A stretch of 61,107 nt of DNA from Minisyncoccia bacterium (GTDB lineage Bacteria > Patescibacteriota > Minisyncoccia > Phycocordibacterales > UBA918). Positions within the stretch are counted from its first letter, which is position 1. Every line of letters starts with the position of its first letter. The notes under the pieces were generated by a model. The model worked only from the letters and a program-made list of their open reading frames with translations, did not search any database and was not told the DNA's origin. This document shows, in pieces, positions 1 through 61,107 of the stretch. Position numbers and translations under genes: made by a program. The DNA is taken from positions 1 to 61,107 of the forward strand of contig JBLIOC010000002.1 in assembly GCA_047639355.1 (NCBI GenBank), in the 5' to 3' direction.

Positions 1-29
1 AGAGCAGCTTTTTAAGATTATATTTTCGA

Positions 30-138
30 GGTCCACGAGGACTCGAAAAGCTTTTGAGTCAGATTGTGAGCGAAGCAAAACAATCTGTCCAAAAGGTATA
101 CTGGTCATGTAATGACCGAGATTCCTCGTGGACCCGCA
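30..138 (+). ncRNA. tRNA-minihelix-like structured repeat unit (copy A1)
   Basis: A 12-bp closing helix ggtccacgagga/tcctcgtggacc plus a cgca tail mimics an acceptor+T-stem. Inside are a GAAAAG junction, helix cttttg/caaaag capped by hairpin cagattgt-GAGCGAAGCAAA-acaatctg, a GTATACTG junction, and hairpin ggtca-TGTAA-tgacc. Confidence 0.6.
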
Positions 139-182
139 AAATTAGGAAGAATAAAACGGAGTTTTAGATGACATAATTTTCA

Positions 183-288
183 GGTCCACGTGGACTCGAA
201 AAGCTTTTGAGGTAGATTTGACTGAAAGGAGAATATATCCAAAAGGTATACTGGTCATGTAATGACCGAGATTCCTCATGGACCCACA
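183..288 (+). ncRNA. tRNA-minihelix-like structured repeat unit (copy A2)
   Basis: Same flanks as A1 (ggtccacgtgga/tcctcatggacc). The central hairpin is replaced by tagattt-GACTGAAAGGA-gaatata. The TATACTG junction and UGUAA hairpin are the same. Confidence 0.6.
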
Positions 289-332
289 AAATTCGGAAGA
301 ATAAAACGGAGTTTTTAATGACATAATTTTCA

Positions 333-439
333 GGTCCACGTGGACTCGAAAAGGTTGCCAGATATTTTGTGACGCAGGAGCAAAATATCTGGCAACCTAT
401 ACTGGTCATGTAATGACCGAGACTCCTCGTGGACCCGCA
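333..439 (+). ncRNA. tRNA-minihelix-like structured repeat unit (copy A3)
   Basis: Same closing helix as A1/A2. The central helix is ggttgccagatattttg-TGACGCAGGAG-caaaatatctggcaacc, followed by the CTATACTG junction, the ggtca-TGTAA-tgacc hairpin and the 3' end gactcctcgtggacccgca. Confidence 0.6.
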
Positions 440-443
440 TGTA

Positions 444-477
444 GAAAATAGCTGCATTTGCAAGCTATTTTCTTTTT
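444..477 (+). terminator. Intrinsic-terminator-like hairpin closing the A1-A3 array
   Basis: Hairpin gaaaatagct...agctattttc followed by a T-run. Confidence 0.5.
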
Positions 478-596
478 CCCGAAGATATATTTCAGAACTT
501 TCACTTGCATTCATACTCAGCGTTGTGCATAATATAAACATCACGACGAAAAGGGGCCCAAACGGAGAAATACCGCAAGGCCCCCTTTTCTTTTCT

Positions 597-1130
597 CTAC
601 CTCTTTATTTTCTTGAGTGTCCCTGGATTTGAAAGATCTGCAAAATACTTACGGGTGATGACTTTATACAAAGAAGACGCGTAGCGTTGCTTTGGAAACA
701 GTATTTTTTCAAACTTATTTTCCTCAATCAAGAAATCTACCAACATTCGATAGTCACCATCACCAGAGACCAGTACGACCTTATCAAAATCTTCTTGCTT
801 ATACACACGTTTCATTATCGAGAAGATGATATCTGAGTCAACATTTCCTTTTTTAGTTCCTTTCACAGCAGCATTATGCTTACGGAACACTAGAATGAAA
901 CCTGCAGATTGAACAGCTTCGTAAAGCGTCTGGTATTGCTGCTCATCTTGCACGTAACCATGATAATAATATGCTTTCTTCACGCCATATCGTTCTGCAA
1001 GAAATACACGGAACTTTTGTAAATCTACGTACCACTCAGGGTCACGCTTTGTTGTACCCAAATGAAGGTTCCGACCGTCTATATAACAAATGTTGTTTCC
1101 TGTACTTTTCATATTTATCCATGGCACCAA
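597..1130 (-). CDS. NYN-domain (LabA/DUF88-like) putative RNase
   Basis: The 177-aa ORF has the motifs ICYIDGRNL, GNVDSDI and VLVSGDGDY, typical of NYN/LabA-like PIN-fold proteins. An alternative start is Met7 at 1112. Confidence 0.7.
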   Translation of the reverse strand: MVPWINMKSTGNNICYIDGRNLHLGTTKRDPEWYVDLQKFRVFLAERYGVKKAYYYHGYVQDEQQYQTLYEAVQSAGFILVFRKHNAAVKGTKKGNVDSDIIFSIMKRVYKQEDFDKVVLVSGDGDYRMLVDFLIEENKFEKILFPKQRYASSLYKVITRKYFADLSNPGTLKKIKR

Positions 1131-1226
1131 ACTTTGAAGAGCTTCAATACTACTCCTGATACACTCCCTCTCCCTATAAAGTTCTGAAAGCCAGGTTTTT
1201 TGCCTACCCTATAACCCTAAAGGATT

Positions 1227-1622
1227 TTAACTATTAGAGCAATTTATTACCGTATACCAAAGTCTGCCATCTATCATTCCGTCTTCAAGGACTGCTTGCA
1301 TAACCGTATCAACCAACAACCAGGCAGATAGAACAATCACCAATCCGATTAATGCATTCATTATCTTACTCTTAGCTGCACTTTTGGCTGCTGGATTTCC
1401 TCCAGAGGTTGCAAGCCCGAAACCTGCTATCGCTACAATTATCGAAAATACCACCAACAAAACTCCAATTAACCACGTTACTATAGTGTTTCCCATAGCC
1501 ATGAGGGCACAAAGGTCGCAAGGGTTCGTTGTCGTCCCGTCGCAAGCGACAAGCGGGGCGGCCGAAGCTACGCTTGGCATGATTATTAAAATAATCAGAG
1601 CTATTAGTGGTAAATATTTCAT
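1227..1622 (-). CDS. Small secreted two-TM protein, VirB2/TrbC-like 'pilin' of the CPR type
   Basis: 131 aa with a signal peptide (ASAAP) and two hydrophobic helices separated by the charged loop GGNPAAKSAAKSK. The architecture matches the 14.5-17.1 kb paralogues. Confidence 0.5.
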   Translation of the reverse strand: MKYLPLIALIILIIMPSVASAAPLVACDGTTTNPCDLCALMAMGNTIVTWLIGVLLVVFSIIVAIAGFGLATSGGNPAAKSAAKSKIMNALIGLVIVLSAWLLVDTVMQAVLEDGMIDGRLWYTVINCSNS

Positions 1623-1715
1623 ATTGAAATAATAGCACAGTGGTACTATGAATAATGTCTAATATGTGATATTTTGTTCCCATCTGCAACAATGCAGTGT
1701 TACAAACAAATATTC

Positions 1716-1798
1716 GCGTCGGTGGCAGAGTGGTCAATTGCAGGAGACTGTAAATCTCCCGGATTTATCCTACGCAGGTTCAAATCCTGCTCGGCGCA
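1716..1798 (+). tRNA. tRNA-Tyr (GTA), long variable arm, no encoded CCA
   Basis: Hand fold gives acceptor gcgtcgg/tcggcgc, anticodon stem ggaga/tctcc with loop ctGTAaa, and T-arm gcagg-ttcaaat-cctgc. Confidence 0.9.
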
Positions 1799-1833
1799 CA
1801 TTTTTAAGCACCCTTTGGGTGCTTTTAATATGA

Positions 1834-1962
1834 GCGCCGAGAGAAAGCTCTGGGAGAGCTTTCGTCAGGATTTGAAAAGCTTTTGAGGTAGATTTGACTA
1901 AAAGGAGAATATATCCAAAAGGTATACTGGTTGTGTAACAACCAAAATTCCTGCTCGGCACA
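1834..1962 (+). ncRNA. tRNA-like structured repeat unit Y1 (mimics the tRNA-Tyr 3' end)
   Basis: Helices gcgccgag/ctcggcac, hairpin gaaagctc-tggga-gagctttc, and helix caggattt/aaattcctg. The core (cttttg..GACTAAAAGGA..caaaag, GTATACTG, ggttg-TGTAA-caacc) is nearly identical to A2. The unit is followed by the terminator hairpin aaacggc-tta-gccgttttttt. Confidence 0.6.
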
Positions 1963-1992
1963 CAAATTTAAAACGGCTTAGCCGTTTTTTTT

Positions 1993-2193
1993 GCGCCGAG
2001 AGAGTGACTCAATGTCACTCACGTCAGGATTTGAAGAGGTTGCCAGACTATTTTCGACCGAAGGGAGAAAATATCGACTGTCAATTGAGTGAGTGAAATA
2101 GAAATTTATTTATATTTCCGAACGAAAGCAGACAGAAAGCTTTGCTTACAACCTGTACCGAAACTGTAAGTTTCAAAATTCCTACTTGGCGCA
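1993..2193 (+). ncRNA. tRNA-like structured repeat unit Y2 (expanded copy)
   Basis: Contains gcgccgaga..., hairpin gagtgac-tcaat-gtcactc, and helix caggattt/aaaattcct. Helix ggttg.../...caacc encloses tattttc-GACCGAAGGGA-gaaaata plus extra hairpins. It continues with GTACCG, gaaac-TGTAA-gtttc, and the 3' end cctacttggcgcaca. Confidence 0.5.
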
Positions 2194-2259
2194 CAAAGAA
2201 TAATAAATGTCTATACCTGCACTTCAAAATTAGAAGTGTTTACTGTATAGTAGTCAATT

Positions 2260-2891
2260 ATGAAATCAGTTGGTCCAATTCCACTAAGTAAGAGAACGAT
2301 GGATATCGTAATCAGCTTAATCATACTCACCATATCCCTCCCTTTTACACTTTCAGTGTTACTGCTTATTAAAATTACGCAGATCTTTAGCTTGCGTCCT
2401 TTTGATCCATTGTTCTTCATGGACGAAAGATATTCTCACGGTAAGCTAATCTCACTGTATAAATTTAATATTTTTAAATACGACCTAATTTTAGAGGCTA
2501 GAGCAAGAGGTGAATTATTCAAACTAAAAAATTTGAAAAAAATGGTGGCGTCACTTGGATAGGATGGATTCTTAAACAGATATACATGGACGAATTGCCA
2601 CAATTATACAATGTTCTCATAGGAGAAATGAGTTTAGTAGGACCTAGACCAGTAAACAAAGAAGTTTTTAACGAGATGATGGCAGCTGGCATTGACCACA
2701 AAGCAAAAGTCAGAGCTGGTATGACAGGCAGCTACCAATCATACAAACGAGTTGCCGGAAAAAATGCCAATGAACTTGACCGTGAATATATAGAGCATTA
2801 TCTAAACAAACCCTGGTATACACTTTTATGGTTTGATATCAAGATTATTTTGAGAACCTTAAAAGTTATAGTCAAAGCGGAAGGTGTATAA
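2260..2891 (+). pseudogene. Bacterial sugar transferase (WbaP/undecaprenyl-phosphate hexose-1-P transferase family) split by a frameshift
   Basis: ORF 2260-2562 carries the N-terminal TM and PFDPLFF..YKF. The frame open from 2514 reads ..KNGGVTWIGWILKQIYMDELPQLYNVLIGEMSLVGPRP, the family signature. The frames switch at the A7 run 2536-2542. Confidence 0.75.
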
Positions 2892-2940
2892 ATTTGTCTT
2901 TGCCTAGATAACGCTAAATCCTTCTGACATACTTATAAGT

Positions 2941-2987
2941 ACTGCTTAATAAAAAACCGCAGAGTGGCGGTTTTTTATTAAGCAGTA
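2941..2987. terminator. 20-bp perfect hairpin, bidirectional terminator between the sugar transferase and clpB
   Basis: actgcttaataaaaaaccgc - agagtg - gcggttttttattaagcagt. Confidence 0.7.
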
Positions 2988-5701
2988 ACAGCCTGCTTTT
3001 TCTTTGCTGTTGGTTTAGCAACTGTTTTAGCGGGCGTCTTACGGCGGCCTTTCTTCTTTATGTCGAAGTTGAGTTCTCCTTTTTTCATAGTCACCTTAAC
3101 GGTTCCACCTTGAAGCATTCCTTCACCCACCATCATATTGGCTATCGGTGTCAGAATCTTACTCTGAATTAGGCGTCGTAGTGGTCGAGCGCCGAATTTT
3201 GGATCATAACCTTCTTTAGCAAGATAGTCACGTGCATCTTTTGCAATAGTCAGAGCTATTTCCTTCTTTTTAAGACGAGCAACAACGTCATCTACCTGTA
3301 AATCAACAATCTGTGTAATCGCTTCTGGTGTAAGCAGGTCAAAAGTAATAATTTCATCAAGTCGATTGAGAAACTCTGGTCGGAAATACTGCTTCAAACT
3401 TTCAATCACCTTATCTTTGGCTTGTGTATATTGAGCGTTGTGTCCATGATCTACGGTAAAGCCAAAATTTGACATGCGGTCGATATGTTCGGCTCCAATG
3501 TTCGAAGTCATAATAATAACTGTATTTTTGAAGTTCACTTTCCGACCCTTAGCGTCAGTCAGATGACCAGAGTCGAGTACCTGCAAAAGAATATTGAATA
3601 CTTCTGGATGTGCTTTCTCCACCTCATCAAGCAAAATGACAGCGTAAGGTCGGTGACGGACTCGTTCAGTAATAGAACCTCCCTCGTCGTGACCAACGTA
3701 CCCTGGCGGTGAACCAATGATTTTTGAAACTGAGTGTTTTTCCATGTACTCAGACATATCGATTCGCAAAAGTGCATCAGGATCACTAAACATGAATTCT
3801 GACAACGCCTTTGAAAGTTCCGTTTTCCCAACTCCAGTTGGCCCTAAGAAAAGGAATGAACCAATCGGACGGTTCGGGTCAGCAATTCCTGCTCTAGCAC
3901 GTTTAATAGCGTCAGCTACCAACTTCACAGCATTATTCTGACCAATAACCTTCTCATGCAACACATCATCAATTCGTGCCAACTTCTGAACCTCAGCCTC
4001 GAGCATGCGTGAGACAGGAATACCGGTCCACCTAGATACGACCATAGCAATGTCTTCTTCGGTCACCTCTTCTTTTATTAGACGACGGGTACGTTGAAGT
4101 TTCTTAAGTCGCTTCAATTTAACATCAAGTTCTTTTTGCATTGAAGGCACCGTATCGTAACGAATTTCAGCAGCGCGAGTTAGGTCAGCAGCTGCTTCTG
4201 CATTGTCTGCCTCGACTCGTAGCTCATCAAGACTTTTCTTTATCTTACTGATTTCCCCAAGAGCTTTTTTCTCGTTATTCCATTTAGTTTCGAGATTTGA
4301 AGTAGTTTCCTTATATTCTCCGATTTCTTTCTCGATTTCTTTTATGCGGCCTTTAACTTTCTTTTTATTAGTAGTAGTTTCAACTTCTTTACGGAGGGCT
4401 TCGCGTTCTATTTCTAATCGGCGAATCAGACGGTCGGTTTCTACTAATTCTTCTGGTTTGTTCTCAAGTGAAATACGCATTGCGGCCGCTGCCTCGTCGA
4501 TGAGGTCCACAGCCTTGTCCGGCAAGAACCGGTCGGTAATGTAACGGGAAGAAAGATTTACTGCAGACACTAAAGCGTCGTCAGTAATCCTCACCCCGTG
4601 ATAAAGTTCATACTTTTCAGCTAGTCCTCGCAGAATCGCCACCGCGTCCTCGATATTTGGTTCATTTACAAAAACTGGTTGAAAGCGACGCGTAAGCGCT
4701 GGATCACGTTCTATATGCTTTTGGTACTCTTTTAGAGTGGTAGCGCCAATAACACGAATTTCGCCACGGGCGAGAGCGGGCTTCAACATGTTTGAAGCGT
4801 CCATTGACCCATCGGCCTGACCAGCTCCGACGATGGTGTGGAGCTCATCAATAAACAGGATGATTTGTCCATTAGCACTTTCGACTTCCTTCATAACAGA
4901 CTTAAGTCGTTCTTCAAATTCACCGCGGAACTTAGTACCAGCCACTAGTAAACCTAAGTCGAGTGAAAGGATTTCTTTTCCCTTAACTGATTCTGGCACC
5001 TGACCAAGTGCAATTTGCTGGGCCAGTCCCTCGGCAATTGCTGTCTTTCCTACTCCTGCTTCTCCGATAAGAACCGGATTATTCTTTGTGCGACGAGAAA
5101 GTATCTGTATGACTCGCTGGATTTCAATATCACGTCCTATAACTGGGTCAACTTTATTTTCCTGGGCGAGCTTGGTGAGATTGCGAGTGTACTTGGCAAG
5201 CGTTCGATACTTTTTGGGTGATTGCGCATCACTAACATTACTTTCACGTAATTCCGTAATCGCTTCCCTTACCCTTTTCTTATCAACGCTGGTTTGCTGC
5301 ATAATATCGATAGCGGGACCAGGATGCTCAAGAGCTGACACAAAAAGATGCTCTACTCCTACGTACGAATCACCTAACTCTTCGGCGAAGGTGCCAGAAA
5401 ACTCCAAAGCCTTGGCTAGCTCGGGGGTTAGATAGAGTTGGTAGGATTGCGAAATAGTTGTCTGTACCTCAGGTGTTTCTAGTCCTTCAAGAAGTAAATC
5501 GGTAAACGCAATCACATCGATATCGAGTTTATCAAGAATGGCTATTACAGCACTCTCGTCTTGCATAGCAAGAGCAGTCAAGAGATGAACTGAGCTGACA
5601 TGGTTTTGACCTCGTTCGATAGCTAGCTCATGAGCTTTTCTGATTGCTTCCTTGGCTTTGGTTGTAAAATTGTGAAAATTCGGCATATTCTTTATATTCA
5701 T
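2978..5701 (-). CDS. clpB: ATP-dependent chaperone ClpB (two AAA+ modules, coiled-coil middle domain) with a Lys-rich C-terminal tail
   Basis: 907 aa. It has a Clp_N-type N-terminus, Walker A motifs GEAGVGKT and GPTGVGKT, a long coiled-coil insert, and GARPLRR near the C-terminus. Confidence 0.95.
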
Positions 5702-5795
5702 TATACGTCACCGGTAGTCAATCTGAGAGTCTTTTATACTGAAGGTTTACCGATACTCAATACTACGTACTGTTATCAACTATATTGCAACGAAA

Positions 5796-6998
5796 TTAAT
5801 ATCGAGTCAACTTTTGCATCTGGTTTATATGCGTAGCTAAAACATTAGCCAGTTCTCTGAGGTCTTCTTCTTTAGTATCTGGACCAAGTGATAAACGAAG
5901 AGTTGACGAGGCCCGGGCCGAGTCGGCAGAAATCTCTCCCACCACAACACTTTCTCCCCCGCCCGCACCTGCGCAAGCCGACTTAGTACTAACTGCAAAC
6001 CCTTTACTGTCTAAAACAACTACTGTGTACTCGGTATCTAATCCAGGAATCGAAATATTAATATTGTTAGCTAGTCGAAACTCTCCCTCTCCACCGTTAA
6101 GTACTGCTCCCGGGATAGTTTCCAGTAGTAACTTAATTCCACCATTTCGCACCTCAGATACCTTTTCAACTCGTTCACGCCACGCTGATTGAGCTTCTCT
6201 AAAAGCGACACCTGCGCCGACAATACCAGAAACATTTTCAGTTCCTGGACGTAATCCCTGCTCTTGTCCGCCACCAAACATTATTGGAAGGATTTCTGCT
6301 CGACGACTCCTTACCACCACCCCGATACCTTTAGGACCACAGCACTTAGTGGCATCAAGAACGAGGAAGTCGGCACCTACGCTATCAAACTGACAAGGAA
6401 GCCATAGCGGAGCTTGAGCTGCATCAACATGAAAATAAATATTACTTCCGTTTTGCTCCTCTGCTTCACGTATTACCTTTCGAATACTATGAAGTGCCTG
6501 CACAGTACCAATTTCACTATTTGCATATGCACATGACACGAGCACGGTCTTCTCAGATAAGATTTCGCGTAAGTGTGACAGTTCAACACGACCAATTCCA
6601 TCGACTCGGACATATTTAACCTTCACACCCAGTTCTTCGAGGCGGCCCATGATCTTCCCAATGGAAGGATGTTCTATACGAGTAGTGATTACTTCCATAG
6701 ATGAATAGTCACGACCCTGGCGATATAGCGCCTCGACTACCCCAAAAATAACCAAATTATTTCCCTCAGTTCCGCCACCAGTAAAAGTAACAAACTCTGG
6801 ACGAACCTGGACCGACCCAGCCACTTGAACGCGGGCATTCTCTACCGCCTGACGCGACAACACCCCTTCTTTATGAATTGCGCTAGGATTTCCAAATTCA
6901 GTGCGTAAAAATGGCTCCATGGCCAAAAAAGCTTGCTCTGAGAGAGGTGTGGCCGCAGCCCAATCAAGATATACACGTTTATTTTTCTTTCCAAACAT
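5796..6998 (-). CDS. Cysteine desulfurase (NifS/IscS-like, class V aminotransferase)
   Basis: 400 aa with YLDWAAATPL, SEIGTVQ, HVDAAQA, a PLP-Lys context (LDATKCCGPKG) and the active-site region STKSACAG. Confidence 0.85.
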   Translation of the reverse strand: MFGKKNKRVYLDWAAATPLSEQAFLAMEPFLRTEFGNPSAIHKEGVLSRQAVENARVQVAGSVQVRPEFVTFTGGGTEGNNLVIFGVVEALYRQGRDYSSMEVITTRIEHPSIGKIMGRLEELGVKVKYVRVDGIGRVELSHLREILSEKTVLVSCAYANSEIGTVQALHSIRKVIREAEEQNGSNIYFHVDAAQAPLWLPCQFDSVGADFLVLDATKCCGPKGIGVVVRSRRAEILPIMFGGGQEQGLRPGTENVSGIVGAGVAFREAQSAWRERVEKVSEVRNGGIKLLLETIPGAVLNGGEGEFRLANNINISIPGLDTEYTVVVLDSKGFAVSTKSACAGAGGGESVVVGEISADSARASSTLRLSLGPDTKEEDLRELANVLATHINQMQKLTRY

Positions 6999-7157
6999 AA
7001 TTTAGTCGAATCATGACACAAGGTGCGAAAAGTGCAAACGTAATGATGCTTTTAGACAAAAAAAATAAACCCCATCCGAAGATGGGGTGCTTAACAAAAT
7101 AAAGGACTATGTAGTTAGTTTTTCTTTGTGTCTGGGTGAGGTAAGGGTTTCCATTGA

Positions 7158-7511
7158 TCAAACGAAGACAATCCCTTTAATCCCTAATTTCAATGGATAA
7201 AACATCTTAAGGGCACGTCTAATATTTACGAAACCTACCAACGGAACACAATAATCGATAGCGACCTCACTGTACAGAAAATCACCTTCGATCATACGTT
7301 GCAGACAATTTACACATTGCAGATGCACTCCGCGTGGTTCACGCTTTCTTAAACGTGGTTTTTTTAAAATTTGCCTATTCATATGCATCGATACTGTGGT
7401 GACAATCTGTCTGGCACACTCATGATCTTCAGCATAGAAGACACACGAACCAATACGGTCTTTTTTTTTCCAATGAGTCCGTTCCTTTCTGAAATAAACT
7501 TGAAAAAGCAT
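7158..7511 (-). CDS. Hypothetical protein, paralogue of 44321-44740
   Basis: 117 aa. The N-terminus MLFQVYFRKERTHWKKKDRIGSCVFYAEDHE and C-terminus VGFVNIRRALKMFYPL align with the 44.3-kb ORF. A terminator hairpin lies downstream at about 7060-7090. Confidence 0.5.
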   Translation of the reverse strand: MLFQVYFRKERTHWKKKDRIGSCVFYAEDHECARQIVTTVSMHMNRQILKKPRLRKREPRGVHLQCVNCLQRMIEGDFLYSEVAIDYCVPLVGFVNIRRALKMFYPLKLGIKGIVFV

Positions 7512-7808
7512 ACAAATCCTCCTCTAATTAATTGGGTTGGGTTTATGCAAACCCCATCAAGAATGGTGACACGTATAGATATAATTGTCCATATCTGTTA
7601 TACTCGCAAGCAATTGTTTATTAGTAGCGCCTTGATAGGCGTTTTTATGGATGGAGCAAGTCACAACCGCAATCACAACAAGATATGGCAAAAAATGAAT
7701 GAGTAAAGGAGTATAACGACTATTACGAATTTAGTTCCGAATTGACGGCTTCAGCCCGCCGCCAATTCCTGGAACATCGACGTCCAAAGGAAACAAAAAT
7801 ACATTATT

Positions 7809-9314
7809 ATGGCAAAAAAGAAAACACAACAAACTCCAAACATCATCAAGCGGCCGCCGGTCGTAGTAGTTATGGGTCATATTGACCACGGCAAATCAAC
7901 TCTACTCGATACAATTCGAAAAAGTAACATTGTCGATGCTGAAGCTGGAGGCATAACTCAGCACCTATCTGCTTATGTTGTACCCCACAAGACTAAAGAT
8001 GGTGCAGAAGAAACAATAACCTTTCTTGATACACCTGGCCACGCAGCCTTCCAAAAGATGCGTTTACGTGGCGCTGACGTCGCAGACGTGGCTATCTTGG
8101 TGGTTTCTGCCGAAGATGGTGTGAAACCGCAAACTCTTGAAGCTCTAGAATCAATCAAACAAGCTGGTATTCCTTACGTAGTTGCTATCAATAAAATCGA
8201 CAAACCAGGAGCGGACATTCCAAAGACACAAGCAAGTCTAGTTGAGAAAGAGATATACATAGAAGGTATGGGCGGTGACATTCCTTGGGCACCAATTTCA
8301 GCTAAAAGCGGCGACGGAATTAATGACCTTCTAGATCTAGTGATTCTTTCCGCCGATATAGCAGAGCTTAAAGGCGACGAAAGTGCATCAGCTATAGGAA
8401 AAGTTATTGAAGGAAAAATGGACCCTAAACGGGGAAACACAGCAACACTTTTGGTTACAAACGGAACACTCAAAAGTGGTCAATTTGTAGTAGCTGGAAA
8501 AACTTTTTCACCAGTACGTATAATGGAGGATTTTATGGGCAAGTCTGTAAAAGAAGCTAGTCTTTCAGCTCCGATTAGGATTGTGGGCTTTACAGACATC
8601 CCTGAAGTTGGAAGCGAATTCACTACAGTAGCTAGTAAGAAAGAAGCTGAGGCAGCAATTCTTGAAGTCCATACAGAGAAAAAAATTGAGGCTCCCTATG
8701 AACGTCCAATTCTTCCTGTGGTGCCAATCCTAATCAAAGCAGACGTACTTGGAACTATCGAAGCAATCGAGCACGAACTTGAAAAATTTGAATCAGATCG
8801 TATTATTGTCAAAATTATTGATACAGGAGTTGGCGATATTTCAGTAAGCGATGTGCAAAATGTCAGCGCTACCGAGAATGCAATTATTGTCGGATTCAAT
8901 GTAAAAGTAGGCCGTCCAGCTAAAGACTTGGCGGACCGCCAAGGGGTTGAGATAAATACCTTTGATATCATTTATGAACTATCTGAATGGCTAAATACCG
9001 CTCTCAAAAACCGTACACCGAAAATAGAAGAGTCTGTGGTAACAGGCTCAGTAAAAATACTGAAGCATTTTAGTGCTCAAAAGAACATTAACGTACTAGG
9101 CGCACGAGTTGAAGAAGGTGTAATTAAATTGAATCAGCGAGTAACCATCCTTCGTCGTGATATTGAAATTGGTATGGGTACTATCAAAAACATACAGCAG
9201 CAGAAATCTGACGTTCAGCAAGTAGACGAAGGAGAATTTGGTTTGCAACTTGAAACAAAAGCCGAAATTGCCCCAGGTGACCACCTAAAACCATTTGACA
9301 CTGTTGTAACATAA
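7809..9314 (+). CDS. infB: Translation initiation factor IF-2 (short form lacking the N-terminal extension)
   Basis: 501 aa with G-domain motifs [14 protein letters not shown] and NKID, plus the C-terminal IF-2 domains. Confidence 0.95.
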
Positions 9315-9320
9315 TTACTT

Positions 9321-9659
9321 ATGTCATCAGACCGAAAAATTCGCGCTACTGCACTCATCCAAGAATTGGCTGCTACTTTTATTAGACATGAAGCAAACAC
9401 TAATCCTCTAATTACAGTCACAAGTGTTGATATTTCTCCAGATTTAAGTCGAGCTATTATCTTTGTAACAACAATTCCAGAAGGACGTGAGTCGGACGCT
9501 CTAATTTTCCTTAAACGAAATGCGACCAACTTTCGTAATTTTCTTAAGAAGAAAATGCGTATAAAAGTAATCCCCCATATTGAGTTTATGATTGACGCAG
9601 GAGAGAAACATCGACAGCACATGGATGAAATGGTTAGAGATATAAATAACAAGGAATAA
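9321..9659 (+). CDS. rbfA: Ribosome-binding factor A
   Basis: 112 aa with an RbfA-like sequence (..LITVTSVDISPDLSRAIIFVT..). It sits immediately after infB, the conserved synteny. Confidence 0.85.
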   Translation: MSSDRKIRATALIQELAATFIRHEANTNPLITVTSVDISPDLSRAIIFVTTIPEGRESDALIFLKRNATNFRNFLKKKMRIKVIPHIEFMIDAGEKHRQHMDEMVRDINNKE

Positions 9660-9769
9660 TCATGTCAAAGTGTTAAAAAGGCAGTGGTCAATTCGGATCG
9701 CTGCCCTTTTACAAACAAAAGTTTTGAATAGCCGCCAGAATAATGCTACAGTACTGCGTACGAAACAAA

Positions 9770-9842
9770 GTCCTGGTGGCGAAGTGGTTAACGCATCGGT
9801 TTGCAAAACCGACACGCGTGGGTTCGAATCCCACCCAGGACT
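9770..9842 (+). tRNA. tRNA-Cys (GCA)
   Basis: Acceptor gtcctgg/ccaggac, anticodon loop ttGCAaa, T-arm gtggg-ttcgaat-cccac. Confidence 0.9.
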
Positions 9843-9871
9843 CACTTGCAAAAAGCAAGCGAATTTCACTC

Positions 9872-9957
9872 GCCCGGGTGGTGGAATCGGTAGACACGAG
9901 GGACTTAAAATCCCTTGCTATTCAAATGGCGTGCGGGTTCAATTCCCGCCCCGGGCA
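9872..9957 (+). tRNA. tRNA-Leu (TAA), long variable arm
   Basis: Acceptor gcccggg/cccgggc, anticodon stem aggga/tccct with loop ctTAAaa, T-arm gcggg-ttcaatt-cccgc. Confidence 0.9.
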
Positions 9958-9978
9958 CTACTATGCTAGACTTTTCTT

Positions 9979-10179
9979 ATGAAAATCCTTAAAGGTAATT
10001 TCGAAATACTTCTGTTGGCAATTGGCATTGTTTTTATATGGCGTGCTATATGGGGACTGTCAGACCTATATCTCTTTCCAGATAATCCAGAGTTGAGCTA
10101 TATTGTTTCAGCTTCTATGGGAATTATTATCTTGCTACTGACTGGAAAAAAGCCTAAGTCAATCGAGGAGCTGCTCTGA
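9979..10179 (+). CDS. Small two-TM membrane protein, hypothetical
   Basis: 66 aa with two hydrophobic segments. There is no recognisable family. Confidence 0.35.
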   Translation: MKILKGNFEILLLAIGIVFIWRAIWGLSDLYLFPDNPELSYIVSASMGIIILLLTGKKPKSIEELL

Positions 10180-10265
10180 CACAGATTGGTATTTTAACTA
10201 AAGTTTATTCTTGTGTAATTACTTGTTTTGTCCAAAAAATTATTGTACACTCTCGCAACACGCAT

Positions 10266-10338
10266 GCGCCCTTAGCTCAGTTGGTAGAGCAGCTCCCTCT
10301 TAAGGAGACGGTCCAAGGTTCGAGCCCTTGAGGGCGCA
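10266..10338 (+). tRNA. tRNA-Lys (CTT)
   Basis: Acceptor gcgccct/agggcgc, D-arm gctcagttggtagagc, anticodon loop ctCTTaa, T-arm caagg-ttcgagc-ccttg. Confidence 0.9.
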
Positions 10339-10382
10339 CACAGGTAAAACAAAACACTATTCATTTGAATAGTGTTTTGTTT

Positions 10383-10487
10383 TAGAAACTGAACTTCTTC
10401 AGTTTCGTGCCTGTGTGCGAGACGGAAGCATATATTTTGCTCGTTCGTAGAGCAAAATACAGCTGAGTCGGGGTCGAGAACACTTAG
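10383..10487 (+). repeat. B-type structured repeat, copy B1 ('empty site' version)
   Basis: tagaaa + hairpin ctgaa-cttc-ttcag + tttcgtgcctgtgtgcgagacgga + hairpin (atattttgctc/gagcaaaatac) + gagtcgggg|tcgagaacacttag. It is collinear with 11214-11409 except for a roughly 90-nt block. Confidence 0.5.
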
Positions 10488-10508
10488 TAGAATTTGCACG
10501 TAGTGCGA

Positions 10509-10535
10509 AATTATACTTAGTGATTCGTGACCACA
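10509..10535 (+). repeat. 27-nt direct repeat (left copy) flanking unit K
   Basis: aattatacttagtgattcgtgaccaca, repeated at 10654-10680 with 1 mismatch. Confidence 0.8.
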
Positions 10536-10540
10536 TTATC

Positions 10541-10647
10541 GGTATACATAATCAAGAGAGCCCGATTGAGACAGATTCGACCAGCAGGAGAATCTGTCCA
10601 ATTGGGATACTGGTCTCGTAGAGACAGAGACCCCTTGAGCCCTCACA
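10541..10647 (+). ncRNA. Structured repeat unit K (3' end resembles the tRNA-Lys 3' end)
   Basis: Helix ccgattg/caattgg capped by acagattc-GACCAGCAGGA-gaatctgt, then the GATACTG junction and hairpin gtctc-GTA-gagac. The 3' end gagaccccttgagccctcaca compares with tRNA-Lys gagcccttgagggcgcaca. The 5' boundary is uncertain. Confidence 0.45.
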
Positions 10648-10653
10648 ACGAGT

Positions 10654-10680
10654 AATTATACTTAGTGATTCGTGGCCACA
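10654..10680 (+). repeat. 27-nt direct repeat (right copy)
   Basis: aattatacttagtgattcgtggccaca. Confidence 0.8.
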
Positions 10681-10745
10681 AAATACAACCCAACACCCTT
10701 CCTAGCCCTCTACAAAAAATTCTGCTATACTCTGCCGGCAACCCT

Positions 10746-10827
10746 GCGCGGGTGGCGAAATTGGTAGACGCGCTAGTTTTAGGCACTAGTGGAGCAATCC
10801 ATGGAGGTTCAAGTCCTCTCCCGCGCA
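10746..10827 (+). tRNA. tRNA-Leu (TAG), long variable arm
   Basis: Acceptor gcgcggg/cccgcgc, anticodon stem ctagt/actag with loop ttTAGgc, T-arm ggagg-ttcaagt-cctct. Confidence 0.9.
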
Positions 10828-10859
10828 CAAAGAAAACTGCCCTTGTGGCAGTTTTTGTT

Positions 10860-10990
10860 TGCTCGGGAAGTAAAGTCTGGGAGACTTTACGTGAGGACTT
10901 GAAAAGGTTGCCAGCAACTTTGTGAGCGAAGCGATACAAAGTGGCGACAACCTGTACTGAATCTGTAAGATTCAAGTCCTCTCCCGCGCA
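10860..10990 (+). ncRNA. tRNA-like structured repeat unit L1 (carries an exact 26-nt copy of the tRNA-Leu(TAG) 3' end)
   Basis: Hairpin taaagtct-ggga-gacttta, and helix gaggacttgaa/ttcaagtcctc. Helix ggttgcc../..ggcgacaacc is capped by aactttgt-GAGCGAAGCGAT-acaaagt, followed by CTGTACTG and gaatc-TGTAA-gattc. The 3' ttcaagtcctctcccgcgcacaaaga is identical to 10808-10833. Confidence 0.65.
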
Positions 10991-10995
10991 CAAAG

Positions 10996-11070
10996 AGCGA
11001 GGCACGCAATCAACCGAACGTCTCAAATACCAGTAAATGAGCCGTTCGGTGGATTGCGTGCCTCGCTTTT
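10996..11070. other. 25-bp near-perfect inverted repeat (long hairpin with a T-run)
   Basis: agcgaggcacgcaatcaaccgaacg - 22-nt loop - cgttcggtggattgcgtgcctcgct tttt. Confidence 0.7.
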
Positions 11071-11213
11071 CTCTTTTAGAGAAAACCGTGTATCACACAG
11101 GCGTGCGTAGCACGCTACTCGTTTAATTTTTGCTGGAAAAAAGTTCGCGCAAATGCTAGAATTACTACCAAAGGTAAACAAAAAACCAGTCACAAAGTGA
11201 CTGGTTTTTTGTT

Positions 11214-11409
11214 TAGAAAGCAAACCGCTTTGCTTTCGTACCTATGTGCGAGACGGAGACATGTTTTTCTCCCCTTTTCTTGGGAGAAAAACAGTCGAGC
11301 CGGGTGAAAAAGTCTGAGAGACTTTTGCAAGACCTTGCCAGTCATTTTGGAGTCTGCAAACAGAATGGCGACGAGGTGTACAGAATTCGTAGAATTCGAG
11401 AACACTTAG
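11214..11409 (+). ncRNA. B-type repeat, copy B2, carrying an A/L-type core ('filled site' version)
   Basis: The backbone matches B1. It has an extra block at about 11306-11395: aaaagtct-gaga-gactttt, ccttgccagtcattttg-GGAGTCTGCAAA-cagaatggcgacgagg, GTGTACAG, gaattc-GTA-gaattc. The block is homologous to the L1 core. Confidence 0.55.
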
Positions 11410-12446
11410 CTTAAGTGTACCCTCGTCTTGGCAAAAGGCTGTCGCTTACGAACGTAAAGATTGTAATAACGCGCTATCACCTTCTTTGAACGTTGAGGAA
11501 GCTTATCTACCTGGGCACAACCCCATGAACAGTAGCCATTTCGTTTCTCTATACAATCACCACAACCGATGAAAAGGGTGTGGCAAATTTGGTTCTTGCA
11601 GTGGTAATGAGTATCGCTTTTTTCTCTTTTGCACAAATGACAAGTAGAAATAATTTCATCGCTGATACGTTCACCTAACCGTTCGTCAAATACAAAGTTT
11701 TTGCCCTTGAACTTATTTGGTAACCCTTGCTGATCTACCTGACGAGCATAGTCAATAATACCGCCCCTTAGGTGTCGCACGTCTTTAAAACCATTATGCT
11801 TTAGCCATGCGCTTGCTTTCTCGCACCTAATCCCACCTGTACAGTACATAGCGACCTTTTTGTCTTTATGCTCTTTAAGAAGTTCCGGAGTTTTCTTAAG
11901 CTCCTCACGAAACGTCACCACGTTAGGAGTGACAGCACCTTCAAAATGACCAACCTCAGCTTCGTAATAATTTCGCATATCTACAACAACAGCGTCCGGA
12001 TCGTCAACATAGGCATTCATTTCCTCAGCTGTAAGATACTGGCCGGTTTCGGTTACATCAAACGAAGAATCTTCTAGCCCATCGGCTACGATTTTTTCCT
12101 TAACTTTTACCGTGAGTTTAAAAAATGACGGTAACTCCCCTTCTTCAACTGCAATTTTATACGGGATTCTTTGCAGTTCAGGCTGTATTTGTATCCAAGC
12201 GTCATATTGGTCCCAATATACCTTTGGGACGTTCATTTGGGCGTTAATGCCCTCGTGAGCTACATATATTCGGCCCAGACAATCAAGGTCAGACCATTTT
12301 GCCAAGATACGACTACGGAACTCTTCTGGGTCAGCGATTTTTACATAACGATAAAATGACAAAGTGACACGAGGACGCATATCTGCGGCGGCCGCCTGGC
12401 GCTTTTCGGCACGACTTCTAAGGTCACGAGTTTCGCTGGTTTTCAT
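11406..12446 (-). CDS. trhO: Rhodanese-domain tRNA uridine(34) hydroxylase-like protein (TrhO/YceA, UPF0176)
   Basis: 346 aa with the rhodanese active-site loop YCTGGIRCEKA and the Cys-rich C-terminal tail typical of this family. Confidence 0.8.
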   Translation of the reverse strand: MKTSETRDLRSRAEKRQAAAADMRPRVTLSFYRYVKIADPEEFRSRILAKWSDLDCLGRIYVAHEGINAQMNVPKVYWDQYDAWIQIQPELQRIPYKIAVEEGELPSFFKLTVKVKEKIVADGLEDSSFDVTETGQYLTAEEMNAYVDDPDAVVVDMRNYYEAEVGHFEGAVTPNVVTFREELKKTPELLKEHKDKKVAMYCTGGIRCEKASAWLKHNGFKDVRHLRGGIIDYARQVDQQGLPNKFKGKNFVFDERLGERISDEIISTCHLCKREKSDTHYHCKNQICHTLFIGCGDCIEKRNGYCSWGCAQVDKLPQRSKKVIARYYNLYVRKRQPFAKTRVHLS

Positions 12447-12547
12447 AGTTCAAAATAATACCTTAATGAGTGACCAGAACGCAACCACCTATGCTCTAAA
12501 CATTATAAAAACGTTACTAAACAACCCAACCTTCATACCCCTTGGCC

Positions 12548-12576
12548 TTGACTTTTCACTCAATTCATGCTATTAT
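12548..12576 (+). promoter_or_regulatory. Sigma70-like promoter for 12653 gene
   Basis: TTGACT - 17 nt - TATTAT. A strong SD (aaggagag) lies upstream of the ATG at 12653. Confidence 0.55.
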
Positions 12577-12652
12577 ACAAACAGAAAGGATAGATTCCCT
12601 ATCCAAAGTTATACGCGGCATTCCGTCGCATTGACAACTTAAGGAGAGAAAA

Positions 12653-14065
12653 ATGAATAAATTAACGAAAATCGGCCTGGCTTTAATAGCCATAGGCACA
12701 ATGGGCGCATCGGCGCTGATGATTGTGTATTGGAGCTTTATTTCTGACTACACGACTGCTATTGTAGCAGCTGTTACCCTAGTAATTATTTGCTACAACT
12801 TGACTGGAAGGCAAAGTGAGTTAAACAACCAACCTTCTACAGAAGATCCTGTGCGAGTTGGTAAGTACCTGAGTGTATTTCAGTGGAATCTCATAGTCCG
12901 GCCTGTAGTGAGCTTGACTGCAGGAACGATTGTAGCAGCTGTCTTTAAGTTCGCCGATTGGTACATAGAGACTAATGTTATGAACATTTGGATCTTTGCA
13001 GGAGTTGCTCTTGGCATGGCGGTGTTTTTTGCTCAAAGTGAAAACGAAGATGAAGTTGTACCAGAATCTTATGGAGCAATGCTGACATTCTGGGGTGTGC
13101 GCTTTAAGGCCTATCGTAAGGAAGGACGTTATCCCTGGACTGGCAAGCTTATTGGGTTTGGAAAGTCTCAAACTGTTCATTCAGAAGGAACTGACAAAGA
13201 TGGTTTTATAAAACTCCTCCCTTTTCCAATTTCAATCTGGAACCAAAAGGATCAGAAAGGGAAAGTGCAGTTGAAAAGTTCAGCACGCGATACTAGCGAG
13301 GTGACCACCACGCTTACACTTACCCTCCAACTGCTAGATCCTTACATTTGGATTGACTCTACTGACCCTGCGCTCGACTTAGCTGAACAAGCTAGGACAG
13401 CGTTCCGAGCTGCAATCGCCTTCTTTACTGGAGTTGATTGCACTTTAGTCAAAAGCGTATTTGCGAACTTGATGGTTGGACTTCCAATTCTTTCGGTATT
13501 TTTACCCAAAACAATTAATGGTTATCCGAAAGGTTCCATGCTAAGAGACAAAGGTGGAGTTTCCATGTATACGGTGATTAAGAAAGGATCTGACGAGACC
13601 TCTGTCAAAGAGAAATTTGCTAAACTAATAGACAGTGACGCTGACAGAATAATGCTAGCAGAATGTAATTCAACCCAGGATAGTAGCGTGGTTGATTTTT
13701 ACATTGCGAAAAGAACTGTTGAAACGGCTTTCGCTGATGTTCTCGATCGCCTTGGTGCCCATCTCGTCAAAGCGGCCGTAGGGAATATCAGCCTTTCAGA
13801 AGAGGTTACAAGAGAAGCTAATAAAGCGGCCAGTGAGACGTTCCAGCGCGAAAGTCAAGTTGCTAGTGCAAAGACTTTTGTCGAGGTAGGTAAAATAATG
13901 CAAGGAGTCAATGAGTTAAGTCTATCTGACTTTGACAAAGCTATTGCGGCAGCGCAAGACAATCCTAACGTAAAAGTTGTAGCAACCAGCGGCGGAGATG
14001 ATTCGCTCAAAGGAGCAGCAGCTACACTCGCAGCCCTAACAAATGGAGGAAATACAAATGAGTAA
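12653..14065 (+). CDS. Membrane protein with an SPFH/band-7 (flotillin/stomatin)-like domain
   Basis: 470 aa with about four N-terminal TM segments. The region VPESYGAMLTFWGVRF ... TLTLTLQLLDPYIW ... AEQARTAFRAAI ... ISLSEEVTREANKAASETFQRESQVASAK follows the SPFH pattern. This is recognition by eye only. Confidence 0.45.
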   Translation: MNKLTKIGLALIAIGTMGASALMIVYWSFISDYTTAIVAAVTLVIICYNLTGRQSELNNQPSTEDPVRVGKYLSVFQWNLIVRPVVSLTAGTIVAAVFKFADWYIETNVMNIWIFAGVALGMAVFFAQSENEDEVVPESYGAMLTFWGVRFKAYRKEGRYPWTGKLIGFGKSQTVHSEGTDKDGFIKLLPFPISIWNQKDQKGKVQLKSSARDTSEVTTTLTLTLQLLDPYIWIDSTDPALDLAEQARTAFRAAIAFFTGVDCTLVKSVFANLMVGLPILSVFLPKTINGYPKGSMLRDKGGVSMYTVIKKGSDETSVKEKFAKLIDSDADRIMLAECNSTQDSSVVDFYIAKRTVETAFADVLDRLGAHLVKAAVGNISLSEEVTREANKAASETFQRESQVASAKTFVEVGKIMQGVNELSLSDFDKAIAAAQDNPNVKVVATSGGDDSLKGAAATLAALTNGGNTNE

Positions 14066-14489
14066 GTGGATACGCCGTAACATATGGTTGATGCCATTTG
14101 CTGGAATCGCCATTGTAATACTACTAAAAGGGCTGGAGATTCCCTACACTTCTGTAGACACGATAACAAACTCTTACCTCCGGCTAATCACCGAGTACAC
14201 GGAAGAAGAGTACGGAACAGGAAGTACTGTATGGCTTTGGGCGGTAATCCCGGTTATTGTACTAGTGCTTTGGAAATTATTTATCTCCAAATCATCAAGT
14301 TCAGGAGGCGGGTTTGCGGCTGGAATGGTGAAGATTTTCGACTCAATTCTGGGAACAATTGTAGCCTTAGTAATTGGAGCAGGAGGTCTTGCTATACTTA
14401 GTGTAGTACTATTAATCATTTTGGCTATTCTTGATTACAATACGGATGTCATGGACAAACTATTAGTCTTTTGGCAGTCTATTTTCTAG
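14043..14489 (+). CDS. Small multi-TM membrane protein overlapping the SPFH-like gene (possible NfeD-like partner)
   Basis: 148 aa with about four hydrophobic helices. It has a 23-nt overlap with the upstream gene and is followed by a terminator hairpin at about 14520-14560. Confidence 0.4.
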   Translation: MEEIQMSKWIRRNIWLMPFAGIAIVILLKGLEIPYTSVDTITNSYLRLITEYTEEEYGTGSTVWLWAVIPVIVLVLWKLFISKSSSSGGGFAAGMVKIFDSILGTIVALVIGAGGLAILSVVLLIILAILDYNTDVMDKLLVFWQSIF

Positions 14490-14577
14490 TCAGACTCTCT
14501 CCTTTTGTTCTTTAACCAAATGACTCCCCAAGCGTACACGCTTGGAGGAGTCTTTTTTTATAAAAGTATTAATTTAC

Positions 14578-14925
14578 TTAGTCAGGAACATCTAAACCAA
14601 ATGTACCAGCGACAATTGAAAGGATTGAGAAAGCAGAAAGCATTATTACTAGGCCAATAATGCCATAGGTTATGTGGGACACTCCTGTTCGTCTTGCTTC
14701 TTCGTTAGCTGCATTCATAAAATACTCGGCGCAACCCCAGATAAACATCAAAAGGGCTACACCCGACAAAAGCGCGATAGTAGGGAACAAAATAATAGTA
14801 TTGAGCTTATCGACAAAGCTTTTAGCCACAGCGACATGACCGTCAGCCTCTGCTACTCCTGACAGAGTGACGAATGCCCCAACCTGAAAAAGTCCAGCCG
14901 TTAATAAATTTTTGAGTTTTTTCAT
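14578..14925 (-). CDS. VirB2/TrbC-like pilin-type small membrane protein
   Basis: 115 aa with a signal peptide and two TM helices flanking the charged loop NAANEEARRTG. Confidence 0.5.
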   Translation of the reverse strand: MKKLKNLLTAGLFQVGAFVTLSGVAEADGHVAVAKSFVDKLNTIILFPTIALLSGVALLMFIWGCAEYFMNAANEEARRTGVSHITYGIIGLVIMLSAFSILSIVAGTFGLDVPD

Positions 14926-15061
14926 ATTAAATCTTAGCGCTAGTGGTATTGCTCAGATTTTACCATAAACATAACTGAAGAATTTGATTATGCGACTTTT
15001 TACCAACAAAAAAAGCCGCAGCCGCGGCTTTTTTGATAAACTTTTGATAAACTAATGTTTG

Positions 15062-15457
15062 TTATGATGGGGTGGTGATGGTAATTCCACGAGGAATACT
15101 AACTGTATCTTCGTCAAGCCCTGTACTAGAGGTCAATAGGTTAACAATTCCCCAGAATACGATAATGAGTACGAAACCGAGAGTTGCGTAAATCATCAAA
15201 CTCTTTCCTTGTTCTTTGGCTTCTTCGTTAGCTCCACCAGCAATGAAGAACCTGAACATTCCCCAGACAAATACCAAGAAACCAATACCAATGATGAACG
15301 GAATGAGGACATCGTTAGCAAAAATGAGGATGTTCGTGAGAAGTGTTCCAAACGGATTTTCAGAACCTACGGGAAGTACGCTGTGAGTAGAGGCTGAAGC
15401 AAGCATAGGCAAAGCCATCATGCTACCTGCTCCTAATATATACCTAATCTTTTTCAT
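15062..15457 (-). CDS. VirB2/TrbC-like pilin-type small membrane protein (tandem paralogue 1)
   Basis: Start MKKIRYILGAG. The core LIPFIIGIGFLVFVWGMFRFFIAGGANEEAKEQGKSLMIYATLGFVLIIVFWGIVNLL is identical to the neighbouring gene. Confidence 0.55.
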   Translation of the reverse strand: MKKIRYILGAGSMMALPMLASASTHSVLPVGSENPFGTLLTNILIFANDVLIPFIIGIGFLVFVWGMFRFFIAGGANEEAKEQGKSLMIYATLGFVLIIVFWGIVNLLTSSTGLDEDTVSIPRGITITTPS

Positions 15458-15493
15458 GAGTATAACTTTGTTAATTATTAAGACTATTATCAA

Positions 15494-15868
15494 CTAAGGA
15501 ACTGTTACTGTTGGAGTTTCAAAGTCGACATTACCGTTTTCAAGCCCTGTACTAGAGGTCAATAGGTTAATAATTCCCCAGAAGACGATAATGAGTACGA
15601 AACCGAGAGTTGCGTAAATCATTAAACTCTTTCCTTGTTCTTTGGCTTCTTCGTTAGCTCCACCAGCAATGAAGAACCTGAACATTCCCCAGACAAATAC
15701 CAAGAAACCAATACCAATGATGAACGGAATAAGGACATTGTTTGCAAACGTTAAAATCTCGCCAAGCAGAGTTCCCAAACGGCCGCCTGTAGCTTCAAAG
15801 GCGGCAGAAGCAGATAACGGAAGAGCTAGCAAGCTGACGCTGGTTATTACATGGCTAATTTTTTTCAT
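15494..15868 (-). CDS. VirB2/TrbC-like pilin-type small membrane protein (tandem paralogue 2)
   Basis: Start MKKISHVITS. It has the same core as 15062-15457, with divergent N- and C-termini. Confidence 0.55.
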   Translation of the reverse strand: MKKISHVITSVSLLALPLSASAAFEATGGRLGTLLGEILTFANNVLIPFIIGIGFLVFVWGMFRFFIAGGANEEAKEQGKSLMIYATLGFVLIIVFWGIINLLTSSTGLENGNVDFETPTVTVP

Positions 15869-16153
15869 ATGAAATTTATGTAAATCGGATAACATTAAAA
15901 CGATATTCTTATTATAAGGTATACCATACAGTAAACAAGCGAGTTATTCACTTATTCGCACGCCTACAAAGGCAGTTCAAAATTATATTCTACACGGTTT
16001 GTTTTCCTAGACCTATACTCGACATAACTATTCAACTAAAACAAATCAAGAAAAATAATTGCGAAAAACTAGTTCCGTAAAGGCTCTTATTAAAGATGCC
16101 GAACAAACTTATATTCAAACACACTAGTATTAAATTGAGTATTCACAGTTAAC

Positions 16154-16417
16154 CTAAACACCAAAAAATGATTCGCGTAGCAACGCCACAATACCCCAAA
16201 CACTGACCATAACCACAAATACGATTACAGCGACTCCGGCGTACTTACGACCCTCTTCCCGCTTCTTCTCATCACCGGCGTTAATAATCCAGGCATCTGT
16301 GAGCTTCCAAATTAGAAAAAGAAATACGACTCCGAAGATTGTAGAAATAAGAATATTAATTATTTCGAGAATGAGACTCACCAGTCCTATATATGTTGTA
16401 GGTGTTGTAGGCGGCAT
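16154..16417 (-). CDS. Pilin-type small two-TM membrane protein
   Basis: 87 aa with two TM helices and the charged loop NAGDEKKREEGRKY. Confidence 0.45.
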   Translation of the reverse strand: MPPTTPTTYIGLVSLILEIINILISTIFGVVFLFLIWKLTDAWIINAGDEKKREEGRKYAGVAVIVFVVMVSVWGIVALLRESFFGV

Positions 16418-16436
16418 AAATTATGTATTATAAGGA

Positions 16437-16694
16437 TTAAAAAGAGGTGGCTACATCACTCATAATATTCAGGATTACTGCTGAACCCATAATAACAACA
16501 CCTCCAATCACACCATATGTGAGCGCTCGTGTCGCTTGTCCAATCTGTTCCGGATTACCACGGGCGGTTACATACATGAAACCAGCATAAATAAGCAGGA
16601 AAACAACAATCGGAGTAGAAATTATCATTATCACATCCAAAATGGATTCTAGTAAAGCTTTAACGGAATCAAGACCTAGAGGATTTTTAAACAT
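16437..16694 (-). CDS. Pilin-type small two-TM membrane protein
   Basis: 85 aa. The motif YAGFMYVTARGNPEQIGQATRALTYGVIGGVVIMGSA is shared with 16718-17107. Confidence 0.5.
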   Translation of the reverse strand: MFKNPLGLDSVKALLESILDVIMIISTPIVVFLLIYAGFMYVTARGNPEQIGQATRALTYGVIGGVVIMGSAVILNIMSDVATSF

Positions 16695-16717
16695 ATAGTG
16701 TTAATTATATATACTAG

Positions 16718-17107
16718 CTAAGCTGCAAAGGTGTCAACGACATTCTTGACGACTACAGATATTGCTGCGGCGCCAATGACCAATACTCCACCAATAATCG
16801 CGTACGTGAGTGACCGAGTAGCTTGCTGCACCTGTTCTACATTTCCGCGGGCAGTTACGTACAAAAAACCTGCATAAATAATGAACAAGATAAGAATCGG
16901 GATGGCGATTATAACAAAAGCGTCTAGTATCGCAATCAGAAAACCTTCAATTGAATTTATACCATTGATACCAGACTTAAGCTTACTTTCTAATGTAAAA
17001 TTAATACCTGCAGCGTACATTATTTTCGGGAACCCTAAGATGAACAAAAGTAAAAACGAATTCAGAAAAAAATGTGGCCGAGTGAAAAATTTCTTAATAA
17101 GTTTCAT
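16718..17107 (-). CDS. Pilin-type small membrane protein with signal peptide
   Basis: 129 aa with the motif YAGFLYVTARGNVEQVQQATRSLTYAIIGGVLVIGAA. Confidence 0.5.
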   Translation of the reverse strand: MKLIKKFFTRPHFFLNSFLLLFILGFPKIMYAAGINFTLESKLKSGINGINSIEGFLIAILDAFVIIAIPILILFIIYAGFLYVTARGNVEQVQQATRSLTYAIIGGVLVIGAAAISVVVKNVVDTFAA

Positions 17108-17116
17108 ATAATAAAT

Positions 17117-18436
17117 TTAATATTCCTCCCTAAGACGAAGTGAAACATCATTCACGGCTTCATTTAAAGGTCTACGATTCTCGTTAATATCATTTACTAA
17201 AGTTTCAAAAATTTTATCCGTGGCGGCTAGTTCTGGATTAAGCCAACCGAGAGCAACTTGAGCTGATTGATAAGTAGCACGCCCGTAGATGGTGTTACTA
17301 CCTTGTGAAACTATACTACGGCGCACCGGTACCATATTGCTTTCTACAGCAATTCTACTAGACAAAACTTCGCCACTAAGGTTGAGCATCACGACACTAG
17401 CGGCCGACTTATTATCTGATGCCTTCAACATTGTTAAAGCGTAAAACTTACCATAAGTACGCCTGATGTTAGAGTTCGCTCCTTGGGGAATTTCAGCGAT
17501 ATCAAAATTCAAATTAGGATTAAGTAGCTCAATCTGTGGACCTTCGCTCCCGTATCCGAAATACATAACCAAATCACCAGAGACAAATTGCTGTCTATCC
17601 TCGTCAAGTGCGTGATTCCAAGAATAAAGAGCATTGCTTGGTCGGCTAAATCGAGTATAGAAATCAGCCGCAGCTTTAAGTGGGTCACCTTCTGCATTTT
17701 CGGTCGACTGCAGCTTAATGGTGTATTTATTTTGATTGCCAGCTACGTCTCCCACTCTTTGTGAGCCGCGCTGAATAAATAAGCTTGATATAATTCCGAA
17801 TGCATTCCTGATATTTTTATACCCCCCCATCGCTACTACACTAAGTGTAATAGTTCTGTCAAAATTACGCTGAATTAGATCAGGAAACATAGTGTTGACC
17901 AATACTTCCCACGTGCGTGGTGGTTCCAAGTATCCTTGGTTGGTCAGAATATTACGATTCCAATACATCATCATTGGATCGACTGCTATTGGATATCCGT
18001 ATAAACCATCCGATAGTGCGAATATTTGTGCGCCGTCTAGGTAGAGGTTACGAATATCAGGAATTGGGAACGCTTCATAAGAAAATGGTTGTATACGTGG
18101 CCTCATCTCTACTAATTTCTCTTGAGAAATTAGTAGCAAATCCGGACCTTCACCGTCAGCTAGAGCTCTGAGTAATTTATCATTAAAATTACTGGGGGAA
18201 TAATATTTGTAAGATACATTTCTATACTCATCAATGTCTTCGGTTAGATCCCTCAGAACACCATTGATCACATCAGCTGGTAGAGTTCCCCAGATTTCCA
18301 CGCTACCTGAAAAAGCTATTTGCCCATCTACACCTGAAGAAGGACCCGCTTCATAAGAGTTGACTATAAATAAAGCAACCATAGCCATTATTCCAAAGGC
18401 TACAACTAGAGTTAATTCAAACGGGCGGAGTTTCAT
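17117..18436 (-). CDS. Extracellular solute-binding-protein-like (ABC family 1 SBP fold) membrane-anchored protein
   Basis: 439 aa with an N-terminal anchor. The pattern GPDLLLISQEKL..., YGYPIAVDPMMMYWNRNIL..., PPRTWEVL resembles MalE-type SBPs. No ABC permease or ATPase is adjacent. Confidence 0.5.
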   Translation of the reverse strand: MKLRPFELTLVVAFGIMAMVALFIVNSYEAGPSSGVDGQIAFSGSVEIWGTLPADVINGVLRDLTEDIDEYRNVSYKYYSPSNFNDKLLRALADGEGPDLLLISQEKLVEMRPRIQPFSYEAFPIPDIRNLYLDGAQIFALSDGLYGYPIAVDPMMMYWNRNILTNQGYLEPPRTWEVLVNTMFPDLIQRNFDRTITLSVVAMGGYKNIRNAFGIISSLFIQRGSQRVGDVAGNQNKYTIKLQSTENAEGDPLKAAADFYTRFSRPSNALYSWNHALDEDRQQFVSGDLVMYFGYGSEGPQIELLNPNLNFDIAEIPQGANSNIRRTYGKFYALTMLKASDNKSAASVVMLNLSGEVLSSRIAVESNMVPVRRSIVSQGSNTIYGRATYQSAQVALGWLNPELAATDKIFETLVNDINENRRPLNEAVNDVSLRLREEY

Positions 18437-18981
18437 ATTTTTCTAAAAGCTAACCCGTAATGGTGCTCACCAGCTGGGTACTCTCTATCAAGCACAAAAC
18501 CATTCGCCTCAAAAAGCGCGGTGGCCATGTCGGTAGTCACTACGTGTCCGGGTTGTGGACCCATGCCAGAAAATGATTCAGTCCAATCGATAACAAAAAA
18601 TTTTCCACCCTTACGGACAGTTCGAGCCATTTCTTTAATAGCTGTCTCTTTATTTTCTATTATAAATAATGTATTAACCAGAATGGCAGTATCAAGCTCA
18701 CCAGTTCCAATTTTAATACCATTCTCTTCTTCCAAATCACACCATAACGGATGAATGTTCGAAAACCCTTGTTGTCGCGCGAGTTCTCCAAGTTTTTCAA
18801 CTAACATTTTTTGAATCTCACATGCAAACACTCTACCTGTCTCACCAACTGCTGTTGATAAAGATTTCAAAAAAAAACCACTGCCAGCACCAAAATCTGC
18901 AACAATATCTCCTTCGTTTAAATGGAAATGTGTAGCCACAACATCTGGCATCACAAACCGACCGACTACTGGTATATTCAT
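18433..18981 (-). CDS. Class I SAM-dependent methyltransferase
   Basis: 182 aa with motif I VADFGAGSGFF. A 4-nt overlap (ATGA) with the downstream SBP-like gene suggests an operon. Confidence 0.7.
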   Translation of the reverse strand: MNIPVVGRFVMPDVVATHFHLNEGDIVADFGAGSGFFLKSLSTAVGETGRVFACEIQKMLVEKLGELARQQGFSNIHPLWCDLEEENGIKIGTGELDTAILVNTLFIIENKETAIKEMARTVRKGGKFFVIDWTESFSGMGPQPGHVVTTDMATALFEANGFVLDREYPAGEHHYGLAFRKI

Positions 18982-19175
18982 TAATTGTATTATACACCCT
19001 AGAGTGAGAGATTGGGTTGACCACTGTGAAAAGTACCTCAGGTGCCATAAAGGGACAAACGCCGCTTTTTACTATTCAACCTACAAATAGTTGGACTCCT
19101 CGGTCCAGCAATTCTCCCTAGGTTAGAGGCGAATTGGGACATGAATTCAAAATATACCCTTTGGGTATTTGTTCA

Positions 19176-21644
19176 TTAAACAAATACCACACTCGCAATT
19201 GAGTCTCCGGTTCGCATCTTCATCACTCGCACTCCTTGTGTCTGACGACCAAGAGTTGGCACTTGTTTAAGTGGCAATTTAATTACCTGGCCTTTCTTAC
19301 TCATAATAACAAGCTCTCCATCAACTCGCTCTTCACCAGTAATAATGATTCCACGTACAATTGAACCGGTCTTAGAGGTAACTTTAGCAGTCTTAATTCC
19401 GGACCCGCCACGTTTTTGCGTCTTATACTCTTTAGCTGGAGTAGCCTTACCGTATCCGTACTCTGTTACAATCAATACTTCTCGGTCCACACCATCTGCC
19501 TTCAATACGTCAGCCGACACAATCCTATCTCCCTTTCCTAGCTTCATAGCGCTCACGCCAGCGGCTGTGCGTCCCATTTGGCGAACGTCACTTTCTTTAA
19601 ACCGAATCGCTTGACCTTTTTCAGTAATTAATGACACTTCATCTTTCTTGCCGACAAACATCGCAGCAATTAGCGAATCATCGTCTCTAAGTGTAATACC
19701 GATTAGTCCGCTGCGACGAACATCTCTAAATGAAGCAGCATCACTCTTCTTGGATACCCCATTCTTTGTTACCATCATTAGTGACCAATCTCCGTCCCAA
19801 TCCTCCTTCCGGACCGCTAATACAGAAGTAACATTCTCCTCAGCGTTTAGCGACAAGAAGTTCATAATGGACTTACCTTTAGTGGCTCTCCGACCTTCTG
19901 GAATTTCATACATTTTGCACTGATAGACCTTTCCTGCATCTGTAAAGAATAGTAAGTCACTGTGAGCTGAGGTAGTAATGAGTGTAGTAACAATGTCTTC
20001 TTCTTTAGTATTTAAATCAACCACTCCGACACCACCACGCTTCTGGACTTTATATTCGGCTGGATTAGTGCGTTTTACGTAACCACCTTTTGTTAGCACG
20101 AGTACACTTTCATCGTCTGGGACCAAATCCTCTGGATTTAGCTGTTTAACTCCTCCTTTTACGATTTTTGTGCGACGGTCATCACCGAATTTATCAGACA
20201 TTTCTTGCAGTTCGTCCTTAACAATCTTCATCATTTTAACCTTACTCTTCAAAATAGCTTCCATTTCTTTTATGAATTTCTGTACTACTGTAAGCTCGTC
20301 TTCAATCTTCTTACGCTCAAGACCGGCTAGTTTCTGGAGACGCATGTCAAGAATAGCCTGAGCTTGGACGATCGAGAATTTAAACTCTTTCATCAAGGCA
20401 GCGTGCGCAGTTGGAACATCTTTAGAAGCTCGAATCAACTTAATGATTTTATCGATATGATCAAGTGCTTTTTTTAGACCAAGCAAAATATGCTCGCGAT
20501 CTTTAGCCTTATTTAAGTCATACTGGGTTCTTCGCTTAATAATTTCAGTTCGGTGCTTAATGTATTCCTGAAGAATCATCTTGAGAGAGAGTGTCTGCGG
20601 TACACCGTCAACCAAAGCCACCATATTGTAATGAAAAGTATCTTCGAGCTGGGTATGTTTGTAGAGCTTATTAAGTACCGTCTGCGGTTGAGCTCCAGTC
20701 TTTAGATCAATCACAACTCGAATATCAGCTTTCGACTCGTCACGCATCTCACGAATACCTTCGATTTTCTTATCTCGCACCAAATTAGCAACCTTCTCTT
20801 GAAGATCAGCTTTATTAACGCGAAATGGAATTGAAGTAATTATGATTGAGAAAGTACCTCGTTTATCTTCAACAATTTCCGCTTCACCACGAACAACAAC
20901 TCCACCACGGCCAGTAGCGTAAGCCTGGGCAATAGCTTTTTTATCAAAAGCAATCGCTCCCATCGGGAAGTCAGGACCTTGAACGAACTTCAGTAAGTCA
21001 TCAGTAGTAGCGTCTGGATTATCGATCAGATGTGTTGTAGCGTTGGTTACCTCACGTAAGTTGTGCGGTGGGATGTTTGTAGCCATCCCCACAGCAATTC
21101 CTAATGAACCAAGAAGAAGCAAGTTTGGAGCCGCGGCCGGAAGAACAATCGGTTCCTTCTTGCTGCCATCAAAGTTTGGCCGCCAGTCCACAGTATCTTT
21201 CTCTAAGTCACGCAAGAGTTCTTCGGCGATTTTCGACATTTTAGCTTCAGTGTATCGATAAGCAGCTGGATTGTCACCGTCGATTGAACCGAAGTTACCC
21301 TGTCCAATAACCAGTGGATAACGTGTGGAAAAGTCCTGCGCAAGCTTAACCATCGCGTAATAGACCGACATGTCACCATGGGGATGAAAACTACCCAAAA
21401 CGTCACCTACTACAGTTGCTGACTTTCGGAATTTCGCTGTTGAAGTAAGACCGTTGAGACGCATTGAATAGAGAATCCGCCGGTGTACAGGCTTAAGTCC
21501 GTCACGCACATCAGGTAATGCACGCTGAGTAATAACCGACATTGCGTAATCGAGATACGCAGTCTCCATTTCTCCCGTAATACTCTGTGTGATGATTCCT
21601 CTTTTTGGATCAGCTGGTTCTGAGATTGGTGTCTTTTTCGGCAT
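19176..21644 (-). CDS. gyrA: DNA gyrase subunit A
   Basis: 822 aa with [16 protein letters not shown], the active-site AAYRYTE(A), and C-terminal beta-pinwheel repeats. Confidence 0.95.
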
Positions 21645-21821
21645 AGAAATCTATAATTCCATTTGTAGTAATTAAATTTAGTGTCCAACAATTTCGCTTA
21701 GGAAAGAACGATGTTTTGGCGCGTTAGGTGCAGAAAATATACTCTTAACATCATTATTTTATAGCAACCTAAACTTAACATTATCGTTACTTTCCTTGTG
21801 TCGTTTAATAATATAACATAT

Positions 21822-22271
21822 TTACTCAACTTCAGCGCTCTTGGGGGAGGTAGATGAGCCCGTTATCAGTATACGAACAGCTCTTGCGGTTGATGTTACA
21901 GGAACAACGTTCGGTAAATCTGTGGAAAAACCAAACTCAGTTTGATCAGTCTCTGACGGAGCTACTACAGACGACGTAGCAGACACATCAAACATTCCTT
22001 CGAGCGGCTCATCCAATACTTCTGAATCAGGATCATCTGAGACAGAATTTTTGATAGAGGAAAGATTATCACCAATTTCATCAAAAAGCTGTGAGAAAAT
22101 TGGGGACGAATCTTTATTTTTGGTATCCGTAATAACCGACAGACGATTTGGTATATTGTACAGCCATACAACAAAAACACATGTTGTAAATACACTAGCG
22201 ATAATTAAAGCTATCTTATTACGGGCAGTTTTCGGTTTTCGGCGAATATTTTTGACAAAACGCTTAAACAT
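21822..22271 (-). CDS. Hypothetical membrane-anchored protein
   Basis: 149 aa with a basic N-terminus, one TM segment and an acidic Ser/Asp-rich tail. Confidence 0.35.
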   Translation of the reverse strand: MFKRFVKNIRRKPKTARNKIALIIASVFTTCVFVVWLYNIPNRLSVITDTKNKDSSPIFSQLFDEIGDNLSSIKNSVSDDPDSEVLDEPLEGMFDVSATSSVVAPSETDQTEFGFSTDLPNVVPVTSTARAVRILITGSSTSPKSAEVE

Positions 22272-22279
22272 ACTATTGA

Positions 22280-22921
22280 CTATGATTTAAGGACTACCAC
22301 TTCCCCTGACATGGTTTGTATATCTTTTCGTTTAATGGTGAGTTTATCGATTGGCTTTTGATTTTCATTACTTTCTTCTTTTAGAAAGGTCTTGAGAGAA
22401 ACCGCATCATAGTGCATTGGAATAATGAGTTTGGCCTCTAATTTAACAGCTAACTTTGCCGCTTGCGGAACTTCTAGTACATCACCGCCGCCAACTGGTA
22501 AGAACAGTATGTCTATGTCACCGAACTCAGTAAGAATCTTTGGGTCAATATCAGGATCACTAAGAGAACCCATGAAAATAATATTCATGTCTTCCAGGTG
22601 TACTTGGTAAATAGTATTAAAGTGTTCAACTTTGTCATAAATAGTCTTAACTCCAAAACCACGAGCTGTTACCTGACCAACCTCGTACTCACCGGGACCA
22701 TCGACGACAAACGGTTGCTTTGAGCCATGCGCTACTTGTTCGACCCCGTTAAAATCTGGGTGCCACATGGTAACAAAAGCCACATCGACTCCAAATTTTA
22801 CTTGCTCTAATTTTGATTTTTTTGAAATTGGGTTGAAGGCAATGGTCGTACTACCAAAAGAAAGTTTGAAGCACTGACCGCCGTGATATGAAATAACCAT
22901 AGTGCGACTAGTATACGACAT
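22280..22921 (-). CDS. Metallo-beta-lactamase-fold hydrolase-like protein (UPF0173-like)
   Basis: 213 aa. The pattern ISYHGGQCFKL...AFNP...DILFLPVGG...IIPMHY matches the family layout. The canonical HxHxDH is not obvious (VTMWHPDF). Confidence 0.5.
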   Translation of the reverse strand: MSYTSRTMVISYHGGQCFKLSFGSTTIAFNPISKKSKLEQVKFGVDVAFVTMWHPDFNGVEQVAHGSKQPFVVDGPGEYEVGQVTARGFGVKTIYDKVEHFNTIYQVHLEDMNIIFMGSLSDPDIDPKILTEFGDIDILFLPVGGGDVLEVPQAAKLAVKLEAKLIIPMHYDAVSLKTFLKEESNENQKPIDKLTIKRKDIQTMSGEVVVLKS

Positions 22922-22969
22922 TCTGACCGGAAGATGAAATTTTACTATTTAAAGCCTTCTTTTTTACAC

Positions 22970-22998
22970 TTGACAAAAGCTTTATGTATTGTTAATAT
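22970..22998 (+). promoter_or_regulatory. Consensus sigma70 promoter
   Basis: TTGACA (22970-22975) - 17 nt - TAATAT (22993-22998). Confidence 0.65.
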
Positions 22999-23003
22999 TG
23001 ATG

Positions 23004-23226
23004 GGCTCTGCGGAAGACATCCGCCCGACCGAGCAGTGCAAAGACGTTCTTTAAACCGACCGACAAAAATGGAGGCATTTGCAATGAATATTGCACACGC
23101 ACCCCCGGCGCCTACAGCACAAGTAGACGTCGTAACCTGGAACTGAATCCCAGCGCCGCCGCATCATTACAAGCATGATGCTACGCAACACCCCGTACTG
23201 ACTAGCAATCAGTACGGGTATTTTTA
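23004..23226 (+). ncRNA. GC-rich structured transcript with a 20-codon ORF (sRNA or small-protein mRNA), identity unknown
   Basis: It lies between the consensus promoter and the intrinsic terminator (cccgtactga..tcagtacggg + T-run, 23192-23225). Hairpins are gcgga/tccgc, tgcaat/attgca, ctac/gtag, ctgg/ccag and gcatcat/atgatgc. SD GGAGG sits 8 nt before the ATG at 23084, and the stop ends at 23146. Confidence 0.4.
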
Positions 23227-23375
23227 TAGACAAATAAACATTTATATACTATATTTGTCACACCTATAAGGTAATTAATAGTTTCTAGCGACACACGTTT
23301 AACCCCGCGCTCACGGACAATGGCCACGAGCAACAGTTGCGCGGACGCGTGTCGTCGGAATAAAAATAAATAAAT

Positions 23376-24506
23376 ATGTTGTTTGGAAAAACTACAACAG
23401 CTGTGGCTGAGAAGGAAGTTATTGGTTCCCCAGCTATTCTAAGTGTCATGGACCAATACTTGGTTGACACACCATTACCCCCAAAGGAAGGAGAAATCGT
23501 AGAAGGAGTTGTTTCGGCTATAGGGCGAGCACGTGTATATATTGACATAGCACCTTTTGGTACTGGTCTTATATACGGACGTGAGTACATGAACGCGCGA
23601 GACATTCTTCGTAAAGTCGCTCCCGGCGACACCATCGCTTCTAAAGTAGTGATGCCAGAAAATGAAGACGGTTACATCGAGCTTTCACTAAAAGAAGCTC
23701 GACAAGCTCTGATTTGGGCAGACGCAGAAGAAGCTGTGAAAAAAGGAACCATTCTAAGCCTTGAAGTAAAAGAAGCAAACAAAGGTGGGCTTATTATCGA
23801 CTGGCAAGGTATCCAAGGATTCTTACCAGCTTCTCAACTTTCATCTGAAAACTACCCACGAGTAACAGACGGCGACAAGGACAAAATCCTGACGGCCTTA
23901 AATGAACTAATTGGTAAGCACCTATCAGTAGTAGCAATTACAGCTGATCCAAAAGAACATAAACTTATCTTCTCCGAAAAGGGTCTCCAAGAAAAAGAAG
24001 ACAAGGAAGAAAAAGTAAACAAGTATGAAGTTGGTAACGTCCTGAAGGGCGAAGTAACTGGTGCTGTTGACTTTGGTGTGTTCGTAAAACTGGAACCAGG
24101 CTTAGAAGGTCTAGTTCACATTTCTGAACTAGACTGGGGTCTTGTTGAAGACACCAAGTCTCTCTACAAGATTGGCGACGTTGTCGAAGTGAAAGTGATT
24201 GAAGTTAAAGATGACAAAATCTCACTATCAATCAAACAACTCAAGGAAAACCCGTGGGTTACAGCGGGCAAAAAGTACAAGAAGGACCAAACTGTTGATG
24301 GCGTTGTCATTAAGTACAACAAGCACGGCGCTCTAGCCTCAATCGAGGAAGGTGTAGCTGGTCTAGTTCATGTTTCAGAATTCGAAACTGAAGAAAAACT
24401 TAAAACAGCTCTATCACTTGGTGGTGTCTACAAGTTTAAGATCACCTTCTTTGAACCAGGTGAACAAAAAATGACACTTTCGTACAAAGAAGCTAACGAA
24501 GCGTAA
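23376..24506 (+). CDS. rpsA: 30S ribosomal protein S1 (four S1 OB-fold repeats)
   Basis: 376 aa with repeated S1-domain patterns (G.V.G.V....GVFV.L..G.EGLVHISE). Confidence 0.9.
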   Translation: MLFGKTTTAVAEKEVIGSPAILSVMDQYLVDTPLPPKEGEIVEGVVSAIGRARVYIDIAPFGTGLIYGREYMNARDILRKVAPGDTIASKVVMPENEDGYIELSLKEARQALIWADAEEAVKKGTILSLEVKEANKGGLIIDWQGIQGFLPASQLSSENYPRVTDGDKDKILTALNELIGKHLSVVAITADPKEHKLIFSEKGLQEKEDKEEKVNKYEVGNVLKGEVTGAVDFGVFVKLEPGLEGLVHISELDWGLVEDTKSLYKIGDVVEVKVIEVKDDKISLSIKQLKENPWVTAGKKYKKDQTVDGVVIKYNKHGALASIEEGVAGLVHVSEFETEEKLKTALSLGGVYKFKITFFEPGEQKMTLSYKEANEA

Positions 24507-24516
24507 GATAAATACT

Positions 24517-24563
24517 GAAACACTAAAAAACTGGCCACCAACTGGCCAGTTTTTTAGTGTTTC
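24517..24563. terminator. 20-bp perfect bidirectional terminator between rpsA and pth
   Basis: gaaacactaaaaaactggcc - 7-nt loop - ggccagttttttagtgtttc. Confidence 0.75.
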
Positions 24564-24592
24564 AACTAGAAATATTTTTTTAATCTTCGGTT

Positions 24593-25180
24593 TTAGTTAA
24601 TTTCGCTCATAGCAGCTTCTACTCCGTCAGAAATTATAATCTCCAGAGCTTTCTGAACTTGCCCAAAAACTTCTGGTAGTTGTTTTTGTTCCTTATTAGA
24701 GAATGGCTTGAGTACAAAACGTTCCAGCGGCCCTCCCCCAGCAGGCCTCTTCACCTTCCTTGTCCAAAAGCTCTTCGAAGCAATTCCAATCCGCACGCGA
24801 ACAAATTCTTTTGAGTCTAATTTATCTATAATTGATTGCACACCATTATTTCCACCCGATCCACGTCCTTGAACAATTTTTAATTCACCAAAAGGTAAAT
24901 CTATATCATCATGTACGACAACAAGTTTCTCAATTTCTTTTTTTGGTACTAATTTAGCTGCAGCACTTCCAGAATTATTCATGAAAGTATTTGGATAGAG
25001 GACTGTCACTTCTTCATTTTTAATCACACCAACACTAACTCGTCCCGATAATGATCTCGATTCAGTTAAATTTGAAAATAGAAGTTTATCAAGTACACAA
25101 TCTAACGCCGACCACCCAACGTTATGTCGAGTGGTTTGATATTTTTCTCCAGGATTACCTAAGCCAACTACATAAAACAT
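24593..25180 (-). CDS. pth: Peptidyl-tRNA hydrolase
   Basis: Starts MFYVVGLGNPGEKYQTTRHNVGW. HDD and GGNNG(V) motifs are present. Confidence 0.9.
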   Translation of the reverse strand: MFYVVGLGNPGEKYQTTRHNVGWSALDCVLDKLLFSNLTESRSLSGRVSVGVIKNEEVTVLYPNTFMNNSGSAAAKLVPKKEIEKLVVVHDDIDLPFGELKIVQGRGSGGNNGVQSIIDKLDSKEFVRVRIGIASKSFWTRKVKRPAGGGPLERFVLKPFSNKEQKQLPEVFGQVQKALEIIISDGVEAAMSEIN

Positions 25181-25268
25181 GCAAGTATTGTACACGAAAA
25201 GCCTAGTGAAAAGCGAAGTTTGTTTTTACTCTAGAAATTTCGTATACTACAAACTAACTTAGTTACTT

Positions 25269-25904
25269 ATGTCAGTATTTTCACACAAAAAACCTCCTAC
25301 TGATGACTCTCCCTCTGAGTCTATTGAAGAAGTGAACAGCGAACATCCTCTCACTGAGATAGTTCGTTTCTCTATCATTGCCATTCTTATTGTTATCCCA
25401 ATTCGCATGTTTATTGCACAACCGTTTATCGTGTCCGGTGCCTCAATGAATGATACTTTCGCCAATGGCCAATATCTAATCGTCGATCAGGTAAGTTATT
25501 ATTTTGAAAAACCCAACCGAGGTGACGTAGTCGTTTTTCGTTACCCAAAGGATCCCTCAAAATTTTTCATTAAACGTGTGGTTGCATTGCCTGGAGAAAC
25601 TATTTCTATTAACGACAGTGCTGTCACTATCTCTAACAAAACTTTTCCTGATGGATTTATTTTAGAAGAACCCTACATTAAATCCATGAAACCTACTGCA
25701 GCCTTTGTCGAAACCCTTGGCGGTCGTGAATATTTTGTAATGGGAGACAATCGAGACCAAAGTTCTGATTCTAGGAGTTGGGGCGTATTGCAGGAAGAAC
25801 GAATAGTCGGACGAGCTATTTTTCGCTTATTCCCACCTAGCGTTATTGACTACTTACCAGGAGCACTCGAGGACATTAACGAGAGCTACGTACCACAATC
25901 TTAA
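25269..25904 (+). CDS. lepB: Signal peptidase I
   Basis: 211 aa with an N-terminal TM segment, SGASM (catalytic Ser), KRV (Lys box), and GDNRDQSSDSR. Confidence 0.9.
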   Translation: MSVFSHKKPPTDDSPSESIEEVNSEHPLTEIVRFSIIAILIVIPIRMFIAQPFIVSGASMNDTFANGQYLIVDQVSYYFEKPNRGDVVVFRYPKDPSKFFIKRVVALPGETISINDSAVTISNKTFPDGFILEEPYIKSMKPTAAFVETLGGREYFVMGDNRDQSSDSRSWGVLQEERIVGRAIFRLFPPSVIDYLPGALEDINESYVPQS

Positions 25905-25918
25905 TCGTTTAAATTGAA

Positions 25919-27094
25919 TTGCTTATGCCACACACATCGACAGAATTTCTCAAGGTAGCTAACAGTACAGCAGAACACTTTGGCTTCCATACCATAGAAC
26001 AATTAAGAAAGTCACCTGAATGTAAGCACTGCGAAACCTCAATGCCACATACTGTCACAGGAACAAACAAGCGCCTTGATAGCAACCAAGGCCTACTCTG
26101 TTCAGCCATCGGCACTTTTTGTGATGAAAAACTTCACTCATTAGAAAAACCTGTTCTTCTGTACGCCTTTGAACAAGTCCCCCGAACTGGTGAAACCGCT
26201 GTAACTTTTCATATTTTTAATGTTGAACGTAGTATTGCTGAAGCGATTCTTATACACGCCACAAGAGCCCTTATAACTGACCTAGGTTATGTTGACCATA
26301 CTGTGCGAATAAACTCATTAGGTGACACAGATTCACTTGCTAGATACAGTCGTGAACTAACAAACTTTCTCAAAAAGCGTCTAGACGTTATGCCTCCGAC
26401 AGCACGAGAATTAATAAAAGAACATCCTCTTAGCGCCCTTTCACACCTAATCGACACGAATCATGAGTTATCTTACCGGAGCCCTAATCCACTTGAATAT
26501 TTGAGTGACCCTAGCCGAAAGCACTTCCGTGAGATTATCGAGTATCTAGACATGAGTGAGACTCCATACGAAATAGACCCTAAAATGCTCAGACATCACG
26601 AATGTTATTCAGATGCAATCTTTTCAATCGACGTACAAAAAGAAGACCCTGCGGACGAAGTACCTGTTACAGTTACAGGTGGCCGTTTTGACGAATTCGT
26701 TTACCGGACCACCAGGACACGAACACCGGCAGTTGGAGCTGTTGTAACTCTCAAAAATAGTAAAGCCCCTGCTAGAGCACCAAGACCAAAGGTGAAAAAA
26801 CCTGCAATTTACGTGATACAGCTCGGATTCGGTCCAAAGATTAAAAGTTTATTACTAATAGATTCGCTTCGAAGGGCTGGTATTCAAGTTATCCACGATC
26901 TGGCTAGCAACTCCCTTTCAGACCAACTACGCGATGCGGAAAACAGAGAGGTTAAATACACCATTATTATCGGACAAAAAGAGTTCGCTGAGAATACAGT
27001 AATCTTCCGTGATATGGGTGTCAGAAACCAAGAATACGTTGACGTTGAAACCCTTATTCGTAGACTGAAACGTAAAACATCAGTCACTATTTAA
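25919..27094 (+). CDS. HisRS/HisZ-like class II aaRS paralogue with an anticodon-binding domain and degenerate catalytic motifs
   Basis: 391 aa, collinear with HisRS (INSLGD..., GGRFDEF, PAVGAVV, and a C-terminal HGTP-type domain IYVIQLG...KYTIIIGQKEF). However, motif 2 reads YAFEQVPRTGETAVTF and the HisA/B regions are not conserved. Confidence 0.55.
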   Translation: MLMPHTSTEFLKVANSTAEHFGFHTIEQLRKSPECKHCETSMPHTVTGTNKRLDSNQGLLCSAIGTFCDEKLHSLEKPVLLYAFEQVPRTGETAVTFHIFNVERSIAEAILIHATRALITDLGYVDHTVRINSLGDTDSLARYSRELTNFLKKRLDVMPPTARELIKEHPLSALSHLIDTNHELSYRSPNPLEYLSDPSRKHFREIIEYLDMSETPYEIDPKMLRHHECYSDAIFSIDVQKEDPADEVPVTVTGGRFDEFVYRTTRTRTPAVGAVVTLKNSKAPARAPRPKVKKPAIYVIQLGFGPKIKSLLLIDSLRRAGIQVIHDLASNSLSDQLRDAENREVKYTIIIGQKEFAENTVIFRDMGVRNQEYVDVETLIRRLKRKTSVTI

Positions 27095-27140
27095 AAGTAC
27101 TTGCACCATCTTCGGCAAGGTGGTATGCTCTCACCCACAT

Positions 27141-27389
27141 ATGGCAACCAATGTTGAAGTAGAAAAAAATAACAACGAAAGTAGTGCGAATGTAATACGT
27201 CGTTTTACTAAGCGTGTCCAGGGAGCAGGTATTGTTCCCAAGGTGCGTGGTGGACGATATCACAATCGCTTAAAGAGTAAGAATGTACAGCGTACAGCGA
27301 AGCTCAAGAAAATCGGTAAGCAAGAAGTTTACGAGAAACTTGTTAAACTTGGTAAAATTCAAGAATTTCGAGGGCGAGGGCGACGTTAA
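27141..27389 (+). CDS. rpsU: 30S ribosomal protein S21
   Basis: 82 aa, very basic, with a VIRRFTKRV...GRYHNRLKSKNVQR pattern. Confidence 0.75.
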   Translation: MATNVEVEKNNNESSANVIRRFTKRVQGAGIVPKVRGGRYHNRLKSKNVQRTAKLKKIGKQEVYEKLVKLGKIQEFRGRGRR

Positions 27390-27472
27390 TTTAAATCACT
27401 TTCACAATAAAACAGCCGGTACACAGTACCGGCTGTTTTCAGTCGTGTACCAATGTATAATGGCAAGTACCT

Positions 27473-27856
27473 ATGAAATCTTTTACTATCAGCAGTACCG
27501 TTAAGGAATACCCTAAAAAACACCCGTACGAAACAATGAAGCGTAAAATCCTTGGTGCAAAATATCAACTTTCCTTGGTATTTGTTGGTAAAACGCGAGC
27601 AGCCACCCTCAATAAAAACTACCGAAAAAAAACCTACTCTCCTAATGTTCTATCTTTTTCTCTTACTGAAGAAAACGGAGAAATCATTATCTGCCCGCGT
27701 GTCGCTAAAAATGAAGCTGCGCGCTTTAATCTTTCAGTAGATGGATATATCGCCTACTTATTTATCCACGGACTGCTTCATTTGAAGGGCTATGATCATG
27801 GCAATACAATGGAAAAATATGAGTCAAAGTATCTTAAAGTGTTCAATATTAAATAA
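27473..27856 (+). CDS. ybeY: rRNA maturation endoribonuclease YbeY
   Basis: 127 aa with the zinc motif HGLLHLKGYDH. Confidence 0.9.
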   Translation: MKSFTISSTVKEYPKKHPYETMKRKILGAKYQLSLVFVGKTRAATLNKNYRKKTYSPNVLSFSLTEENGEIIICPRVAKNEAARFNLSVDGYIAYLFIHGLLHLKGYDHGNTMEKYESKYLKVFNIK

Positions 27857-27858
27857 TT

Positions 27859-29028
27859 ATGTCAGAACACATCATTACTGGTATAGACGTAGGCACCTAT
27901 CATGTAAAAGTGGCTGTGGCCCGCTTACCAAAAAAGGGCAGCGGTGCGACTAAGCCAGAAATCATCGGCACTGGTTTATCTGAAAGTCGAGGTCTTAAGA
28001 ATGGATACATTATGCAAGAGGCTGATGTCGCCCGCAGTATCAAGAGCGCAATTGCTCAGGCTGAAAAAAACGCTGGCGTGACTATAAAACGAGCACATGT
28101 TGCAATTGGCAGCATCGGCCTAGAGGAGACATACTCCCATGGCGAAATCATACCCCTACGAGCCGACTCAGAAATTACGAACTCTGACTTGGAAAAGGTC
28201 ATACAAGATAGTGAGGAGCGAATCATGGACCATATACCAAACCGTCGCATACTTCACAGTATTCCATTAAGATACATAATCGACGGTACAGAGGTTTTAG
28301 GTCGTCCACAGGGATTAAAAGGCACCAAACTAGAAGTTGATAGTCTTTTCATAACAACTTATGAACAACACATAAACGACCTCATTAGTACCATAGAAGG
28401 ACTAGGAGTGTACGTTGAAGATGTTATCGCTTCCCCTCTGGCAGCAAGCTTTGTAATGCTTTCCAAAGCTCAGAAACGAGCCGGTTGCGTACTAACAAAT
28501 ATTGGGGCGGAAACTACTTCAATTGTAATCTTCGAAGACTCTACACCAATCTCACTCAAGATTTTTCCAGTTGGTTCAAATGACGTCACCAATGATATTG
28601 CGCTCGGTCTCCGTATACCGCTTGAAGACGCTGAAAAAATTAAGCGAGGAGCCATGACGAGTGCTACCTTTTCAAAGAAAAAACTTGATGAAATTATCCA
28701 AGAGAGACTACGTACTATTTTTACCCTAATCGATAATCATTTAAAGAAAATAGAAAGAGACGGTTTGTTACCAGCTGGGGCAATTTTGACAGGAGGTGGT
28801 GCAAATGTTTCGGGTACGGTAGAAACGGCAAAATCAGTTTTGGAGCTTCCAGCTAGGACAGCCACTCTCGATATTGGTAAGAATATAAAAATACGAGACG
28901 CCTCTTGGGCAGTCGCTTATGGGTTATGTATGTGGGGTGCAAACGATACTGAAGAAACTTCTACCATTGGAATAGTAAGACACACTAGGCGCAACATTGT
29001 CTCTTGGCTAAGCCAGTTTCTCCCGTAA
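27859..29028 (+). CDS. ftsA: Cell division protein FtsA
   Basis: 389 aa with an actin-fold (GIDVGTY..., TGGGANVSG). It lies directly upstream of ftsZ. Confidence 0.9.
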   Translation: MSEHIITGIDVGTYHVKVAVARLPKKGSGATKPEIIGTGLSESRGLKNGYIMQEADVARSIKSAIAQAEKNAGVTIKRAHVAIGSIGLEETYSHGEIIPLRADSEITNSDLEKVIQDSEERIMDHIPNRRILHSIPLRYIIDGTEVLGRPQGLKGTKLEVDSLFITTYEQHINDLISTIEGLGVYVEDVIASPLAASFVMLSKAQKRAGCVLTNIGAETTSIVIFEDSTPISLKIFPVGSNDVTNDIALGLRIPLEDAEKIKRGAMTSATFSKKKLDEIIQERLRTIFTLIDNHLKKIERDGLLPAGAILTGGGANVSGTVETAKSVLELPARTATLDIGKNIKIRDASWAVAYGLCMWGANDTEETSTIGIVRHTRRNIVSWLSQFLP

Positions 29029-29296
29029 AAATGAAACAAAAAATATTGTGACTCTGTTGAATTTTCGTCCGATTTTTTTACTTTGCGACAAAAAATTACT
29101 GGACGTCTCCAACTCTGTAGGAGCTACTTTATATTTTAAAAAAGGTTACGTTCTAGCGTGTTTGTCAAGCACACGATTGTTGATTATGTCAATATGGTGA
29201 CAGATATTTTTTTGACGTGTATTATAGTCACATTAGTAATTTTACTCGTACTCAGGGGTGGGTGCGCAGAACAAACACGCAAAAAAAAATAACTGT

Positions 29297-30538
29297 ATGG
29301 AACAAATAAAATCAGACATTGAATCATTCGCAAGAATCCGAGTGGTTGGTGTTGGCGGTTCTGGAAAAAACGCTGTCAACCACATGGTGACCTCAAAGGT
29401 TAGAGGAGTGGAGTTTATAGCAATCAATAGTGATGCCCAAGATTTACACCACTCACTAGCAAAAAAGAAAATCCATGTTGGAAAAAACTTAACACGCGGT
29501 CTTGGTGCTGGAGGTAACCCGGACGTTGGGCGACGTGCAGCTGAGGAGACCAGGGAAGAAATCGCTAACGCCATCAAAGGATCAGATATGATTTTTATCA
29601 CTGGTGGTATGGGTGGAGGCACTGGTACAGGAGCTGCTCCTGTAGTAGCTAAGATTGCACGAGACAGTGGAGCTCTCACGGTTGGTGTTGTAACAAAACC
29701 CTTCCTATTTGAAGGTCAGCAACGGATGCGCCTCGCTCTACAAGGAATAGAGGAACTCAAGCAAGAAGTAGACGCTTTGATTACTATTCCTAATGACCGA
29801 TTGTTAGCAATTGTCGATAAGGAAACAACAGTTAGTAATGCCTTTGAGCAATGTGACAACATTCTTATGCAGGCTGTTGAAGGTATTTCAGATCTCATTA
29901 CCATGCCGGGTATCATCAATGTCGACTTTGCTGACATCCGTAGTGTTATGGAAAATGCTGGTTCTGCGCTTATGGGTGTCGGTATATCTTCAGGTGAAAA
30001 ACGAGCTGAGGAAGCTGCACGTGCAGCAATTAACTCACCACTACTAGAGGTTTCTATATCTGGAGCTAAGGGAGTTCTCTTTGCTATTGCTGGAGGAGAC
30101 GATCTTGGTATGCTGGAAATTCAAGACGCTGCTCGAGTAATCACTGAATCTATTGACCCACAGGCCAGGGTTATATTTGGTGCTATAAGTGATGAAAAAC
30201 TCAAGAAAAATGAGTTGAAAGTTACAGTTATAGCTACTGGCTTCCCAGAAGATTCAGATAGCGAAGGCGGCAATTACAATATCGCCCGCCGCGCTCCTAC
30301 AGCTTCTGAGGTGAGCGAAACAGAACCTTCGCCTGAGCCGGCAACTCGCGGCAAGATTTTTAATTCACTACCAAAGAAAACTGACTTAGTGAAACCGTCT
30401 GAAATTAGTTCAAGTAATACAACTAAAAATGATGCGTTAAAAAGAGAACCAAAACCAGTTGACCCAGCTGACGATACAGACGATGATGATGACTGGGGTG
30501 CAGTCCCAGCCTTTCTCCGTCGTTCAAAACTTAAGTAG
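29297..30538 (+). CDS. ftsZ: Cell division protein FtsZ with a long acidic/Ser-rich C-terminal linker
   Basis: Has [13 protein letters not shown], the tubulin signature [13 protein letters not shown], and the C-terminal peptide [12 protein letters not shown]. The longer ORF starts at 29258. Confidence 0.95.
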
Positions 30539-30749
30539 TTAATGAACAGATATACAAAATTAATATTGTTTATTTAGTTCTGAATTTCTTCTTTCCTAAG
30601 AGAAATTCTCAGAAAATTATGACAAGCGCTTGCCGCTTGCATAAAACGGAAAACTCCTACCTAGAGGAGTTTTTCTATACCGAGAATGCACTTCGTGGTA
30701 TTCTAGTGCCACTATTCATTAAATCCGATTAGATTCACTTATCTCTATC

Positions 30750-31673
30750 ATGTACGACTTATTAATTATAGGTGGCGGACCAGCTGGAACTTCAGCCGGA
30801 GTCTATGCCTCACGAAAAAAACTTAAAACTCTGTTCATTACAAAAGATTGGGGTGGGCAAAGTATAGTATCAACAGACATCCAGAACTGGATTGGAACCT
30901 CTTCAATTAGTGGTGACGAACTTGCCACTAACCTTCGTAAACACCTAGAAACCTACGCCGACGATAGCGTATCAATTATTTCTGATCAAACTGTTAGCGG
31001 TCTAGATAAGATTGATAATGGCTATGTAGCAACCTTATCCGACGGTAGTACTCATGAAACGAAAGCTGTACTTATTTCTTCTGGCTCACAAAGACGGAGA
31101 CTAACAATACCTGGTGCAGATGAGTTTGAACACAAAGGAGTTACTTATTGTGCCAGTTGTGACGGTCCGATTTTTTCAGGACAGGATGTAGCAGTCATCG
31201 GCGGAGGTAACGCTGGGTTTGAGACAGCTGCCCAACTACTTGCCTACGCAAAGAGCGTTACATTGTTGCAAAGAGGACCAGAATTCAAAGCAGACCCAGT
31301 CACTGTTGAAAAAGTACTTTCACACGAAAATATGACAGGGATATTAAATGCAAAAGTTGAAGAAGTAGTTGCGGATAAATTTGTCAACGGACTAACCTAT
31401 TCTGATGTTATTACTAATGAAGTGAACACTCTTCCTATAACTGGTATATTTGTTGAAATCGGAATGATTCCAAACACAGACTACGCGGCAGACATTGTAG
31501 ACGTCGATGAATACAAACGTATTATCATTGACCCTTGGACTCAAAAAACCTCAGCTACAAATGTATGGGCTGCTGGTGACTGTACCAACGTAAGATACCA
31601 CCAAAATAATATAGCCTCCGGTGACGCTGTGAGAGCACTAGAGGACATTTACGTGACGCTTAAGGCAAAGTAA
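30750..31673 (+). CDS. trxB: Thioredoxin-disulfide reductase
   Basis: 307 aa with GGGPAG, the redox CASC motif (YCASCDG) and GGGNAG. A terminator lies at 31685-31711. Confidence 0.85.
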   Translation: MYDLLIIGGGPAGTSAGVYASRKKLKTLFITKDWGGQSIVSTDIQNWIGTSSISGDELATNLRKHLETYADDSVSIISDQTVSGLDKIDNGYVATLSDGSTHETKAVLISSGSQRRRLTIPGADEFEHKGVTYCASCDGPIFSGQDVAVIGGGNAGFETAAQLLAYAKSVTLLQRGPEFKADPVTVEKVLSHENMTGILNAKVEEVVADKFVNGLTYSDVITNEVNTLPITGIFVEIGMIPNTDYAADIVDVDEYKRIIIDPWTQKTSATNVWAAGDCTNVRYHQNNIASGDAVRALEDIYVTLKAK

Positions 31674-32458
31674 CCTAGACTTACAAAAACACCCCAGAGC
31701 AGGGTGTTTTTGTATATCGTAATATTTAAATTTTGGCTAGGGTAACTGAAAATTACTTAGGCAGAAGTATAGATATTTAAAGCTGATCTGAATCTGCTCA
31801 TGTCGAACGTGTGCTTACATAGAATATCCCCCAAACTGCGGCTGGCTAAAGCCTCAGATTGGGGAAAATTTAGAATAGTCGCTTCCGCTGGTTTTCTCAA
31901 GCGCATCTGAAATTATTCTAGGGAATGAATAATTTCAGGTGTACATTCACAATATGCCCTTCGGCCATTTGCTCAAGCTGTCAAAATTTGCCCCAGGACA
32001 GAAAGAATTTCGACATATTTTCATAATAGGTCCCGCGGACCTTTACTCCAAAAACGTAAAAGCGCCCCCTCCAGGGCGCTTTTACTTCGTACAACGTAGA
32101 GCTTCGGCCTGCACGCATTGCTCGTAGCCTCGAGCGAAAGTATTTCATACTTCACCACCGCGCAAACCTGTACCTAGGTTCTCATGTCAGGAAAATATGT
32201 CAACGAAGCAGCAAAATCCTTATTTTTAGCCCTTCTGGGTATAAACTGTGCAAAAGTCTGTACATAAGTCGGGTATAAACCAGTGTAAAACTATGATGAT
32301 AACCTCCTTGACAGTTTTTACAAAAAAGCTAGCATTAATGGACTGTTTAGCTAAACGCACCTGTCTGACCGAAGTGACAGCTCTCCAAAACTTACGTTTC
32401 AACATATACAGTGAAAGATTGTTTTTATTAACATAACTACGCAAATTGCGATACACTT

Positions 32459-32887
32459 ATGATTCGATTTTACTCACTCTTCGTATCTGACGATGAACTA
32501 CTTGCTAGTCCATACATTCGTCGATTTAACGTTTTTCACGATCTCTCAGTTCATCTGGGTAAGACTGAAACATTGACCTTCCTACTCCAAACTACTATCA
32601 GCCCTAAACAACACGAAGACATAAACATAATATTTGACCCCCTACAACTCAATCTGCAGAAAATTGATGTTCAAACATTTGAACATCAAACATTAATAAC
32701 GGTTGATTTGATTCCAAAAGAAATTGGTTCAATTCGACTTGGCTTTGCCTTTCCTCAATCAGACAAGCTACACCGAGCGCGAACGAAGAAAATCCCCTCA
32801 CCTCTTATATCTGTACCTTGTATAGATCTGAAAAAGAAACATCCTCTCAACCTTGGAAAGAAAAAAGGTGAACAAGTCTCATTCTGA
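32459..32887 (+). CDS. Hypothetical protein
   Basis: 142-aa ORF with no recognisable motifs. Confidence 0.3.
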   Translation: MIRFYSLFVSDDELLASPYIRRFNVFHDLSVHLGKTETLTFLLQTTISPKQHEDINIIFDPLQLNLQKIDVQTFEHQTLITVDLIPKEIGSIRLGFAFPQSDKLHRARTKKIPSPLISVPCIDLKKKHPLNLGKKKGEQVSF

Positions 32888-33047
32888 AAACTAAGCTTGT
32901 TTTTTATACAAGCAGAAGAATAAGGAGGGAGCTAATTACTGTAAACAAAACCTAACATCAGCGTTCTTTTAATGGGTCAAAGGGTAGCATTTTCTAGATA
33001 GTCTGGTATTATGTGGCGCACTTGCTGATTGCAACAATCAATAAGCG

Positions 33048-33119
33048 GGTCCCATCGTCTAATGGTTAGGACGCTAGGTTTTCATCCTAGAAATCGGAGT
33101 TCGATTCTCCGTGGGATCA
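33048..33119 (+). tRNA. tRNA-Glu (TTC)
   Basis: Acceptor ggtccca/tgggatc, anticodon stem ctagg/cctag with loop ttTTCat, T-arm cggag-ttcgatt-ctccg. Confidence 0.9.
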
Positions 33120-33230
33120 CAAATTTTTTAAGCTAAATTTTAGGCCACTTTTTTGCATACCACTAAAGTTGTTCCAAATTTCTTAGAGATTAGTTTTGAT
33201 GTTATTTCTTAATGATATATAATTATCTAT

Positions 33231-33527
33231 ATGTTTTTATATATAATTTTAGGACTTCTTGTATTTTCAGTAATAAGTTTATTTTTGTTACCTGCTTATT
33301 CTAAAAAAATAATAGGTCGTGCGAATAATGATGTAGTTTCTCGTATAAAGAACTTGTATCAAGAAGGAGTAAATAATGACTTAGAAGTTAAGAAGATATT
33401 ATTATCTGAAAATCACACCGAAAAAGATTTTACAAATGCTATTTTGGCTATTAAACTTGAGCCTCAAGAAGTAAATAAATTTCTTGCTCCTGTGGGGGGG
33501 GATATTGGGGAGTATCTTTTTACTTAA
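33231..33527 (+). CDS. Hypothetical small membrane protein in a very AT-rich segment
   Basis: 98 aa with an N-terminal TM segment. It lies next to tRNA-Glu and the IS30 element. Confidence 0.3.
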   Translation: MFLYIILGLLVFSVISLFLLPAYSKKIIGRANNDVVSRIKNLYQEGVNNDLEVKKILLSENHTEKDFTNAILAIKLEPQEVNKFLAPVGGDIGEYLFT

Positions 33528-33820
33528 AAATTATATTATTGTGTATACTGGCCAAGTTGTATTTTTTATAATTTACGGTGTTATTTTTGTTGTTTTTATT
33601 TATTTTATGAATAAACAGAGGAAGAGAAAGTAATTCTGTTAGTTAGTAAAGGTAATTTTCTTATACTGATTTTAATATCATCTCCACACCCCAAAAGTTC
33701 AGAAAGCCACTAAATAGCTCTAATATGAAAAAGGTAATGGGGATACAGTTAAGTCACTGGCTACGTCAGTGACTGTTTTCCTTTTATTTATAATTTCCTT
33801 TAATTTTTCTTCTTTGGAAG

Positions 33821-34937
33821 TAATGGGGATGAGGTTAATTAAAGCCTGAACCGCAACCAGACAAAAACATACCCACTAAGGTACGCTAGGAATGTTAACA
33901 ACCTAGTAACCATTAGTGGATATGCACACACAGCATAAGTCTTTTAAACAAATACGGCAAATAGAAAGAGAGCGAATAGAAGAATTGATACAAGCAGACC
34001 AAACACCAAAACAAATAGCGCTTATTCTCGGTAGACACCCAGCAACTATTGTCAGAGAGATACAAAGAAACAGCAAAGGTGATGGTTCATACACAACCAT
34101 CTACGCCCAAAAGAAAACCATAGAACGACGCTACTCAGCTAAAGAGTCATCAAGAAAGATAGAGAATGATTCAGACCTAGAAACATCCATCATCGCTCTC
34201 ATGTCCGACACTGATCCTATGCGTGGAGACTGGTCTCCAGAAGTTATTGCTAACAGTTCTCTCAAAGGAAGAGTTTCACACACCACTATCTACGCCTGGG
34301 TTAAAAGGTCACGTCCAGAGCTGAAGAAGCTTCTGCACTTCCAGGGACGGAGAAGAGCAAGATATGGCTCTGTGGCTACCCGACTGCACCGTGAGATGTC
34401 TCTACCTTCGATTGAAGATCGACCTCAGAGTGTGGAGTCTAGGAGTCATATTGGACACTTTGAGGGTGACACAGTTATCGTCAATGGTGGCAGAATACAT
34501 ACGTTGGTAGAACGGAAAAGTCGGTTTCTGATTGGTAGTTTAATTACTCACAAAGGAGTTGGTTTAGCTATAAAGATCTCTGAAGACGCAGTGGAAAAAC
34601 TGTCTGTTCTACCACTGCAATACAGACAGACTATTACTTATGATCAAGGTAGTGAGTTTGCTTGGTGGGATGAGATTGAAAAAGGACTTGATGGTACGAA
34701 GATATATTTTGCTCACCCACACTCACCTTGGGAACGCGGGACTAACGAACGACATAATGGATTGATGCGACGATATATTCCAAAGAAGAAATACTCTGGT
34801 ATCATTACTCATGAAGATGTTGCAGAGACGGTTAGGAGAATAAACCATCGTCCGCGGAAGATTCTTAACTGGCGTACTTCTTGTGAAGTTTTTGGGAAGT
34901 GTTGCGGTAGAAGCTTTAATTAACCGTATCCCCGTTA
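33821..34937 (+). mobile_element. IS30-family insertion sequence (about 1.1 kb)
   Basis: Terminal inverted repeats are taatggggatgaggttaattaaagc (33821-33845) and the reverse complement of gctttaattaaccgtatccccgtta (34913-34937), matching at about 21/25. It contains a single transposase ORF whose stop lies in the right IR. Confidence 0.8.
33916..34923 (+). CDS. IS30-family DDE transposase
   Basis: 335 aa with an N-terminal HTH, and a DDE/rve core with GHFEGDTV, TYDQGSEF and HSPWERGTNERHNGLMRRYIPK. The ATG alternative is at 33922. Confidence 0.9.
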   Translation: MDMHTQHKSFKQIRQIERERIEELIQADQTPKQIALILGRHPATIVREIQRNSKGDGSYTTIYAQKKTIERRYSAKESSRKIENDSDLETSIIALMSDTDPMRGDWSPEVIANSSLKGRVSHTTIYAWVKRSRPELKKLLHFQGRRRARYGSVATRLHREMSLPSIEDRPQSVESRSHIGHFEGDTVIVNGGRIHTLVERKSRFLIGSLITHKGVGLAIKISEDAVEKLSVLPLQYRQTITYDQGSEFAWWDEIEKGLDGTKIYFAHPHSPWERGTNERHNGLMRRYIPKKKYSGIITHEDVAETVRRINHRPRKILNWRTSCEVFGKCCGRSFN

Positions 34938-35018
34938 TGCCGTACCCCGTTATGCACTTTGTCAGGGCAGTATAAGTGATATAATTAAAAGTAAATTTTA
35001 GTATAAATATATTTTTTT

Positions 35019-36194
35019 ATGTGGGCAAAACTTAAGCAACGATTATTCGATGATGATAGTAGTACGGGTTATGAAGAGGTAAGTGAAAAAAGGACAACCA
35101 AAACAGGATATTTTTTACTTTTTGTAATGTTCTTGTTCTTGGTTGGTGTTGGACAGACAGTGTTTGATGATTTGAATGATCTTGTTACGTATCCAGCTAA
35201 TTCCTCTGAGTGTGTTACCAGACTTACCGTACCGTCACTCCCGTACCATTCTCACTCACCCTCAAGTATATGTAGGTTTACTGAAATAGACACAAGATTT
35301 GGTTTGGATACAAAATATAATGCTGCAAGGCCAACACTTGATGACATCAGCTCAATTAATGTCAATATTTCTAGTTATCAATATAAGATTAATAACGCAC
35401 AGAGAACTATTACTATAGCCGAACGGCAATACGAACTCAGTCTCCAGGAAAAAATTGCGGAAGAGGAAGTTTTGTTTGACAGAGGTGGACAGCAGTCAAC
35501 AATTTCTACTCAACGAGATTCCATTCGAAACGCTCAGACTAATATTAGTCGCCTTATGAAGGAACGAGATTTATTAGTGCAAAATATAACGCCTCAAGTG
35601 CAAGCGATTGAAGTAAGTTACAAAGAAGCAAAAGATCATTATCTTACGCAACGTGCATGGTATAAATTCAAGGTATTTGGTTTGATGTTGTTGTTCGTAC
35701 TCCCGTTTTTTGTATTTTCCACCCATTGGTACTTGAAAGCAAAGCGAAAAGATAGTCCATATGCAATTATCTCAACTGCAGTGATGGCAGCATCTGTAAT
35801 ATTACTTTTGCAAGTTATGTTGATGTTTTTGTATCAGATCCTTCCAATGCAGTGGCTTGGTCGGATCTTTGAATGGTTTCTAGACATCCCAGCATTGCGG
35901 TTCATTATTTACTACGGCGGTGTTGCTTTGGTGGTGTCTATCTTTGGTGGCATTGTATACTTCATTCAAAGACGTGTGTTTAATCCGAAGCGTGTAGCAT
36001 TGCGTCGCCTCAAGAAGCATGAATGTCCTAAATGTTCATATATTATCCATCGTGATGATAAATTCTGTCCAAGCTGTTCAGTTCAACTTAAAAAATCATG
36101 CTCGGCATGCGGACATGACCGGTCTACACACTTACGATACTGCGTAAACTGTGGCTCAGAAGAAGCGATTGATGAAAGAGAATTGGAATCATAA
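35019..36194 (+). CDS. Membrane protein with coiled-coil ectodomain and C-terminal double zinc ribbon
   Basis: 391 aa with four TM segments and a C-terminus of CPKCSY..CPSCS...CSACGH..CVNCG. Confidence 0.45.
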   Translation: MWAKLKQRLFDDDSSTGYEEVSEKRTTKTGYFLLFVMFLFLVGVGQTVFDDLNDLVTYPANSSECVTRLTVPSLPYHSHSPSSICRFTEIDTRFGLDTKYNAARPTLDDISSINVNISSYQYKINNAQRTITIAERQYELSLQEKIAEEEVLFDRGGQQSTISTQRDSIRNAQTNISRLMKERDLLVQNITPQVQAIEVSYKEAKDHYLTQRAWYKFKVFGLMLLFVLPFFVFSTHWYLKAKRKDSPYAIISTAVMAASVILLLQVMLMFLYQILPMQWLGRIFEWFLDIPALRFIIYYGGVALVVSIFGGIVYFIQRRVFNPKRVALRRLKKHECPKCSYIIHRDDKFCPSCSVQLKKSCSACGHDRSTHLRYCVNCGSEEAIDERELES

Positions 36195-36203
36195 CTTGAG
36201 TAC

Positions 36204-36236
36204 CTTGGGTTCGAACGTCCTCTACCCAGCGGAGCA
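36204..36236 (+). repeat. Isolated tRNA-3'-end-like fragment
   Basis: cttgg-gttcgaacgtcctcta-cccag-cggagca. The acceptor-like end cggagca is the same as in unit 36281-36410. A similar fragment is at 41490-41524. It is followed by terminator hairpin 36242-36274. Confidence 0.4.
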
Positions 36237-36280
36237 TCCAACAGAAAAACACTCCCAAAGGAGTGTTTTTCTGTTGTCGA

Positions 36281-36410
36281 TGCTCCGAGCAGAAAGTGGA
36301 GCTTTCGGGCAGGGTTCGAAGAGATGGAGTTTATCGCACGAGCGTTAGTGAAGTACGATACGACATCTTTACCGTTCCTGTATGGAAAGAAATTCCTGCC
36401 GCCGGAGCAA
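36281..36410 (+). ncRNA. tRNA-like structured repeat unit (divergent copy)
   Basis: Perfect 7-bp acceptor-like helix tgctccg/cggagca, hairpin gaaag-tggag-ctttc, T-stem-like ggcagg/cctgcc enclosing gttcgaag + helix agatg/catct + ttcc-TGTAT-ggaa. Confidence 0.5.
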
Positions 36411-36680
36411 AGAAAATAAGCTCTAATTATAGGACTCATTCTTAGTAGGATAGTTGGTGGACCGAACCTAGATAGCGTTGACATGGTGGATATATGTAGT
36501 AGTTTGTATCTAGATACACCTAACTGCAACGAGAGGAAGAGGGAATGTTTGGGGTGGATGAGTGCGAGTTTGTGTGCGAGGTAACAGGAGGAGTTATTAG
36601 AGTTAAGTTATTAGTTGGCTGTATTTGGGGATGGGGGTACAATGTTACTAACAACCCACTAATAACTAAACACATACAAT

Positions 36681-37769
36681 ATGACCATGGTAAAAAACCT
36701 CCTAACCCCAACTTCTGTCTCTTTTATTACTGCAGCCTTAATTCTTACTGCAGCCTTAATTCTTTCCCCGAATACAGCCGTAGGTAACGATCGTGACAAT
36801 AATTCCGACATAGGAAATCTGACCACCTATATGGATGCAGATATCTTCACGGATTCGACGGTCTTTGCCAAAAGCTACGTAACCCTGGGTTCCGATGTAA
36901 AGATCAGTGGCAACGTAATTGCAGGAGCCGCCACTACGGTTGGCGCGAACGCTGATGTCCATGGCACGATTGATTCTGGAGCCGCCACCACGCTCGGCGC
37001 GGACGTATGGATACTAAAAGGCGATGTCTATTCTGGAGCCGCCACCACGCTCGGCGCGAACTCAGTAGTCCAAGGCGGTGTCGAGTCTTCATCCACCACT
37101 ACGGTTGGCGCGGGCGCTGTAATCTACAAGTATAATTCAGGATTATTTGCGGACCTGGATTTATCTGACGCATCATCCTGGGATGTCCAAGTTCCAGGAA
37201 GCAACTGGGGAAATCGTCTCTACAGCGAGGATCATGTCGGACAACTAGAGAGCGCGCAAGATTACTTGTATCATCTGCCACCCAGCACTACCGATGTGAT
37301 TCCCACTCCCAACATGTTCAGCGGTGTCACTCACAACATTGGCGCCGACGAGACCTGGCTCCCTGGAGTCTACACGATCGATGGCTCGCTGTCGGTGAGT
37401 TCAGAGGTAACCATCACGCTTGATAATACTACCACTGGTGACTTCATCATCAATGTCCGTGACTACGTGTCCTTTGGTGCGCTCGCGAAGGTGGTATGGA
37501 AGGATATTACTGATGACGATTCCCGTGTTATCTGGAACGTTCAGGGCACCTACATCAGCCTCGGCGCGGAGGCTGAGATCGAAGGCTTACTTTTGGCGAA
37601 CACCTACGTCACTACTGGGGCAAACTCGAAGGCAAAAGGTGGCGCATACTCTGCAACTTCATACGTTTCTGTGGGGGCAGAAGCCGAAATAGGAACAAGT
37701 ACTACACAAGTAGGAACTAGTGATTTGGGTCCTCCTCCACCATCCCCTGGGGTAGATGGCACCTTATAA
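36681..37769 (+). CDS. Secreted beta-helix repeat protein, ice-binding-like (DUF3494-type)
   Basis: 362 aa with a signal peptide and three SGAATTLGA(N/D) repeats. The C-terminal VIWNVQGTYISLGAEAEIEGLLLANTYVTTGANSKAKGG matches the DUF3494 pattern. It is visibly more GC-rich than its neighbours. Confidence 0.45.
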   Translation: MTMVKNLLTPTSVSFITAALILTAALILSPNTAVGNDRDNNSDIGNLTTYMDADIFTDSTVFAKSYVTLGSDVKISGNVIAGAATTVGANADVHGTIDSGAATTLGADVWILKGDVYSGAATTLGANSVVQGGVESSSTTTVGAGAVIYKYNSGLFADLDLSDASSWDVQVPGSNWGNRLYSEDHVGQLESAQDYLYHLPPSTTDVIPTPNMFSGVTHNIGADETWLPGVYTIDGSLSVSSEVTITLDNTTTGDFIINVRDYVSFGALAKVVWKDITDDDSRVIWNVQGTYISLGAEAEIEGLLLANTYVTTGANSKAKGGAYSATSYVSVGAEAEIGTSTTQVGTSDLGPPPPSPGVDGTL

Positions 37770-37970
37770 ATGGGGTCAGCCATCATTCTTTGGTCTCCTC
37801 ACCCTCTTAGCACCTGTTCAATTAAGGACTTGTAGGAACTTAATACTCGGAGGATCGGCCTCAGGAGTTAAACATCGTCCCAACAGCGAGCAAACAGATT
37901 AGGTATATTTAGCAACATAAATAAGTTCGAATCTTAGTTCGGACTTTTTTGTTATGTTAGACTTCTTGTT

Positions 37971-38900
37971 ATGAAAGCATACATTTGTGAGGAGTACGGT
38001 GCACCCGAAGTACTTAAACTTGCCGAGGTTGAGAAACCTAAACCAAAGCAGAACGAAATACTAATACAAGTAGTGGCTACAGCAGTAAATTCTGGTGATG
38101 TTAGATTAAGAGCTCTTCGAGTTGATGATGGACCCTTAGGTTCTGTAGCAAAAATAGTAATGAGGATTATTATTGGGTTTAAAGGTCCACGCAATAAAGT
38201 ACTTGGAGCGGTACTGTCAGGGATAGTTACAGAAATTGGTGATGAAGTTGATAAGTTCAAGGTGGGAGACGAAGTATTTGCAATGACCGGCATGAAGTTT
38301 GGTGGTTTCGCAGAATACGCAACCTTGTCGCAAGATAAGGGTGTATCATTAAAACCAATAGAATCTAGTTTTGAGGAAGCCTCAGCGATTGCTTTTGGAG
38401 GCACGACTGCATTGTACTTTTTACATAAAGCTGGGATAGCAAAATCTAAAAAAGTTTTGATCTATGGATCGACTGGCGCAGTTGGAACATCCGCAGTTCA
38501 AATTGCAAAGTCTGAAGGCGCAGACGTAACTGCAGTGTCAGGGCCTAATGGTATAGAGCTGTCAAAATCTCTTGGCGCAGATAGGGTCTACAATTATAAA
38601 GAGCAAGACATCTCTGACCTCAATGAACAGTTTGACATTATATTTGATGCGGTTGGTAAATTACCAAAAGATAGATGCAAAGACATTCTGAATGAGGGCG
38701 GCTCGTACGTAACAGTTGGCGGGCTTGATGTGGCAAAAGAGGCGCAGTCAGACATGAAGCGGCTGGCTGACATGTTTGATGAAGGTAAGCTAAAAGCAGT
38801 TATTGATAAGACCTTTTCTTTTAATGAAATGGTTGAAGCACATCGATATGTCGATACTGGATGCAAAAAAGGTAATGTAGTGGTGACTGTTAGTAAGTAA
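37971..38900 (+). CDS. NAD(P)H-dependent quinone oxidoreductase / zinc-type alcohol dehydrogenase-like (MDR superfamily)
   Basis: 309 aa with a GroES-like N-terminus and Rossmann motif IYGSTGAVGTSAVQIAK. Confidence 0.8.
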   Translation: MKAYICEEYGAPEVLKLAEVEKPKPKQNEILIQVVATAVNSGDVRLRALRVDDGPLGSVAKIVMRIIIGFKGPRNKVLGAVLSGIVTEIGDEVDKFKVGDEVFAMTGMKFGGFAEYATLSQDKGVSLKPIESSFEEASAIAFGGTTALYFLHKAGIAKSKKVLIYGSTGAVGTSAVQIAKSEGADVTAVSGPNGIELSKSLGADRVYNYKEQDISDLNEQFDIIFDAVGKLPKDRCKDILNEGGSYVTVGGLDVAKEAQSDMKRLADMFDEGKLKAVIDKTFSFNEMVEAHRYVDTGCKKGNVVVTVSK

Positions 38901-39653
38901 TGTTTAATATATCCCGTCAGGATAATCGACATGTAAATCCAAAATCCACCCATCTGGGAGGACTCGGAGTACCGGCTGCCAGAGTTATGTCCGACGTCTT
39001 GGGTTGGTTAAGTTTAATAAAAAAATAATGACACGAAAAATTATTCTATCGGTGACGATTGGTGGAATTGGGATTTCTCTTATGGTAAGAGGTCTCACTG
39101 GTCTCTTGGGGTAAAAAATTGCTCACACAACCTAAAACATCCGACGTCCTAAGTCGGATTTTTTGCAGAAAACCAAAGCCCGACTTAGGGCTGAATATGT
39201 TAAAAGACAAAAACAGAGTTAGCCACCATTGAATAAAATATCTGTGTAATAAGTAAACAAAGCCACTCCTAGCACGAGTCGATATAGGAGATAATATTTA
39301 CCGTGTCATAAGCAGAACCGCTGTTCGCCTTCAGATTTTTAGTGAACAAAGGAGTCCTATACGGGAGAGAAAAGTTGGTCAATCTTAGTGTGAAACAATA
39401 CAATTCCGAAGCCACTGTGCGAGACCGAGGAAGATAAATTAGAACACACAAACTGAAGAAAACCGTGACTATCCCTGTTTACTCGGAGACCGGGCTCCGT
39501 GGTTATGGTTACTCGAAAAAACCAGACTTACGTCTAGTTTATTGCGCGAATGCGTCACTGTACACAGGTGTGCTTTTTGACTCAAATGGGTAAGGTATTA
39601 TTAATGTAAGAGCTAACAACGTAGTTCTATTCAAATTACTTAACAATATTTAC

Positions 39654-40022
39654 ATGTCAAACACATATAAAGTTATTGCTATGGTTGTTGTTGTGCTCAT
39701 TATTTTTTTCGCATGGAAATCCATGCAGAAAGACCCTGTAGCGACACCTCCCGTAGTTGAAGAGGTGTCTCCAGTTGAAACTGAAGTCGCAACTGAGGCA
39801 GAAGAGGAAGTTGAGCCAGAACCAGAACCAGCATCAATACCAGTAGCGGCGCCAACGCCTGCTCCTGTAACAACCTCAACGCCAGCAGATTCGAAAGAAT
39901 CAGTTGACGATACATTATCAGAATTAGATTCGCTTCTAGATGAGAGCTACGATGATAGTAGTCTGGATTCATTCTTTGACGAATCTTCAATTAACACAAT
40001 TACAGAGGACTATGACATCTAA
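39654..40022 (+). CDS. Membrane-anchored acidic Pro/Glu/Val-rich protein
   Basis: 122 aa with an N-terminal TM segment followed by a low-complexity acidic tail. Confidence 0.35.
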   Translation: MSNTYKVIAMVVVVLIIFFAWKSMQKDPVATPPVVEEVSPVETEVATEAEEEVEPEPEPASIPVAAPTPAPVTTSTPADSKESVDDTLSELDSLLDESYDDSSLDSFFDESSINTITEDYDI

Positions 40023-40794
40023 AATATCCACCCATAGAGTTGTCACCACCCTTTTGCTTCTGACTATGTTGGGTTTTTTAGTTCCACATATCGGAAATGC
40101 ACAATCAGATGCCGATGTCGCTGATCGTGCCCCAAGAGAGCGGCCAGTAGACGGAACAAATTTCTGTGAAAATCTTGATGAGGCACAGGAACGTGTTCTA
40201 TCAAAACTTGATGGTAGAGCAGTTCAAGCGCGAGACAAGCATACTGGTCAAGAAAATAATTTTGACGAAAAGAAAACTGAACGACTTGGAGATTTAGCAA
40301 CAAGGCGAGATGGTGCAGATCAAGCACGAAGTGACAAGATGGATGAATTACGAGCGAAGTCTGAGACTGATGAACAAAATACTGCTATCGATGAGTTTGT
40401 TAGTACAGTAGATTCCCTTATAGCTGATCGTCGGTCAGCTCTTGATTCTTCAATCGATGCATTTGAAGAGGAGGTAGAAGATCTCAAGAACCAACGTACA
40501 TCAGAGGTGGATGACTTTGCAAAGGATTTTGAAGCTGAACTCGTCAGAGTGTTTGATACAGCTGATACAGCCTGTGATAAAGATGATACTGGAGCTGAAG
40601 TTCGAACTGCACTTAGGAGTGATATTGAAGCAGTGCGTGCAGACTTTAAAGCAAAGAAAGGAGACTATACATTCAGAGCTGACTTCACAGCAGCTCGCGA
40701 TGTGCGAAAGGCAGCATTTAGAGCAGCAAAAGCTGATTTCAAGTCTGCTCTAGAAGCAGCAAAAGCTGATTTACGAGCAGCATTTGAGGGATAG
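40012..40794 (+). CDS. Secreted Ala/Asp/Arg-rich helical repeat protein
   Basis: Starts MTSKISTHRVVTTLLLLTML (signal peptide) and overlaps the upstream gene by 11 nt. The C-terminus repeats AFRAAKADFKSALEAAKADLRAAFEG. Confidence 0.4.
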   Translation: MTSKISTHRVVTTLLLLTMLGFLVPHIGNAQSDADVADRAPRERPVDGTNFCENLDEAQERVLSKLDGRAVQARDKHTGQENNFDEKKTERLGDLATRRDGADQARSDKMDELRAKSETDEQNTAIDEFVSTVDSLIADRRSALDSSIDAFEEEVEDLKNQRTSEVDDFAKDFEAELVRVFDTADTACDKDDTGAEVRTALRSDIEAVRADFKAKKGDYTFRADFTAARDVRKAAFRAAKADFKSALEAAKADLRAAFEG

Positions 40795-41005
40795 TATAAG
40801 AAGTTTATGGTAACAAAACACCAGCAGCTGCTGGTGTTTTGTTTATGAAAAATAATACCGCCCTCCAAACTGCTTTGTTTGGAGGGCGGTATTAGTGTTA
40901 TGCAAGACACTGAGGACCGGTCTCCGTAGTTATAATACAAGTGATACTTTTTATACAAAGTTATAACCCTTAGAAGGGAGTTCGAAACTTTGGTGTACTT
41001 AAAGT

Positions 41006-41446
41006 ATGAAAAATGCAATTATTTCCATTCTTGTAATTCTTCTTCTCGGGGGAGTTGTTCTCTATGCTTTAGAGCAAAATAAAGAACCTGAATTATCTGT
41101 AACTGTAATTCAACCTGCTGGAGGTGAGAACTATACATATGGCGAAAGATTCAGATTTGTAGTGCAGACAAATGTAGACATACCAGGCACAATGACAACC
41201 TATCTGACTGGTAGTAATTCACAAGAAAACTGGGAAGAAAATATAATCCAGAAATTAGTTTCAGAGGAAAAACAAGATTTCACAGTAAACGAATTTTTCA
41301 GAGGTAGTTTTAGACTAGGGTTGGAAATTGATGTGACAAATGTTAATCCTGGAACATATTTTTTATTGGCTGTATGGGAGGATACAAACAAAACGCAACA
41401 AATACTAGATTTTAGTGCCTCCGAGTTCACAATATCTGAACAGTAA
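41006..41446 (+). CDS. Hypothetical secreted/anchored protein
   Basis: 146 aa with an N-terminal TM/signal segment. Confidence 0.35.
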   Translation: MKNAIISILVILLLGGVVLYALEQNKEPELSVTVIQPAGGENYTYGERFRFVVQTNVDIPGTMTTYLTGSNSQENWEENIIQKLVSEEKQDFTVNEFFRGSFRLGLEIDVTNVNPGTYFLLAVWEDTNKTQQILDFSASEFTISEQ

Positions 41447-41633
41447 TTCTATTATAGATAAAAGCTGGCACAAACAAAACACTTTTCTATCGGAGGTTCG
41501 AAAGTCATCTACCCCGCGGAGTAATCAAACCACTCTCATTTCACAAGAATGTTTTGCTAAACTAGCTGGAGTTAGAATTCCGAAACCTATGATAATAATA
41601 AATTTTTGATAATAACTGTACTATACTGATGTC

Positions 41634-42803
41634 ATGGAAGAATTCTATCCCTTTTTTCTCATCGTTTTTTCTGGAGTATTTTTTTCAATGCTTTCTATAC
41701 GGACACATATTCCCTGGGCTGTCATGCTTATCATTGGAGGTATTGTGGTCGGACCGAGTTTTCTTAATGTCATATCCATAAATCCCACGATTGATTTTAT
41801 GGGTCAAATCGGATTGGTGTTCCTTATGTTTATGGCTGGACTTGAGACAAAGTTCTCACAATTTCGTGAGTTTCAGAAAAGCCTATTGTTCCTGGCTTTT
41901 ATGAACGGATTCATACCTTTTCTGGTTGGTGGCGCTGTGATATGGCTTTTGGGATACGATCTTATGACTTCTTTAATTGTAGGTATTATATTTGTATCAT
42001 CGTCAATTGCCGTAGTTATCCCATCACTTGAAATTTCGGGAGTGCTCCATACAAAACTCGGACAGTCTGTCGTTGTTACAACGGTAATACAAGATATAAC
42101 TAGTCTTGTTTTACTCTCGCTTCTTCTTCAAACAGTAAGTCCGGTAACCGAAGTCCCTTTGTATGTATTTTATCCAGTTTTATTTGGCGTTCTTATCGCG
42201 CTGCGACACTTCATTCCAAAGCTACGTTCTTGGGTGGTGAAAATAGCAACCGGATCACCAGATGTTTTTCAGTTGGAATTTAGATCAACCTTTCTCGTGC
42301 TCATTGGAACGGTGATAGCATTTGAACTTTTAGGACTCCATCCAATTGTTGCTGGATTTTTCTCTGGTCTTGTTCTTGCAGATTCAATAAAAAGTAAAAT
42401 TTTAAAGGAAAAGATTCAAACCATTAGCTACGGTGTGTTTATTCCAACATTTTTTATTGTTATTGGACTACAGACAGATATGACCATTTTTCAAGATATC
42501 AGAAGTGTTCTTTTAGTTATGGCTATAATAATAGTTTCTCTTATTGTATCAAAATATACTAGTGGATATTTTGCTGCCAGAATAGTTGGGTTTGATAAAC
42601 TCGAATCGAACTTTTTTGCAGCAACGTCACTTCCGCAACTTTCTACAACACTTGCAACAGCGTTTGTTGCCTTCAGTCTTGGTCTTATTGACCAAACACT
42701 TCTAACGTCACTTGTAATTTTGAGTATTGTAACCGTCTTTCTTAGTCCAATTCTCATACGTATTTACTCTGCTCGTCTTAGTGAAAGAAAGAAGCTCAAA
42801 TAA
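41634..42803 (+). CDS. Cation:proton antiporter (CPA2/Kef-type Na+/H+ exchanger domain)
   Basis: 389 aa with about 11-12 TM segments and motifs such as GQIGLVFLMFMAGLE. Confidence 0.75.
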   Translation: MEEFYPFFLIVFSGVFFSMLSIRTHIPWAVMLIIGGIVVGPSFLNVISINPTIDFMGQIGLVFLMFMAGLETKFSQFREFQKSLLFLAFMNGFIPFLVGGAVIWLLGYDLMTSLIVGIIFVSSSIAVVIPSLEISGVLHTKLGQSVVVTTVIQDITSLVLLSLLLQTVSPVTEVPLYVFYPVLFGVLIALRHFIPKLRSWVVKIATGSPDVFQLEFRSTFLVLIGTVIAFELLGLHPIVAGFFSGLVLADSIKSKILKEKIQTISYGVFIPTFFIVIGLQTDMTIFQDIRSVLLVMAIIIVSLIVSKYTSGYFAARIVGFDKLESNFFAATSLPQLSTTLATAFVAFSLGLIDQTLLTSLVILSIVTVFLSPILIRIYSARLSERKKLK

Positions 42804-43033
42804 GTTTATTATTTTTTCAACTAGCATTTCTACCTTTGGTTAAGTCTACATCTCTTAGTTCATTCCATGAGTGCAAAAATTATTATGTTGTGTAGGTTAA
42901 AAAGTTCGAGTGTTATCCAGACATAGCTTTAGTTACCTGTATTTGATAGATACTTGCTTTCGTTTTTATATTGTGGCATAGTCAGGGTTGAATTTTCTTT
43001 AAACAACGCAACACTTTTTTGCAAAAGGAGTAA

Positions 43034-43405
43034 ATGATGATTACAAAAAAAGAACTACAAGACAGCACATATATTTGGTTGGAATTAAGTACATCATTTT
43101 CGCCAAAAAGAAGTTGCCCGTGCATCGTTGTAGGAGTAGATGAGCTTTCTTTTATGCTACTAACACTTGATAACTTCGAGTACTCAGTTGAGTTTTACTT
43201 CTCTGATGAAGTTATGTTACATCGTTTGAAAGTCACGTCACTAGAGGAGGTAAATAAGTATTTGCAATGTCGTATTGATACTTTGGAATCAACCGCTAAA
43301 AATATACAAAAAAAGATTGATACTTACAGAGCTCTTACTGTAGGTCTTGAAGACGACCCTTCTGCGATGTTTGACGAAATATTAAAGGATTCATCAGCTG
43401 ATTAA
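43034..43405 (+). CDS. Hypothetical protein (orphan)
   Basis: 123 aa with SD aaaaggag upstream and a terminator-like hairpin at about 43475-43500. Confidence 0.35.
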   Translation: MMITKKELQDSTYIWLELSTSFSPKRSCPCIVVGVDELSFMLLTLDNFEYSVEFYFSDEVMLHRLKVTSLEEVNKYLQCRIDTLESTAKNIQKKIDTYRALTVGLEDDPSAMFDEILKDSSAD

Positions 43406-43837
43406 TATCCAAACAATCAACATCGCTAATGTAGCTCATTGTATCAAAAACAAACAAATATTCCGCCACTAACACAAACCGTTGGGTGGCGGTTTTTCTA
43501 TTTATCTCACTCCACATTACAAAGTTGAGCATCCTAGCAAGCTACCAGCATCCTACATAAAAGCACTCCATTAGGAAAAATAAAAGAAAGACTGGTTTCA
43601 TGAATGATCAGGGTGTAAGAATGTACAATGGCAAACCGGCTGATTTTCGAGAGTCAGACATTGAGCCTGTGCGATAAATAGCCGAGGTATTGATTGTTGG
43701 GATACTGATACCTTGTCTGCAACAATAGATTCGAACAGTCTTTAAAGTACGGAGTAGTGTATTGACAATACTACAACTTGTGGTATTTTGTCTCTAGTAG
43801 TTTACTTAAATCAACCAACTAAAGAAGAGGGGTTTAT

Positions 43838-44143
43838 ATGAGCCAGCCAGACTGTTATATAGCACCGGAATTACTCCGTGAAAAATGTGAATCCGAAGGT
43901 ATAGATTTCACCCAAGTCAAAGTCAATCTGGAACGTTGGCATGAGTCCAAGTATCTTGACGAAGGAGTTCTTTCTGCACTAGTGCGCCCCGACCTGATTT
44001 TCCGAGACGATGGTTCGTTTGTTTATCTCGACCGCGTAATGATGGCTTCATCGCTTGGACTTTCAGAACAATACGCCAAAGGCAAAGCCAATCCAGATAA
44101 TCTTCCCTGGACTGAATTCGTCGAGAGCGTCACCGAGATGTGA
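43838..44143 (+). CDS. Hypothetical protein (orphan)
   Basis: 101 aa with SD agaggggt and an upstream TTGACA box at about 43773. A terminator-like hairpin (aaaccctgtg..cacggggtttt) lies downstream. Confidence 0.35.
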   Translation: MSQPDCYIAPELLREKCESEGIDFTQVKVNLERWHESKYLDEGVLSALVRPDLIFRDDGSFVYLDRVMMASSLGLSEQYAKGKANPDNLPWTEFVESVTEM

Positions 44144-44320
44144 CTGCATCTTTTCTTAGAATCTTTCGAACCAGAAACCCTGTGTAGTATCACGGGGTTT
44201 TATTTTTTAGATAACAATGACTATTGTTTGTTTTGATTGAGAGATTATCTTGTGCGCTTTAGTTAGTTAGTGTATAAGTTTAATTAGTAACATTTTATAA
44301 CTCTACAAAGGAGATTAGAC

Positions 44321-44740
44321 ATGCTATATGAAGTTCTTTTAGAAAAAGAAAAGATCTACTGGTGGGATGAAGATAAGCTTGGTGATTTTATATTCCATGC
44401 AGATAATGATGAACAAGCAGTGGCGTTTGTTGCAACTATTGTATTACGTATAAATAGAAAATACTTGAGAATGAACGAACAGAGAAACGTCTTCATTTTT
44501 TCGATTTGCCGCATCGAAAGAGATGGCTATATGGTTGTGCGTGAGTCTATAAATTTATCGGATTGCAGTACTTTATTAAAGGGATTTTGTGCTATAAGAA
44601 AGGCCTTAAATGCATTTTATCCTATAGAAAATGGTAAGCGATATTGGTCAATGGCGCATACGTTTAGCAATTACAAACCAGTCCGTCAACACCCTCCACC
44701 TCCTAGATTAGAATTAGAACCAGCGACAGATGAAATCTAG
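44321..44740 (+). CDS. Hypothetical protein, paralogue of 7158-7511, with a Pro-rich tail
   Basis: 139 aa with SD aaaggaga. It aligns with the 7.2-kb ORF at both ends (MLYEVLLEKEKIYWWDEDKLGDFIFHADNDE; LKGFCAIRKALNAFYPI). Confidence 0.5.
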   Translation: MLYEVLLEKEKIYWWDEDKLGDFIFHADNDEQAVAFVATIVLRINRKYLRMNEQRNVFIFSICRIERDGYMVVRESINLSDCSTLLKGFCAIRKALNAFYPIENGKRYWSMAHTFSNYKPVRQHPPPPRLELEPATDEI

Positions 44741-45078
44741 ACTTTCGTATTGTCGTAAATCAAGTTCTTTCCAAGGTTAATCAAAGCCACTCACAGCTAA
44801 ACTGAAAGATAATACTTTCATTTTAGCGCATGAGTGGCTTACTTTTTTAATAATTTAGTCTGAACACTCTATTTTCAAATTGACCTAGAATTCAGCTCAT
44901 GTTGGGTTCTTGTTGTATTGAAATCCAGTTTATAATTCTGAATGTTTCCAGTATTGAGAGCAAGATAAATAAGACCAATGTTATAGAGTAGGTTTTAGTA
45001 GGACGGCTTGGAACTCGAGAATATGCACACAATATAGCTCTGTGTGCTAGTTTTGACTCAAATGCTACACTGTATCTC

Positions 45079-45762
45079 ATGACTGAATCAGATATAATTT
45101 TAAAGTTAGATAATGTAAACAAAGTATTCAGTACACCTGGTGGACCCTTGCGGATCCTAGAGAGTGTATCTGGTTCTGTGAAAAAGGGTGAAAAAGTCGC
45201 TATTATTGGTCCTTCTGGGTCTGGCAAATCTACCTTGCTCTCTCTAATTGGTCTCTTGGACACTCCTACAACAGGCTCAATAGAGGTTGACGGCATCAAA
45301 ACAGAATCACTTAGCGAAGAAGAACAGGCTAAATTTCGAAACAAAAACATTGGATTTATTTTTCAATCTTTTGAATTAATTTCTCCATTTACGGTACAGG
45401 AAAATATTGTCGCTCCGTTAGAGATTGGTAAGAAGGAAGTTTCTCAAGAAGAGTTGTCTGATTTGTTGCAAAACCTCGGTTTGACTGAGCGTAAAAGTGC
45501 GATGCCTCAGACTCTTTCTGGAGGCGAGAAACAGCGAGTTGCTATTGGCCGAGCGCTTTTTAACAAGCCGACTTTGATTTTGGCTGATGAACCAACCGGA
45601 AGTCTGGATAGAGCCACTGGTGAAAAGGTTTTGTCGATGCTAATTGAGTCGGTTGAGCAGGCAGGAACTACTTTGGTAGTTATTACGCATGATGAATCAA
45701 TTGCTGAGCGAATGGACCGAGTATTTGAACTAAGAGACAAATCACTACATGAGCGGAGTTAA
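45079..45762 (+). CDS. ABC transporter ATP-binding protein (YbbA/LolD/MacB-type)
   Basis: 227 aa with Walker A GPSGSGKST, signature LSGGEKQR and Walker B ILADEPTG. Confidence 0.9.
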   Translation: MTESDIILKLDNVNKVFSTPGGPLRILESVSGSVKKGEKVAIIGPSGSGKSTLLSLIGLLDTPTTGSIEVDGIKTESLSEEEQAKFRNKNIGFIFQSFELISPFTVQENIVAPLEIGKKEVSQEELSDLLQNLGLTERKSAMPQTLSGGEKQRVAIGRALFNKPTLILADEPTGSLDRATGEKVLSMLIESVEQAGTTLVVITHDESIAERMDRVFELRDKSLHERS

Positions 45763-48229
45763 ACTAATTTTTCTTTATAGTTGGCGGATAGTGCGGCGCG
45801 AGTGGCGTCGGTTTGCTCTCTCTTTATCTTCATTGGCGATAACTAGCGTTGTTTTAATGCTGATTTTGCTGCTTACTGGAGCGAGTGCGAATTTACTGGC
45901 TGACCAGGCTCGTGAGTTGCAGGGCGGTGATGTAGTGTTAGAAAGCTCCTATCCGATTGCGGGTGAAGGTTTTTTTGTGGAAGCTGGAATATCACCTTTA
46001 GCCGCATCAGAACAAATTGCTTTTTCCGGTACGTTGCAAAGCGTTGATGTTACTGCCCCTTTTACTATTGAAGTCATTGATGATGCATATCCCTTATACG
46101 GTGAACTAATCTTGCAGGACGGAGTATTTACGAGCATTGCTGATGGTGAAATACTCTTAGATGAAGCTGGTCTTAAACGGTTAGGAGTTGAGAAAGGAGA
46201 TACTGTTTCGTTTGGAGATGTGTCATTAACGATCTCTGATGTCGTGCTTGCCGAACCAACGTCACTATTTGGTGGTTTCCGGTTTTTACCAATCGCATTT
46301 ATGAGTCAGGGTAGTTTTATTGATGCTAATGTAGATCCGGAGCTACTTCGTGCTGAGTACACCTACGCGGCAGTTGCTCCAGATTTGACCACAGACGCCA
46401 TTGAATCTTTGCGCATGATGCAGGGTTCGTATCCTGAGATTCATGTAGACATAGCGGGTCAAGATCAGCGCGGGCTACAGTTCGGACTCGCAACAGTTTC
46501 TGATTTTCTAATTATTGCGGTTCTGATTACAGCTGTGCTGGCAGCTGTAAATGTGTATGCGAGCGTTTTGTACCTGGTTACTATCGAGCGTAAAAGTTTG
46601 GCGGTGTTGCTTGCGCTGGGTCTAACTAAAACCAAGTTGGTGTATGTACTCGGTGCAGCATTGGGGTACGTTGTGGTGTTGGCTAATCTGACAGGTCTTG
46701 CAATTGGTGCGATCATATTTCAGCAAGTGCAATCGTTCGTCATGGCAGAGTATCTGATTGCCTTACCGACGCCTAACTTGTTTTTCTACGCTGTCGTTAC
46801 TAGCGCTCTTATATTGTTGATTTCGATAATGTCATTTTTGCCGGCTATTCGAAAGAGTCTATCTTTGAATCCTAAACAAATTCTCATCGGGACTGGGTCT
46901 TCTTTGACTGAGCAACGATCTTTTTGGTCACTTGTATTCATTACCGTTTCGACCCTGGTTCCGCTGGTTGCACTAGCGACTTTCTTGCTTAAAAGTCTGA
47001 CCCAGGGAGTTTTTGTTGTTGGTGCGATTGTACTAGTTTATGTTGTGGTCGCGACTTTGTATACATTTTTCATTCGTCAGATATACAAATTGCGTTTGCG
47101 CGCCCCTTTCTTTTTACGAAGTATCATAAGTCAGAAATATGCTGACGGTCTGTTCGGTGTGGTTTCTTTTACCTCACTTTTTGTGGCGCTAACCGCATTG
47201 TGTGTTTTGTCTCTCCTGCAAGTTTCATTAGAGCGATTTTTGGTTAATGATTTAGGTGAGACTGTTCCGTCTACTTATGTGCTTGATGTGCAGCCGTCAC
47301 AAAAGGATCAAATTGAACTAGTTTTCCCTGAGTTAGAGCTGTTTTCAAACATTAGGGCACGCCTCATAGCTATTGATGACGTAATGATCCAGGAAGAAAT
47401 TGAAGCAGGGAACAGCGATGTTTCCGGAGAGCTAGCTCGTGAGTTTAATCTCACTGCTCGACGAGATCTGCTTTCGAGTGAGTCAGTGTCGAGTGGCGCA
47501 TGGTCTGGTGGCGCACCAGGAGAAATATCAGTCGATGAAGATTTTGCAGACCAGGCTAATATTTCGCTTGGGTCAACTATCAAGTTCTTTATTCAGGGTT
47601 TTGAAGTGTCTGGTACAGTTACTAGTTTTCGTAGCACCGATTCACGTTCAGGTTTACCCTTCTTCTATTTTGTATTGTCACCAGAAGACATTGGGCAGTT
47701 TCCAGGAGTATATTTCGGCTACTCTTATTACGAACCAAAAAAGCAAGTAGAGTTAGGTAGATTTTTAGCGTCTGAAATGCCCAATGTGTCGATGATTGAG
47801 ACTCAATCTCTTGGACCACTTTTACTACAGATAGTTGGTACTTTGATGGTTCTAGTATTAATTGTGACCATTCCACCGCTCCTTATCGCAACCTTACTGA
47901 TTGCGATGCTGGTAGTCTCTTCATATGCTACTAGGCGACGTGAAGGAGCTCGTTTCCGTGCCCTTGGCCTTAGTCGCCGAGAAAGTTTTTGGCAATATTT
48001 ATTGGAAACTGTGTCTCTAACTATCATCGCTTCGGTTCTAGCCTATGGCCTTGGTTTGTTAGCATCAGCTCTTATTAGTGCAAACTTTTTGCAACTTGAG
48101 TCAACGGTGTTGTTTGACGGGGAACTCATTGCTGGTCTTGGTTTAATCATTTTCTTCATTATGGGGATTGCGTTATATTTGTATAAAACAGACACGATGC
48201 CTTTGCGTGAATTATTGTCTTATGAATAA
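45749..48229 (+). CDS. ABC transporter permease with two FtsX-like domains (YbbP-like)
   Basis: 826 aa with two 4-TM blocks separated by a large soluble domain. It overlaps the ATPase gene by 14 nt. Confidence 0.8.
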   Translation: MSGVKLIFLYSWRIVRREWRRFALSLSSLAITSVVLMLILLLTGASANLLADQARELQGGDVVLESSYPIAGEGFFVEAGISPLAASEQIAFSGTLQSVDVTAPFTIEVIDDAYPLYGELILQDGVFTSIADGEILLDEAGLKRLGVEKGDTVSFGDVSLTISDVVLAEPTSLFGGFRFLPIAFMSQGSFIDANVDPELLRAEYTYAAVAPDLTTDAIESLRMMQGSYPEIHVDIAGQDQRGLQFGLATVSDFLIIAVLITAVLAAVNVYASVLYLVTIERKSLAVLLALGLTKTKLVYVLGAALGYVVVLANLTGLAIGAIIFQQVQSFVMAEYLIALPTPNLFFYAVVTSALILLISIMSFLPAIRKSLSLNPKQILIGTGSSLTEQRSFWSLVFITVSTLVPLVALATFLLKSLTQGVFVVGAIVLVYVVVATLYTFFIRQIYKLRLRAPFFLRSIISQKYADGLFGVVSFTSLFVALTALCVLSLLQVSLERFLVNDLGETVPSTYVLDVQPSQKDQIELVFPELELFSNIRARLIAIDDVMIQEEIEAGNSDVSGELAREFNLTARRDLLSSESVSSGAWSGGAPGEISVDEDFADQANISLGSTIKFFIQGFEVSGTVTSFRSTDSRSGLPFFYFVLSPEDIGQFPGVYFGYSYYEPKKQVELGRFLASEMPNVSMIETQSLGPLLLQIVGTLMVLVLIVTIPPLLIATLLIAMLVVSSYATRRREGARFRALGLSRRESFWQYLLETVSLTIIASVLAYGLGLLASALISANFLQLESTVLFDGELIAGLGLIIFFIMGIALYLYKTDTMPLRELLSYE

Positions 48230-48926
48230 AAAGTTTTTAAAAATTTGGTTGACACTAGTCTTGGTCAGTGTTTTGTGGTGGGTATTCTTTGCTGGTAAAG
48301 AAGTGGCGGTACCGGTAGTAGATATGGTTTCTAGTGATTTTGTTTCTGGGAAATCAATCAGGATAATTGCTTTTGGCGACAGCCTCACTGCTGGGTATGG
48401 TGTGTCACAGGCTGAATCTTATCCTGCTCAATTAGAAGCTGATCTTCGTGAAAAAGGCTATGACGTTCTTGTTATTAATTCTGGAGTCAGTGGCGAAACC
48501 ACCCGTGGTAATTTGGAGCGGGCTAATTTCATTCGCTCCCAAAATCCGGATATTGTCATTTTGGGTATTGGTGGTAACGACGCTCTGCGCGCTTTGCCGA
48601 TAGGCGAGAATGAAAAGAATATTAGTGCGACAGTGGAAATTTTGCAAAGTGGAAAACAGCCACCTCATGTGTTTCTTTTGCAAATGCAGGCTCCTCTTAA
48701 TGCCGGCCAGGAGTATAAAGAACGCTTTGATGCATTTTATAAAACTCTTGCTGAAGATAAAGGTCTGGTATTAGTACCGTTCATTACTGAAGATATTTTC
48801 CTCGACCAAAACAACAAGCTTGCTGATGGAATTCACTATAATCAAGTTGGTTATAAGAAAGTCATTGATCAGTATCTGTTGCCAAGATTAGAGGAGGTGT
48901 TGTTCTATTACAGTAATGACAAGTAA
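48222..48926 (+). CDS. SGNH/GDSL hydrolase (TesA-like arylesterase/lysophospholipase)
   Basis: Has a signal anchor and blocks FGDSLTAGYG, SGVSGET, GGNDAL and DGIHYN. There is an 8-nt overlap (ATGAATAA) with the permease gene. Confidence 0.85.
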   Translation: MNKKFLKIWLTLVLVSVLWWVFFAGKEVAVPVVDMVSSDFVSGKSIRIIAFGDSLTAGYGVSQAESYPAQLEADLREKGYDVLVINSGVSGETTRGNLERANFIRSQNPDIVILGIGGNDALRALPIGENEKNISATVEILQSGKQPPHVFLLQMQAPLNAGQEYKERFDAFYKTLAEDKGLVLVPFITEDIFLDQNNKLADGIHYNQVGYKKVIDQYLLPRLEEVLFYYSNDK

Positions 48927-49038
48927 TTTGTGATAAAATCTTTTAGATTTAACTTCAAACACTTCCAGTTAATTGTTAGAAACTCGTCCAATCCCCGGAG
49001 CAATCAGAAAAAACCCTTATTATAAGGGTTTTTCTTTG

Positions 49039-49175
49039 CGAGAGGAAGCGGATAAAGGTGTATAGATACCTTTAGTCAGGACTCGAAAAGCTTTTGAGGT
49101 AGTTTCGACCACAGTGAGAATAAATCCAAAAGGTATACTGCTTGTGTAACAAGAGAAATTCCTGCCGCCGGAACA
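49039..49175 (+). ncRNA. tRNA-like structured repeat unit (copy at 49 kb)
   Basis: Hairpin aaaggt-gtatagat-accttt, and helix caggactc/gaaattcctg. The core cttttgag..GACCACAGTGA..tccaaaag, GTATACTG, cttg-TGTAA-caag is nearly identical to Y1/A2. The 3' end cctgccgccggaaca matches 36395-36409. Confidence 0.55.
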
Positions 49176-49386
49176 AAACTACACAACATAAATTACAAAA
49201 ATAACGGTCGTATCCATATTACGGAGGACCGGGCTCCATAATACGTGTACTTCGTTAAAGGGTACTGTTCACACTGGAGTTTTATGATCAGTTTCGCTGT
49301 TGTATGAGTCTTTTAATTTACAGTCAATTTTGATGAAACATTTTGGAAGTTTCGTGCTTTAGGTTCGAACCTGATATAATTATTTT

Positions 49387-50016
49387 ATGTATTACTATGT
49401 TTTGGGCGCATTTTTTGCACTTTTGTTTATTTGGACTATTGGAAGTTACTTGGTGATTAGAAATATTGAAGAGCCAAAATTTACTGTAGTTGAGAGTACG
49501 GATGGTTACGATGTTCGAGAGTATTTACCTTATATTGTTGCTGAAACAGACGTAACTGGAGATTATGGTGACGCTACCAGCAAAGGTTTCGGGATAATTG
49601 CAGATTATATATTTGGTAACAATACTTCACTCTCTAGTATTGCAATGACAGCCCCGGTACTTGAAAACAAAACCTCGGAAAAGATTGCTATGACAGTCCC
49701 TGTTATAGATACTGTAAAAGATGAGAATTCTAGGACAATTTCTTTTGTTTTACCATCTGAGTACACGTTAGAAACTCTACCGATGCCGAATAATCCACAG
49801 GTCACAATTACCCAGGTTAACTCACGAAAAGTGGCCGCACTTTCTTTTAGTTGGTATCCAACTGCTAAAAGAGTCGAATTAAAAAAGAAGGAACTTCAGG
49901 CACTACTTGAAAAGGACGGTTTGGAAATAAATGGAGAAATACAAGTTGCGCGCTATAACCCGCCCCTATCTATGCCGTTCATGCTGCGTAATGAAATAAT
50001 TATTCCCATAAAATAA
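49387..50016 (+). CDS. SOUL heme-binding-domain protein with an N-terminal anchor
   Basis: 209 aa with EEPKFTVVE..YDVREY, two IAMTAPV/IAMTVPV motifs, and ARYNPP..R.NEI, typical of the SOUL/HBP family. Confidence 0.7.
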   Translation: MYYYVLGAFFALLFIWTIGSYLVIRNIEEPKFTVVESTDGYDVREYLPYIVAETDVTGDYGDATSKGFGIIADYIFGNNTSLSSIAMTAPVLENKTSEKIAMTVPVIDTVKDENSRTISFVLPSEYTLETLPMPNNPQVTITQVNSRKVAALSFSWYPTAKRVELKKKELQALLEKDGLEINGEIQVARYNPPLSMPFMLRNEIIIPIK

Positions 50017-50021
50017 ATCAT

Positions 50022-50417
50022 ATGCAAACATATAATTGGTATCAGGCTCTTGCTAAGCCAGAATGGGCACCGCCTTCTTGGCTGTTTGGTCCTGTTTGGA
50101 GTGTTCTGTATGCAATAATTGTAATATCTTTTGGGTATGTTGCGTATAAGTACATAAAAGGTGTTATACCTTTTATTGTTTTGTTGCCGTTTATACTGAA
50201 TCTAGTTTTCAACTTCGCGTTCACTCCTTTACAGTTCGGTCTACAAAACAATCTTCTGGCAGCAATCGACATTGTCTTGGTGCTAGGGACGATGGTTTGG
50301 GCCGGTTTCGTTATTTATCCATATTTTTCATGGGTGGTATATGTAAACATTCCATATCTCCTCTGGGTGTCGTTCGCTACGATACTCCAACTAAATATTA
50401 CTTATTTAAACTGGTAA
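50022..50417 (+). CDS. tspO: TspO/MBR-family tryptophan-rich sensory protein (short)
   Basis: 131 aa with the motif WYQALAKPEWAPPSWLFGPVWSVLY. Confidence 0.7.
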   Translation: MQTYNWYQALAKPEWAPPSWLFGPVWSVLYAIIVISFGYVAYKYIKGVIPFIVLLPFILNLVFNFAFTPLQFGLQNNLLAAIDIVLVLGTMVWAGFVIYPYFSWVVYVNIPYLLWVSFATILQLNITYLNW

Positions 50418-50425
50418 CTTAATTT

Positions 50426-50833
50426 ATGGGTACAATACAATTAGTCTATATATATTTACTAACGATTCCTGCCTTTTTCTTAATTGATATGATCTGGTTG
50501 GGTTTTGTAGCTAACAAATTTTATCAGTCACAGATTGGCTTTTTGCTTGGTCCTGTTAACTGGACAGCTGCAATAGTTTTTTACTTGATATACATTGTAG
50601 GAATAATTATTTTTGCTGTTCATCCAGCGTTAGTAGCTGATTCTTTTGGTAAGGCCGTATTGCTCGGAGCTTTGTTTGGCTTTTTCGCTTACGCAACCTA
50701 TGACTTTACTAATCTTGCGACCATCAAAGGCTGGCCGATTTTAGTGTCAGTAGTTGATATTGTGTGGGGAACAGTTTTGACAGGAAGCGTATCCGCCGCT
50801 AGCTACTATCTAGCCAAGACCTTCGTCTTATAG
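50426..50833 (+). CDS. DUF2177-like four-TM membrane protein
   Basis: 135 aa with FYQSQIGFLL and YATYDFTNLATIKGWP, as I recall for DUF2177. Confidence 0.5.
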   Translation: MGTIQLVYIYLLTIPAFFLIDMIWLGFVANKFYQSQIGFLLGPVNWTAAIVFYLIYIVGIIIFAVHPALVADSFGKAVLLGALFGFFAYATYDFTNLATIKGWPILVSVVDIVWGTVLTGSVSAASYYLAKTFVL

Positions 50834-50837
50834 CACT

Positions 50838-51620
50838 ATGGTATTTGAAAATTTACATTTTATAGTAGGAATCATTGGACTTTTTGTTTCAATGCTCTTT
50901 GTCTTGTCAGTAATTATAAAACGGAACGACATTGCAGATATTGCTTGGGGGATTGGGATATTTATAGTTGCGTTTGCTAGTTATTTAGTGGCTGAAGAGA
51001 AGTCAGTTCTTCTTGTAATTATGTTAGTTTTGGCTGCCTTATGGGGCGGTAGATTAAGTCTTCGCATATTACTTAGAAACATAAGAAAATCTGAAGATTA
51101 TCGCTATAAAAAGTGGCGAGACGAGTGGGGTAGATTGTTCTATCCTCGTAGCTACGTGCAAGTGTATTTATTGCAAGGAGCTTTGATGATAGTGGTCGGA
51201 TACTCTTTTGTTCACGCAGGTGTTTATGGTGGAGGTGCGTCGCTAGGAATATTGCAGTTTGTTGGTCTGGGGATCTGGGTTATTGGTTATTTCTTTGAAG
51301 TGGTTGGTGACTGGCAACTTGATAAGTTTATTAAAAACAAACCAGATCCAGGCACAATACTCTCTGCTGGTCTCTGGAAATATACCCGCCATCCCAATTA
51401 TTTTGGAGAAGTAACTATGTGGTGGGGAATTTGGCTTATGGTAGCTACTTTGCCATTTGGCTATATTGCTCTCGTTAGTCCACTTATGATTACATTTCTA
51501 ATCCTAAAAGTCTCAGGTATTCCAATGCTAGAAAAAGCTTTCGCTGACAATCCTGTTTTTCAGGAATACAAAAAGCGCACTAATGCTTTTTTTCCATTTC
51601 TTCCCAAAAATATTAAGTAA
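50838..51620 (+). CDS. DUF1295 / steroid 5-alpha-reductase-like membrane protein
   Basis: 260 aa with the motif GLWKYTRHPNYFGEVTMWWG. Confidence 0.75.
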   Translation: MVFENLHFIVGIIGLFVSMLFVLSVIIKRNDIADIAWGIGIFIVAFASYLVAEEKSVLLVIMLVLAALWGGRLSLRILLRNIRKSEDYRYKKWRDEWGRLFYPRSYVQVYLLQGALMIVVGYSFVHAGVYGGGASLGILQFVGLGIWVIGYFFEVVGDWQLDKFIKNKPDPGTILSAGLWKYTRHPNYFGEVTMWWGIWLMVATLPFGYIALVSPLMITFLILKVSGIPMLEKAFADNPVFQEYKKRTNAFFPFLPKNIK

Positions 51621-51621
51621 C

Positions 51622-52227
51622 ATGAAAAAGCATTCACACATCTGGAAAATACTAATCTTTGACATGTTTGTCATTGAGTTTGGTCCGGTCGGTATTTTTT
51701 TCATTGCTTACTATTTTTCAGACTTTTTGACAGCTGCTCTATCTCTGGGAGTCTCTACCTTTGTAGCCTTGATACTTTCTCGCATCGTAAACAAAAGAGT
51801 TCCTTGGTTTGCAATCTTTTCTGGCTCACTCACCATTTTAAGTGCACTAGTGACTTACTTGCTTACAGCTCCTTGGGTATTGATTATCACAGACTCGGTT
51901 TTTTACCTAATGTTTGCTCTAATCCTAGGTTTAAGTCTTTGGCGTAATCACTCAGTTTTCAAAACTTTCTTTGGTCATGTTTTTTCAATAACAACAAAAG
52001 GGTGGCGTGTTTTAGAAAAAAGATGGTTTGTGCTTTTTGTTTTAGCTTGCTTATCAAACGAAATGGTCAGGGTATTCCTTTCTCCAGACGCTTGGGTTAC
52101 TTATAAGCAGGTAGTCGTTGTAGTGTTCCTTGTGTTTGGTCTGTATCAATTCAAGGTGACTATAAAGCATAGACTATCGCAAGCTGACCGTTTTGGTCTC
52201 CGTAAATTTAGTCCCCACAATGAATAA
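51622..52227 (+). CDS. Multi-TM membrane protein, possibly YciB/IspZ-like
   Basis: About 201 aa from MKKHSHIWK, with five hydrophobic helices. The family assignment is weak. Confidence 0.35.
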   Translation: MKKHSHIWKILIFDMFVIEFGPVGIFFIAYYFSDFLTAALSLGVSTFVALILSRIVNKRVPWFAIFSGSLTILSALVTYLLTAPWVLIITDSVFYLMFALILGLSLWRNHSVFKTFFGHVFSITTKGWRVLEKRWFVLFVLACLSNEMVRVFLSPDAWVTYKQVVVVVFLVFGLYQFKVTIKHRLSQADRFGLRKFSPHNE

Positions 52228-52726
52228 GACTCTAAAAATTAATGATAAAATGCAGTCAGGCTACTCATACACAAGAACTGAAAAACCTGGACAAAACTTT
52301 CATCCAGAATTTAAACCTCACTTAACTCCACAAGAAATGCTTGAGATGGGAGTTTTCGGGGGACTATATTTTGGAGACAAACCAAGTGAGTTCCCGAAGA
52401 CGTGGTGGAAAAATGCAAAATTTTCTTCTGATGGTAAACAGAACAAAGGAATCAATTATTATAAAGTAAACGCTAGTCAACCTCTTTCAGTTTGGAGAGA
52501 GAAGGGCTGGTTGCATAAAGAAGACCCCCGTGGATGGTTTCAGTGGTACTGCAGGTATTATCTGGGAAGACGTCACGAAGATGATGAGCGTCAGATAAAA
52601 CGGTGGAAAGCTATAACGCGTCACGCTTCGCAAATAGCTCACAATTGCAGGCCGGGAGATCAGTATTGTCGCCCAAAACAACGACAGGCGATATTACATT
52701 GGTCATACGATGCTAGAAATTTATAG
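52220..52726 (+). CDS. Hypothetical Trp/Arg-rich soluble protein
   Basis: About 168 aa from MNKTLKIND. It has an 8-nt overlap (ATGAATAA) with the upstream gene. Confidence 0.4.
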   Translation: MNKTLKINDKMQSGYSYTRTEKPGQNFHPEFKPHLTPQEMLEMGVFGGLYFGDKPSEFPKTWWKNAKFSSDGKQNKGINYYKVNASQPLSVWREKGWLHKEDPRGWFQWYCRYYLGRRHEDDERQIKRWKAITRHASQIAHNCRPGDQYCRPKQRQAILHWSYDARNL

Positions 52727-53387
52727 AACCTAAATCTAGACACTATTTCTTTGCAGACCTTTAATCATCATGCTGATATGTACTGAACATAAATAGTTCG
52801 CTCAGCCTCACAGTCCGGAGAAAACACATGTCTGCTTTATTTATGTCAAAATTACAAAGAGGATGGCGGGTAATGAAACTCTAGACGATCCATATCATGC
52901 AGGAAACAGCGGAAACAAAGTCGGTGAATGAAATTACTGGATACTGATACTCAATATGGTGGGAGGCCTTTTTCTATAAATGGAGCATATTAATATAAAC
53001 TATAGCTACAAATCTTAAATCAGGTATACTCATAGCATGTCAAAACGAATAATTGCACTAAGTCCCAAAAAGAAGACTTCGTCGCACTCACACAAAACAA
53101 AGAAACGTCTAGAGGCAAAAAGAGAAATGCTTGCAAAAAAAGCGAGCAAGGGGAAAAGTAAGTAGATCTAGAACCAGGATCTGCTAATTGAGAGACAGAT
53201 GTAACAAATACTGATAAAACACGCTTAGAAATGAGTGTGTTTTATTTGCTACCAATCGTTTGTTTTCAATGCTGAAAGTTAGAGTACCTTCCCAATCGTG
53301 AGTAAGTAAAATGTCTCAATACCAATAGTATTTGTTATTTAAACCGGATACCTTCGTAGAACAATAAAACTTTTGGTATACTTTGGT

Positions 53388-53786
53388 ATGGAAAAGAAAA
53401 TTTTGATTATAGAGGATGACAGTATGCTTCGTAGCGCACTGGCCGAGTGGCTTTCGGGGGAGGGGTATGAAGTTAGAGGCTGTAGTTCAGTTGTAGAAGC
53501 GTTTGAACAGATTGAGGAAACAAAACCAGATGTAATTTTGACGGATTTAGTAATGGCAAACCACAATGGCTTTGACGTTTTAAAAAAAGTAAAAGAGGAC
53601 GCACGGCTAAACAGTATAATTGTTTTAGTTATGTCAAACAGCAGCCAGGACAAAGATTTTGAAAAAGCTATCTTAATGGGTGCAAAAGATTTTTTCTCGA
53701 AGTCAGATCTTTCATTGAAGGAAATAGTGGATCGGGTAAAGAAGGTTATTTCTGAAACAGAACCTCCTTCAGCTGCTTTAGAATAG
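53388..53786 (+). CDS. Stand-alone response-regulator receiver (CheY-like) protein
   Basis: Has MEKKILIIEDD, D..TDLVM (phospho-acceptor) and K near LMGAKDF. TGG-TATACT (53374-53382) lies directly upstream, suggesting a short or absent leader. Confidence 0.8.
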   Translation: MEKKILIIEDDSMLRSALAEWLSGEGYEVRGCSSVVEAFEQIEETKPDVILTDLVMANHNGFDVLKKVKEDARLNSIIVLVMSNSSQDKDFEKAILMGAKDFFSKSDLSLKEIVDRVKKVISETEPPSAALE

Positions 53787-53943
53787 TAGGGAAGTAATTC
53801 CTTTCATAAGAGTACTCTCTTAACTACTTGAATAGTTAGTATATTTTAAACGCTTGAACCTGTTGTGTTACTCAAATAACGCTTGTTTCGCTTGCTAATT
53901 TGCCTATATACATAATGACACCACTATAGATGTATGAATTTCA

Positions 53944-53971
53944 TTGACAAAAACTAATAAGCTTGTATCAT
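53944..53971 (+). promoter_or_regulatory. Sigma70-like promoter of the cold-shock gene
   Basis: TTGACA - 16 nt - TATCAT, giving a 5' UTR of about 80 nt. Confidence 0.55.
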
Positions 53972-54057
53972 GTAGCTTCAAATCGAAATTGTACTAAACA
54001 AAGTTTGTTTTTACACTCTCATGAAGGTTTGAGATTATTACTTTGTAAAGAAACAAT

Positions 54058-54258
54058 ATGCAAACAGGAACTATCGCTCGTCTTAATAACGGGTACGGAT
54101 TTATCACACGAGAAGGAGAAGACAAGGATCTTTTCTTCCACGTAAACGAACTAGACGGAGTGGCTTTTGACGACCTACGAGAGGGAGACAAAGTTCAATT
54201 CGAAGTTGGTGAAGGTCCAAAGGGACCAAACGCAGTGAAGGTGAGTCGAGTTGACTAG
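54058..54258 (+). CDS. cspA: Cold-shock protein (CspA family)
   Basis: 66 aa with RNP motifs GYGFI and LFFHV. Confidence 0.9.
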   Translation: MQTGTIARLNNGYGFITREGEDKDLFFHVNELDGVAFDDLREGDKVQFEVGEGPKGPNAVKVSRVD

Positions 54259-54273
54259 TTAATTTGACCCAAT

Positions 54274-54302
54274 AAAAAAGCACCACTAATGGTGCTTTTT
54301 TT
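54274..54302 (+). terminator. Intrinsic terminator of csp
   Basis: aaaaaagcacc-actaat-ggtgcttttttt. Confidence 0.8.
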
Positions 54303-54495
54303 ATTGTCATTCTAAACTAAGTCACTGTTCTTTCTTCTTAAGAAACTATACTTAAGGATGTTAAAGTTACCAGAAAAGGTACATTTCGATTCGTTCCGTA
54401 TTAGTCATCTTTCAACTAGGTGATTTCAAACCACCAAAAGGGAAATATGATTGAGGTTAAATCTTCCTTGTAGAACATATGTTACTATTTATTAT

Positions 54496-55350
54496 ATGAA
54501 CCTAGTTAGCCGGCCGCTCTTCAAGCGATTATTAAAAGTATTAGCAGGAATCCTTCTATTTTGGGCTTTTTCTTATTTAGTTTTAGTCATACTATTTCAA
54601 CCTTCGCATGAGCGTGAGTGGGAATTGGGGCAGGAGGTGTTACCTCATATTCTTTTTGATGGTGATTTAGTAACCATTAAAGGCTTTCGCAATTTTGACT
54701 GGCAAGATGACAGCAGTGCAATTCCTCAATATGAGACTCGTTCTTTTTCTATAAACGACATGGATTCAGTTGATGTTTTAATATCTCACTTTGATGATTT
54801 TGAAGGCTTGGCACACATCTTCTTAAGTTTTGGTTTAACTACCGGTGAGCAAATGGTTATTTCGTTTGAAACTAGAAGAGAGGTGGGAGAGGAATTTTCT
54901 CCTGTTTTAGGCATACTCCGCCAGTTTGAAATTATTTATGTAGTTGGTTCTGAAGAGGATATTGTTGGCCTCCGTACTGATGTGCGGAGCGAGCGTGTAT
55001 ACCTCTACCCAACCAAAGCATCTCCGAAACAAGCAAAGGCTCTTTTTAGAATTTTGGCGACAGATATAAATTCTGTTTATGAACAGCCTCGTATTTATAA
55101 TACTTTGACAAACAACTGCACTAATGAAATTACTAGACGAGTGGAAGATATTACCGAAGTTAGTTTCCCGCTTTCTTGGAAAACAGTGTTACCAGGATAT
55201 TTCGATGAAATACTATACGAACTTAACGTTATTGATTCAGACGCCAGTTTCGAAGAAATTAAAGCTCGACACGAAATAAATAATAATCTTGTCAATCGTC
55301 ATAAGGAGACCTATAGAGTTGATTTAAGAAATAGTTCGCGGGTTGAATGA
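54496..55350 (+). CDS. DUF4105-like membrane-anchored protein
   Basis: Starts MNLVSRPLF with a TM segment. It has HIFLSFG and the YNTLTNNCTNEI motif characteristic of DUF4105. Confidence 0.6.
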   Translation: MNLVSRPLFKRLLKVLAGILLFWAFSYLVLVILFQPSHEREWELGQEVLPHILFDGDLVTIKGFRNFDWQDDSSAIPQYETRSFSINDMDSVDVLISHFDDFEGLAHIFLSFGLTTGEQMVISFETRREVGEEFSPVLGILRQFEIIYVVGSEEDIVGLRTDVRSERVYLYPTKASPKQAKALFRILATDINSVYEQPRIYNTLTNNCTNEITRRVEDITEVSFPLSWKTVLPGYFDEILYELNVIDSDASFEEIKARHEINNNLVNRHKETYRVDLRNSSRVE

Positions 55351-55359
55351 TTTAATTGT

Positions 55360-57186
55360 ATGTTTTCATTTTTTCATAAGCGTAAGAAAGTAGTCGCTGA
55401 AAATGTACAAGGTTTATATGGTGCTTTTCTCAAACGTCGCAGACAATTGCTACGTTTGTCTATTCTATCCTTCGGCATTACATTTCTTGCTTTAGCGATA
55501 GTTGGCCTTAAATTTTTCTACCCATTTCATATGGTTATTGGAGTTTCTATATACATTCTTTCTTTTGTTCCTTTGGTCCGCAGTATCTATTTATCTAGGC
55601 AGACCTGGAAAGCGTATCGAGCTTACTCATGGAGCACATCTTTTTTTAAGAAAGAGCGCATGCGGTTGGTATTTGCAGTCGTCTTTATCATTACTATCAT
55701 TTCCTTTCTTTGGTTACGCCCCCTTGATGACAGACCTTTTGCCAATCTCACTGATGAGCAATTAGTACAGCAAATAGTCGACGACCGTTATTTGTCCGTC
55801 ACAGTTATGGATTATTTGGAGACATCTGGTAATGAATTAGTTTCTTTACTAAACACCGGTCGTGAGGATATGAATCTGAATGAAGATGTGTCGATTGCTT
55901 TTGCTACCTTTTTGGAAGCTACTGCATTTTCTGAGTCTCTGACTGAATCTCATCGATATTTTGCATCGATACCTTATGGCCTTTGGGATGAGCGAGTGTC
56001 ATCATTTCTTATTTCTTATAGTCTTTATGTGAAGAAATATGAGATTGTTCACCGAATTATGTCTGCTGTTTCAGGTGATGAGAGGTTGAAAAAAATATTA
56101 AACCAGCAAATTTCTGAATTGGGCCACGGTGATGTTTATAGTGAAATGGTGAACCGGTTTTATGAGCCCAAAACACGCCTGCGTCTTACTGGCGGTTATT
56201 TTTACATGCAAATATTTGCCCAACCAGATGAAAAGAATGACCCAGCCTTTGCACTCCTTTACAGTAAATCAGCTGGTAGCTATAGCTACTTGAGTGGCAA
56301 TTTTGTTAGTACTCTTCTTCATACCGGAGAAGTCGTGACTGATAACCTTGAACAAAATATGTTTGACGCTTGGTTTCCAGTTCAAAAGACAGTTGCCACT
56401 GCCATGGGACGGGCTATTCTTACAACTAGAGGTAAGGATGGATTTATTACTCCTCAGCAGGCCTTTGCAATGGGAGAAGTTATGAAGCCTGGCGATATCA
56501 TGCTTCAGCGTCGCAATTGGCATGTCAGTAACGTAGGGATTCCTGGTTTTTGGACTCATTCAGCTCTTTATACCGGTGATTTAGCCACGATGGATAATTA
56601 TTTTGCTTCCGAGTTTCCGTATCTAGGTCATGACACAATGTCCTCCTATTTAGCTGATAATCATCCTGATGTCTATAGTCGTTACATAGAACCCGATAAG
56701 GACGGTAATCCTAGAGCAGTAATAGAGGCAATTGAGCCGGGAGTAGTTGTACAGAGTCTGGCTGTTTCAGCCGATGCTGATTTTGTGGTTACATTGAGGG
56801 TTGGTATATCTAAATATGATACTCTCCTGGCTATTTTGCGAGCTTTCGAAAATTTTGGTAAACCTTATGATTTTGATTTTGACTTTGATACTCGTGACGC
56901 TATTGTATGCTCAGAGTTAGTGTACGATGCGTATTTGCCGAGACCTCCCGAGAAAGAGGGTTTATATTTTGAAGTTTCAATGGTTAATGGTCGTAAGGTG
57001 GTATCTCCACTTGATATGGCAAACAAATTTGTTGCTGAATACGGTACACCAGAGCAGCTTCTCACTTTTGTGTACCTACTGCGTGGAAGTGAAGATACTC
57101 AAGCAGCAACTGTAGGAACAGAAGCTGATTTCCTTGAAAGTGTTAATTGGAGCAAGTTTAGCTTCTTTCAGAAATTAGAAGACTAG
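55360..57186 (+). CDS. Multi-TM protein with a C-terminal YiiX/YaeF-like permuted papain-fold (NlpC/P60 superfamily) domain
   Basis: 608 aa. It has GDIMLQRR...GFWTHSALY and the catalytic-Cys context DAIVCSELVYDAY. Confidence 0.55.
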   Translation: MFSFFHKRKKVVAENVQGLYGAFLKRRRQLLRLSILSFGITFLALAIVGLKFFYPFHMVIGVSIYILSFVPLVRSIYLSRQTWKAYRAYSWSTSFFKKERMRLVFAVVFIITIISFLWLRPLDDRPFANLTDEQLVQQIVDDRYLSVTVMDYLETSGNELVSLLNTGREDMNLNEDVSIAFATFLEATAFSESLTESHRYFASIPYGLWDERVSSFLISYSLYVKKYEIVHRIMSAVSGDERLKKILNQQISELGHGDVYSEMVNRFYEPKTRLRLTGGYFYMQIFAQPDEKNDPAFALLYSKSAGSYSYLSGNFVSTLLHTGEVVTDNLEQNMFDAWFPVQKTVATAMGRAILTTRGKDGFITPQQAFAMGEVMKPGDIMLQRRNWHVSNVGIPGFWTHSALYTGDLATMDNYFASEFPYLGHDTMSSYLADNHPDVYSRYIEPDKDGNPRAVIEAIEPGVVVQSLAVSADADFVVTLRVGISKYDTLLAILRAFENFGKPYDFDFDFDTRDAIVCSELVYDAYLPRPPEKEGLYFEVSMVNGRKVVSPLDMANKFVAEYGTPEQLLTFVYLLRGSEDTQAATVGTEADFLESVNWSKFSFFQKLED

Positions 57187-57331
57187 TTCTTTTGCTATAC
57201 ATATGCCAACATGACTTCATATTAATCTATGAGCAGTTTTGTTCCTAGGGCTGATGAATGGTTCTTATATGGTGCGCGTAGTATACTAGTGAAAGAGTTA
57301 CTAGCGCCGATAACTGAAACAATAAAAATAC

Positions 57332-57646
57332 ATGCTAACGCTTTATTACATTCCCACTTGTCCATTTTGCCAAAGAGTTCTTCAAGTGGCCGAAAACCTG
57401 AAAGTTGACTTTGACCTGAAAGATATTTCTGAAGATGAAAAGACCCGCCTAGAGCTAATTGAGAAGGGCGGAAAGGGACAGGTACCGTATTTGGTTGATA
57501 CAGAGAAGGAAGTAACGATGTATGAGTCAAACGACATTATTGAATATATTCGCGAGAATTATGCTAATTCTGGAGCTTCGACACTGGTTGCGGCTAAGCC
57601 TCGTGTACATGTAAGTGGTTCTGTGTGTGAATCTTGTGAAGGTTAG
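57332..57646 (+). CDS. Glutaredoxin-family protein
   Basis: 104 aa with a CPFC active site and GKGQVPYL. Confidence 0.75.
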   Translation: MLTLYYIPTCPFCQRVLQVAENLKVDFDLKDISEDEKTRLELIEKGGKGQVPYLVDTEKEVTMYESNDIIEYIRENYANSGASTLVAAKPRVHVSGSVCESCEG

Positions 57647-57666
57647 TCGCGTAATAAATTTTCTCT

Positions 57667-58032
57667 ATGACATTTCCAACTATAAATTACAAATACAACG
57701 ATTTACCAGAAGCGCAAGCTTTAGCTCCTGTTGTGGACCAAAAAATGGCTGCTTTCGAAAAATATCTTCATGATAACAAGCCAGCTAGCTGTGATGTCGA
57801 ATTTCAAAAGGTAGCACCACGACAAAATGGGCAAATTTATCGAGTAGAGGTTAATTTAATTATTAACGGTACTTTGTTTCGGGCGGAAGCGACCGAAGAA
57901 AGTTTTGAAAAGGCAATTGATGAAGTTCGTAACGAGCTAGACAAGGAAATACGTAAAGCAAAAGAAAAGCAAGAGACGCTTGATAAACAAGCCGGAAGAG
58001 AGATGAAGGAAAAGATGTTAGATAGTGAGTGA
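57667..58032 (+). CDS. hpf: Ribosome hibernation-promoting factor (HPF/RaiA family, short form)
   Basis: 121 aa with the pattern ...YRVEVNL...GTLFRAEATEESFEKAIDEV..L. A terminator hairpin lies at about 58048-58082. Confidence 0.8.
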   Translation: MTFPTINYKYNDLPEAQALAPVVDQKMAAFEKYLHDNKPASCDVEFQKVAPRQNGQIYRVEVNLIINGTLFRAEATEESFEKAIDEVRNELDKEIRKAKEKQETLDKQAGREMKEKMLDSE

Positions 58033-58085
58033 TTATCAAGGTAAAGAAAAGACCCGAGAAGTTCTGCTTCTCGGGTCTTTTTTAC

Positions 58086-58970
58086 CTATGACAGCGAGTT
58101 TAAATAATCCAAAAAATCAACTTCTTTCTTACCTTCGGGTATAACTCTGAGTAGAAGTAACGAGCCCCCGTTTGTCAGTTCAGCTTGTTTTATTTTTACG
58201 CGTTTTTCGTTATGTATAAAAAATGTGTCACCAGTACCGGCAAAGGCATTAATTGTGTGCCAGATCTGCTTGGCTTGTCTACCGCTAGGTAAGGAGCCTG
58301 GATTAAGTTCAAGTTGACGAGCAGATGGGTCGAGTTTCTTGCAATAGGTAGCAGCTTCTTGGTCTTGCTCTTGAGGAGAAAGCTCATCGTTCAACCAGGC
58401 TGGTAAAACCTCAGCCAAAAGCTTGCCGCCAAGGCTGGCTAGCTTTTGATCTAGTTTTGGTCCGCTCATTGGCCAGTTCGCATCTGTTAGATGTAGTTGC
58501 TCTTGCTCAAGTATAGGCCCATGGTCCATCTCTTCATCCATAAGCATGATGGTAACTCCGACATCTTCGGGTAAATTATCCAGAATAGCAGTTCGAATCG
58601 GACTGGCGCCTCGGAGCTTAGGTAAAAGGGAAGGGTGAATGTTCACCACACCATGTTTTGGTATTTCGAGCAGCCAGGATGGCAATATGGAGTTATAAGC
58701 CACTACTACAAACACATCCCAGTCTGCCTCTTTAAGCTTTTCACGAGCTACATCATCGTTCCTGTAAGTAGTTGGCTGAAAGGTTTCTATTCCTTCTTGT
58801 TCGGCCCAGACTTTTAATGGCGGTGGAGTGAGGGTTTGACCCCGACCGCTCGGGCGGTCTGGGTTACAAATAACCAAAGATGGGACAAGCCCCACATCTT
58901 TGAGTTTTTCAAGTACAGGAACAGCTAGTGGCTCACCACCAAAATATACAAATTTAAATGAATTATTCAT
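58086..58970 (-). CDS. fmt: Methionyl-tRNA formyltransferase
   Basis: Starts MNNSFKFVYFGG. It has HPSLLPKLRGASPI and a C-terminal Fmt domain. The ORF extends to 59054, but the N-terminal extension looks spurious. Confidence 0.85.
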   Translation of the reverse strand: MNNSFKFVYFGGEPLAVPVLEKLKDVGLVPSLVICNPDRPSGRGQTLTPPPLKVWAEQEGIETFQPTTYRNDDVAREKLKEADWDVFVVVAYNSILPSWLLEIPKHGVVNIHPSLLPKLRGASPIRTAILDNLPEDVGVTIMLMDEEMDHGPILEQEQLHLTDANWPMSGPKLDQKLASLGGKLLAEVLPAWLNDELSPQEQDQEAATYCKKLDPSARQLELNPGSLPSGRQAKQIWHTINAFAGTGDTFFIHNEKRVKIKQAELTNGGSLLLLRVIPEGKKEVDFLDYLNSLS

Positions 58971-59046
58971 ACTCTTACGAGTCAATATAACAGAAAAGGG
59001 TATTTTCACAAATAAAAATGGAGGACGTGATGTCCTCCATGTCACG

Positions 59047-59784
59047 CTACGCACTTAATATGCGTTGCGCCAATTCTTTGTTTCTTTGATGATTATCCTG
59101 TTCCGGATTTACTATATAGGGCTCCCCAACGTAAATGGTAATTCTATGAAATTGAGTAATCCAAATCCACAAGGCTTTCTTGAAGCCGTTATCTTTCTTT
59201 CGAAACGGCACGTCTATCCAAATAGGAATTATACGAGCACCAGCCTTAAGTGCCAGGTCGGTAACTTGAGTATTAGCTAGGCGGCGTATTTTTCGATTAC
59301 CCAGCTTGCCAAATCTCTTATTCGACACTTGATTTTTTCGAGCCACGCTGTCTGTTCTACCTCCTTCAGGATGTATCACCACTGTGGCCCCGGATTCGAG
59401 AGTACTAATTATCTCAACTATTGCCGAATTATTGCTACCACTGTTCCGATTAACTTTTATGCTATGAGATACTTCATAGAGCCACCTTAGCCATTTTGGG
59501 AAAAGAGCCTCGTCTGGCACGCTCCATACAAAATAGCGTTTAGGGTCAAACAGCATCCAAGGTCCTAGCATTGCGGGAATGAGAAACCCTTCTAAAAGAG
59601 TCGGGTGATTAGCAGCAATAATAAGCCGGCCGCTAGTAACTGCACGAAATAGTTTTCTGTATCCATTTATGCGAATGTAGCCTAATAGGTATAATGTCCA
59701 AAAGATCGCACTGTTGATGTGTCCAAACACTAGTATAAATATAAACGTACCAGCGGTACGCTGGAAACGCTTTAAATTAAACAT
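59047..59784 (-). CDS. Lysophospholipid (1-acyl-glycerol-3-phosphate) acyltransferase-like protein
   Basis: 245 aa with NHPTLLEG (HX4D/E-type box) and HPEGGRT, and an N-terminal TM segment. Confidence 0.6.
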   Translation of the reverse strand: MFNLKRFQRTAGTFIFILVFGHINSAIFWTLYLLGYIRINGYRKLFRAVTSGRLIIAANHPTLLEGFLIPAMLGPWMLFDPKRYFVWSVPDEALFPKWLRWLYEVSHSIKVNRNSGSNNSAIVEIISTLESGATVVIHPEGGRTDSVARKNQVSNKRFGKLGNRKIRRLANTQVTDLALKAGARIIPIWIDVPFRKKDNGFKKALWIWITQFHRITIYVGEPYIVNPEQDNHQRNKELAQRILSA

Positions 59785-59846
59785 TAGTATATTACCTCAG
59801 TAGTTTTCTATGAAAACAGTACTTTAATGTAGCCTATAGTCAAGTG

Positions 59847-60362
59847 CTACTCAATAAGAGGTTCTTCATCCTTGCTCCAGGTTTTTTCAGCTCTGTCGAC
59901 AAAAAGAGTGCCGTCCAAGTGGTCACATTCGTGTTGCATTATTTGAGCTAATAATCCGCCGGCGCCGCGAGTGTAGGACTTTCCGTTTTCGTCTAGTGCG
60001 GTGATGGTGACGTTTCTGTGGCGGATAACAACACCATAAGTATCAGGAACTGATAAACATCCTTCACCAACTTCGTGTGTTTTCTTTGAATATTTTGTTA
60101 TTCGTGGATTGATAGCTACGAGAGAAGGAAGGGCGCCTTCACGTTCACTGTTTTGATCTTCGATTAAAAATAGGCGCTTTGCAACGCCTATTTGTGGAGC
60201 CGCTATTGCAACAGCGGCATAACCATCAACATCGTATGTTTTAATTGCCTCCCTCATCCCCTTCAAAATTTTTGCAACTGTTCCATCAGAAAACTCATCA
60301 ACCGTAATTTCTTCGGAGATGGTATGTAGAGCAGGGTGTGTTTCTGGTACTAACTTGGCCAT
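59847..60362 (-). CDS. def: Peptide deformylase
   Basis: 171 aa with the motifs GVAAPQIG-type (IAAPQIGV), EGCLSVP and QHECDHLDG. Confidence 0.9.
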   Translation of the reverse strand: MAKLVPETHPALHTISEEITVDEFSDGTVAKILKGMREAIKTYDVDGYAAVAIAAPQIGVAKRLFLIEDQNSEREGALPSLVAINPRITKYSKKTHEVGEGCLSVPDTYGVVIRHRNVTITALDENGKSYTRGAGGLLAQIMQHECDHLDGTLFVDRAEKTWSKDEEPLIE

Positions 60363-60396
60363 AATTTTCTACTATAGCAAACCGTAGAGGGTTTTA

Positions 60397-61107
60397 CTAT
60401 ACGATTCGCTCTGGATTGATTTCAATTTTTGCATATGGTGGTAAGGTTCGCAGTTTTATTAAAAGATTGTTATATGTTTCTACGTCATCCGTTGGGACCC
60501 TAATCAATCCGTGTCTATTTGTCTTACTATTAGATGAGTTTGGATTGTTGTAGTATTGGACACTAAAATCTGACAAGCAGGCAGAAATATGTTTCTCAAG
60601 TTCAATTACAGAGGTGGCTGTACCGACCCAGGTCACCAAGACGAATCTACTATACGGCGGATACTGAAGCATTTGCCTGAGAGCTATTTCGTCGTCATAA
60701 AAACGTTCTAGGGCACCGCGGGTAGCATGAATTATTAGATTGTCCGCTTTGGCTCTGGTTTGTATGACAACTTCTTTTTTTGTACATTCACGCAATCTTA
60801 AGAGTAGTCTAAATAAAGACTCATCTGCTCGCCAAGTAGGGATAGCTCGGGCTGCATCGAGCGATATAATAGCACTCACATCGACTCCTTGGCTTAAAAA
60901 AGGCAAGGCCATTTGAGTGCCTATTAGTACACCAGAACGTTTTGCAAAAAATTCATTGGCAATTTTCTCAGCCTGTTTGGAAGTTGTGGCGGTATTGCTG
61001 TCAATTATAGTGATGTCCGTATCAGGCATTTTGCTAATCCACTCGTCATAAACACTCTGGATACCAATACCTCGTTCGCGTAGTCGCCATGAGCCACATT
61101 CAGAACA
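60397..61107 (-). CDS. priA: Primosomal protein N' (PriA), C-terminal part; 5' end outside the window
   Basis: The reading frame is open to the window edge (..CSECGSWRLRERGIGIQSVYDEWISKMPDTDITIID..). It has helicase C-terminal motifs (LIGTQM) and shows priA-def-fmt synteny. Confidence 0.75.
   Translation of the reverse strand, partial: CSECGSWRLRERGIGIQSVYDEWISKMPDTDITIIDSNTATTSKQAEKIANEFFAKRSGVLIGTQMALPFLSQGVDVSAIISLDAARAIPTWRADESLFRLLLRLRECTKKEVVIQTRAKADNLIIHATRGALERFYDDEIALRQMLQYPPYSRFVLVTWVGTATSVIELEKHISACLSDFSVQYYNNPNSSNSKTNRHGLIRVPTDDVETYNNLLIKLRTLPPYAKIEINPERIV

What the first reader, a model, noticed from the sequence alone, without database searches (positions are those of the whole stretch)
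30..478. Tandem array of tRNA-minihelix-like RNAs with a conserved three-way junction and swapped central hairpins
Three head-to-tail units (30-138, 183-288, 333-439; period about 150 nt) fold on paper into the same architecture. First, a 12-bp closing helix (ggtccacgWgga / tcctcRtggacc, then cgca) has the length of a tRNA acceptor+T-stem stack. Second, where the T-loop would be, there is a GAAAAG junction. Third, a long helix is capped by an 11-12-nt loop. Fourth, a TATACTG junction follows. Fifth, a short hairpin carries a UGUAA loop.

The flanks and the 44-nt spacers are almost identical between copies. The central helix, in contrast, has a different sequence in each copy (cagattgt/acaatctg; tagattt/gaatata; ccagatattttg/caaaatatctgg). 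Its loop stays similar (GAGCGAAGCAAA, GACTGAAAGGA, TGACGCAGGAG).

The same design recurs at 1834, 1993, 10541, 10860, 11306, 36281 and 49039. In those copies there are compensatory changes in the closing helix, in the P3-like helix (cttttg/caaaag vs ggttgcc/ggcaacc vs ccgattg/caattgg), and in the small hairpin (ggtca/tgacc, ggttg/caacc, gaatc/gattc, gaaac/gtttc, gaattc/gaattc with loop closing pair U-A vs C-G). This pattern indicates selection on RNA structure.

I cannot assign it to tRNA, tmRNA, hammerhead, CRISPR or any other class I recognise. The ORFs called across it are repeat artefacts.
Basis: seen in the sequence. Interest (0 to 1): 0.88.

Follow-up and report, generated by a model that had tools for sequence, protein, structure and literature searches.

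The report
Structured mini-cassettes stacked behind tRNA genes
Tiny gene-less DNA units of about 130-200 bases sit in tandem just behind tRNA genes of a Kaiserbacteria-like (CPR) bacterium; each has a conserved Y-shaped fold between an inverted and a direct copy of that tRNA gene's last 21 bases, and no described RNA or mobile-element family matches it.

Summary
One metagenome scan returned at least 120 more contigs, and the fold covaries strongly (90% of cells paired against 70% when shuffled). Rfam has no match.

The "tRNA minihelix" is made from the neighbouring tRNA gene itself. The 3' arm is a direct repeat of that gene from T54 to one base past the discriminator. The 5' arm is its reverse complement. 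That 5' arm pairs as well or better with the upstream tRNA end, including 3 bases of gene trailer and not CCA.

Whole units come and go between related strains. Units with other internal modules share the same arm design. One spacer-plus-module backbone occurs behind five different tRNAs with re-tailored arms. No integrase, reverse transcriptase or other gene is linked.

Best reading (about 0.45): gene-less cassettes that integrate at the T loop of tRNA genes. In this reading the attachment core lies in a folded single-strand hairpin, as in integron attC or CTX attP. Whether the folded species is DNA or RNA is unresolved. Main rival (about 0.3): a tRNA-scaffolded small RNA gene.

The parts
30..138 (+). 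Unit A1 of the tandem array. 5' arm 30-41; complement of T loop plus junction ctcGAAAAG 42-50; long helix P3 51-95; junction GTATACTG 96-103; hairpin with GTA triloop 104-117; linker 118-122; 3' arm 123-134; cgca 135-138.
   Evidence: Read. Model R1 scores 101 bits, E 2e-27. RNAfold gives the three-way junction.
139..182 (+). Spacer between A1 and A2. It has no strong terminator and contains TGaCATAAT 7 nt before the next 5' arm (an extended -10-like motif). It is homologous to the spacer after tRNA-Trp in L246.
   Evidence: The promoter reading is an inference; the simple promoter scan was uninformative.
183..288 (+). Unit A2. 5' arm 183-194; P3 204-245 (same P3 type as the unit at 1832-1964); J2 246-253; hairpin 254-267; 3' arm 273-284 (two mismatches with the 5' arm).
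   Evidence: 85.6 bits.
289..332 (+). Spacer between A2 and A3, nearly identical to 139-182.
333..439 (+). Unit A3. 5' arm 333-344; P3 354-397 (GTTGCC/GGCAACC type); J2 398-404; hairpin 405-418; 3' arm 424-435.
   Evidence: 75.2 bits.
443..478 (+). Terminator-like hairpin plus T run that closes the array.
   Evidence: Read (gtagaaaatagctgcatttgcaagctattttcttttt).
1716..1799 (+). tRNA-Tyr(gta). Its last 21 nt (from T54 at 1779) are the template of the arms of the two following units.
1832..1964 (+). Unit B1 behind tRNA-Tyr. 5' arm gagcgccgag; extra hairpin A (GGG loop) 1842-1864; caggatttGAAAAG; module; 3' arm attcctgctcggcacaca 1947-1964.
   Evidence: 85.2 bits. The 5' arm equals the reverse complement of the tRNA 3' strand (GCGCCGA), not the tRNA's own 5' strand (GCGTCGG).
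1993..2195 (+). Unit B2, second unit behind tRNA-Tyr, with an insertion of about 100 nt in P3.
   Evidence: partial hit 2096-2196, E 1e-3.
10746..10828 (+). tRNA-Leu(tag). Segment 10808-10828 is repeated at 10971-10991.
10860..10992 (+). Unit D1. 5' arm 10860-10869; hairpin A 10870-10890; gaggacttGAAAAG 10893-10906; P3; TGTACTG 10953-10959; hairpin 10960-10972; direct repeat of the tRNA-Leu 3' end 10971-10992.
   Evidence: 95.5 bits. Identity with the tRNA runs through the 7 T-loop bases and 7 nt past the acceptor end.
10553..10648 (+). Unit C1, a divergent copy about 215 nt behind tRNA-Lys (10266-10339), flanked by a 27-nt direct repeat.
   Evidence: (37.9 bits).
11316..11419 (+). Unit D2, a divergent copy nested inside a second module type.
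   Evidence: (38.3 bits).
36279..36409 (+). Unit E1, an orphan copy of the GAAGAG/ATGGAG variant, preceded by a tRNA 3'-end remnant (about 36208-36248) and a terminator. Its 5' arm gatgctccg matches the remnant plus its trailer (cggagcatc).
   Evidence: 23.8 bits. The same variant lies behind tRNA-Lys in L250 and L251.
49039..49175 (+). Unit F1, an orphan copy with no intact tRNA upstream. Its 3' arm is attcctgccgccggaaca.
   Evidence: 75.2 bits.

Best explanation
Each unit is a small (about 130-200 bp), gene-less integrative cassette. These cassettes have colonised the 3' ends of tRNA genes in Kaiserbacteria-like Patescibacteria.

A cassette consists of:
- a copy of the tRNA gene's last ~21 nt (T54 to discriminator+1) plus a few trailer bases;
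- a spacer hairpin, usually a terminator;
- the reverse complement of that tRNA segment, sometimes split by an extra hairpin A;
- a conserved Y-shaped module: GAAAAG, long helix P3, GTRTACTG, and a short hairpin with a GTA triloop.

Shown by the sequence geometry: recombination takes place across the 21-nt tRNA segment, with its left edge exactly at the start of the T loop. This rebuilds the tRNA gene from the cassette's copy and pushes the old 3' end to the far side. It produces the direct repeat, the tandem arrays and the whole-unit insertions and deletions.

Inferred: in the free (circular) form the attachment core sits in the stem of a long hairpin, capped by the spacer hairpin at one end and the Y-shaped module at the other. 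The short hairpin stacked on this stem reproduces the duplex of the tRNA gene's T-arm region. The active substrate would then be a folded single strand, recombined by a trans-encoded tyrosine recombinase, as with integron attC sites and the CTX phage attP(+).

Inferred: the arms are re-tailored to each tRNA partly automatically, because the direct copy is the displaced target. The inverted copy could be corrected by hairpin-templated (quasipalindrome) repair against the selected tRNA end.

Not resolved: whether the folded species is ssDNA or a transcript, and which enzyme acts.
For: 1. Position. 76 of 142 cores have a same-strand tRNA ending 52-100 nt upstream, and 31 anticodons are involved.
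2. Direct repeat. The 3' arm equals the last 20 nt of that tRNA: 30 of 76 match 20/20, with a mean of 16.7 against 10.95 for mismatched pairs. The left edge is sharp: identity runs 7-8 nt left of the T-stem 3' strand in 28 of 39 units, which is exactly the T loop. Most of the remaining units keep their own 7 nt in place of the T loop; I read this as a second junction class. The right edge most often lies 2 nt past the acceptor strand, in 14 of 39.
3. Inverted copy. The 5' arm matches the upstream tRNA better than its own 3' arm in 40 of 72 units and never worse. Its duplex energy with the upstream end is better in 29 units, equal in 19 and worse in 1. It continues into the gene's trailer rather than CCA (29 against 9). 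All this fits a cassette-borne core embedded in a hairpin.
4. Mobility. L164 carries exactly one extra unit, bounded by the repeats, compared with L156 and L177. Orthologous tRNAs in four related genomes differ in occupancy, and L250 keeps only a truncated remnant.
5. Modularity. Other internal modules use the same arms. One spacer-plus-module backbone occurs behind tRNA-Met, -Tyr and three tRNA-Ser with different arms.
6. Single-strand folding under selection. 90.1% of cells are paired against 69.6% when shuffled and 35-53% when slid. 22 of 26 pairs show double changes. G-U pairs outnumber A-C by about 2:1 on the + strand.
7. All three hairpin caps are mostly G-rich triloops (GTA; GAA, GCA or GTA on a C-G pair, as in GCGAAGC; GGG), which are typical of stable DNA mini-hairpins (the stability statement is my own knowledge).
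8. Most units have a strong terminator immediately upstream and no evident promoter.
Against: - No recombinase was found. 148 neighbouring proteins show no enriched family and no integrase or RT among the listed families. The window's neighbours are housekeeping genes.
- No free circle or truly empty orthologous site was observed.
- Some features are typical of functional RNAs: conserved junction nucleotides, tandem G-A pairs and CUUG caps.
- The array in question has no terminators between units and has an extended -10-like motif placed to start transcription at the 5' arm.
- A circle of 150-200 nt is very small for any known recombination substrate.
- Re-tailoring of the inverted arm by hairpin-templated repair is an inference only.
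Confidence: 0.45

Rival explanations
1. The units are genes for a new class of small structured RNA. The 5' and 3' arms form a tRNA-like acceptor/T helix that acts as a handle for processing and stability (RNase P, RNase Z, CCA addition), and the Y-shaped module carries the function. Association with tRNA genes and the matching arms would be by-products of spread by duplication and recombination at tRNA ends.
For: - Strong covariation, with G-U pairs favoured on the tRNA-sense strand.
- Conserved junction nucleotides, tandem G-A pairs and CUUG caps.
- Always the same strand as the tRNA.
- A terminator follows most units.
- In the tRNA-Trp arrays (this window and L246) the spacer has no terminator and has TGnCATAAT or TGnTATATT 7 nt before the 5' arm.
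- Hairpin A sits at or near the acceptor/T boundary, where the body of a tRNA would be.
Against: - The 5' arm fits the upstream tRNA end plus its gene trailer better than its own 3' arm.
- The helix runs past the discriminator and does not mimic CCA.
- The acceptor part pairs well in only about half of the units.
- Most units lie directly behind a strong terminator with no recognisable promoter.
- The spacer hairpin travels with the following module, not with the preceding one.
- There is no Rfam relative.
Confidence: 0.3
2. A cis-acting device of tRNA transcription units. The inverted copy extends the tRNA terminator hairpin down into the tRNA 3' end. The downstream direct copy plus module acts as a decoy that decides whether read-through transcripts can still fold into tRNA (an insulator or attenuator).
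For: The 5' arm is complementary to the tRNA end plus trailer across the terminator. The left hairpin has a mean free energy of -54.7 kcal/mol over 98 nt. Two mutually exclusive pairings exist.
Against: - It does not explain tandem arrays, orphan copies without a tRNA (36279-36409, 49039-49175), or alternative modules.
- It does not explain rapid gain and loss at orthologous tRNAs.
- Half of the tRNAs manage without a unit.
Confidence: 0.08
3. A retro-element or small circular RNA. The unit would be copied by a reverse transcriptase primed by, or template-switching on, the tRNA, and rolling-circle copying would give tandem DNA arrays behind the tRNA gene (as with retrozymes or the Neurospora retroplasmid).
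For: Head-to-tail arrays sit directly behind tRNA genes in the sense orientation. There is a 20-nt complement of the tRNA 3' end, like a primer-binding site. The circular form would be rod-like.
Against: - The complement follows the gene's trailer, not CCA (29 against 9).
- No CCA is found at junctions.
- No RT is linked.
- No known self-cleaving ribozyme is detected.
Confidence: 0.07
4. Decayed attachment-site scars or pseudo-tRNA fragments left by ordinary integrase-carrying islands or prophages.
For: The direct repeat of the tRNA 3' end has the classical attL/attR geometry.
Against: - Units are complete, 130-200 bp, and conserved in sequence and structure across more than 120 contigs, with compensatory changes.
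- There are no integrase genes or island cargo between the repeats.
- The same design occurs behind 31 anticodon types.
Confidence: 0.05

Closest known systems
Integron gene cassettes and attC sites (including CALIN arrays)
   Same: Tandem arrays of units, each ending in an imperfect inverted repeat with a variable or structured centre. Recombination uses a folded single strand. The recombinase recognises structure rather than sequence. ORF-less cassettes exist. (Own knowledge of Bouvier/Mazel work; geometry here.)
   Different: The arms here are copies of whichever tRNA gene is upstream, whereas attC has conserved R/L boxes (RYYYAAC/GTTRRRY). The centre is the conserved part. The platform is a tRNA T loop, not attI. 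No integrase is adjacent. Units are only 130-200 bp.
CTX phage attP(+) and other Xer-dependent integrating elements
   Same: The attachment site is built by two inverted copies of the host target folded into a forked hairpin. An unpaired central region is possible, like the second junction class. Integration is tandem. The host recombinase acts in trans. (Own knowledge, Val et al. 2005.)
   Different: The target is dif, not tRNA genes. The element is a 7-kb phage. There is no conserved Y-shaped module, and the stem is not re-tailored to many different targets.
Genomic islands and prophages that integrate into the 3' part of tRNA genes (T-loop sublocation, Williams 2002)
   Same: The element carries the tRNA 3' segment so the gene is rebuilt. 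The displaced copy forms the far direct repeat. The crossover is at the T loop. Tandem accretion occurs. (Own knowledge; geometry.)
   Different: There is no integrase, no cargo and total size under 200 bp. An additional inverted copy of the core is present. One conserved backbone serves at least 31 anticodon types.
tRNA-like structures (tmRNA tRNA-like domain, YrlA, viral TLS, mascRNA)
   Same: A 12-bp helix made of acceptor plus T-stem sequence is possible in many copies. An extra hairpin lies near the acceptor/T boundary.
   Different: There is no T loop, D arm or anticodon arm. The helix runs past the discriminator into trailer complement. There are no Rfam or ARAGORN hits. The acceptor part is unpaired in about half of the units.
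MITEs, REP/REPIN and other small non-coding repeats
   Same: Short, gene-less, multi-copy, hairpin-forming, and mobilised in trans.
   Different: Here the terminal repeats are not element-specific but copy the insertion target. Insertion is restricted to tRNA 3' ends in one orientation. The internal structure is conserved with covariation.

Membership tests
tRNA (RF00005) or tmRNA | Cloverleaf with D, anticodon and T arms (or a tRNA-like domain plus tag reading frame), detectable by covariance model or ARAGORN. | tested here: not met
   cmscan (gathering threshold and E up to 10) and ARAGORN call only the six true tRNAs and none of the units.
Any Rfam 15 family (ribozymes, sRNAs, CRISPR repeats, riboswitches) | Score at or near the family's gathering threshold. 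| tested here: not met
   No hit to the units in the window or in 8 related loci. Only sub-threshold generic hairpin matches appear.
Integron attC / gene cassette | Conserved R''/R' boxes (RYYYAAC ... GTTRRRY) shared by all sites. | tested here: not met
   Arms differ with the tRNA (31 anticodons). Only the T-loop part (TTCRANY and its complement) is shared.
Integron attC / gene cassette | Imperfect hairpin of one strand with a structured or variable centre, in tandem arrays of excisable units. | tested here: met
   Covarying fold, arrays, and a one-unit insertion/deletion between strains.
Integron attC / gene cassette | Integron integrase gene and attI next to the array. | tested here: not met
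   No integrase in the window or in 10-kb flanks of 4 syntenic loci. There is no enrichment among 148 neighbouring proteins.
tRNA-gene-integrating element (attL/attR) | Direct repeat of the tRNA 3' segment at the distal end, with an intact tRNA at the proximal end. | tested here: met
   The repeat runs from T54 to discriminator+1 with sharp edges.
tRNA-gene-integrating element (attL/attR) | Element-encoded integrase and cargo between the repeats. | tested here: not met
   Only 110-180 nt with no ORF lie between the repeats.
CRISPR array | Short identical repeats (about 25-40 nt) alternating with unique spacers of similar size. | tested here: not met
   The period is 150 nt. The variable part is a base-paired helix inside a conserved scaffold, and the 44-nt 'spacers' are the conserved part.
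Retron ncRNA or tRNA-primed retroelement | Adjacent reverse transcriptase, or a primer-binding site complementary to the mature tRNA end including CCA. | tested here: not met
   No RT nearby. The complement follows the gene trailer, not CCA.
MITE | Element-specific terminal inverted repeats plus a short target-site duplication. | tested here: not met
   The inverted repeats are copies of the target, not of the element, and the duplication is 21 nt of tRNA.
Folded single-stranded DNA recombination site (functional class) | Recombination of the folded strand by a tyrosine recombinase. | not testable with these tools
   This needs biochemistry or junction reads. Only the geometry is consistent.

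The most novel reading that the evidence does not exclude
A programmable, integron-like system whose docking platform is the T loop of any tRNA gene. Gene-less cassettes of about 150 nt would fold as single strands into a mimic of the target duplex. They would be inserted and excised by a trans-acting enzyme, and would re-tailor both arms to a new tRNA by copying the target. This would make them the smallest known site-specific mobile elements, with base-pair-defined targeting. Alternatively, the Y-shaped module is a new functional RNA or ribozyme that rides on these cassettes.
Probability: 0.3. Interest if true: 0.9.

Novelty: categorically new. Interest (0 to 1): 0.82.

Why it matters
- If the cassette reading is right, tRNA genes in CPR bacteria act as landing pads for arrays of gene-less, structured mini-elements. 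Their attachment site would be a folded mimic of the target, a principle known so far only from integrons and CTX-type phages. Here it would be re-addressable to at least 31 anticodon types.
- That would give a natural example of sequence-programmable site-specific insertion in very small genomes.
- It would explain part of the intergenic DNA next to tRNA genes in Patescibacteria.
- It would need to be masked when calling tRNA pseudogenes, ORFs and att sites.
- If the RNA reading is right, this is a widespread new RNA class with a built-in tRNA-derived handle.
- Either way the family is large, conserved and absent from Rfam.

Tried and rejected
- Viral contigs gave a single true hit, L122, which looks cellular.
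- blastn of a unit against the phage and plasmid collections found nothing.
- The simple promoter and terminator scans were uninformative.
- Hammerhead and hairpin ribozyme, T-box, K-turn and anticodon-mimic readings were considered from the sequence. I dropped them because the core motifs are missing and Rfam gives no hit. The 'UGUAA' loop is a GUA triloop on a covarying pair, not a 7-nt anticodon loop.
- The primer-binding-site (mature tRNA) reading was rejected, because the complement follows the trailer and not CCA.
- A pseudoknot between the GUA triloop and UAC of the junction was judged sterically implausible. This was not tested.
- The exact-sequence look-up of the NYN protein found nothing.
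- G-T against A-C counts in the closing helix were not decisive (11 against 8).
- The paper search failed four times, so all literature statements rest on my own knowledge.
Full report
**1. The observation**

Tandem Repeats Finder reports one long-period array in the window: 22-436, period 150, 2.7 copies, 85% matches. Reading the sequence gives three units at 30-138, 183-288 and 333-439.

- a 12-nt 5' arm, ggtccacgWgga;
- ctcGAAAAG;
- a long helix;
- (G)TATACTG;
- a short hairpin, ggtcaTGTAAtgacc;
- a 5-nt linker;
- the 3' arm tcctcRtggacc, followed by cgca or caca.

The closing helix is perfect in unit 1. It has two mismatches in unit 2 and one in unit 3. The 44-nt spacers are nearly identical, and the inner part of the long helix differs between units.

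Motif counts are far above chance, at 5-6 matches against 0.00-0.06 expected. A covariance model (R1) run on the whole window without filters finds exactly ten copies, all on the + strand. The next best hit has E = 0.013.

**2. Not a known family**

Rfam 15 gives only the six tRNAs, at gathering thresholds for the whole window and at E up to 10 or 1 for the two regions with units. ARAGORN gives the same six. Eight related loci also yield only tRNAs. blastn finds nothing in the phage and plasmid collections.

**3. A large family**

All 136 matches there have the full architecture. R1 finds 157 copies in 100 of these loci, including copies the pattern misses. One hit lies in an IMG/VR contig, behind tRNA-Ser.

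The window itself is ordinary chromosome: ClpB, IF-2, GyrA, S1, FtsA, FtsZ and T4SS pilins. The closest named homologues of a neighbouring protein are from Candidatus Kaiserbacteria and other Patescibacteria.

**4. The fold is under selection**

I aligned 126 distinct cores and counted pairs on a structure with the closing helix, P3 and the small hairpin.
- 90.1% of cells are paired, against 69.6% in shuffles and 35-53% when partners are slid.
- 22 of 26 pairs show changes on both sides.
- The covariation score is 0.53 against 0.17.

The small hairpin's loop is T-GTA-A in 95 sequences and C-GTA-G in 16. It is therefore a GUA triloop on a covarying pair. The tip of P3 is structured (GA, 2-3 bp, a 3-4-nt cap, GA or GAA) rather than an open 11-12-nt loop. 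On this strand G-U pairs outnumber A-C by about 2:1 in P3 and the hairpin.

One caveat applies. The junctions GAAAAG and RTACTG and the base of P3 were fixed by my search pattern. Their conservation can only be judged from the model-only hits, which show GAAGAG, GAAG, TACCG and TACAG.

**5. The arms are the neighbouring tRNA gene**

76 of 142 cores have a same-strand tRNA ending 52-100 nt upstream. Most of the rest are second or third units. 31 anticodons are involved.

The 3' arm is a direct repeat of the last 20 nt of that tRNA. 30 of 76 match 20/20, with a mean of 16.7 against 10.95 for mismatched tRNA/unit pairs.

The repeat has sharp edges. To the left, identity runs 7-8 nt beyond the T-stem 3' strand in 28 of 39 units, which is exactly the T loop from T54. 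Most of the other units keep their own 7 nt instead (AGAAATT, CGAAACT and similar). I read this as a second junction class about 7 nt further in. To the right, identity most often ends 2 nt after the acceptor strand (14 of 39).

The 5' arm is the reverse complement of the same segment, including the T loop. For example, TTCAAGT in tRNA-Leu gives ACTTGAA in unit D1, and TTCAAAT in tRNA-Tyr gives ATTTGAA in B1. It is a true complement of the 3' strand, not a copy of the tRNA's own 5' strand: B1 has GCGCCGA where the tRNA has GCGTCGG. The 'GAA' of the GAAAAG junction is therefore the complement of T54-C56.

In this window:
- B1 and B2 follow tRNA-Tyr.
- D1 follows tRNA-Leu(tag).
- C1 lies behind tRNA-Lys.
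- The array at 30-439 matches arrays that follow tRNA-Trp in L246, L194 and L170, with a homologous spacer. The tRNA-Trp gene should therefore lie just upstream of the window start.

**6. Two alternative pairings**

The second pairing is as good or better.
- Over the 12 T-side positions, the arm matches the tRNA better than its own 3' arm in 40 of 72 units. It matches equally in 32 and never worse.
- Duplex energy favours the upstream partner in 29 units, is equal in 19 and favours the downstream partner in 1.
- The complementarity continues 3 nt beyond the discriminator into the gene's own trailer rather than CCA (29 against 9 among genes without encoded CCA, many with 4/4 matches).

So the arm is matched to the gene (or precursor), not to a mature tRNA end. 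A primer-binding-site reading is unlikely. The acceptor part of the arm is well matched (at least 7 of 9) in only about half of the units. A 10-nt T-side match is the common denominator (for example the L251 unit).

**7. Cassette behaviour**

The strain pair L156/L177 against L164 differs by exactly one unit bounded by the 21-nt repeats. That extra unit has the same arm design (complement of the tRNA segment ending in TCGAAAAG) but a different internal module, GGGGTCGCGTCGCTTAGTAC...GTACTTAGCAAAGGTGAC. The same second module, and a third one, occur in other arrays and in this window at about 10400-10535 and split around 11316-11419.

The spacer hairpin goes with the module that follows it, not with the one before it. 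One spacer (aaataccaaaaccc...gggttttgttgtattt) plus the first module occurs behind tRNA-Met, tRNA-Tyr and three tRNA-Ser species, with arms re-tailored to each.

Orthologous tRNA clusters in four related genomes differ in occupancy:
- tRNA-Leu(taa) carries a unit only in L251.
- tRNA-Leu(tag) carries two units here and one each in L253 and L251.
- In L250 only a truncated remnant remains (terminator, 5' arm and half of hairpin A).

Orphan units without an intact tRNA exist (36279-36409 and 49039-49175). The first still follows a tRNA 3' remnant whose trailer its 5' arm matches. No protein family is enriched among 148 neighbouring proteins, and no integrase or RT is near the units in the window or in syntenic loci.

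**8. Interpretation**

The geometry is that of elements that integrate into the 3' part of tRNA genes. The gene is rebuilt by an element-borne copy from the T loop onward, and the displaced original end sits at the far junction. Here, however, the whole element is 130-200 bp and gene-less.

What is new is the inverted copy. In the circular form it would place the attachment core (plus trailer) in the stem of a long hairpin, capped by the spacer hairpin on one side and the Y-shaped module on the other. In units whose repeat starts at T54, the short hairpin uses T54-T55 as its last two pairs. It therefore stacks directly on that stem. Together they reproduce the duplex of the tRNA gene's T-arm region, with P3 branching from the opposite strand.

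This is the logic of integron attC sites and of the CTX phage attP(+), where a folded single strand mimics the double-stranded target and a recombinase supplied in trans exchanges one strand (own knowledge). The second junction class, about 7 nt further in, would fit the two cleavage positions that flank a 7-bp overlap of a tyrosine recombinase. That step is inference.

The re-tailoring of the arms can be explained in part automatically, since the direct copy is the displaced target. For the inverted copy, hairpin-templated (quasipalindrome) correction against the tRNA end is a candidate, because the tRNA end is held constant by selection. That would also explain why complementarity runs into the trailer. 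This too is inference.

I give this reading about 0.45.

**9. Rivals**

The main rival, at about 0.3, is a new small RNA whose tRNA-derived helix serves as a processing handle.

In its favour:
- the + strand covariation with G-U pairs;
- RNA-like motifs (tandem G-A pairs, CUUG caps);
- the position of hairpin A near the acceptor/T boundary;
- for the very array in the finding, the absence of terminators between units and an extended -10-like TGnCATAAT or TGnTATATT 7 nt before the 5' arm, conserved in L246.

Against it:
- the better fit of the 5' arm to the upstream gene plus trailer;
- the terminator directly upstream of most units, with no promoter;
- the linkage of the spacer with the following module.

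The two readings are not exclusive, because the module could be an RNA cargo of a mobile cassette. A cis-regulatory reading, a retro-element or circular-RNA reading, and a 'decayed att scar' reading are less likely, for the reasons given in their entries.

**10. Limits**

- I could not obtain expression data, excised circles, a truly empty orthologous site or a candidate enzyme.
- The genome-contig scan was wasted on a loose pattern.
- The paper search failed four times. Comparisons with integrons, CTX, tRNA-integrating islands, DNA mini-hairpins and quasipalindrome correction therefore rest on my own knowledge.
- The family alignment is biased by the seed pattern.
- Related sequences inflate shuffle-based statistics. 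The slid-partner control and the number of pair types argue that the structure is real nonetheless.

Noticed in passing
window 10400-10535, and split at about 11231-11300 plus 11394-11440: A second conserved module (tgtgcgagacgg + hairpin + gagtcGGGGTCGAGAACACTTAG ... ACTTAGTGATTCGTGAC) lies behind tRNA-Lys and again around unit D2. The same module type, with tRNA-derived arms, occurs in L164, L171, L147, L246 and L251. Rfam has no match.
   Followed up: partly
window 10509-10535 and 10654-10680: A 27-nt direct repeat, aattatacttagtgattcgtgRccaca, flanks unit C1. The same repeat flanks two units behind tRNA-Lys in L250, which suggests insertion into, or duplication of, the 3' end of the second module.
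   Followed up: partly
window 2040-2150: Unit B2 carries an insertion of about 100 nt inside its long helix, with further hairpins. It is the only copy in the window with such an expansion.
   Followed up: no
window about 36208-36248 and about 48985-49005: tRNA 3'-end-like fragments (gggttcgaacgtcctctacccagcggagca; ccaatccccggagca) followed by terminators lie upstream of the two orphan units without a detectable tRNA. The first overlaps the end of ORF 35019-36194.
   Followed up: partly
window, all six tRNA genes (1716-1799, 9770-9958, 10266-10339, 10746-10828, 33048-33120): None of the tRNA genes encodes CCA, and most end with discriminator + CA. Three of the six (Cys, Leu-taa, Glu) carry no unit.
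   Followed up: partly
window about 24000-28000: Cumulative GC skew reaches its minimum here, and gene orientation changes from mostly - to mostly +. This may mark a replication origin. The tRNA genes and units in the left part would then be head-on to replication.
   Followed up: no
window 33916-34923 (+): A 335-aa ORF whose only hit is an HTH_38 domain, as found in IS30-type transposases. It lies 0.8 kb after tRNA-Glu and 1.3 kb before orphan unit E1.
   Followed up: no
window 597-1130 (-): An NYN-domain (predicted RNase) gene is convergent with the tandem array. Proximity may be chance, and no such gene was enriched near units elsewhere.
   Followed up: partly
window 10993-11076: A very long, nearly perfect hairpin (gagcgaggcacgcaatcaaccgaacg ... 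cgttcggtggattgcgtgcctcgc) plus a T run follows unit D1. It is much longer than the other terminators.
   Followed up: no
window 164-544 (-): A 126-aa ORF (GTG start) is listed across units A2-A3 and the terminator. It was not tested, but the region evolves by helix-preserving changes, so the ORF is probably spurious.
   Followed up: no

Follow-up and report, generated by a model that had tools for sequence, protein, structure and literature searches.

Folded elements with near copies of the neighbouring tRNA 3' end form an apparently undescribed family in Patescibacteria

Introduction

In mascRNA (MALAT1), menRNA (NEAT1), the GUT15 tRNA-like RNA of Arabidopsis and the tRNA-like RNAs of gammaherpesviruses, the base of the molecule resembles the acceptor and T arms of a tRNA, and the ends are set by RNase P, RNase Z and the CCA-adding enzyme. 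Retroviral primer-binding sites and Neurospora retroplasmid cDNAs hold the complement or a copy of a tRNA 3' end, a stretch of ~18-20 nt that reaches the T-loop and includes the CCA added after transcription. Integrase att duplications, as Williams is said to have described them in 2002, consist of a direct repeat running from the tRNA T-loop to the 3' end that flanks the inserted DNA and leaves the tRNA intact. Small tRNA-like RNAs cut out by tRNA-processing enzymes are the subject of PMC8457004, PMC9777231 and PMC6152437.

We analysed a stretch of 61,107 nucleotides from a Minisyncoccia bacterium (contig JBLIOC010000002.1), here called the window. From its letters alone it had been predicted that a tRNA-Tyr gene is followed by two units, Y1 and Y2, that rebuild the 3' end of that tRNA. 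Our results indicate that Y1 and Y2 belong to a large and apparently undescribed family of folded elements found across the CPR/Patescibacteria, bacteria with tiny cells.

Results

The tRNA-Tyr gene (GTA) was located on the + strand at 1716-1799 by ARAGORN and by Rfam RF00005 (55 bits). It ends ...ggttcaaatcctgctcggcgcA at 1798, followed by ca, with A1798 as discriminator and CA rather than CCA, and it is the source of the 3' end copied in both units. Y1 (1834-1964, + strand) was matched by covariance model R1 with 101.5 bits (E = 2.6e-26). It starts with the acceptor-like 5' strand gcgccgag (1834-1841), followed by a hairpin, P2 (gaaagctc-tggga-gagctttc, 1843-1863), the T-like 5' strand caggattt (1866-1873), GAAAAG (1874-1879), a second hairpin P3 (1878-1923), AUAC (1924-1927) and a third hairpin P4 with a GUA triloop (1928-1944). 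The tail aaaattcctgctcggcacaca (about 1944-1964) copies positions ~55-73 of tRNA-Tyr plus CA. Y2 (1993-2195, + strand; 71.2 bits with the same model, E = 6.3e-18) has the same order of parts: gcgccgag (1993-2000), P2 (gagtgac-tcaat-gtcactc, 2003-2021), caggattt (2025-2032), GAAGAG (2033-2038), a P3 with extra branches compared with other units (~2037-2154), GUAC (2155-2158), P4 (2160-2174) and the tail aaaattcctacttggcgcaca (2175-2195). The enlarged P3 brings Y2 to ~205 nt, an exception among units that mostly measure ~105-140 nt.

Out of the last 17 nt of tRNA-Tyr, 15 were matched by the Y1 tail and 14 by that of Y2, compared with an average of ~9-10 for unrelated tRNAs. The minimum-free-energy folds of both units showed the closing acceptor-like helix, the P2 hairpin, the T-like helix and the three-way junction. 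They were more stable than expected (z = -5.26 for Y1 and -4.18 for Y2), and none of 200 shuffled sequences folded as well. The shape given in the original prediction was thus recovered: each unit ends in a near copy of the tRNA end, its 5' strands complement that copy, a single hairpin replaces the D and anticodon arms, and the junction occupies the T-loop position, as the family alignment also showed. The replacing hairpin falls precisely where the acceptor part meets the T-stem part. The two predicted terminator-like hairpins, one after the tRNA and one after Y1, are also present. The first (agcaccc-ttt-gggtgct, 1807-1823, + strand, with a T run to 1827) was identified by eye within the predicted fold and is missing from the terminator scan, which lists a hairpin after Y1 only. 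This second hairpin (aaaacggc-tta-gccgtttt, 1970-1988, + strand) is listed by the scan on the - strand with 8 pairs, 4 of them G-C, and its T run, which extends to 1992, abuts the 5' strand of Y2.

Ten units in the window, every one of them on the + strand, matched the covariance model. Three of them, with closing helices of the tRNA-Trp type, lie at its beginning: A1 (30-138, 81.9 bits), A2 (183-288, model match 157-288, 74.8 bits) and A3 (333-439, 67.8 bits), the last followed by a terminator hairpin (443-474). The closing helix of A1 comprises 12 continuous bp (ggtccacgagga/tcctcgtggacc) without P2. A1 is part of a tandem array behind a tRNA-Trp gene located just upstream of the window; another source, L127, contains this tRNA-Trp and two more units upstream. 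We did not retain the difference in copy number between L127 and the window as a polymorphism, as the rest of L127 is 100% identical and an assembly collapse is possible. L1 (10861-10992, 84.8 bits), which belongs to repeat family D7, lies behind tRNA-Leu(TAG) (10746-10828); at 10968-10996, the final 29 nt share 97% identity with the 3' end and trailer of tRNA-Leu, and the tail match is 17/17. Two units are divergent. K1 (10543-10647, 23.6 bits, E = 1e-4) has a T-stem copy of the tRNA-Lys type and a degenerate acceptor part, and is flanked by a 26-nt direct repeat (10509-10534 and 10654-10679) that duplicates a non-tRNA element. L2 (11299-11411, 26.1 bits, E = 2e-5) has P2, P3 and P4 without a tRNA-like tail and sits inside a second 'K-type' element. 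The remaining two units are solo copies with tails of the Asn type. U36 (36283-36409, 69.7 bits, tail ...cctgccgccggagca) has no adjacent tRNA gene and is preceded by a tRNA-3'-end-like fragment and a terminator (about 36200-36275); a similar fragment and terminator (about 48975-49035) precede U49 (49044-49175, 97.1 bits). The P3 of Y1 is 98% identical to that of A2 and 87% identical to that of U49 (87-89% when Y1 and A2 are both compared with U49), and the closing helices of these units differ, in agreement with the near-identical cores that had been noticed at these three places. The repeated core is not due to chance: a 17-nt core word occurs 6 times for 0.15 expected, and E-values with model R1 range from 1e-26 to 1e-16 for eight of the window's units.

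Beyond the window, the covariance model identified 151 units in 99 sources, nearly all of them Patescibacteria/CPR contigs, and a genome scan found the core at at least 119 loci, almost all in CPR. Members follow a tRNA gene immediately on its 3' side and share its strand; about half of the sampled tRNA genes (95/189) have such a unit behind them. At the gathering score, Rfam 15 reported 6 tRNAs over the whole window and no family matching the units; in regions 1-2400 (E <= 10) and 9700-11500 (E <= 5) it gave only sub-threshold hairpin-like matches. Within 1-2400, ARAGORN and Rfam (E <= 10) called tRNA-Tyr alone as a tRNA, and not Y1, Y2 or A1-A3. No tmRNA was called by ARAGORN, no Rfam match to tmRNA or YrlA Y RNA was obtained, and no rsr or smpB gene was seen among the annotated neighbours. 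Searching viral contigs with the core pattern gave 7 matches, all of them chance, coding-like and without hairpin or GAARAG, so that there is no sign of a phage origin. A limited literature search found no published description of these elements, and we know of no RNA family or mobile element in which a constant core is set in helices rewritten to fit the neighbouring tRNA.

Whether unit ends track the adjacent tRNA was examined on 80 units located at most 250 nt behind a tRNA gene of the same strand and representing 16 amino-acid types. The 3' strand of the T-stem was copied exactly (5/5) in 70 of the 80 units, as against 4.9% in controls, and at least 14 of the last 17 nt of the tRNA were matched in 47/80, as against 0.16%. 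Tracking, predicted to hold in related genomes, therefore held across the 16 types, and the combination of a common core with locus-specific tRNA-matching helices extended to about 150 units in other genomes. The idea that units rebuild the tRNA end needs to be narrowed in one respect: the T-stem part stood, whereas the acceptor strand and discriminator (at least 7/8 nt) were also copied in only 45 of the 80 units (56%), 41 of them among the 70 with an exact T-stem copy, and this part is far less maintained. The median distance from tRNA to unit was 130 nt, and every unit with a nearby tRNA had the orientation of that tRNA.

The 3' strand of the closing helix is a copy of the neighbouring tRNA from T-loop to discriminator, plus 1-6 nt of trailer. 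Counted back from the discriminator, ungapped identity extended over 16-17 nt in 30/48 units (tRNA positions 57-58) and over 22-23 nt in 3; allowing a 2-nt AY insertion, it reached T55-C56. The 5' strand is an inverted copy, usually split by P2 exactly at the T-stem/acceptor boundary. We rejected the possibility that it copies the 5' acceptor and T-arm strands of the tRNA, as in a duplicate of the whole tRNA: the sequence is reverse-complementary to the 3' part, and the T-loops of Tyr and Leu, not being palindromic, make this clear. The inverted copy (acceptor 3' strand, discriminator and trailer) was found downstream of 41/95 unit-bearing tRNAs and of 9/94 unit-free ones, several of the latter with divergent units, compared with 0-2 in upstream controls; a general feature of tRNA terminators is thus mostly rejected. 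Where tail and tRNA differ, the 5' strand was the better complement of the tRNA 9 times and of its own tail once. At one locus (L193) tRNA-Tyr carries the inverted-copy palindrome without the core, and at another (L132) the T-like stem of the unit is unlike that of its tRNA, yet pairs with its own 5' strand.

Tails reading N-CCA were observed in 11/48 units, and in 9 of these 11 the adjacent tRNA gene has no CCA. These tails are only an indirect hint of tRNA-type processing, for which there is no end-mapping or enzymology. They cannot be explained as displaced native tRNA ends, as CCA is likewise missing from the unit-free tRNA genes at these loci.

When 470 ORFs located within 1.5 kb of units were clustered, only housekeeping families emerged. 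Neither transposase, integrase nor reverse transcriptase genes were enriched within this distance at about 110 loci, and no enrichment of an RNA-binding protein was seen among the neighbouring genes.

The core common to the units is a three-way junction formed by GAARAG, the variable hairpin P3, GURUACYG and the hairpin P4 with its GUA triloop. In the family alignment its helices are 91-98% paired with heavy compensatory change (P2, 91-95%; T-like stem, 95%; P4, 97.7%), and 34 of 35 pairs change on both sides. The covariation score was 0.579; shuffling gave 0.165 (0/500), and sliding the partners gave no more than 0.133. In orthologous Trp units of relatives, compensatory changes were found in P4, and both strands follow the T-loop change of their own tRNA. 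The acceptor-like helix behaves differently: it is 54% paired in a fixed register, only modestly above shuffled partners (4.87 vs 4.09 of 7), and it is absent or truncated in 25/70 units. The T-loop nucleotides are paired with the 5' strand and the position of the loop is filled by P3 and P4, leaving no T-loop or elbow. Counted for RNA polarity, G.U exceeded A.C outside the base of P3 (90 vs 42) and roughly equalled it over all helices (112 vs 100); with 120 vs 8 in the tRNA stems of the same loci, the G.U tolerance of the units is weak by comparison. Conservation across distant CPR phyla was seen for the junction nucleotides and for several subtypes of P3 and P2, and near-identical P3 hairpins at different tRNA loci of one genome are ten times commoner than between genomes.

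Several assignments of the core were discarded. The P4 loop could be taken for a mimic of the tRNA-Tyr anticodon loop (U-GUA-A), but the would-be 32/38 and 33/37 positions covary as base pairs (U-A to C-G), which makes it a GUA triloop. A UAC/GUA pseudoknot is excluded by geometry, as no linker nucleotides are present. Self-cleaving ribozymes built on a three-way junction include hammerhead and twister-sister, and the catalytic core of the hammerhead, for example, reads CUGAUGA ... GAAA ... UH; by eye, the junction strands GAARAG and GURUACYG fit neither this nor other ribozyme cores, and Rfam gave no ribozyme match in the whole window at the gathering score or in 1-2400 at E <= 10.

Discussion

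The interpretation we favour, with a probability of roughly one half (about 0.5), is that the units are a new family of structured small RNAs, each with a stem seeded by direct and inverted duplication of the T-loop-to-trailer segment of the neighbouring tRNA, and that they mimic an acceptor/T-arm minihelix and are probably trimmed by tRNA enzymes. Transcription, processing and function are all inferred. Seeding or re-seeding of a unit at a locus would duplicate the 3' ~20-25 nt of the tRNA in DNA, as happens at att sites or in target-site duplication. Selection would then maintain pairing of the T-like stem, P2, P3 and P4, and the outer acceptor-like helix would often decay. The RNA might be made by read-through from the tRNA or from a promoter of its own, and its minihelix-like base may direct trimming by RNase P and tRNA 3'-end enzymes (RNase Z or exonucleases, and the CCA-adding enzyme) into a stable tRNA-like small RNA. 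The activity, of unknown nature, is proposed to reside in P3 and P4. A 7 bp + 5 bp acceptor/T-stem mimic with discriminator is present in A1-A3 as exactly 12 continuous bp, and in Y1, Y2 and L1 as 7 + 5 bp split by P2 at the 65/66 boundary, though in only about 56% of tRNA-adjacent units. As the acceptor-like helix is weak or absent in many units, not all members can depend on minihelix mimicry. The T-loop and elbow are the usual contacts of RNase P and RNase Z, and the lack of both in the units counts against processing as small RNAs. The weak G.U tolerance also counts against a small RNA, as does the terminator-like hairpin that usually separates tRNA and unit, with no space left for a promoter.

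The main rival is a selfish, non-autonomous miniature element which would insert at the 3' ends of tRNA and other small RNA genes, duplicate about 20-26 nt of target and use its hairpins for propagation by a trans-acting enzyme, through single-stranded DNA or an RNA intermediate, without any cellular RNA function. We consider this somewhat unlikely. It would account for the copy number (at least 10 units in 61 kb), tandem arrays of up to 4-5 units, the tRNA-end-like fragments beside solo copies and the trailer nucleotides co-duplicated in some units. Direct repeats of the 3' end of the upstream gene flank the insert, and the repeat of a non-tRNA element around K1 points to an insertion process at the DNA level. 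The excess of near-identical P3 within single genomes, helices that are almost purely Watson-Crick, tail mutations without compensation and decay of the outer helix fit as well. However, no enzyme gene of the three kinds sought was enriched in the surroundings, and the terminal inverted repeats change with every target, unlike those of MITEs. Conservation across distant phyla and compensatory evolution of orthologous units suggest long-term selection, and the break that P2 makes in the inverted copy always falls at the tRNA 65/66 boundary, a feature of structure and not of mutation.

Units keep a fixed position, on the strand of the tRNA and about 130 nt downstream, which would also suit a cis-acting 3' module of the tRNA transcription unit. 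In such a module the 5' strand could pair with the upstream tRNA over its 3' half and trailer and so lengthen the terminator hairpin, in competition with the tail; this would tune how the tRNA transcript terminates, is read through or matures at its 3' end. The 5' strand often complements the tRNA end and trailer perfectly, with the terminator loop at the centre; of 10 informative cases, 9 show a better fit to the tRNA than to the unit's own tail; and at L193 a tRNA-Tyr has such a palindrome without the core. This explanation nevertheless seems improbable: the conserved P3/P4 core, the tandem arrays and the intact solo units far from any tRNA (U36, U49) remain unexplained, the T-like stem of L132 pairs with its own 5' strand while differing from the tRNA, and about half of the tRNA genes at these loci have no unit. 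Decayed duplicates of tRNA genes, or attR scars of larger integrative elements once present in these genes, are very improbable and already largely refuted. Direct repeats of the 3' part of a tRNA starting in the T-loop are reportedly, after Williams (2002, Nucleic Acids Res), the classic signature of an integrase att site, and the ungapped identity back to positions 57-58 in most units recalls it. Nothing but a conserved, covarying element of about 110 nt, however, separates the repeats, and it is the same one at 16 tRNA types and in different phyla; the 5' strand inverts the 3' end and not the 5' half of the tRNA (Y1 reads caggatttgaa, not gcaggttcaaa); no integrase lies nearby; and neither ARAGORN nor the Rfam tRNA model calls the units.

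A further, tentative possibility is that the units are retargetable small-RNA genes, whose conserved core would be re-installed time and again behind different tRNA or other small-RNA genes. Each re-installation would read the target's 3' end and enter it, in direct and inverted form, into the copy made there. This process could be tRNA-primed or tRNA-templated copying, or RNA-guided recombination. If so, the 5' strand would be a programmable guide, analogous to a primer-binding site, for tRNA 3' ends, and the finished RNA a tRNA-end mimic entering CPR tRNA maturation or tRNA-targeting pathways. The genomes of CPR/Patescibacteria are tiny, yet this single window holds at least 10 elements. The absence from Rfam of such an abundant, phylum-spanning folded element represents a gap in the annotation and assembly of CPR genomes. 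Its defining property, a constant core in helices that follow the adjacent tRNA, implies either that tRNA-end recognition is exploited in a new way, with RNase P, RNase Z, the CCA-adding enzyme, toxins or end-reading repair enzymes as the readers, or that tRNA 3' ends are the target of a new mode of copying.

Compared with known systems, the units resemble RNAs of the mascRNA type in the acceptor/T-arm imitation at their base and in the CCA encoded in some tails. However, the mascRNA type keeps a cloverleaf and T-loop and copies no neighbouring tRNA, whereas the units have a large three-way junction and a helix matching the adjacent tRNA, and their processing is only inferred. In YrlA Y RNA and the tRNA-like domain of tmRNA, an acceptor/T-arm mimic is likewise joined to another module, and YrlA genes can be tandem; these mimics again keep the T-loop and match no neighbouring tRNA, unlike the units. 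The 9 tails that read CCA where the tRNA gene lacks it recall primer-binding sites and retroplasmid cDNAs; in contrast to these, no reverse transcriptase was found near the units, several units copy trailer nucleotides absent from the mature tRNA, and the complement is split by P2. As in integrase att duplications, the direct repeat of the tRNA 3' part starts in the loop and leaves the tRNA intact, but the insert of about 110-140 nt contains no genes, carries an inverted tRNA copy and a conserved folded core, occurs at 16 tRNA types and has no integrase nearby. Finally, like REP/BIME, ERIC, Correia and RPE repeats and MITEs, the units are short, multi-copy, hairpin-forming, intergenic, sometimes tandem and prone to break assemblies. 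Unlike palindromic repeats and MITEs, they always have the orientation of the tRNA, and whereas the termini of MITE/REP-type repeats are constant throughout a family, those of the units vary with the tRNA type (Trp, Tyr, Leu, Asn) around a conserved interior.

Results

The tRNA-Tyr(GTA) gene (1716-1799, + strand; ARAGORN, and 55 bits with the Rfam tRNA model) is followed on the same strand by two folded units, Y1 and Y2. The original prediction gave each unit strands complementary to the tRNA end, one hairpin and a tail nearly copying that end, and all these parts were seen in the sequence. In Y1 they are the 5' strand gcgccgag (1834-1841), the hairpin (1843-1863), caggattt (1866-1873) and the tail aaaattcctgctcggcacaca (1944-1964); in Y2, gcgccgag (1993-2000), the hairpin (2003-2021), caggattt (2025-2032) and the tail aaaattcctacttggcgcaca (2175-2195). 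The terminator-like hairpins claimed after the tRNA and after Y1 are also present, as G+C-rich hairpins with a T run at 1807-1827 and 1970-1992, of which a terminator scan listed only the latter. Folding recovered the predicted shape, with z = -5.26 for Y1 and -4.18 for Y2, and none of 200 shuffles was equally stable in either case. Directly 3' of Y2, a bacterial sugar transferase domain (PF02397) is split between ORFs 2260-2562 and 2586-2891 (profile positions 1-57 and 88-178). The sequence is identical in L127, a contig of the same population; a frameshift, a pseudogene or a sequencing error accounts for the split.

A 17-nt core word occurs six times in the window (0.15 expected), and a repeat finder placed copies at about 74-139, 224-289, 375-440, 1900-1965, 10583-10648 and 49111-49176. 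A search of the window with R1, a covariance model of the unit, returned ten units, every one of them on the + strand. The window opens with three of Trp type (A1-A3, 30-439); the others are Y1 and Y2, L1 (10861-10992) behind tRNA-Leu(TAG), a divergent pair in the tRNA-Lys/Leu region (K1, 10543-10647; L2, 11299-11411) and, at 36.3 and 49.0 kb, two solo units (U36, 36283-36409; U49, 49044-49175). The stretch 10968-10996 (29 nt) is 97% identical to the 3' end and trailer of tRNA-Leu(TAG) at 10805-10833. The L1 tail is followed by a very long hairpin (10996-11078, gagcgaggcacgcaatc...gattgcgtgcctcgc, then a T run), a terminator-like structure far longer than the window's others. L127 is 100% identical to the window over 300-3777 and reaches beyond its start; A1-A3 are part of an array trailing tRNA-Trp, with four units in L127 and five in the window, a one-period difference that may be an assembly collapse. 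No terminator separates the units of this array. A -10-like hexamer lies 5-7 nt 5' of each, which is only suggestive of a separate promoter per unit.

Fragments resembling a tRNA 3' end, without the 5' part, were observed at 36200-36240 (…gggttcgaacgtcctctacccagcggagca) and 48975-49000 (…cgtccaatccccggagca), each with a terminator and then a solo unit on its 3' side; a tRNA-Asn gene since lost may have left them behind. The cumulative GC skew has its minimum near 27-28 kb, suggesting a replication origin or terminus at about 28000; the six tRNA genes (1716-1799, 9770-9843, 9872-9958, 10266-10339, 10746-10828 and 33048-33120) and the ten units nevertheless all keep to the + strand, whether they lie before or after this point. 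Two 239-nt copies, 15114-15352 and 15540-15778, 426 nt apart and 92% identical, sit in adjoining minus-strand ORFs (15062-15493 and 15494-15895) and look like a tandem gene duplication.

A degenerate core pattern was then searched more widely. Only chance matches were obtained in viral contigs; in one-genome-per-species contigs the pattern occurred at at least 119 loci, and about 110 of those listed had a validated unit. The listed loci belong to Saccharibacteria, Paceibacteria/Parcubacteria, Minisyncoccia, Kaiser-, Yonath-, Lloyd-, Taylor-, Nomura- and Zambryskibacteria or unclassified MAGs, apart from three in MAGs with other labels, all from one binning project. The window itself carries hallmarks of the Patescibacteria (CPR), among them a T4SS pilin (PF18895) and a short IF-2. 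The R1 search collected 151 units from 99 sources. No family of Rfam 15 matched the units, either over the window at gathering score or over 1-2400 and 9700-11500 down to E <= 10/5.

From 5' to 3', the consensus consists of the 5' strand, an optional hairpin P2 (loop CUGC, UGGGA or UAAAU), the T-like stem, GAARAG, P3, GURUACYG, P4, and GARA(AY)UCC with the tail. P3 is long, with several subtypes each kept across phyla, and P4 has 5-7 bp and an invariant GUA triloop. Over 149 distinct sequences, 95% and 91% of cells were paired in P2, 95% in the T-like stem and 97.7% in P4, and 34 of 35 pairs showed changes on both sides. The covariation score was 0.579, against 0.165 after shuffling (0/500) and at most 0.133 with partners slid. 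Because the alignment had been fitted to the model, it is biased in favour of the structure; independent MAFFT alignments gave the same helices. The acceptor pairs, left out of the model, were 54% paired in fixed register; in flexible register the best value of 7 was 4.87, while shuffling the partners gave 4.09 +/- 0.08; at least 6/7 were paired in 43 of 143 units. P2 always falls opposite the tRNA 65/66 boundary, where it splits the inverted copy.

Tracking of the neighbouring tRNA was assessed on 169 tRNA genes in 0.89 Mb of loci. A same-strand tRNA end lay less than 250 nt 5' of 80 units, with 16 amino-acid types represented; the median distance was 130 nt (interquartile range 118-137). Of these units, 47 matched the tRNA at 14 or more of its last 17 nucleotides, against 0.16% of control pairs, and 70 copied the T-stem 3' strand 5/5 (controls, 4.9%); the expectation that unit ends follow the adjacent tRNA in other genomes was thus borne out. 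The acceptor strand and discriminator were copied as well (at least 7/8) in 45 of the 80, and in 25 units the T-stem copy was kept with the outer part truncated, deleted or unrelated. Counted back from the discriminator, identity without gaps is usually 16-17 nt long, and it reaches T55-C56 once a conserved 2-nt AY insertion is allowed; a minority class without this insertion has 22-23 identical nt. Forward identity continues for 1-6 nt into the trailer, with a single case of 20 nt. The copied tRNA segment recurs in reverse-complement form as the 5' strand, unambiguously so for the non-palindromic Tyr and Leu T-loops, and this strand often extends across discriminator and trailer. An inverted copy was found 3' of 41 of 95 unit-bearing tRNAs and 9 of 94 others (upstream controls, 0-2). 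Behind tRNA-Tyr in a metagenome contig (L193, Ga0256843_1011157) we observed a palindrome of about 30 bp per arm with a terminator-like loop, taking in the acceptor 3' strand and trailer (gggcgcacaaaatg...cattttgtgcgccc), with no unit core after it. Together, these data establish that the element is widespread and covaries, and that the 3' end of the adjacent tRNA is the source of its closing-helix sequence.

Units with different tails shared more than 85% identity in P3 in 4.9% of pairs from one genome and 0.5% of pairs from two genomes, examples being Y1/A2 (98%) and a Ser/Leu pair at L091 (87%), which also shows compensatory differences. The likeness of Y1 and A2 extends as far as the conserved junction strands, and the two differ in P4 and in their closing helices. 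The predicted combination of a common core with locus-specific closing helices thus stands, at least for P3. So cores, or at least P3, pass from one tRNA locus to another within a genome while closing helices stay tied to their locus.

A second structured element, the K-type, was observed behind tRNAs at 10375-10536 and 11206-11425 and also in L130, L133 and L137; in relatives it trails tRNA-Trp or tRNA-Tyr. It comprises a P2-like hairpin, an inverted copy of the tRNA 3' end and trailer (cctgtgtgcg, the reverse complement of tRNA-Lys cgcacacagg), agacgga, a hairpin and gagtcggggtcgagaacacttagtag...aattatacttagtgattcgtgaccac; it includes a repeated 63-nt stretch (repeat family D10) and has no Rfam match. 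K1 is flanked by a 26-nt direct repeat (10509-10534 / 10654-10679, one mismatch, 0 expected by chance), a copy of the K-type 3' end that resembles a target-site duplication in which the target was a non-tRNA element. L2 has P2, P3 and P4 and no tRNA-like tail; it interrupts the second K-type copy, separating gccgggt from gagaacacttag; the first copy has these two directly joined.

Discussion

Several findings point to an RNA read in the tRNA direction. Each unit with a nearby tRNA shares its orientation, and the junction nucleotides, like the loops specific to each subtype, are conserved across phyla. In relatives (neighbouring protein 79-89% identical), orthologous Trp units differ by compensatory changes and follow their own tRNA's T-loop change on both strands. 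With the P3 base excluded, G.U pairs outnumber A.C (90 vs 42), and 11 of 48 tails carry N-CCA where tRNA genes, with or without units, have almost all N-CA. In the tRNA genes of the window and the CPR loci, CCA is almost never encoded, the discriminator being nearly always followed by C, usually CA. At L132 (Ga0136601_1000745), behind tRNA-Tyr, the T-like stem is unlike its tRNA's, yet pairs with its own 5' strand. In other CPR lineages that stem (gagga/tcctc, against acaag/cttgt in the L132 tRNA) is the T-stem of tRNA-Tyr, and the acceptor part matches; this suggests tRNA replacement or import of the unit.

Other findings count against an RNA or for a DNA component. Over all helices G.U and A.C are roughly equal (112 vs 100), against 120 vs 8 in tRNA stems of the same loci, and, of the cases in which the tail departs from the tRNA, the 5' strand is a better fit to the tRNA in nine and to its own tail in one. 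Trailers are co-duplicated in some units, and K1 has its direct repeat of a non-tRNA element. The units might be a selfish miniature element targeting tRNA 3' ends, a possibility we hold only tentatively; no integrase, transposase or reverse transcriptase was enriched among neighbour ORFs within 1.5 kb. Terminator-like hairpins, also counted on this side, usually lie between tRNA and unit, and that the units act in cis on the upstream tRNA, whose orientation they share, as a module for its termination or 3' maturation seems improbable to us. That units with copied tRNA ends and conserved, covarying cores are mere tRNA pseudogenes or att scars we regard as very improbable.

We favour, at about even odds (roughly 0.5) and by inference throughout, a functional small RNA. 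Duplication of a tRNA end would seed each new copy; the duplicated end would supply an acceptor/T-arm mimic, through which tRNA-processing enzymes would define the unit ends, and P3 and P4 would carry an activity that remains unknown. The small-RNA and selfish-element readings are compatible, as a mobile small-RNA gene.

A limited literature search found no description of such units, and a prior one is not excluded. With that caveat we rate them as categorically new in kind, because to our knowledge no family has a conserved core within helices rewritten to match a neighbouring tRNA. Although without the T-loop or elbow of mascRNA-type tRNA-like small RNAs, the units are most like these in their working, processing being inferred; and although they have neither integrase nor cargo, it is att duplications at tRNA genes that they resemble in DNA anatomy.

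Follow-up and report, generated by a model that had tools for sequence, protein, structure and literature searches.

A predicted structured-RNA module fused to tRNA 3' ends in Patescibacteria, and its presence and absence in two paralogous elements

Two related repeats of a Minisyncoccia bacterium (GenBank assembly GCA_047639355.1, contig JBLIOC010000002.1), within a stretch of 61,107 nucleotides (hereafter the window), differ by one discrete block of 90 nt that is present in one (B2) and absent from the other (B1). The block belongs to a structured-RNA module that exists in many copies. This module was previously undescribed, and Patescibacteria carry it on duplicated tRNA 3' ends. The homology of the copies, their covarying structure, their number, their linkage to tRNA genes, and their discrete presence or absence are documented below. 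The explanation that we find best, with about even credence, is an RNA module fused to tRNA ends, with the second structured RNA, B, as a further host, which is gained and lost by recombination.

The B1 and B2 repeats

The preliminary description of this region had presented B1 and B2 as collinear repeats with an extra block at one position of B2, and the alignment bears this out. When B1 (10336-10487) and B2 (11166-11409) are aligned globally, 110 of 150 aligned columns are identical (73%), and a single 90-nt gap, opposite B2 11305-11394, is accompanied by just four others of 1-3 nt. The block's edges are uncertain by 1-2 nt because a T stands on both flanks. The left flanks of the repeats also align, with a score of 32 against -23 +/- 5 for 500 shuffles. 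The shared core TTTCGTRCCTRTGTGCGAGACGGA occurs in the window at 10403 and 11234 only, with 0 occurrences expected by chance, and TCGAGAACACTTAG at 10474 and 11396 only. B1 is indeed empty, as GAGTCGGGG (10465-10473) directly abuts TCGAGAACAC (from 10474) with zero bases between, and the paired hairpins of the two repeats are, as had been noticed, unlike in sequence and alike in fold.

The block had further been taken for a homologue of the core of a neighboring element, L1, here identified as a full-length module. Two lines of evidence agree with this: the pattern TTGCCAG...TGGCGAC is found solely at 10908 and 11335 (0.02 expected), and a covariance model built from 25 other module copies, with B2 left out, matches 11318-11407 with 51.6 bits (E 3e-11). 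A contig from an independent assembly (Logan, SRR28416755) that covers window positions 10962-15143 is 100% identical over B2, and the filled state is therefore no assembly artefact of the window. For a strain comparison at B2, contigs encoding an identical trhO-like protein were collected, and all of them were 100% identical to the window.

B itself is probably a second structured RNA of ~150 nt with a three-way junction of its own, whose "anti-trailer" would pair with the 3' end and trailer of whichever tRNA or tRNA-like unit precedes it. The anti-trailer helix varies along with the preceding 3' end. At B1, the last bases and trailer of tRNA-Lys(CTT), GCACACAGG (10336-10344), pair with the anti-trailer (duplex -21.8 kcal/mol), and the same pairing appears in the fold. 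In the consensus structure of the empty form, 31 of 46 pairs are compensated. In B2 the central junction of B holds the module (B-long), and in B1 it does not (B-short); the two are conserved paralogous architectures within the clade, and B-long is present in the loci L032, L044, and L132/L150, each time with the module at the same junction. The copy of TCGAGAACACTTAG at B2 (11396-11409) opens a short tail hairpin that extends into the trhO-like ORF, the stop codon of which falls within the final bases of B2. A long-range helix 11321-11332/11424-11436, considered as P1 of B2, was dropped as it is not conserved in L032 or L044 and competes with hp1. A supposed third state of the B site, with a 37-nt insert in L013/L014, was rejected because that stretch is the tail hairpin of B. 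The features are collected in Table 1.

Table 1. Module copies, B elements, and neighboring features in the window
Feature	Positions	Strand	Parts and remarks	Basis
Three tandem module copies	35..428	+	35-127, 188-277, 338-428	covariance model
Two module copies behind tRNA-Tyr	1864..2184	+	1864-1955, 2023-2184	covariance model
tRNA-Lys(CTT)	10266..10339	+		ARAGORN, Rfam
Terminator-like hairpin	10345..10384	+	perfect 19 bp, inside trailer/anti-trailer helix	inverted repeat, fold
B1 (B-short, empty form)	10383..10535	+	hp1 10385-10406; anti-trailer CCTGTGTGC 10410-10418; GAGACGGA; hp2 arm up to GAGTCGGGG 10465-10473; tail helix TCGAGAACACTTAG...CTTAGTGATTCGTGA; 3' end CCACA	fold z = -11.4
B1 empty junction	10473..10474	+	GGGG/TCGAG (slash marks the junction), within central three-way junction of B	alignment, B-short consensus
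Module copy M3	10536..10653	+	match 10554-10636	covariance model, 44.9 bits
tRNA-Leu(TAG)	10746..10828	+	donor of 3'-end sequence copied in L1	ARAGORN, Rfam
L1, full-length module	10860..10990	+	acceptor-5'-like GCTCGGGA; hp1 AAAGTCTGGGAGACTTT; P1 GAGGACTT/AAGTCCTC; GAAAAG; P2; TGTACT; P3 GAATCT-GTA-AGATTC; copied tRNA-Leu 3' end	covariance model, 94.6 bits; fold z = -5.9
Terminator-like hairpin before B2	11175..11215	+	positional homologue of 10345-10384	inverted repeat, alignment
B2 (B-long, filled form)	11214..11409	+	from B: hp1; anti-trailer TACCTATGTGC; GAGACGGA; hp2; GAGCCGGGT 11297-11305; then module; then TCGAGAACACTTAG 11396-11409	alignment, fold
Module inside B2	11306..11395	+	hp1 equivalent 11308-11326; junction GCAAGA 11327-11332; P2 11333-11376; TGTACA 11377-11382; P3 GAATTC-GTA-GAATTC 11383-11397, final two bases common to P3 and B flank	covariance model, 51.6 bits; alignment gap
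trhO-like gene, convergent	11406..12446	-	UPF0176_N/Rhodanese/Rhodanese_C
Diverged module copy	36308..36400	+	no intact tRNA gene nearby	24.2 bits
Module copy	49075..49166	+	no intact tRNA gene nearby; 3' end GAAATTCCTGCCGCCGGAACA	58.8 bits

The module family and its fold

The module is predicted to consist of a hairpin (hp1) and a three-way junction, the latter built from a conserved strand, a variable hairpin P2, a second strand URUACU (UGUACU), and a short hairpin P3. The conserved strand reads GAAAAG, or GCAAGA in the B-long subtype, and P3 is capped by a GUA triloop. The covariance model finds 10 copies in the window, all on the + strand, 48 in the loci around trhO of related Patescibacteria genomes, and 115 in 80 metagenome loci. 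Among the copies of the window, the three tandem ones at its left end have identical arms and three different P2 hairpins, and their 3' ends copy a tRNA to the left of the window; copy 2023-2184 carries ~70 extra nt in P2, and M3, which has a tRNA-Lys-like 3' end (CCCTTGAGCCCTCACA), is flanked by 27-nt direct repeats (10509-10535/10654-10680).

Covariation supports the fold in two alignments. In the first (A1), 88.8% of the cells are paired against 71.4% after shuffling, double changes occur in 18 of 24 pairs, and the covariation of 0.465 compares with 0.174 for shuffled alignments (reached by 0 of 500 shuffles) and with at most 0.135 for slid controls. In an independent set (A2) the corresponding values are 91.7% against 70.5%, 23 of 24 pairs, and 0.501 against 0.141. 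The unpaired bases GAA, UACU, and those of the GUA loop are near-invariant, the G-C pair at the base of P3 never covaries, and zero nucleotides separate P3 from P1. A reading of P3 as an anticodon (GUA) loop was rejected: the Y-R pair flanking GUA covaries (U-A, C-G, U.G) and thus closes a triloop.

The module corresponds to no described family that we could find. Scanned with cmscan against Rfam 15, the whole window (at the gathering score) and 10200-11500 (at E <= 10) returned nothing but tRNAs and low-scoring hairpin look-alikes, with no family match. The tRNA models (Rfam RF00005 and ARAGORN) recognize six true tRNAs only in the window and do not match B1, B2, L1, or M3 even at E <= 10. 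Literature searches for a described equivalent found none. The exact pattern of the B core has no matches in GTDB genomes (representatives, apparently without this species) or in viral contigs, and the sole match of the module pattern on viral contigs is a chance match in coding sequence that lacks the P3 hairpin.

Covariation also bears on the plainest alternative, namely that the repeats are terminators, att-site scars of tRNA-integrated elements or, in the case of B2, the 3' UTR of the minus-strand trhO-like gene. Duplicated tRNA 3' ends are a classic signature of integrase-mediated insertion, and one such repeat is seen at 10805-10833/10968-10996. B2 moreover has the trhO-like stop codon on one side and a bidirectional terminator on the other, and minus-strand folds are equally stable (those of L1 and B1 have folding energies as favorable as the + strand or more so). 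Scars or terminators would, however, neither preserve a three-way junction across more than 100 distinct sequences that differ by hundreds of compensatory changes nor keep junction bases invariant. They also leave unexplained the arms that follow 20 different tRNAs, no integrase domain is found in the ORFs flanking the arrays, and the majority of copies lie away from the trhO-like gene. This alternative is largely refuted by the covariation, and we consider it barely credible.

Counting against the reading that we prefer, a terminator-like hairpin with a U-tract stands before every module, and none has an evident promoter. As for the strand, G.U outnumbers A.C by 87 to 48 overall and by 15 to 0 in P2, a signal of modest resolution in an alignment that was fitted to the + strand. 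A structure formed by single-stranded DNA would produce the same covariation.

Attachment to tRNA genes

A module usually follows a tRNA gene of like orientation at a distance of ~60 nt. In 68 of 163 module copies, 12 nt or more of the co-oriented upstream tRNA's 3' end are copied exactly, with a median gap of 64.5 nt and across 20 isoacceptors; many of the other copies inspected also have tails resembling tRNA 3' ends, on cut contigs or in diverged form. In its usual form the module is fused on the 3' side to a duplicated tRNA 3' end that runs from about T-loop position 57 through the discriminator and trailer. At L1 the direct repeat shared with tRNA-Leu spans 29 nt (10805-10833/10968-10996) at 97% identity, its last 26 nt being exact (TTCAAGTCCTCTCCCGCGCACAAAGA).

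The 5' strands of the modules are complementary to their own copy of the tRNA 3' end, and P1 covaries with tRNA identity. The transcript would therefore fold as an acceptor-stem/T-stem-like stack with the junction in place of the T-loop. In 63 of 99 copies, against 37 of 99 shuffled controls, there is an acceptor-5'-like strand of 7 bp or more. This strand and hp1 keep a fixed distance, the strand being mostly 24-27 nt upstream and hp1 lying in between. A tRNA mimic is expected to have an acceptor-type stem stacked coaxially on a covarying T-stem-type helix, which is the arrangement given by the P1 covariation and the fold of L1.

The preliminary description had placed the block in a T-loop-like target context, and this holds for one side of the junction. 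The right-hand junction is T-loop-derived: typical copies have ..UUC at the end of P3, and next to it RAnYCC and the acceptor 3' strand of the neighboring tRNA. The left flank, on the other hand, is an acceptor-5'-like or junction strand, not a T-stem.

For function, transcription, and mechanism we infer the following. The modules would be transcribed by read-through from tRNA promoters and would act as RNA on the tRNA-sense strand, and their tRNA-like ends may turn them into substrates or mimics for RNase P, RNase Z, and the CCA-adding enzyme.

Gain, loss, and mobility

Further filled and empty pairs, for which the preliminary description had called, were found. At tRNA-Leu(taa), locus L006 has three 142-nt units and L012 none, with flanks that are 96-99% identical; the units are bounded by a 25-nt tRNA-end repeat. 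In L136, the hairpin GAAATGCTGG/GAGCATTTC (the slash marking the junction) occurs in tandem, one copy with a module and one without, and L150 carries B-long and B-short on one contig. As such pairs recur, "insertable module" is a fair description.

The proposal that the block is mobile or excisable and lands in B thus stands in part: the unit is discrete and sits at one position, B1 and B2 are otherwise homologous, and there are many hosts and independent present/absent pairs. A recent landing in B2 does not fit, given that B-long recurs in L032, L044, and L132/L150 and that the B2 block shares no more than 55-68% identity with the nine remaining copies of the window. We favor one old gain or loss of an RNA domain over recent transposition as the origin of the difference between B2 and B1, because B-long is conserved, the B2 block is diverged, and no inverted repeats, target duplication, or, next to the arrays, mobility genes were found.

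Spread and loss of the module would then proceed at the DNA level by ordinary recombination, with no need for a dedicated transposase. The tRNA-end repeats of 20-29 nt may serve for unequal crossing-over and deletion, GTTCRA may provide microhomology, and the P2/P3 core may undergo gene conversion. Traces of recombination include identical tandem units (4 x 182 nt in L008, 3 x 142 nt in L006, and 5 x 136 nt, of B, in L100), the 25-nt repeat around the insertion in L006, a chimeric module copy (L005b), and an identical 68-nt core in Leu and Lys contexts (L016). Two observations are difficult for recombination alone. One is how 20 different tRNAs each came to have, in their modules, 5' strands complementary to their T-loop half. 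The other is that in L136 and B2, which are unrelated hosts, the 5' strand of P3 matches the bases that the host has right of the junction, which resembles target recognition.

A non-autonomous mobile element offers a different account. Such an element would enter T-loop-like or hairpin-loop sites by means of a trans-acting enzyme or an RNA-guided step, the 5' strands of P3 and P1 would serve as guides for the DNA to the right of the insertion, and B2 and B1 would be the filled and the empty target. This is a lesser possibility that we consider unlikely. It draws on the filled and empty pairs in three unrelated hosts (tRNA-Leu(taa) in L006/L012, the L136 hairpin, and B-long/B-short), on a left edge that is alike across hosts (GG/(G)TGAAAAAGTYT, the slash marking the edge), on the 68-nt core that is identical within two tRNA contexts of one genome, on the 10 copies in 61 kb of a reduced genome, on arms that are complementary to the right flank in every case, and on the rearrangement of the tRNA cluster among relatives. 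At the B2 and L136 junctions, however, there are no terminal inverted repeats or target-site duplications (the ambiguity being 1-2 nt at most), the B2 block is old and B-long is inherited across genomes, any empty state is equally explicable as a deletion, and viral contigs gave nothing for the module pattern beyond the single chance match mentioned above. No transposase or integrase was found beside the arrays or among the recurrent neighboring ORFs, a search that covered the 61-kb window and the short loci, and the long direct repeats at the modules are copies of tRNA 3' ends. Clustering of neighboring ORFs in search of a linked mobility gene gave only LAGLIDADG/HTH genes at a minority of loci (LAGLIDADG at ~16 of 120 metagenome loci). 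These genes lie between tRNA genes and outside the modules, and are better explained by tRNA introns there.

A bolder proposal, which we judge decidedly unlikely, makes the module a self-propagating RNA element. It would choose its landing site by pairing of the P3/P1 5' strands with whatever follows the junction on its right, in most cases a tRNA gene's T-loop/T-stem/acceptor 3' strand, and would insert or be copied there, possibly through catalysis by the junction or a host enzyme, yielding tRNA-mimicking small RNAs and arrays across Patescibacteria.

The module could also be removed at the RNA level, as an intervening sequence or ribozyme that is excised or self-cleaves at the junction of P3 and P1 (the equivalents of tRNA positions 56/57). 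B-long would then mature to a B-short-like RNA, and tandem arrays would yield unit-length RNAs. The module always sits in a loop or junction with the closing helix provided by the host, and the near-invariant unpaired GAA, UACU, and GUA, the G-C pair at the base of P3, the lack of nucleotides between P3 and P1, and the head-to-tail arrays would all suit such a reading; group I introns do occupy tRNA genes of these organisms. Nevertheless, no known intron or ribozyme model, those of the hammerhead, twister, pistol, hatchet, and HDV-like ribozymes included, gives a match even at E <= 10, and 90 nt is far below the size of group I or II introns, so that we regard this reading as highly improbable. 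A hammerhead interpretation of CUGA/GAAA was rejected on strand order, since the module has GAAAAG, URUACU, and 0 nt where a hammerhead has CUGANGA, GAA, and H.

Comparison with known systems

The reading that we prefer, a tRNA-end-fused RNA module gained and lost by recombination, shares traits with several systems, which are compared here from general knowledge. In the tRNA-like domains of tmRNA, YrlA/Y-RNA-like RNAs, and mascRNA, an acceptor-type stem likewise passes directly into a T-stem-like helix with no linker, a hairpin follows 2 nt past the acceptor 5' strand at the place of the D-arm, and the 3' end has a discriminator but no encoded CCA. The stack, the 3' discriminator, and the missing CCA make handling by RNase P, RNase Z, and the CCA-adding enzyme plausible. 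In contrast to those domains, the 3' half of the module is a literal, locus-specific copy of the neighboring tRNA (20 isoacceptors), its T-loop is base-paired and replaced by a three-way junction, it is multi-copy and tandem, and no Rfam model of these RNAs matches it.

Intervening sequences of bacterial 23S rRNA are also extra stem-loop domains of ~100 nt that only some of the gene copies contain; they occupy tips or junctions of helices in the host RNA, occur sporadically, and have no known mobility machinery. They are, however, simple extended helices cut by RNase III, whereas the module has a conserved three-way junction with invariant unpaired bases and its hosts are tRNA-linked small RNAs.

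Integrative elements at tRNA 3' ends and their remnants (attL/attR, cis-mobilizable) show the same order of intact tRNA, insert, and a 3'-end repeat starting in the T-loop, as well as tandem accretion and exact presence or absence among close relatives. The direct tRNA-3'-end repeat that bounds their inserts is found here too, with 29 nt at L1 and 25 nt around the 3 x 142 nt of L006. Unlike them, the module has a non-coding unit of only 136-182 nt, the ORFs beside the arrays showed no integrase, and the insert holds repeat-complementary strands and a covarying RNA-type fold that att sites do not require.

REP/REPIN sequences, other extragenic repeats, and MITEs are likewise short, non-coding, hairpin-forming, and intergenic with many copies, and their sequence drifts while the structure is kept; REPINs are mobilized in trans. 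The module differs in lacking terminal inverted repeats, in its orientation fixed to tRNA genes, in its fusion to tRNA 3' ends, and in being a three-way junction rather than a simple palindrome, and no RAYT-type gene was found in the DNA examined. Finally, transposing archaeal tRNA introns and split tRNAs resemble the module as short structured inserts at tRNA-related sites, including the T-arm, in many tRNAs per genome. Here, by contrast, the functional tRNA genes are intact, and it is a further, incomplete copy that contains the insert. There is no evident bulge-helix-bulge motif, and the host bacterial lineage is not known to have a splicing endonuclease.

Significance

Patescibacteria have very small genomes, and this window devotes more than 1 kb to ten copies of one folded non-coding module, in addition to the structured RNA B. 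The family is found on well over a hundred metagenome contigs. The module is welded to a copy of its neighboring tRNA's 3' end, with arms that covary with 20 tRNAs, a combination that neither an Rfam family nor any paper we found matches. The natural filled/empty pairs and the arrays are ready constructs for cleavage, processing, and insertion tests. If the module is a functional tRNA mimic, a major uncultured lineage would be expected to have new tRNA-end biology (processing, decoys, or regulation). A mobile module, on the other hand, would represent a novel means for a tiny element to target tRNA genes while leaving them undestroyed.

A family of three-way-junction modules

The extra block of B2, the filled (module-bearing) copy of the structured element B at 11214-11409, belongs to a family of modules that consist of a hairpin (hp1) and a three-way junction. 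With a covariance model, 10 copies were located in the window, each on the plus strand. Another 48 copies lie around trhO in related genomes, nearly all in closer relatives, with a few weak matches at more distant loci. A metagenome pattern scan returned at least 120 loci, and the covariance model subsequently identified 115 more copies in 80 of 120 loci among the pattern matches listed.

The helices of this junction covary. Their order is P1, junction strand GAAAA(G), P2, junction strand URUACU, P3, and the 3' strand of P1, which follows P3 with zero nucleotides between. P2 is a long variable hairpin; the 6-bp helix P3 is capped by a GUA triloop, and the Y-R pair that closes this loop covaries. 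In the seed alignment, 88.8% of the cells are paired versus 71.4% in shuffles, 18 of 24 pairs change on both sides, and the covariation score is 0.465 (0.174 shuffled; at most 0.135 with partners slid). For 103 distinct metagenome sequences among the matches listed, which were left out of model building but aligned to the model, pairing is 91.7% versus 70.5%, double changes occur in 23 of 24 pairs, and the score is 0.501 versus 0.141. Such covariation contradicts a reading of the copies as scars, terminators, or 3' untranslated regions, which is very improbable. The near-invariant unpaired bases and the direct P3/P1 joint are the only features suggestive of an RNA-level intervening sequence or ribozyme, which we consider quite unlikely.

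The P2 tip is often GAGC-NNN-GCGAA (e.g., window 10925-10937), a motif that recurs at the tip of the B tail (e.g., loci L005 and L031; L plus digits denotes loci in related genomes or metagenome contigs). It could form tandem G.A pairs of k-turn-like or loop-E-like type and is possibly a protein-binding site common to both elements. The copy at 2023-2184 contains about 70 extra nt within P2, a nested expansion.

Features of the window and of related loci (module copies located by covariance model)
Feature	Locus	Coordinates	Strand	Remark
Three-copy tandem array	window	35-127, 188-277, 338-428	+	
Two copies behind tRNA-Tyr	window	1864-1955, 2023-2184	+	
tRNA-Lys	window	10266-10339		
M3, module copy after B1	window	10554-10636	+	
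tRNA-Leu(tag)	window	10746-10828		
L1, full-length module copy	window	10891-10983	+	
B2 block	window	11318-11407	+	
trhO-like gene	window	11406-12446	-	convergent; stop codon abuts B2
Further module copies	window	36308-36400, 49075-49166	+	
Free-standing LAGLIDADG_3 gene	L100	6364-7035	-	between tRNA-Met+module and tRNA-Asp+module
Free-standing LAGLIDADG_3 gene	L130	1950-2603	+	between tRNA-Met+module and tRNA-Asp+module
Free-standing LAGLIDADG_3 gene	L157	1662-2327	+	between tRNA-Met+module and tRNA-Asp+module
Gene of LAGLIDADG_3/HTH set	L136	2099-2842	+	near modules

Fusion to tRNA ends

Modules are co-oriented with tRNA genes and fused to copies of tRNA 3' ends, with matching arms. The 3' strand of P1 and the sequence downstream reproduce the neighbouring tRNA: the copied part starts near position 57 in the T-loop, runs through the discriminator, and takes in several trailer bases. 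L1, for example, carries a 29-nt repeat of the tRNA-Leu end (97% identity, last 26 nt exact). Of the 163 copies examined, 68 match the 3' end of an upstream, co-oriented tRNA at the same locus exactly over 12 nt or more (median tRNA-module gap 64.5 nt; 20 different isoacceptors), and many of the remaining copies inspected have clearly tRNA-end-like tails, lying on incomplete contigs or diverged by one or two bases. The P1 5' strand is complementary to the tRNA-end copy and varies along with it (GGACUU/AAGUCC, GGGAUU/AAUUCC, GGGGCUC/GAGCCC, GGGAUC/GAAUCCC). Full-length copies have an extra strand, placed 24-27 nt upstream, whose pairing partner is the acceptor 3' strand, and hp1 (loop YGGGRG) separates this acceptor-like strand from P1, starting 2 nt after the former, at the position of a D-arm. 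The RNA would therefore resemble an acceptor/T-stem stack with the T-loop zipped up and the junction in its place.

G.U and A.C counts are 87 and 48 overall and 15 and 0 in P2; this G.U excess modestly suggests that the elements would act as RNA on the tRNA-sense strand, although the alignment itself is biased in that direction. Folding energies favour neither strand decisively. Transcription would proceed by read-through from tRNA promoters because an own promoter is not evident and a terminator-like hairpin precedes each element, and the transcripts may be matured in the manner of tRNAs.

Unlike most copies, B2 could be served by a promoter of its own, as a promoter-like sequence (extended -10, TGCTAGAAT) is found at 11134-11162, just 5' of the hairpin that precedes it. 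At L111 (4938-5080), a module of the GCAAGA type is joined not to a 3' end but to a duplicate of the 5' part of a tRNA (acceptor 5' strand and D-arm), just upstream of its parent tRNA gene, which has an intron.

Element B and the filled/empty pair

B is a second structured RNA. The tRNA-Lys trailer together with B1, the empty copy (10383-10535), folds with z = -11.4, and 12 sequences of the short form (without module) share a three-way junction with compensatory changes in 31 of 46 pairs. In this consensus hp1 stands outside the junction; the junction itself is closed by the helix UGUG/CACA and carries the hp2 arm, based on CGG/YCG, as well as a long helix in the tail, UCGAGAACACUUAG...CUUAGUGAUUCGUGA. 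The 3' end mimics a tRNA end: it is CCACA, or GACA if the tRNA terminates in GGACA. The conserved CCTGTGTGC of B is no fixed motif, being the complement of the tRNA-Lys 3' end and trailer (GCACACAGG). In other genomes this anti-trailer strand varies with the preceding unit, which may be a tRNA-Lys variant, tRNA-Leu(taa), an L-type module, or another B. Arrays also occur; an example is L100 (4098-4727), with five identical tandem 136-nt units in each of which the anti-trailer pairs with the 3' end of the preceding unit. A 27-nt direct repeat of the B tail end (AATTATACTTAGTGATTCGTGRCCACA) flanks M3 at 10509-10535 and 10654-10680; since L008 shows the same layout with two complete copies of B, the second repeat is what is left of a lost B.

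The 1.6 kb of non-coding DNA that separates rbfA from the trhO-like gene contains B1, B2, L1, and M3; its features follow in the order tRNA-Cys, tRNA-Leu(taa), a 66-aa ORF, tRNA-Lys, B1, M3, tRNA-Leu(tag), L1, B2. tRNAs are the sole Rfam families recognised there, at gathering score and at E <= 10. The host genome is Patescibacteria, and the closest relatives of the trhO-like gene come from MAGs labelled Nomurabacteria, Paceibacteria, Kaiserbacteria, and "Saccharibacteria". Across L003-L043 the order and orientation of the tRNA-Cys/Leu(taa)/Lys/Leu(tag) cluster beside this gene vary by inversion, plausibly with breakpoints at module and tRNA-end repeats. A gene for an NYN-domain protein (predicted RNase; 597-1130, minus strand) adjoins the array at the left end of the window.

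The preliminary description had proposed that B1 and B2 are collinear apart from a discrete block homologous to L1, and the alignment bears this out. From the trailer/terminator hairpin onward they share 73% identity over 150 columns, far above shuffled sequences in the flanks, with one gap of 90 nt (B2 11305-11394) and otherwise four of 1-3 nt. Their 24-nt core and 14-nt right flank each occur only at these two places in 61 kb. In B1, GAGTCGGGG is directly joined to TCGAGAACAC with zero nt between; this empty site, GGGG joined to UCGAG, lies in the central junction of B, the place that the module occupies in B2. The B2 block scores 51.6 bits (E 3e-11) with a covariance model from which it was left out, and the B2 sequence is identical in an independent assembly. 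A recent landing in B2, however, is not what was found: the block is only 55-68% identical to other module copies in the window, and the long, module-bearing form of B is inherited across genomes. The difference goes back to an old event, the gain or loss of a domain, between two forms of B that are both conserved.

CTTTTGCAAGAC in the B2 block (11321-11332) is complementary, with one bulge, to GTCTTGGCAAAAG (11424-11436) in the last codons of the trhO-like gene. This helix is not conserved in other long B copies and may be due to chance.

Gain, loss, and exchange of modules

Modules undergo tandem amplification, discrete presence or absence, and exchange of their cores. There are further filled/empty pairs. 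Behind tRNA-Leu(taa), three identical units of 142 nt are present in L006 and none in its close relative L012 (flanks 96-99% identical); a 25-nt tRNA-end repeat delimits the difference. At L136, behind tRNA-Gly, a small element occurs in two tandem copies whose left 24 nt and right 25 nt agree: one is a plain hairpin (GAAATGCTGG joined to GAGCATTTC), and the other has hp1-GCAAGA-P2-UAUACC-P3 in its loop. L132 and L150 hold long B copies of B2's subtype (GCAAGA junction, P3 GAATTCGTAGAATTC) with a complete B tail beside short copies; more diverged long forms lie behind tRNA-Lys at L032 and L044. P2 behaves as an exchangeable cassette: the three units of the window array have identical arms and P3 and three different P2 hairpins, and the P2 of copy 188-277 is common to copy 1864-1955 and resembles that of 49075-49166. 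Moreover, Leu and Lys copies at L016 share a 68-nt identical run with different arms, and the L005b chimera combines arms fitting tRNA-Leu(tag) with a 3' end of tRNA-Leu(taa).

Gain and loss would come about through gene conversion and through recombination, homologous or microhomology-based, at the tRNA-end repeats. The main rival, an actively mobile and possibly base-pair-guided element, is doubtful, yet it would account for a pattern that recombination explains poorly: the P3 and P1 5' strands are complementary to whichever sequence follows the junction on the right, and this holds for 20 different tRNAs and even for hosts as unrelated as L136 and B2. Against it, B2 has neither inverted ends nor a target duplication, and no transposase or integrase was found in ORFs beside the arrays (Pfam scans) or in 298 clustered ORFs within 1.5 kb of the metagenome copies listed. 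The B2 block is old, and each empty state could equally be a deletion. Of the proposed mobile or excisable module in a T-loop-like context, the discrete, interchangeable unit joined to T-loop-derived sequence stands, whereas transposon-type mobility is doubtful. The recombinational model as a whole, with tRNA-sense RNA, read-through, and tRNA-like maturation, has in our view an even chance of being correct.

The ORF searches yielded only LAGLIDADG/HTH genes (about 16 of 120 metagenome loci among the matches listed; absent from the window), placed between tRNA-Met and tRNA-Asp in a region that has group-I-like introns as well. Near modules a second ORF family, with an HTH, is also recurrent. 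Inserts in the anticodon loop, roughly 240-330 nt long and bearing group-I-like motifs (GATATAGTCC), interrupt tRNA-Asp(GUC) in L157 (2336-2640) and a GUA-anticodon tRNA in L111 (5126-5545), both missed by ARAGORN; the L130 orthologue of the former (2693-2768) has no intron.

Relation to known systems

In its mode of working the module is most like the tRNA mimics (tmRNA tRNA-like domain, YrlA, mascRNA), and its distribution is like that of rRNA intervening sequences and att-flanked remnants at tRNA genes. It is recognised neither as a tRNA nor as any Rfam family; it lacks the inverted repeats and target duplication of MITEs, and, tested as an integrative element, it has the direct repeat and no integrase. 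TIGR arrays, likewise from Patescibacteria, have much shorter units and, to our knowledge, lack tRNA ends. Our literature search found no description of the module. A categorically new, base-pair-targeted, self-propagating RNA element is unlikely. The module family itself is a larger result than the B1/B2 pair, and we rate it as kin of known kinds, a tRNA-like structured RNA and an extragenic structured repeat.
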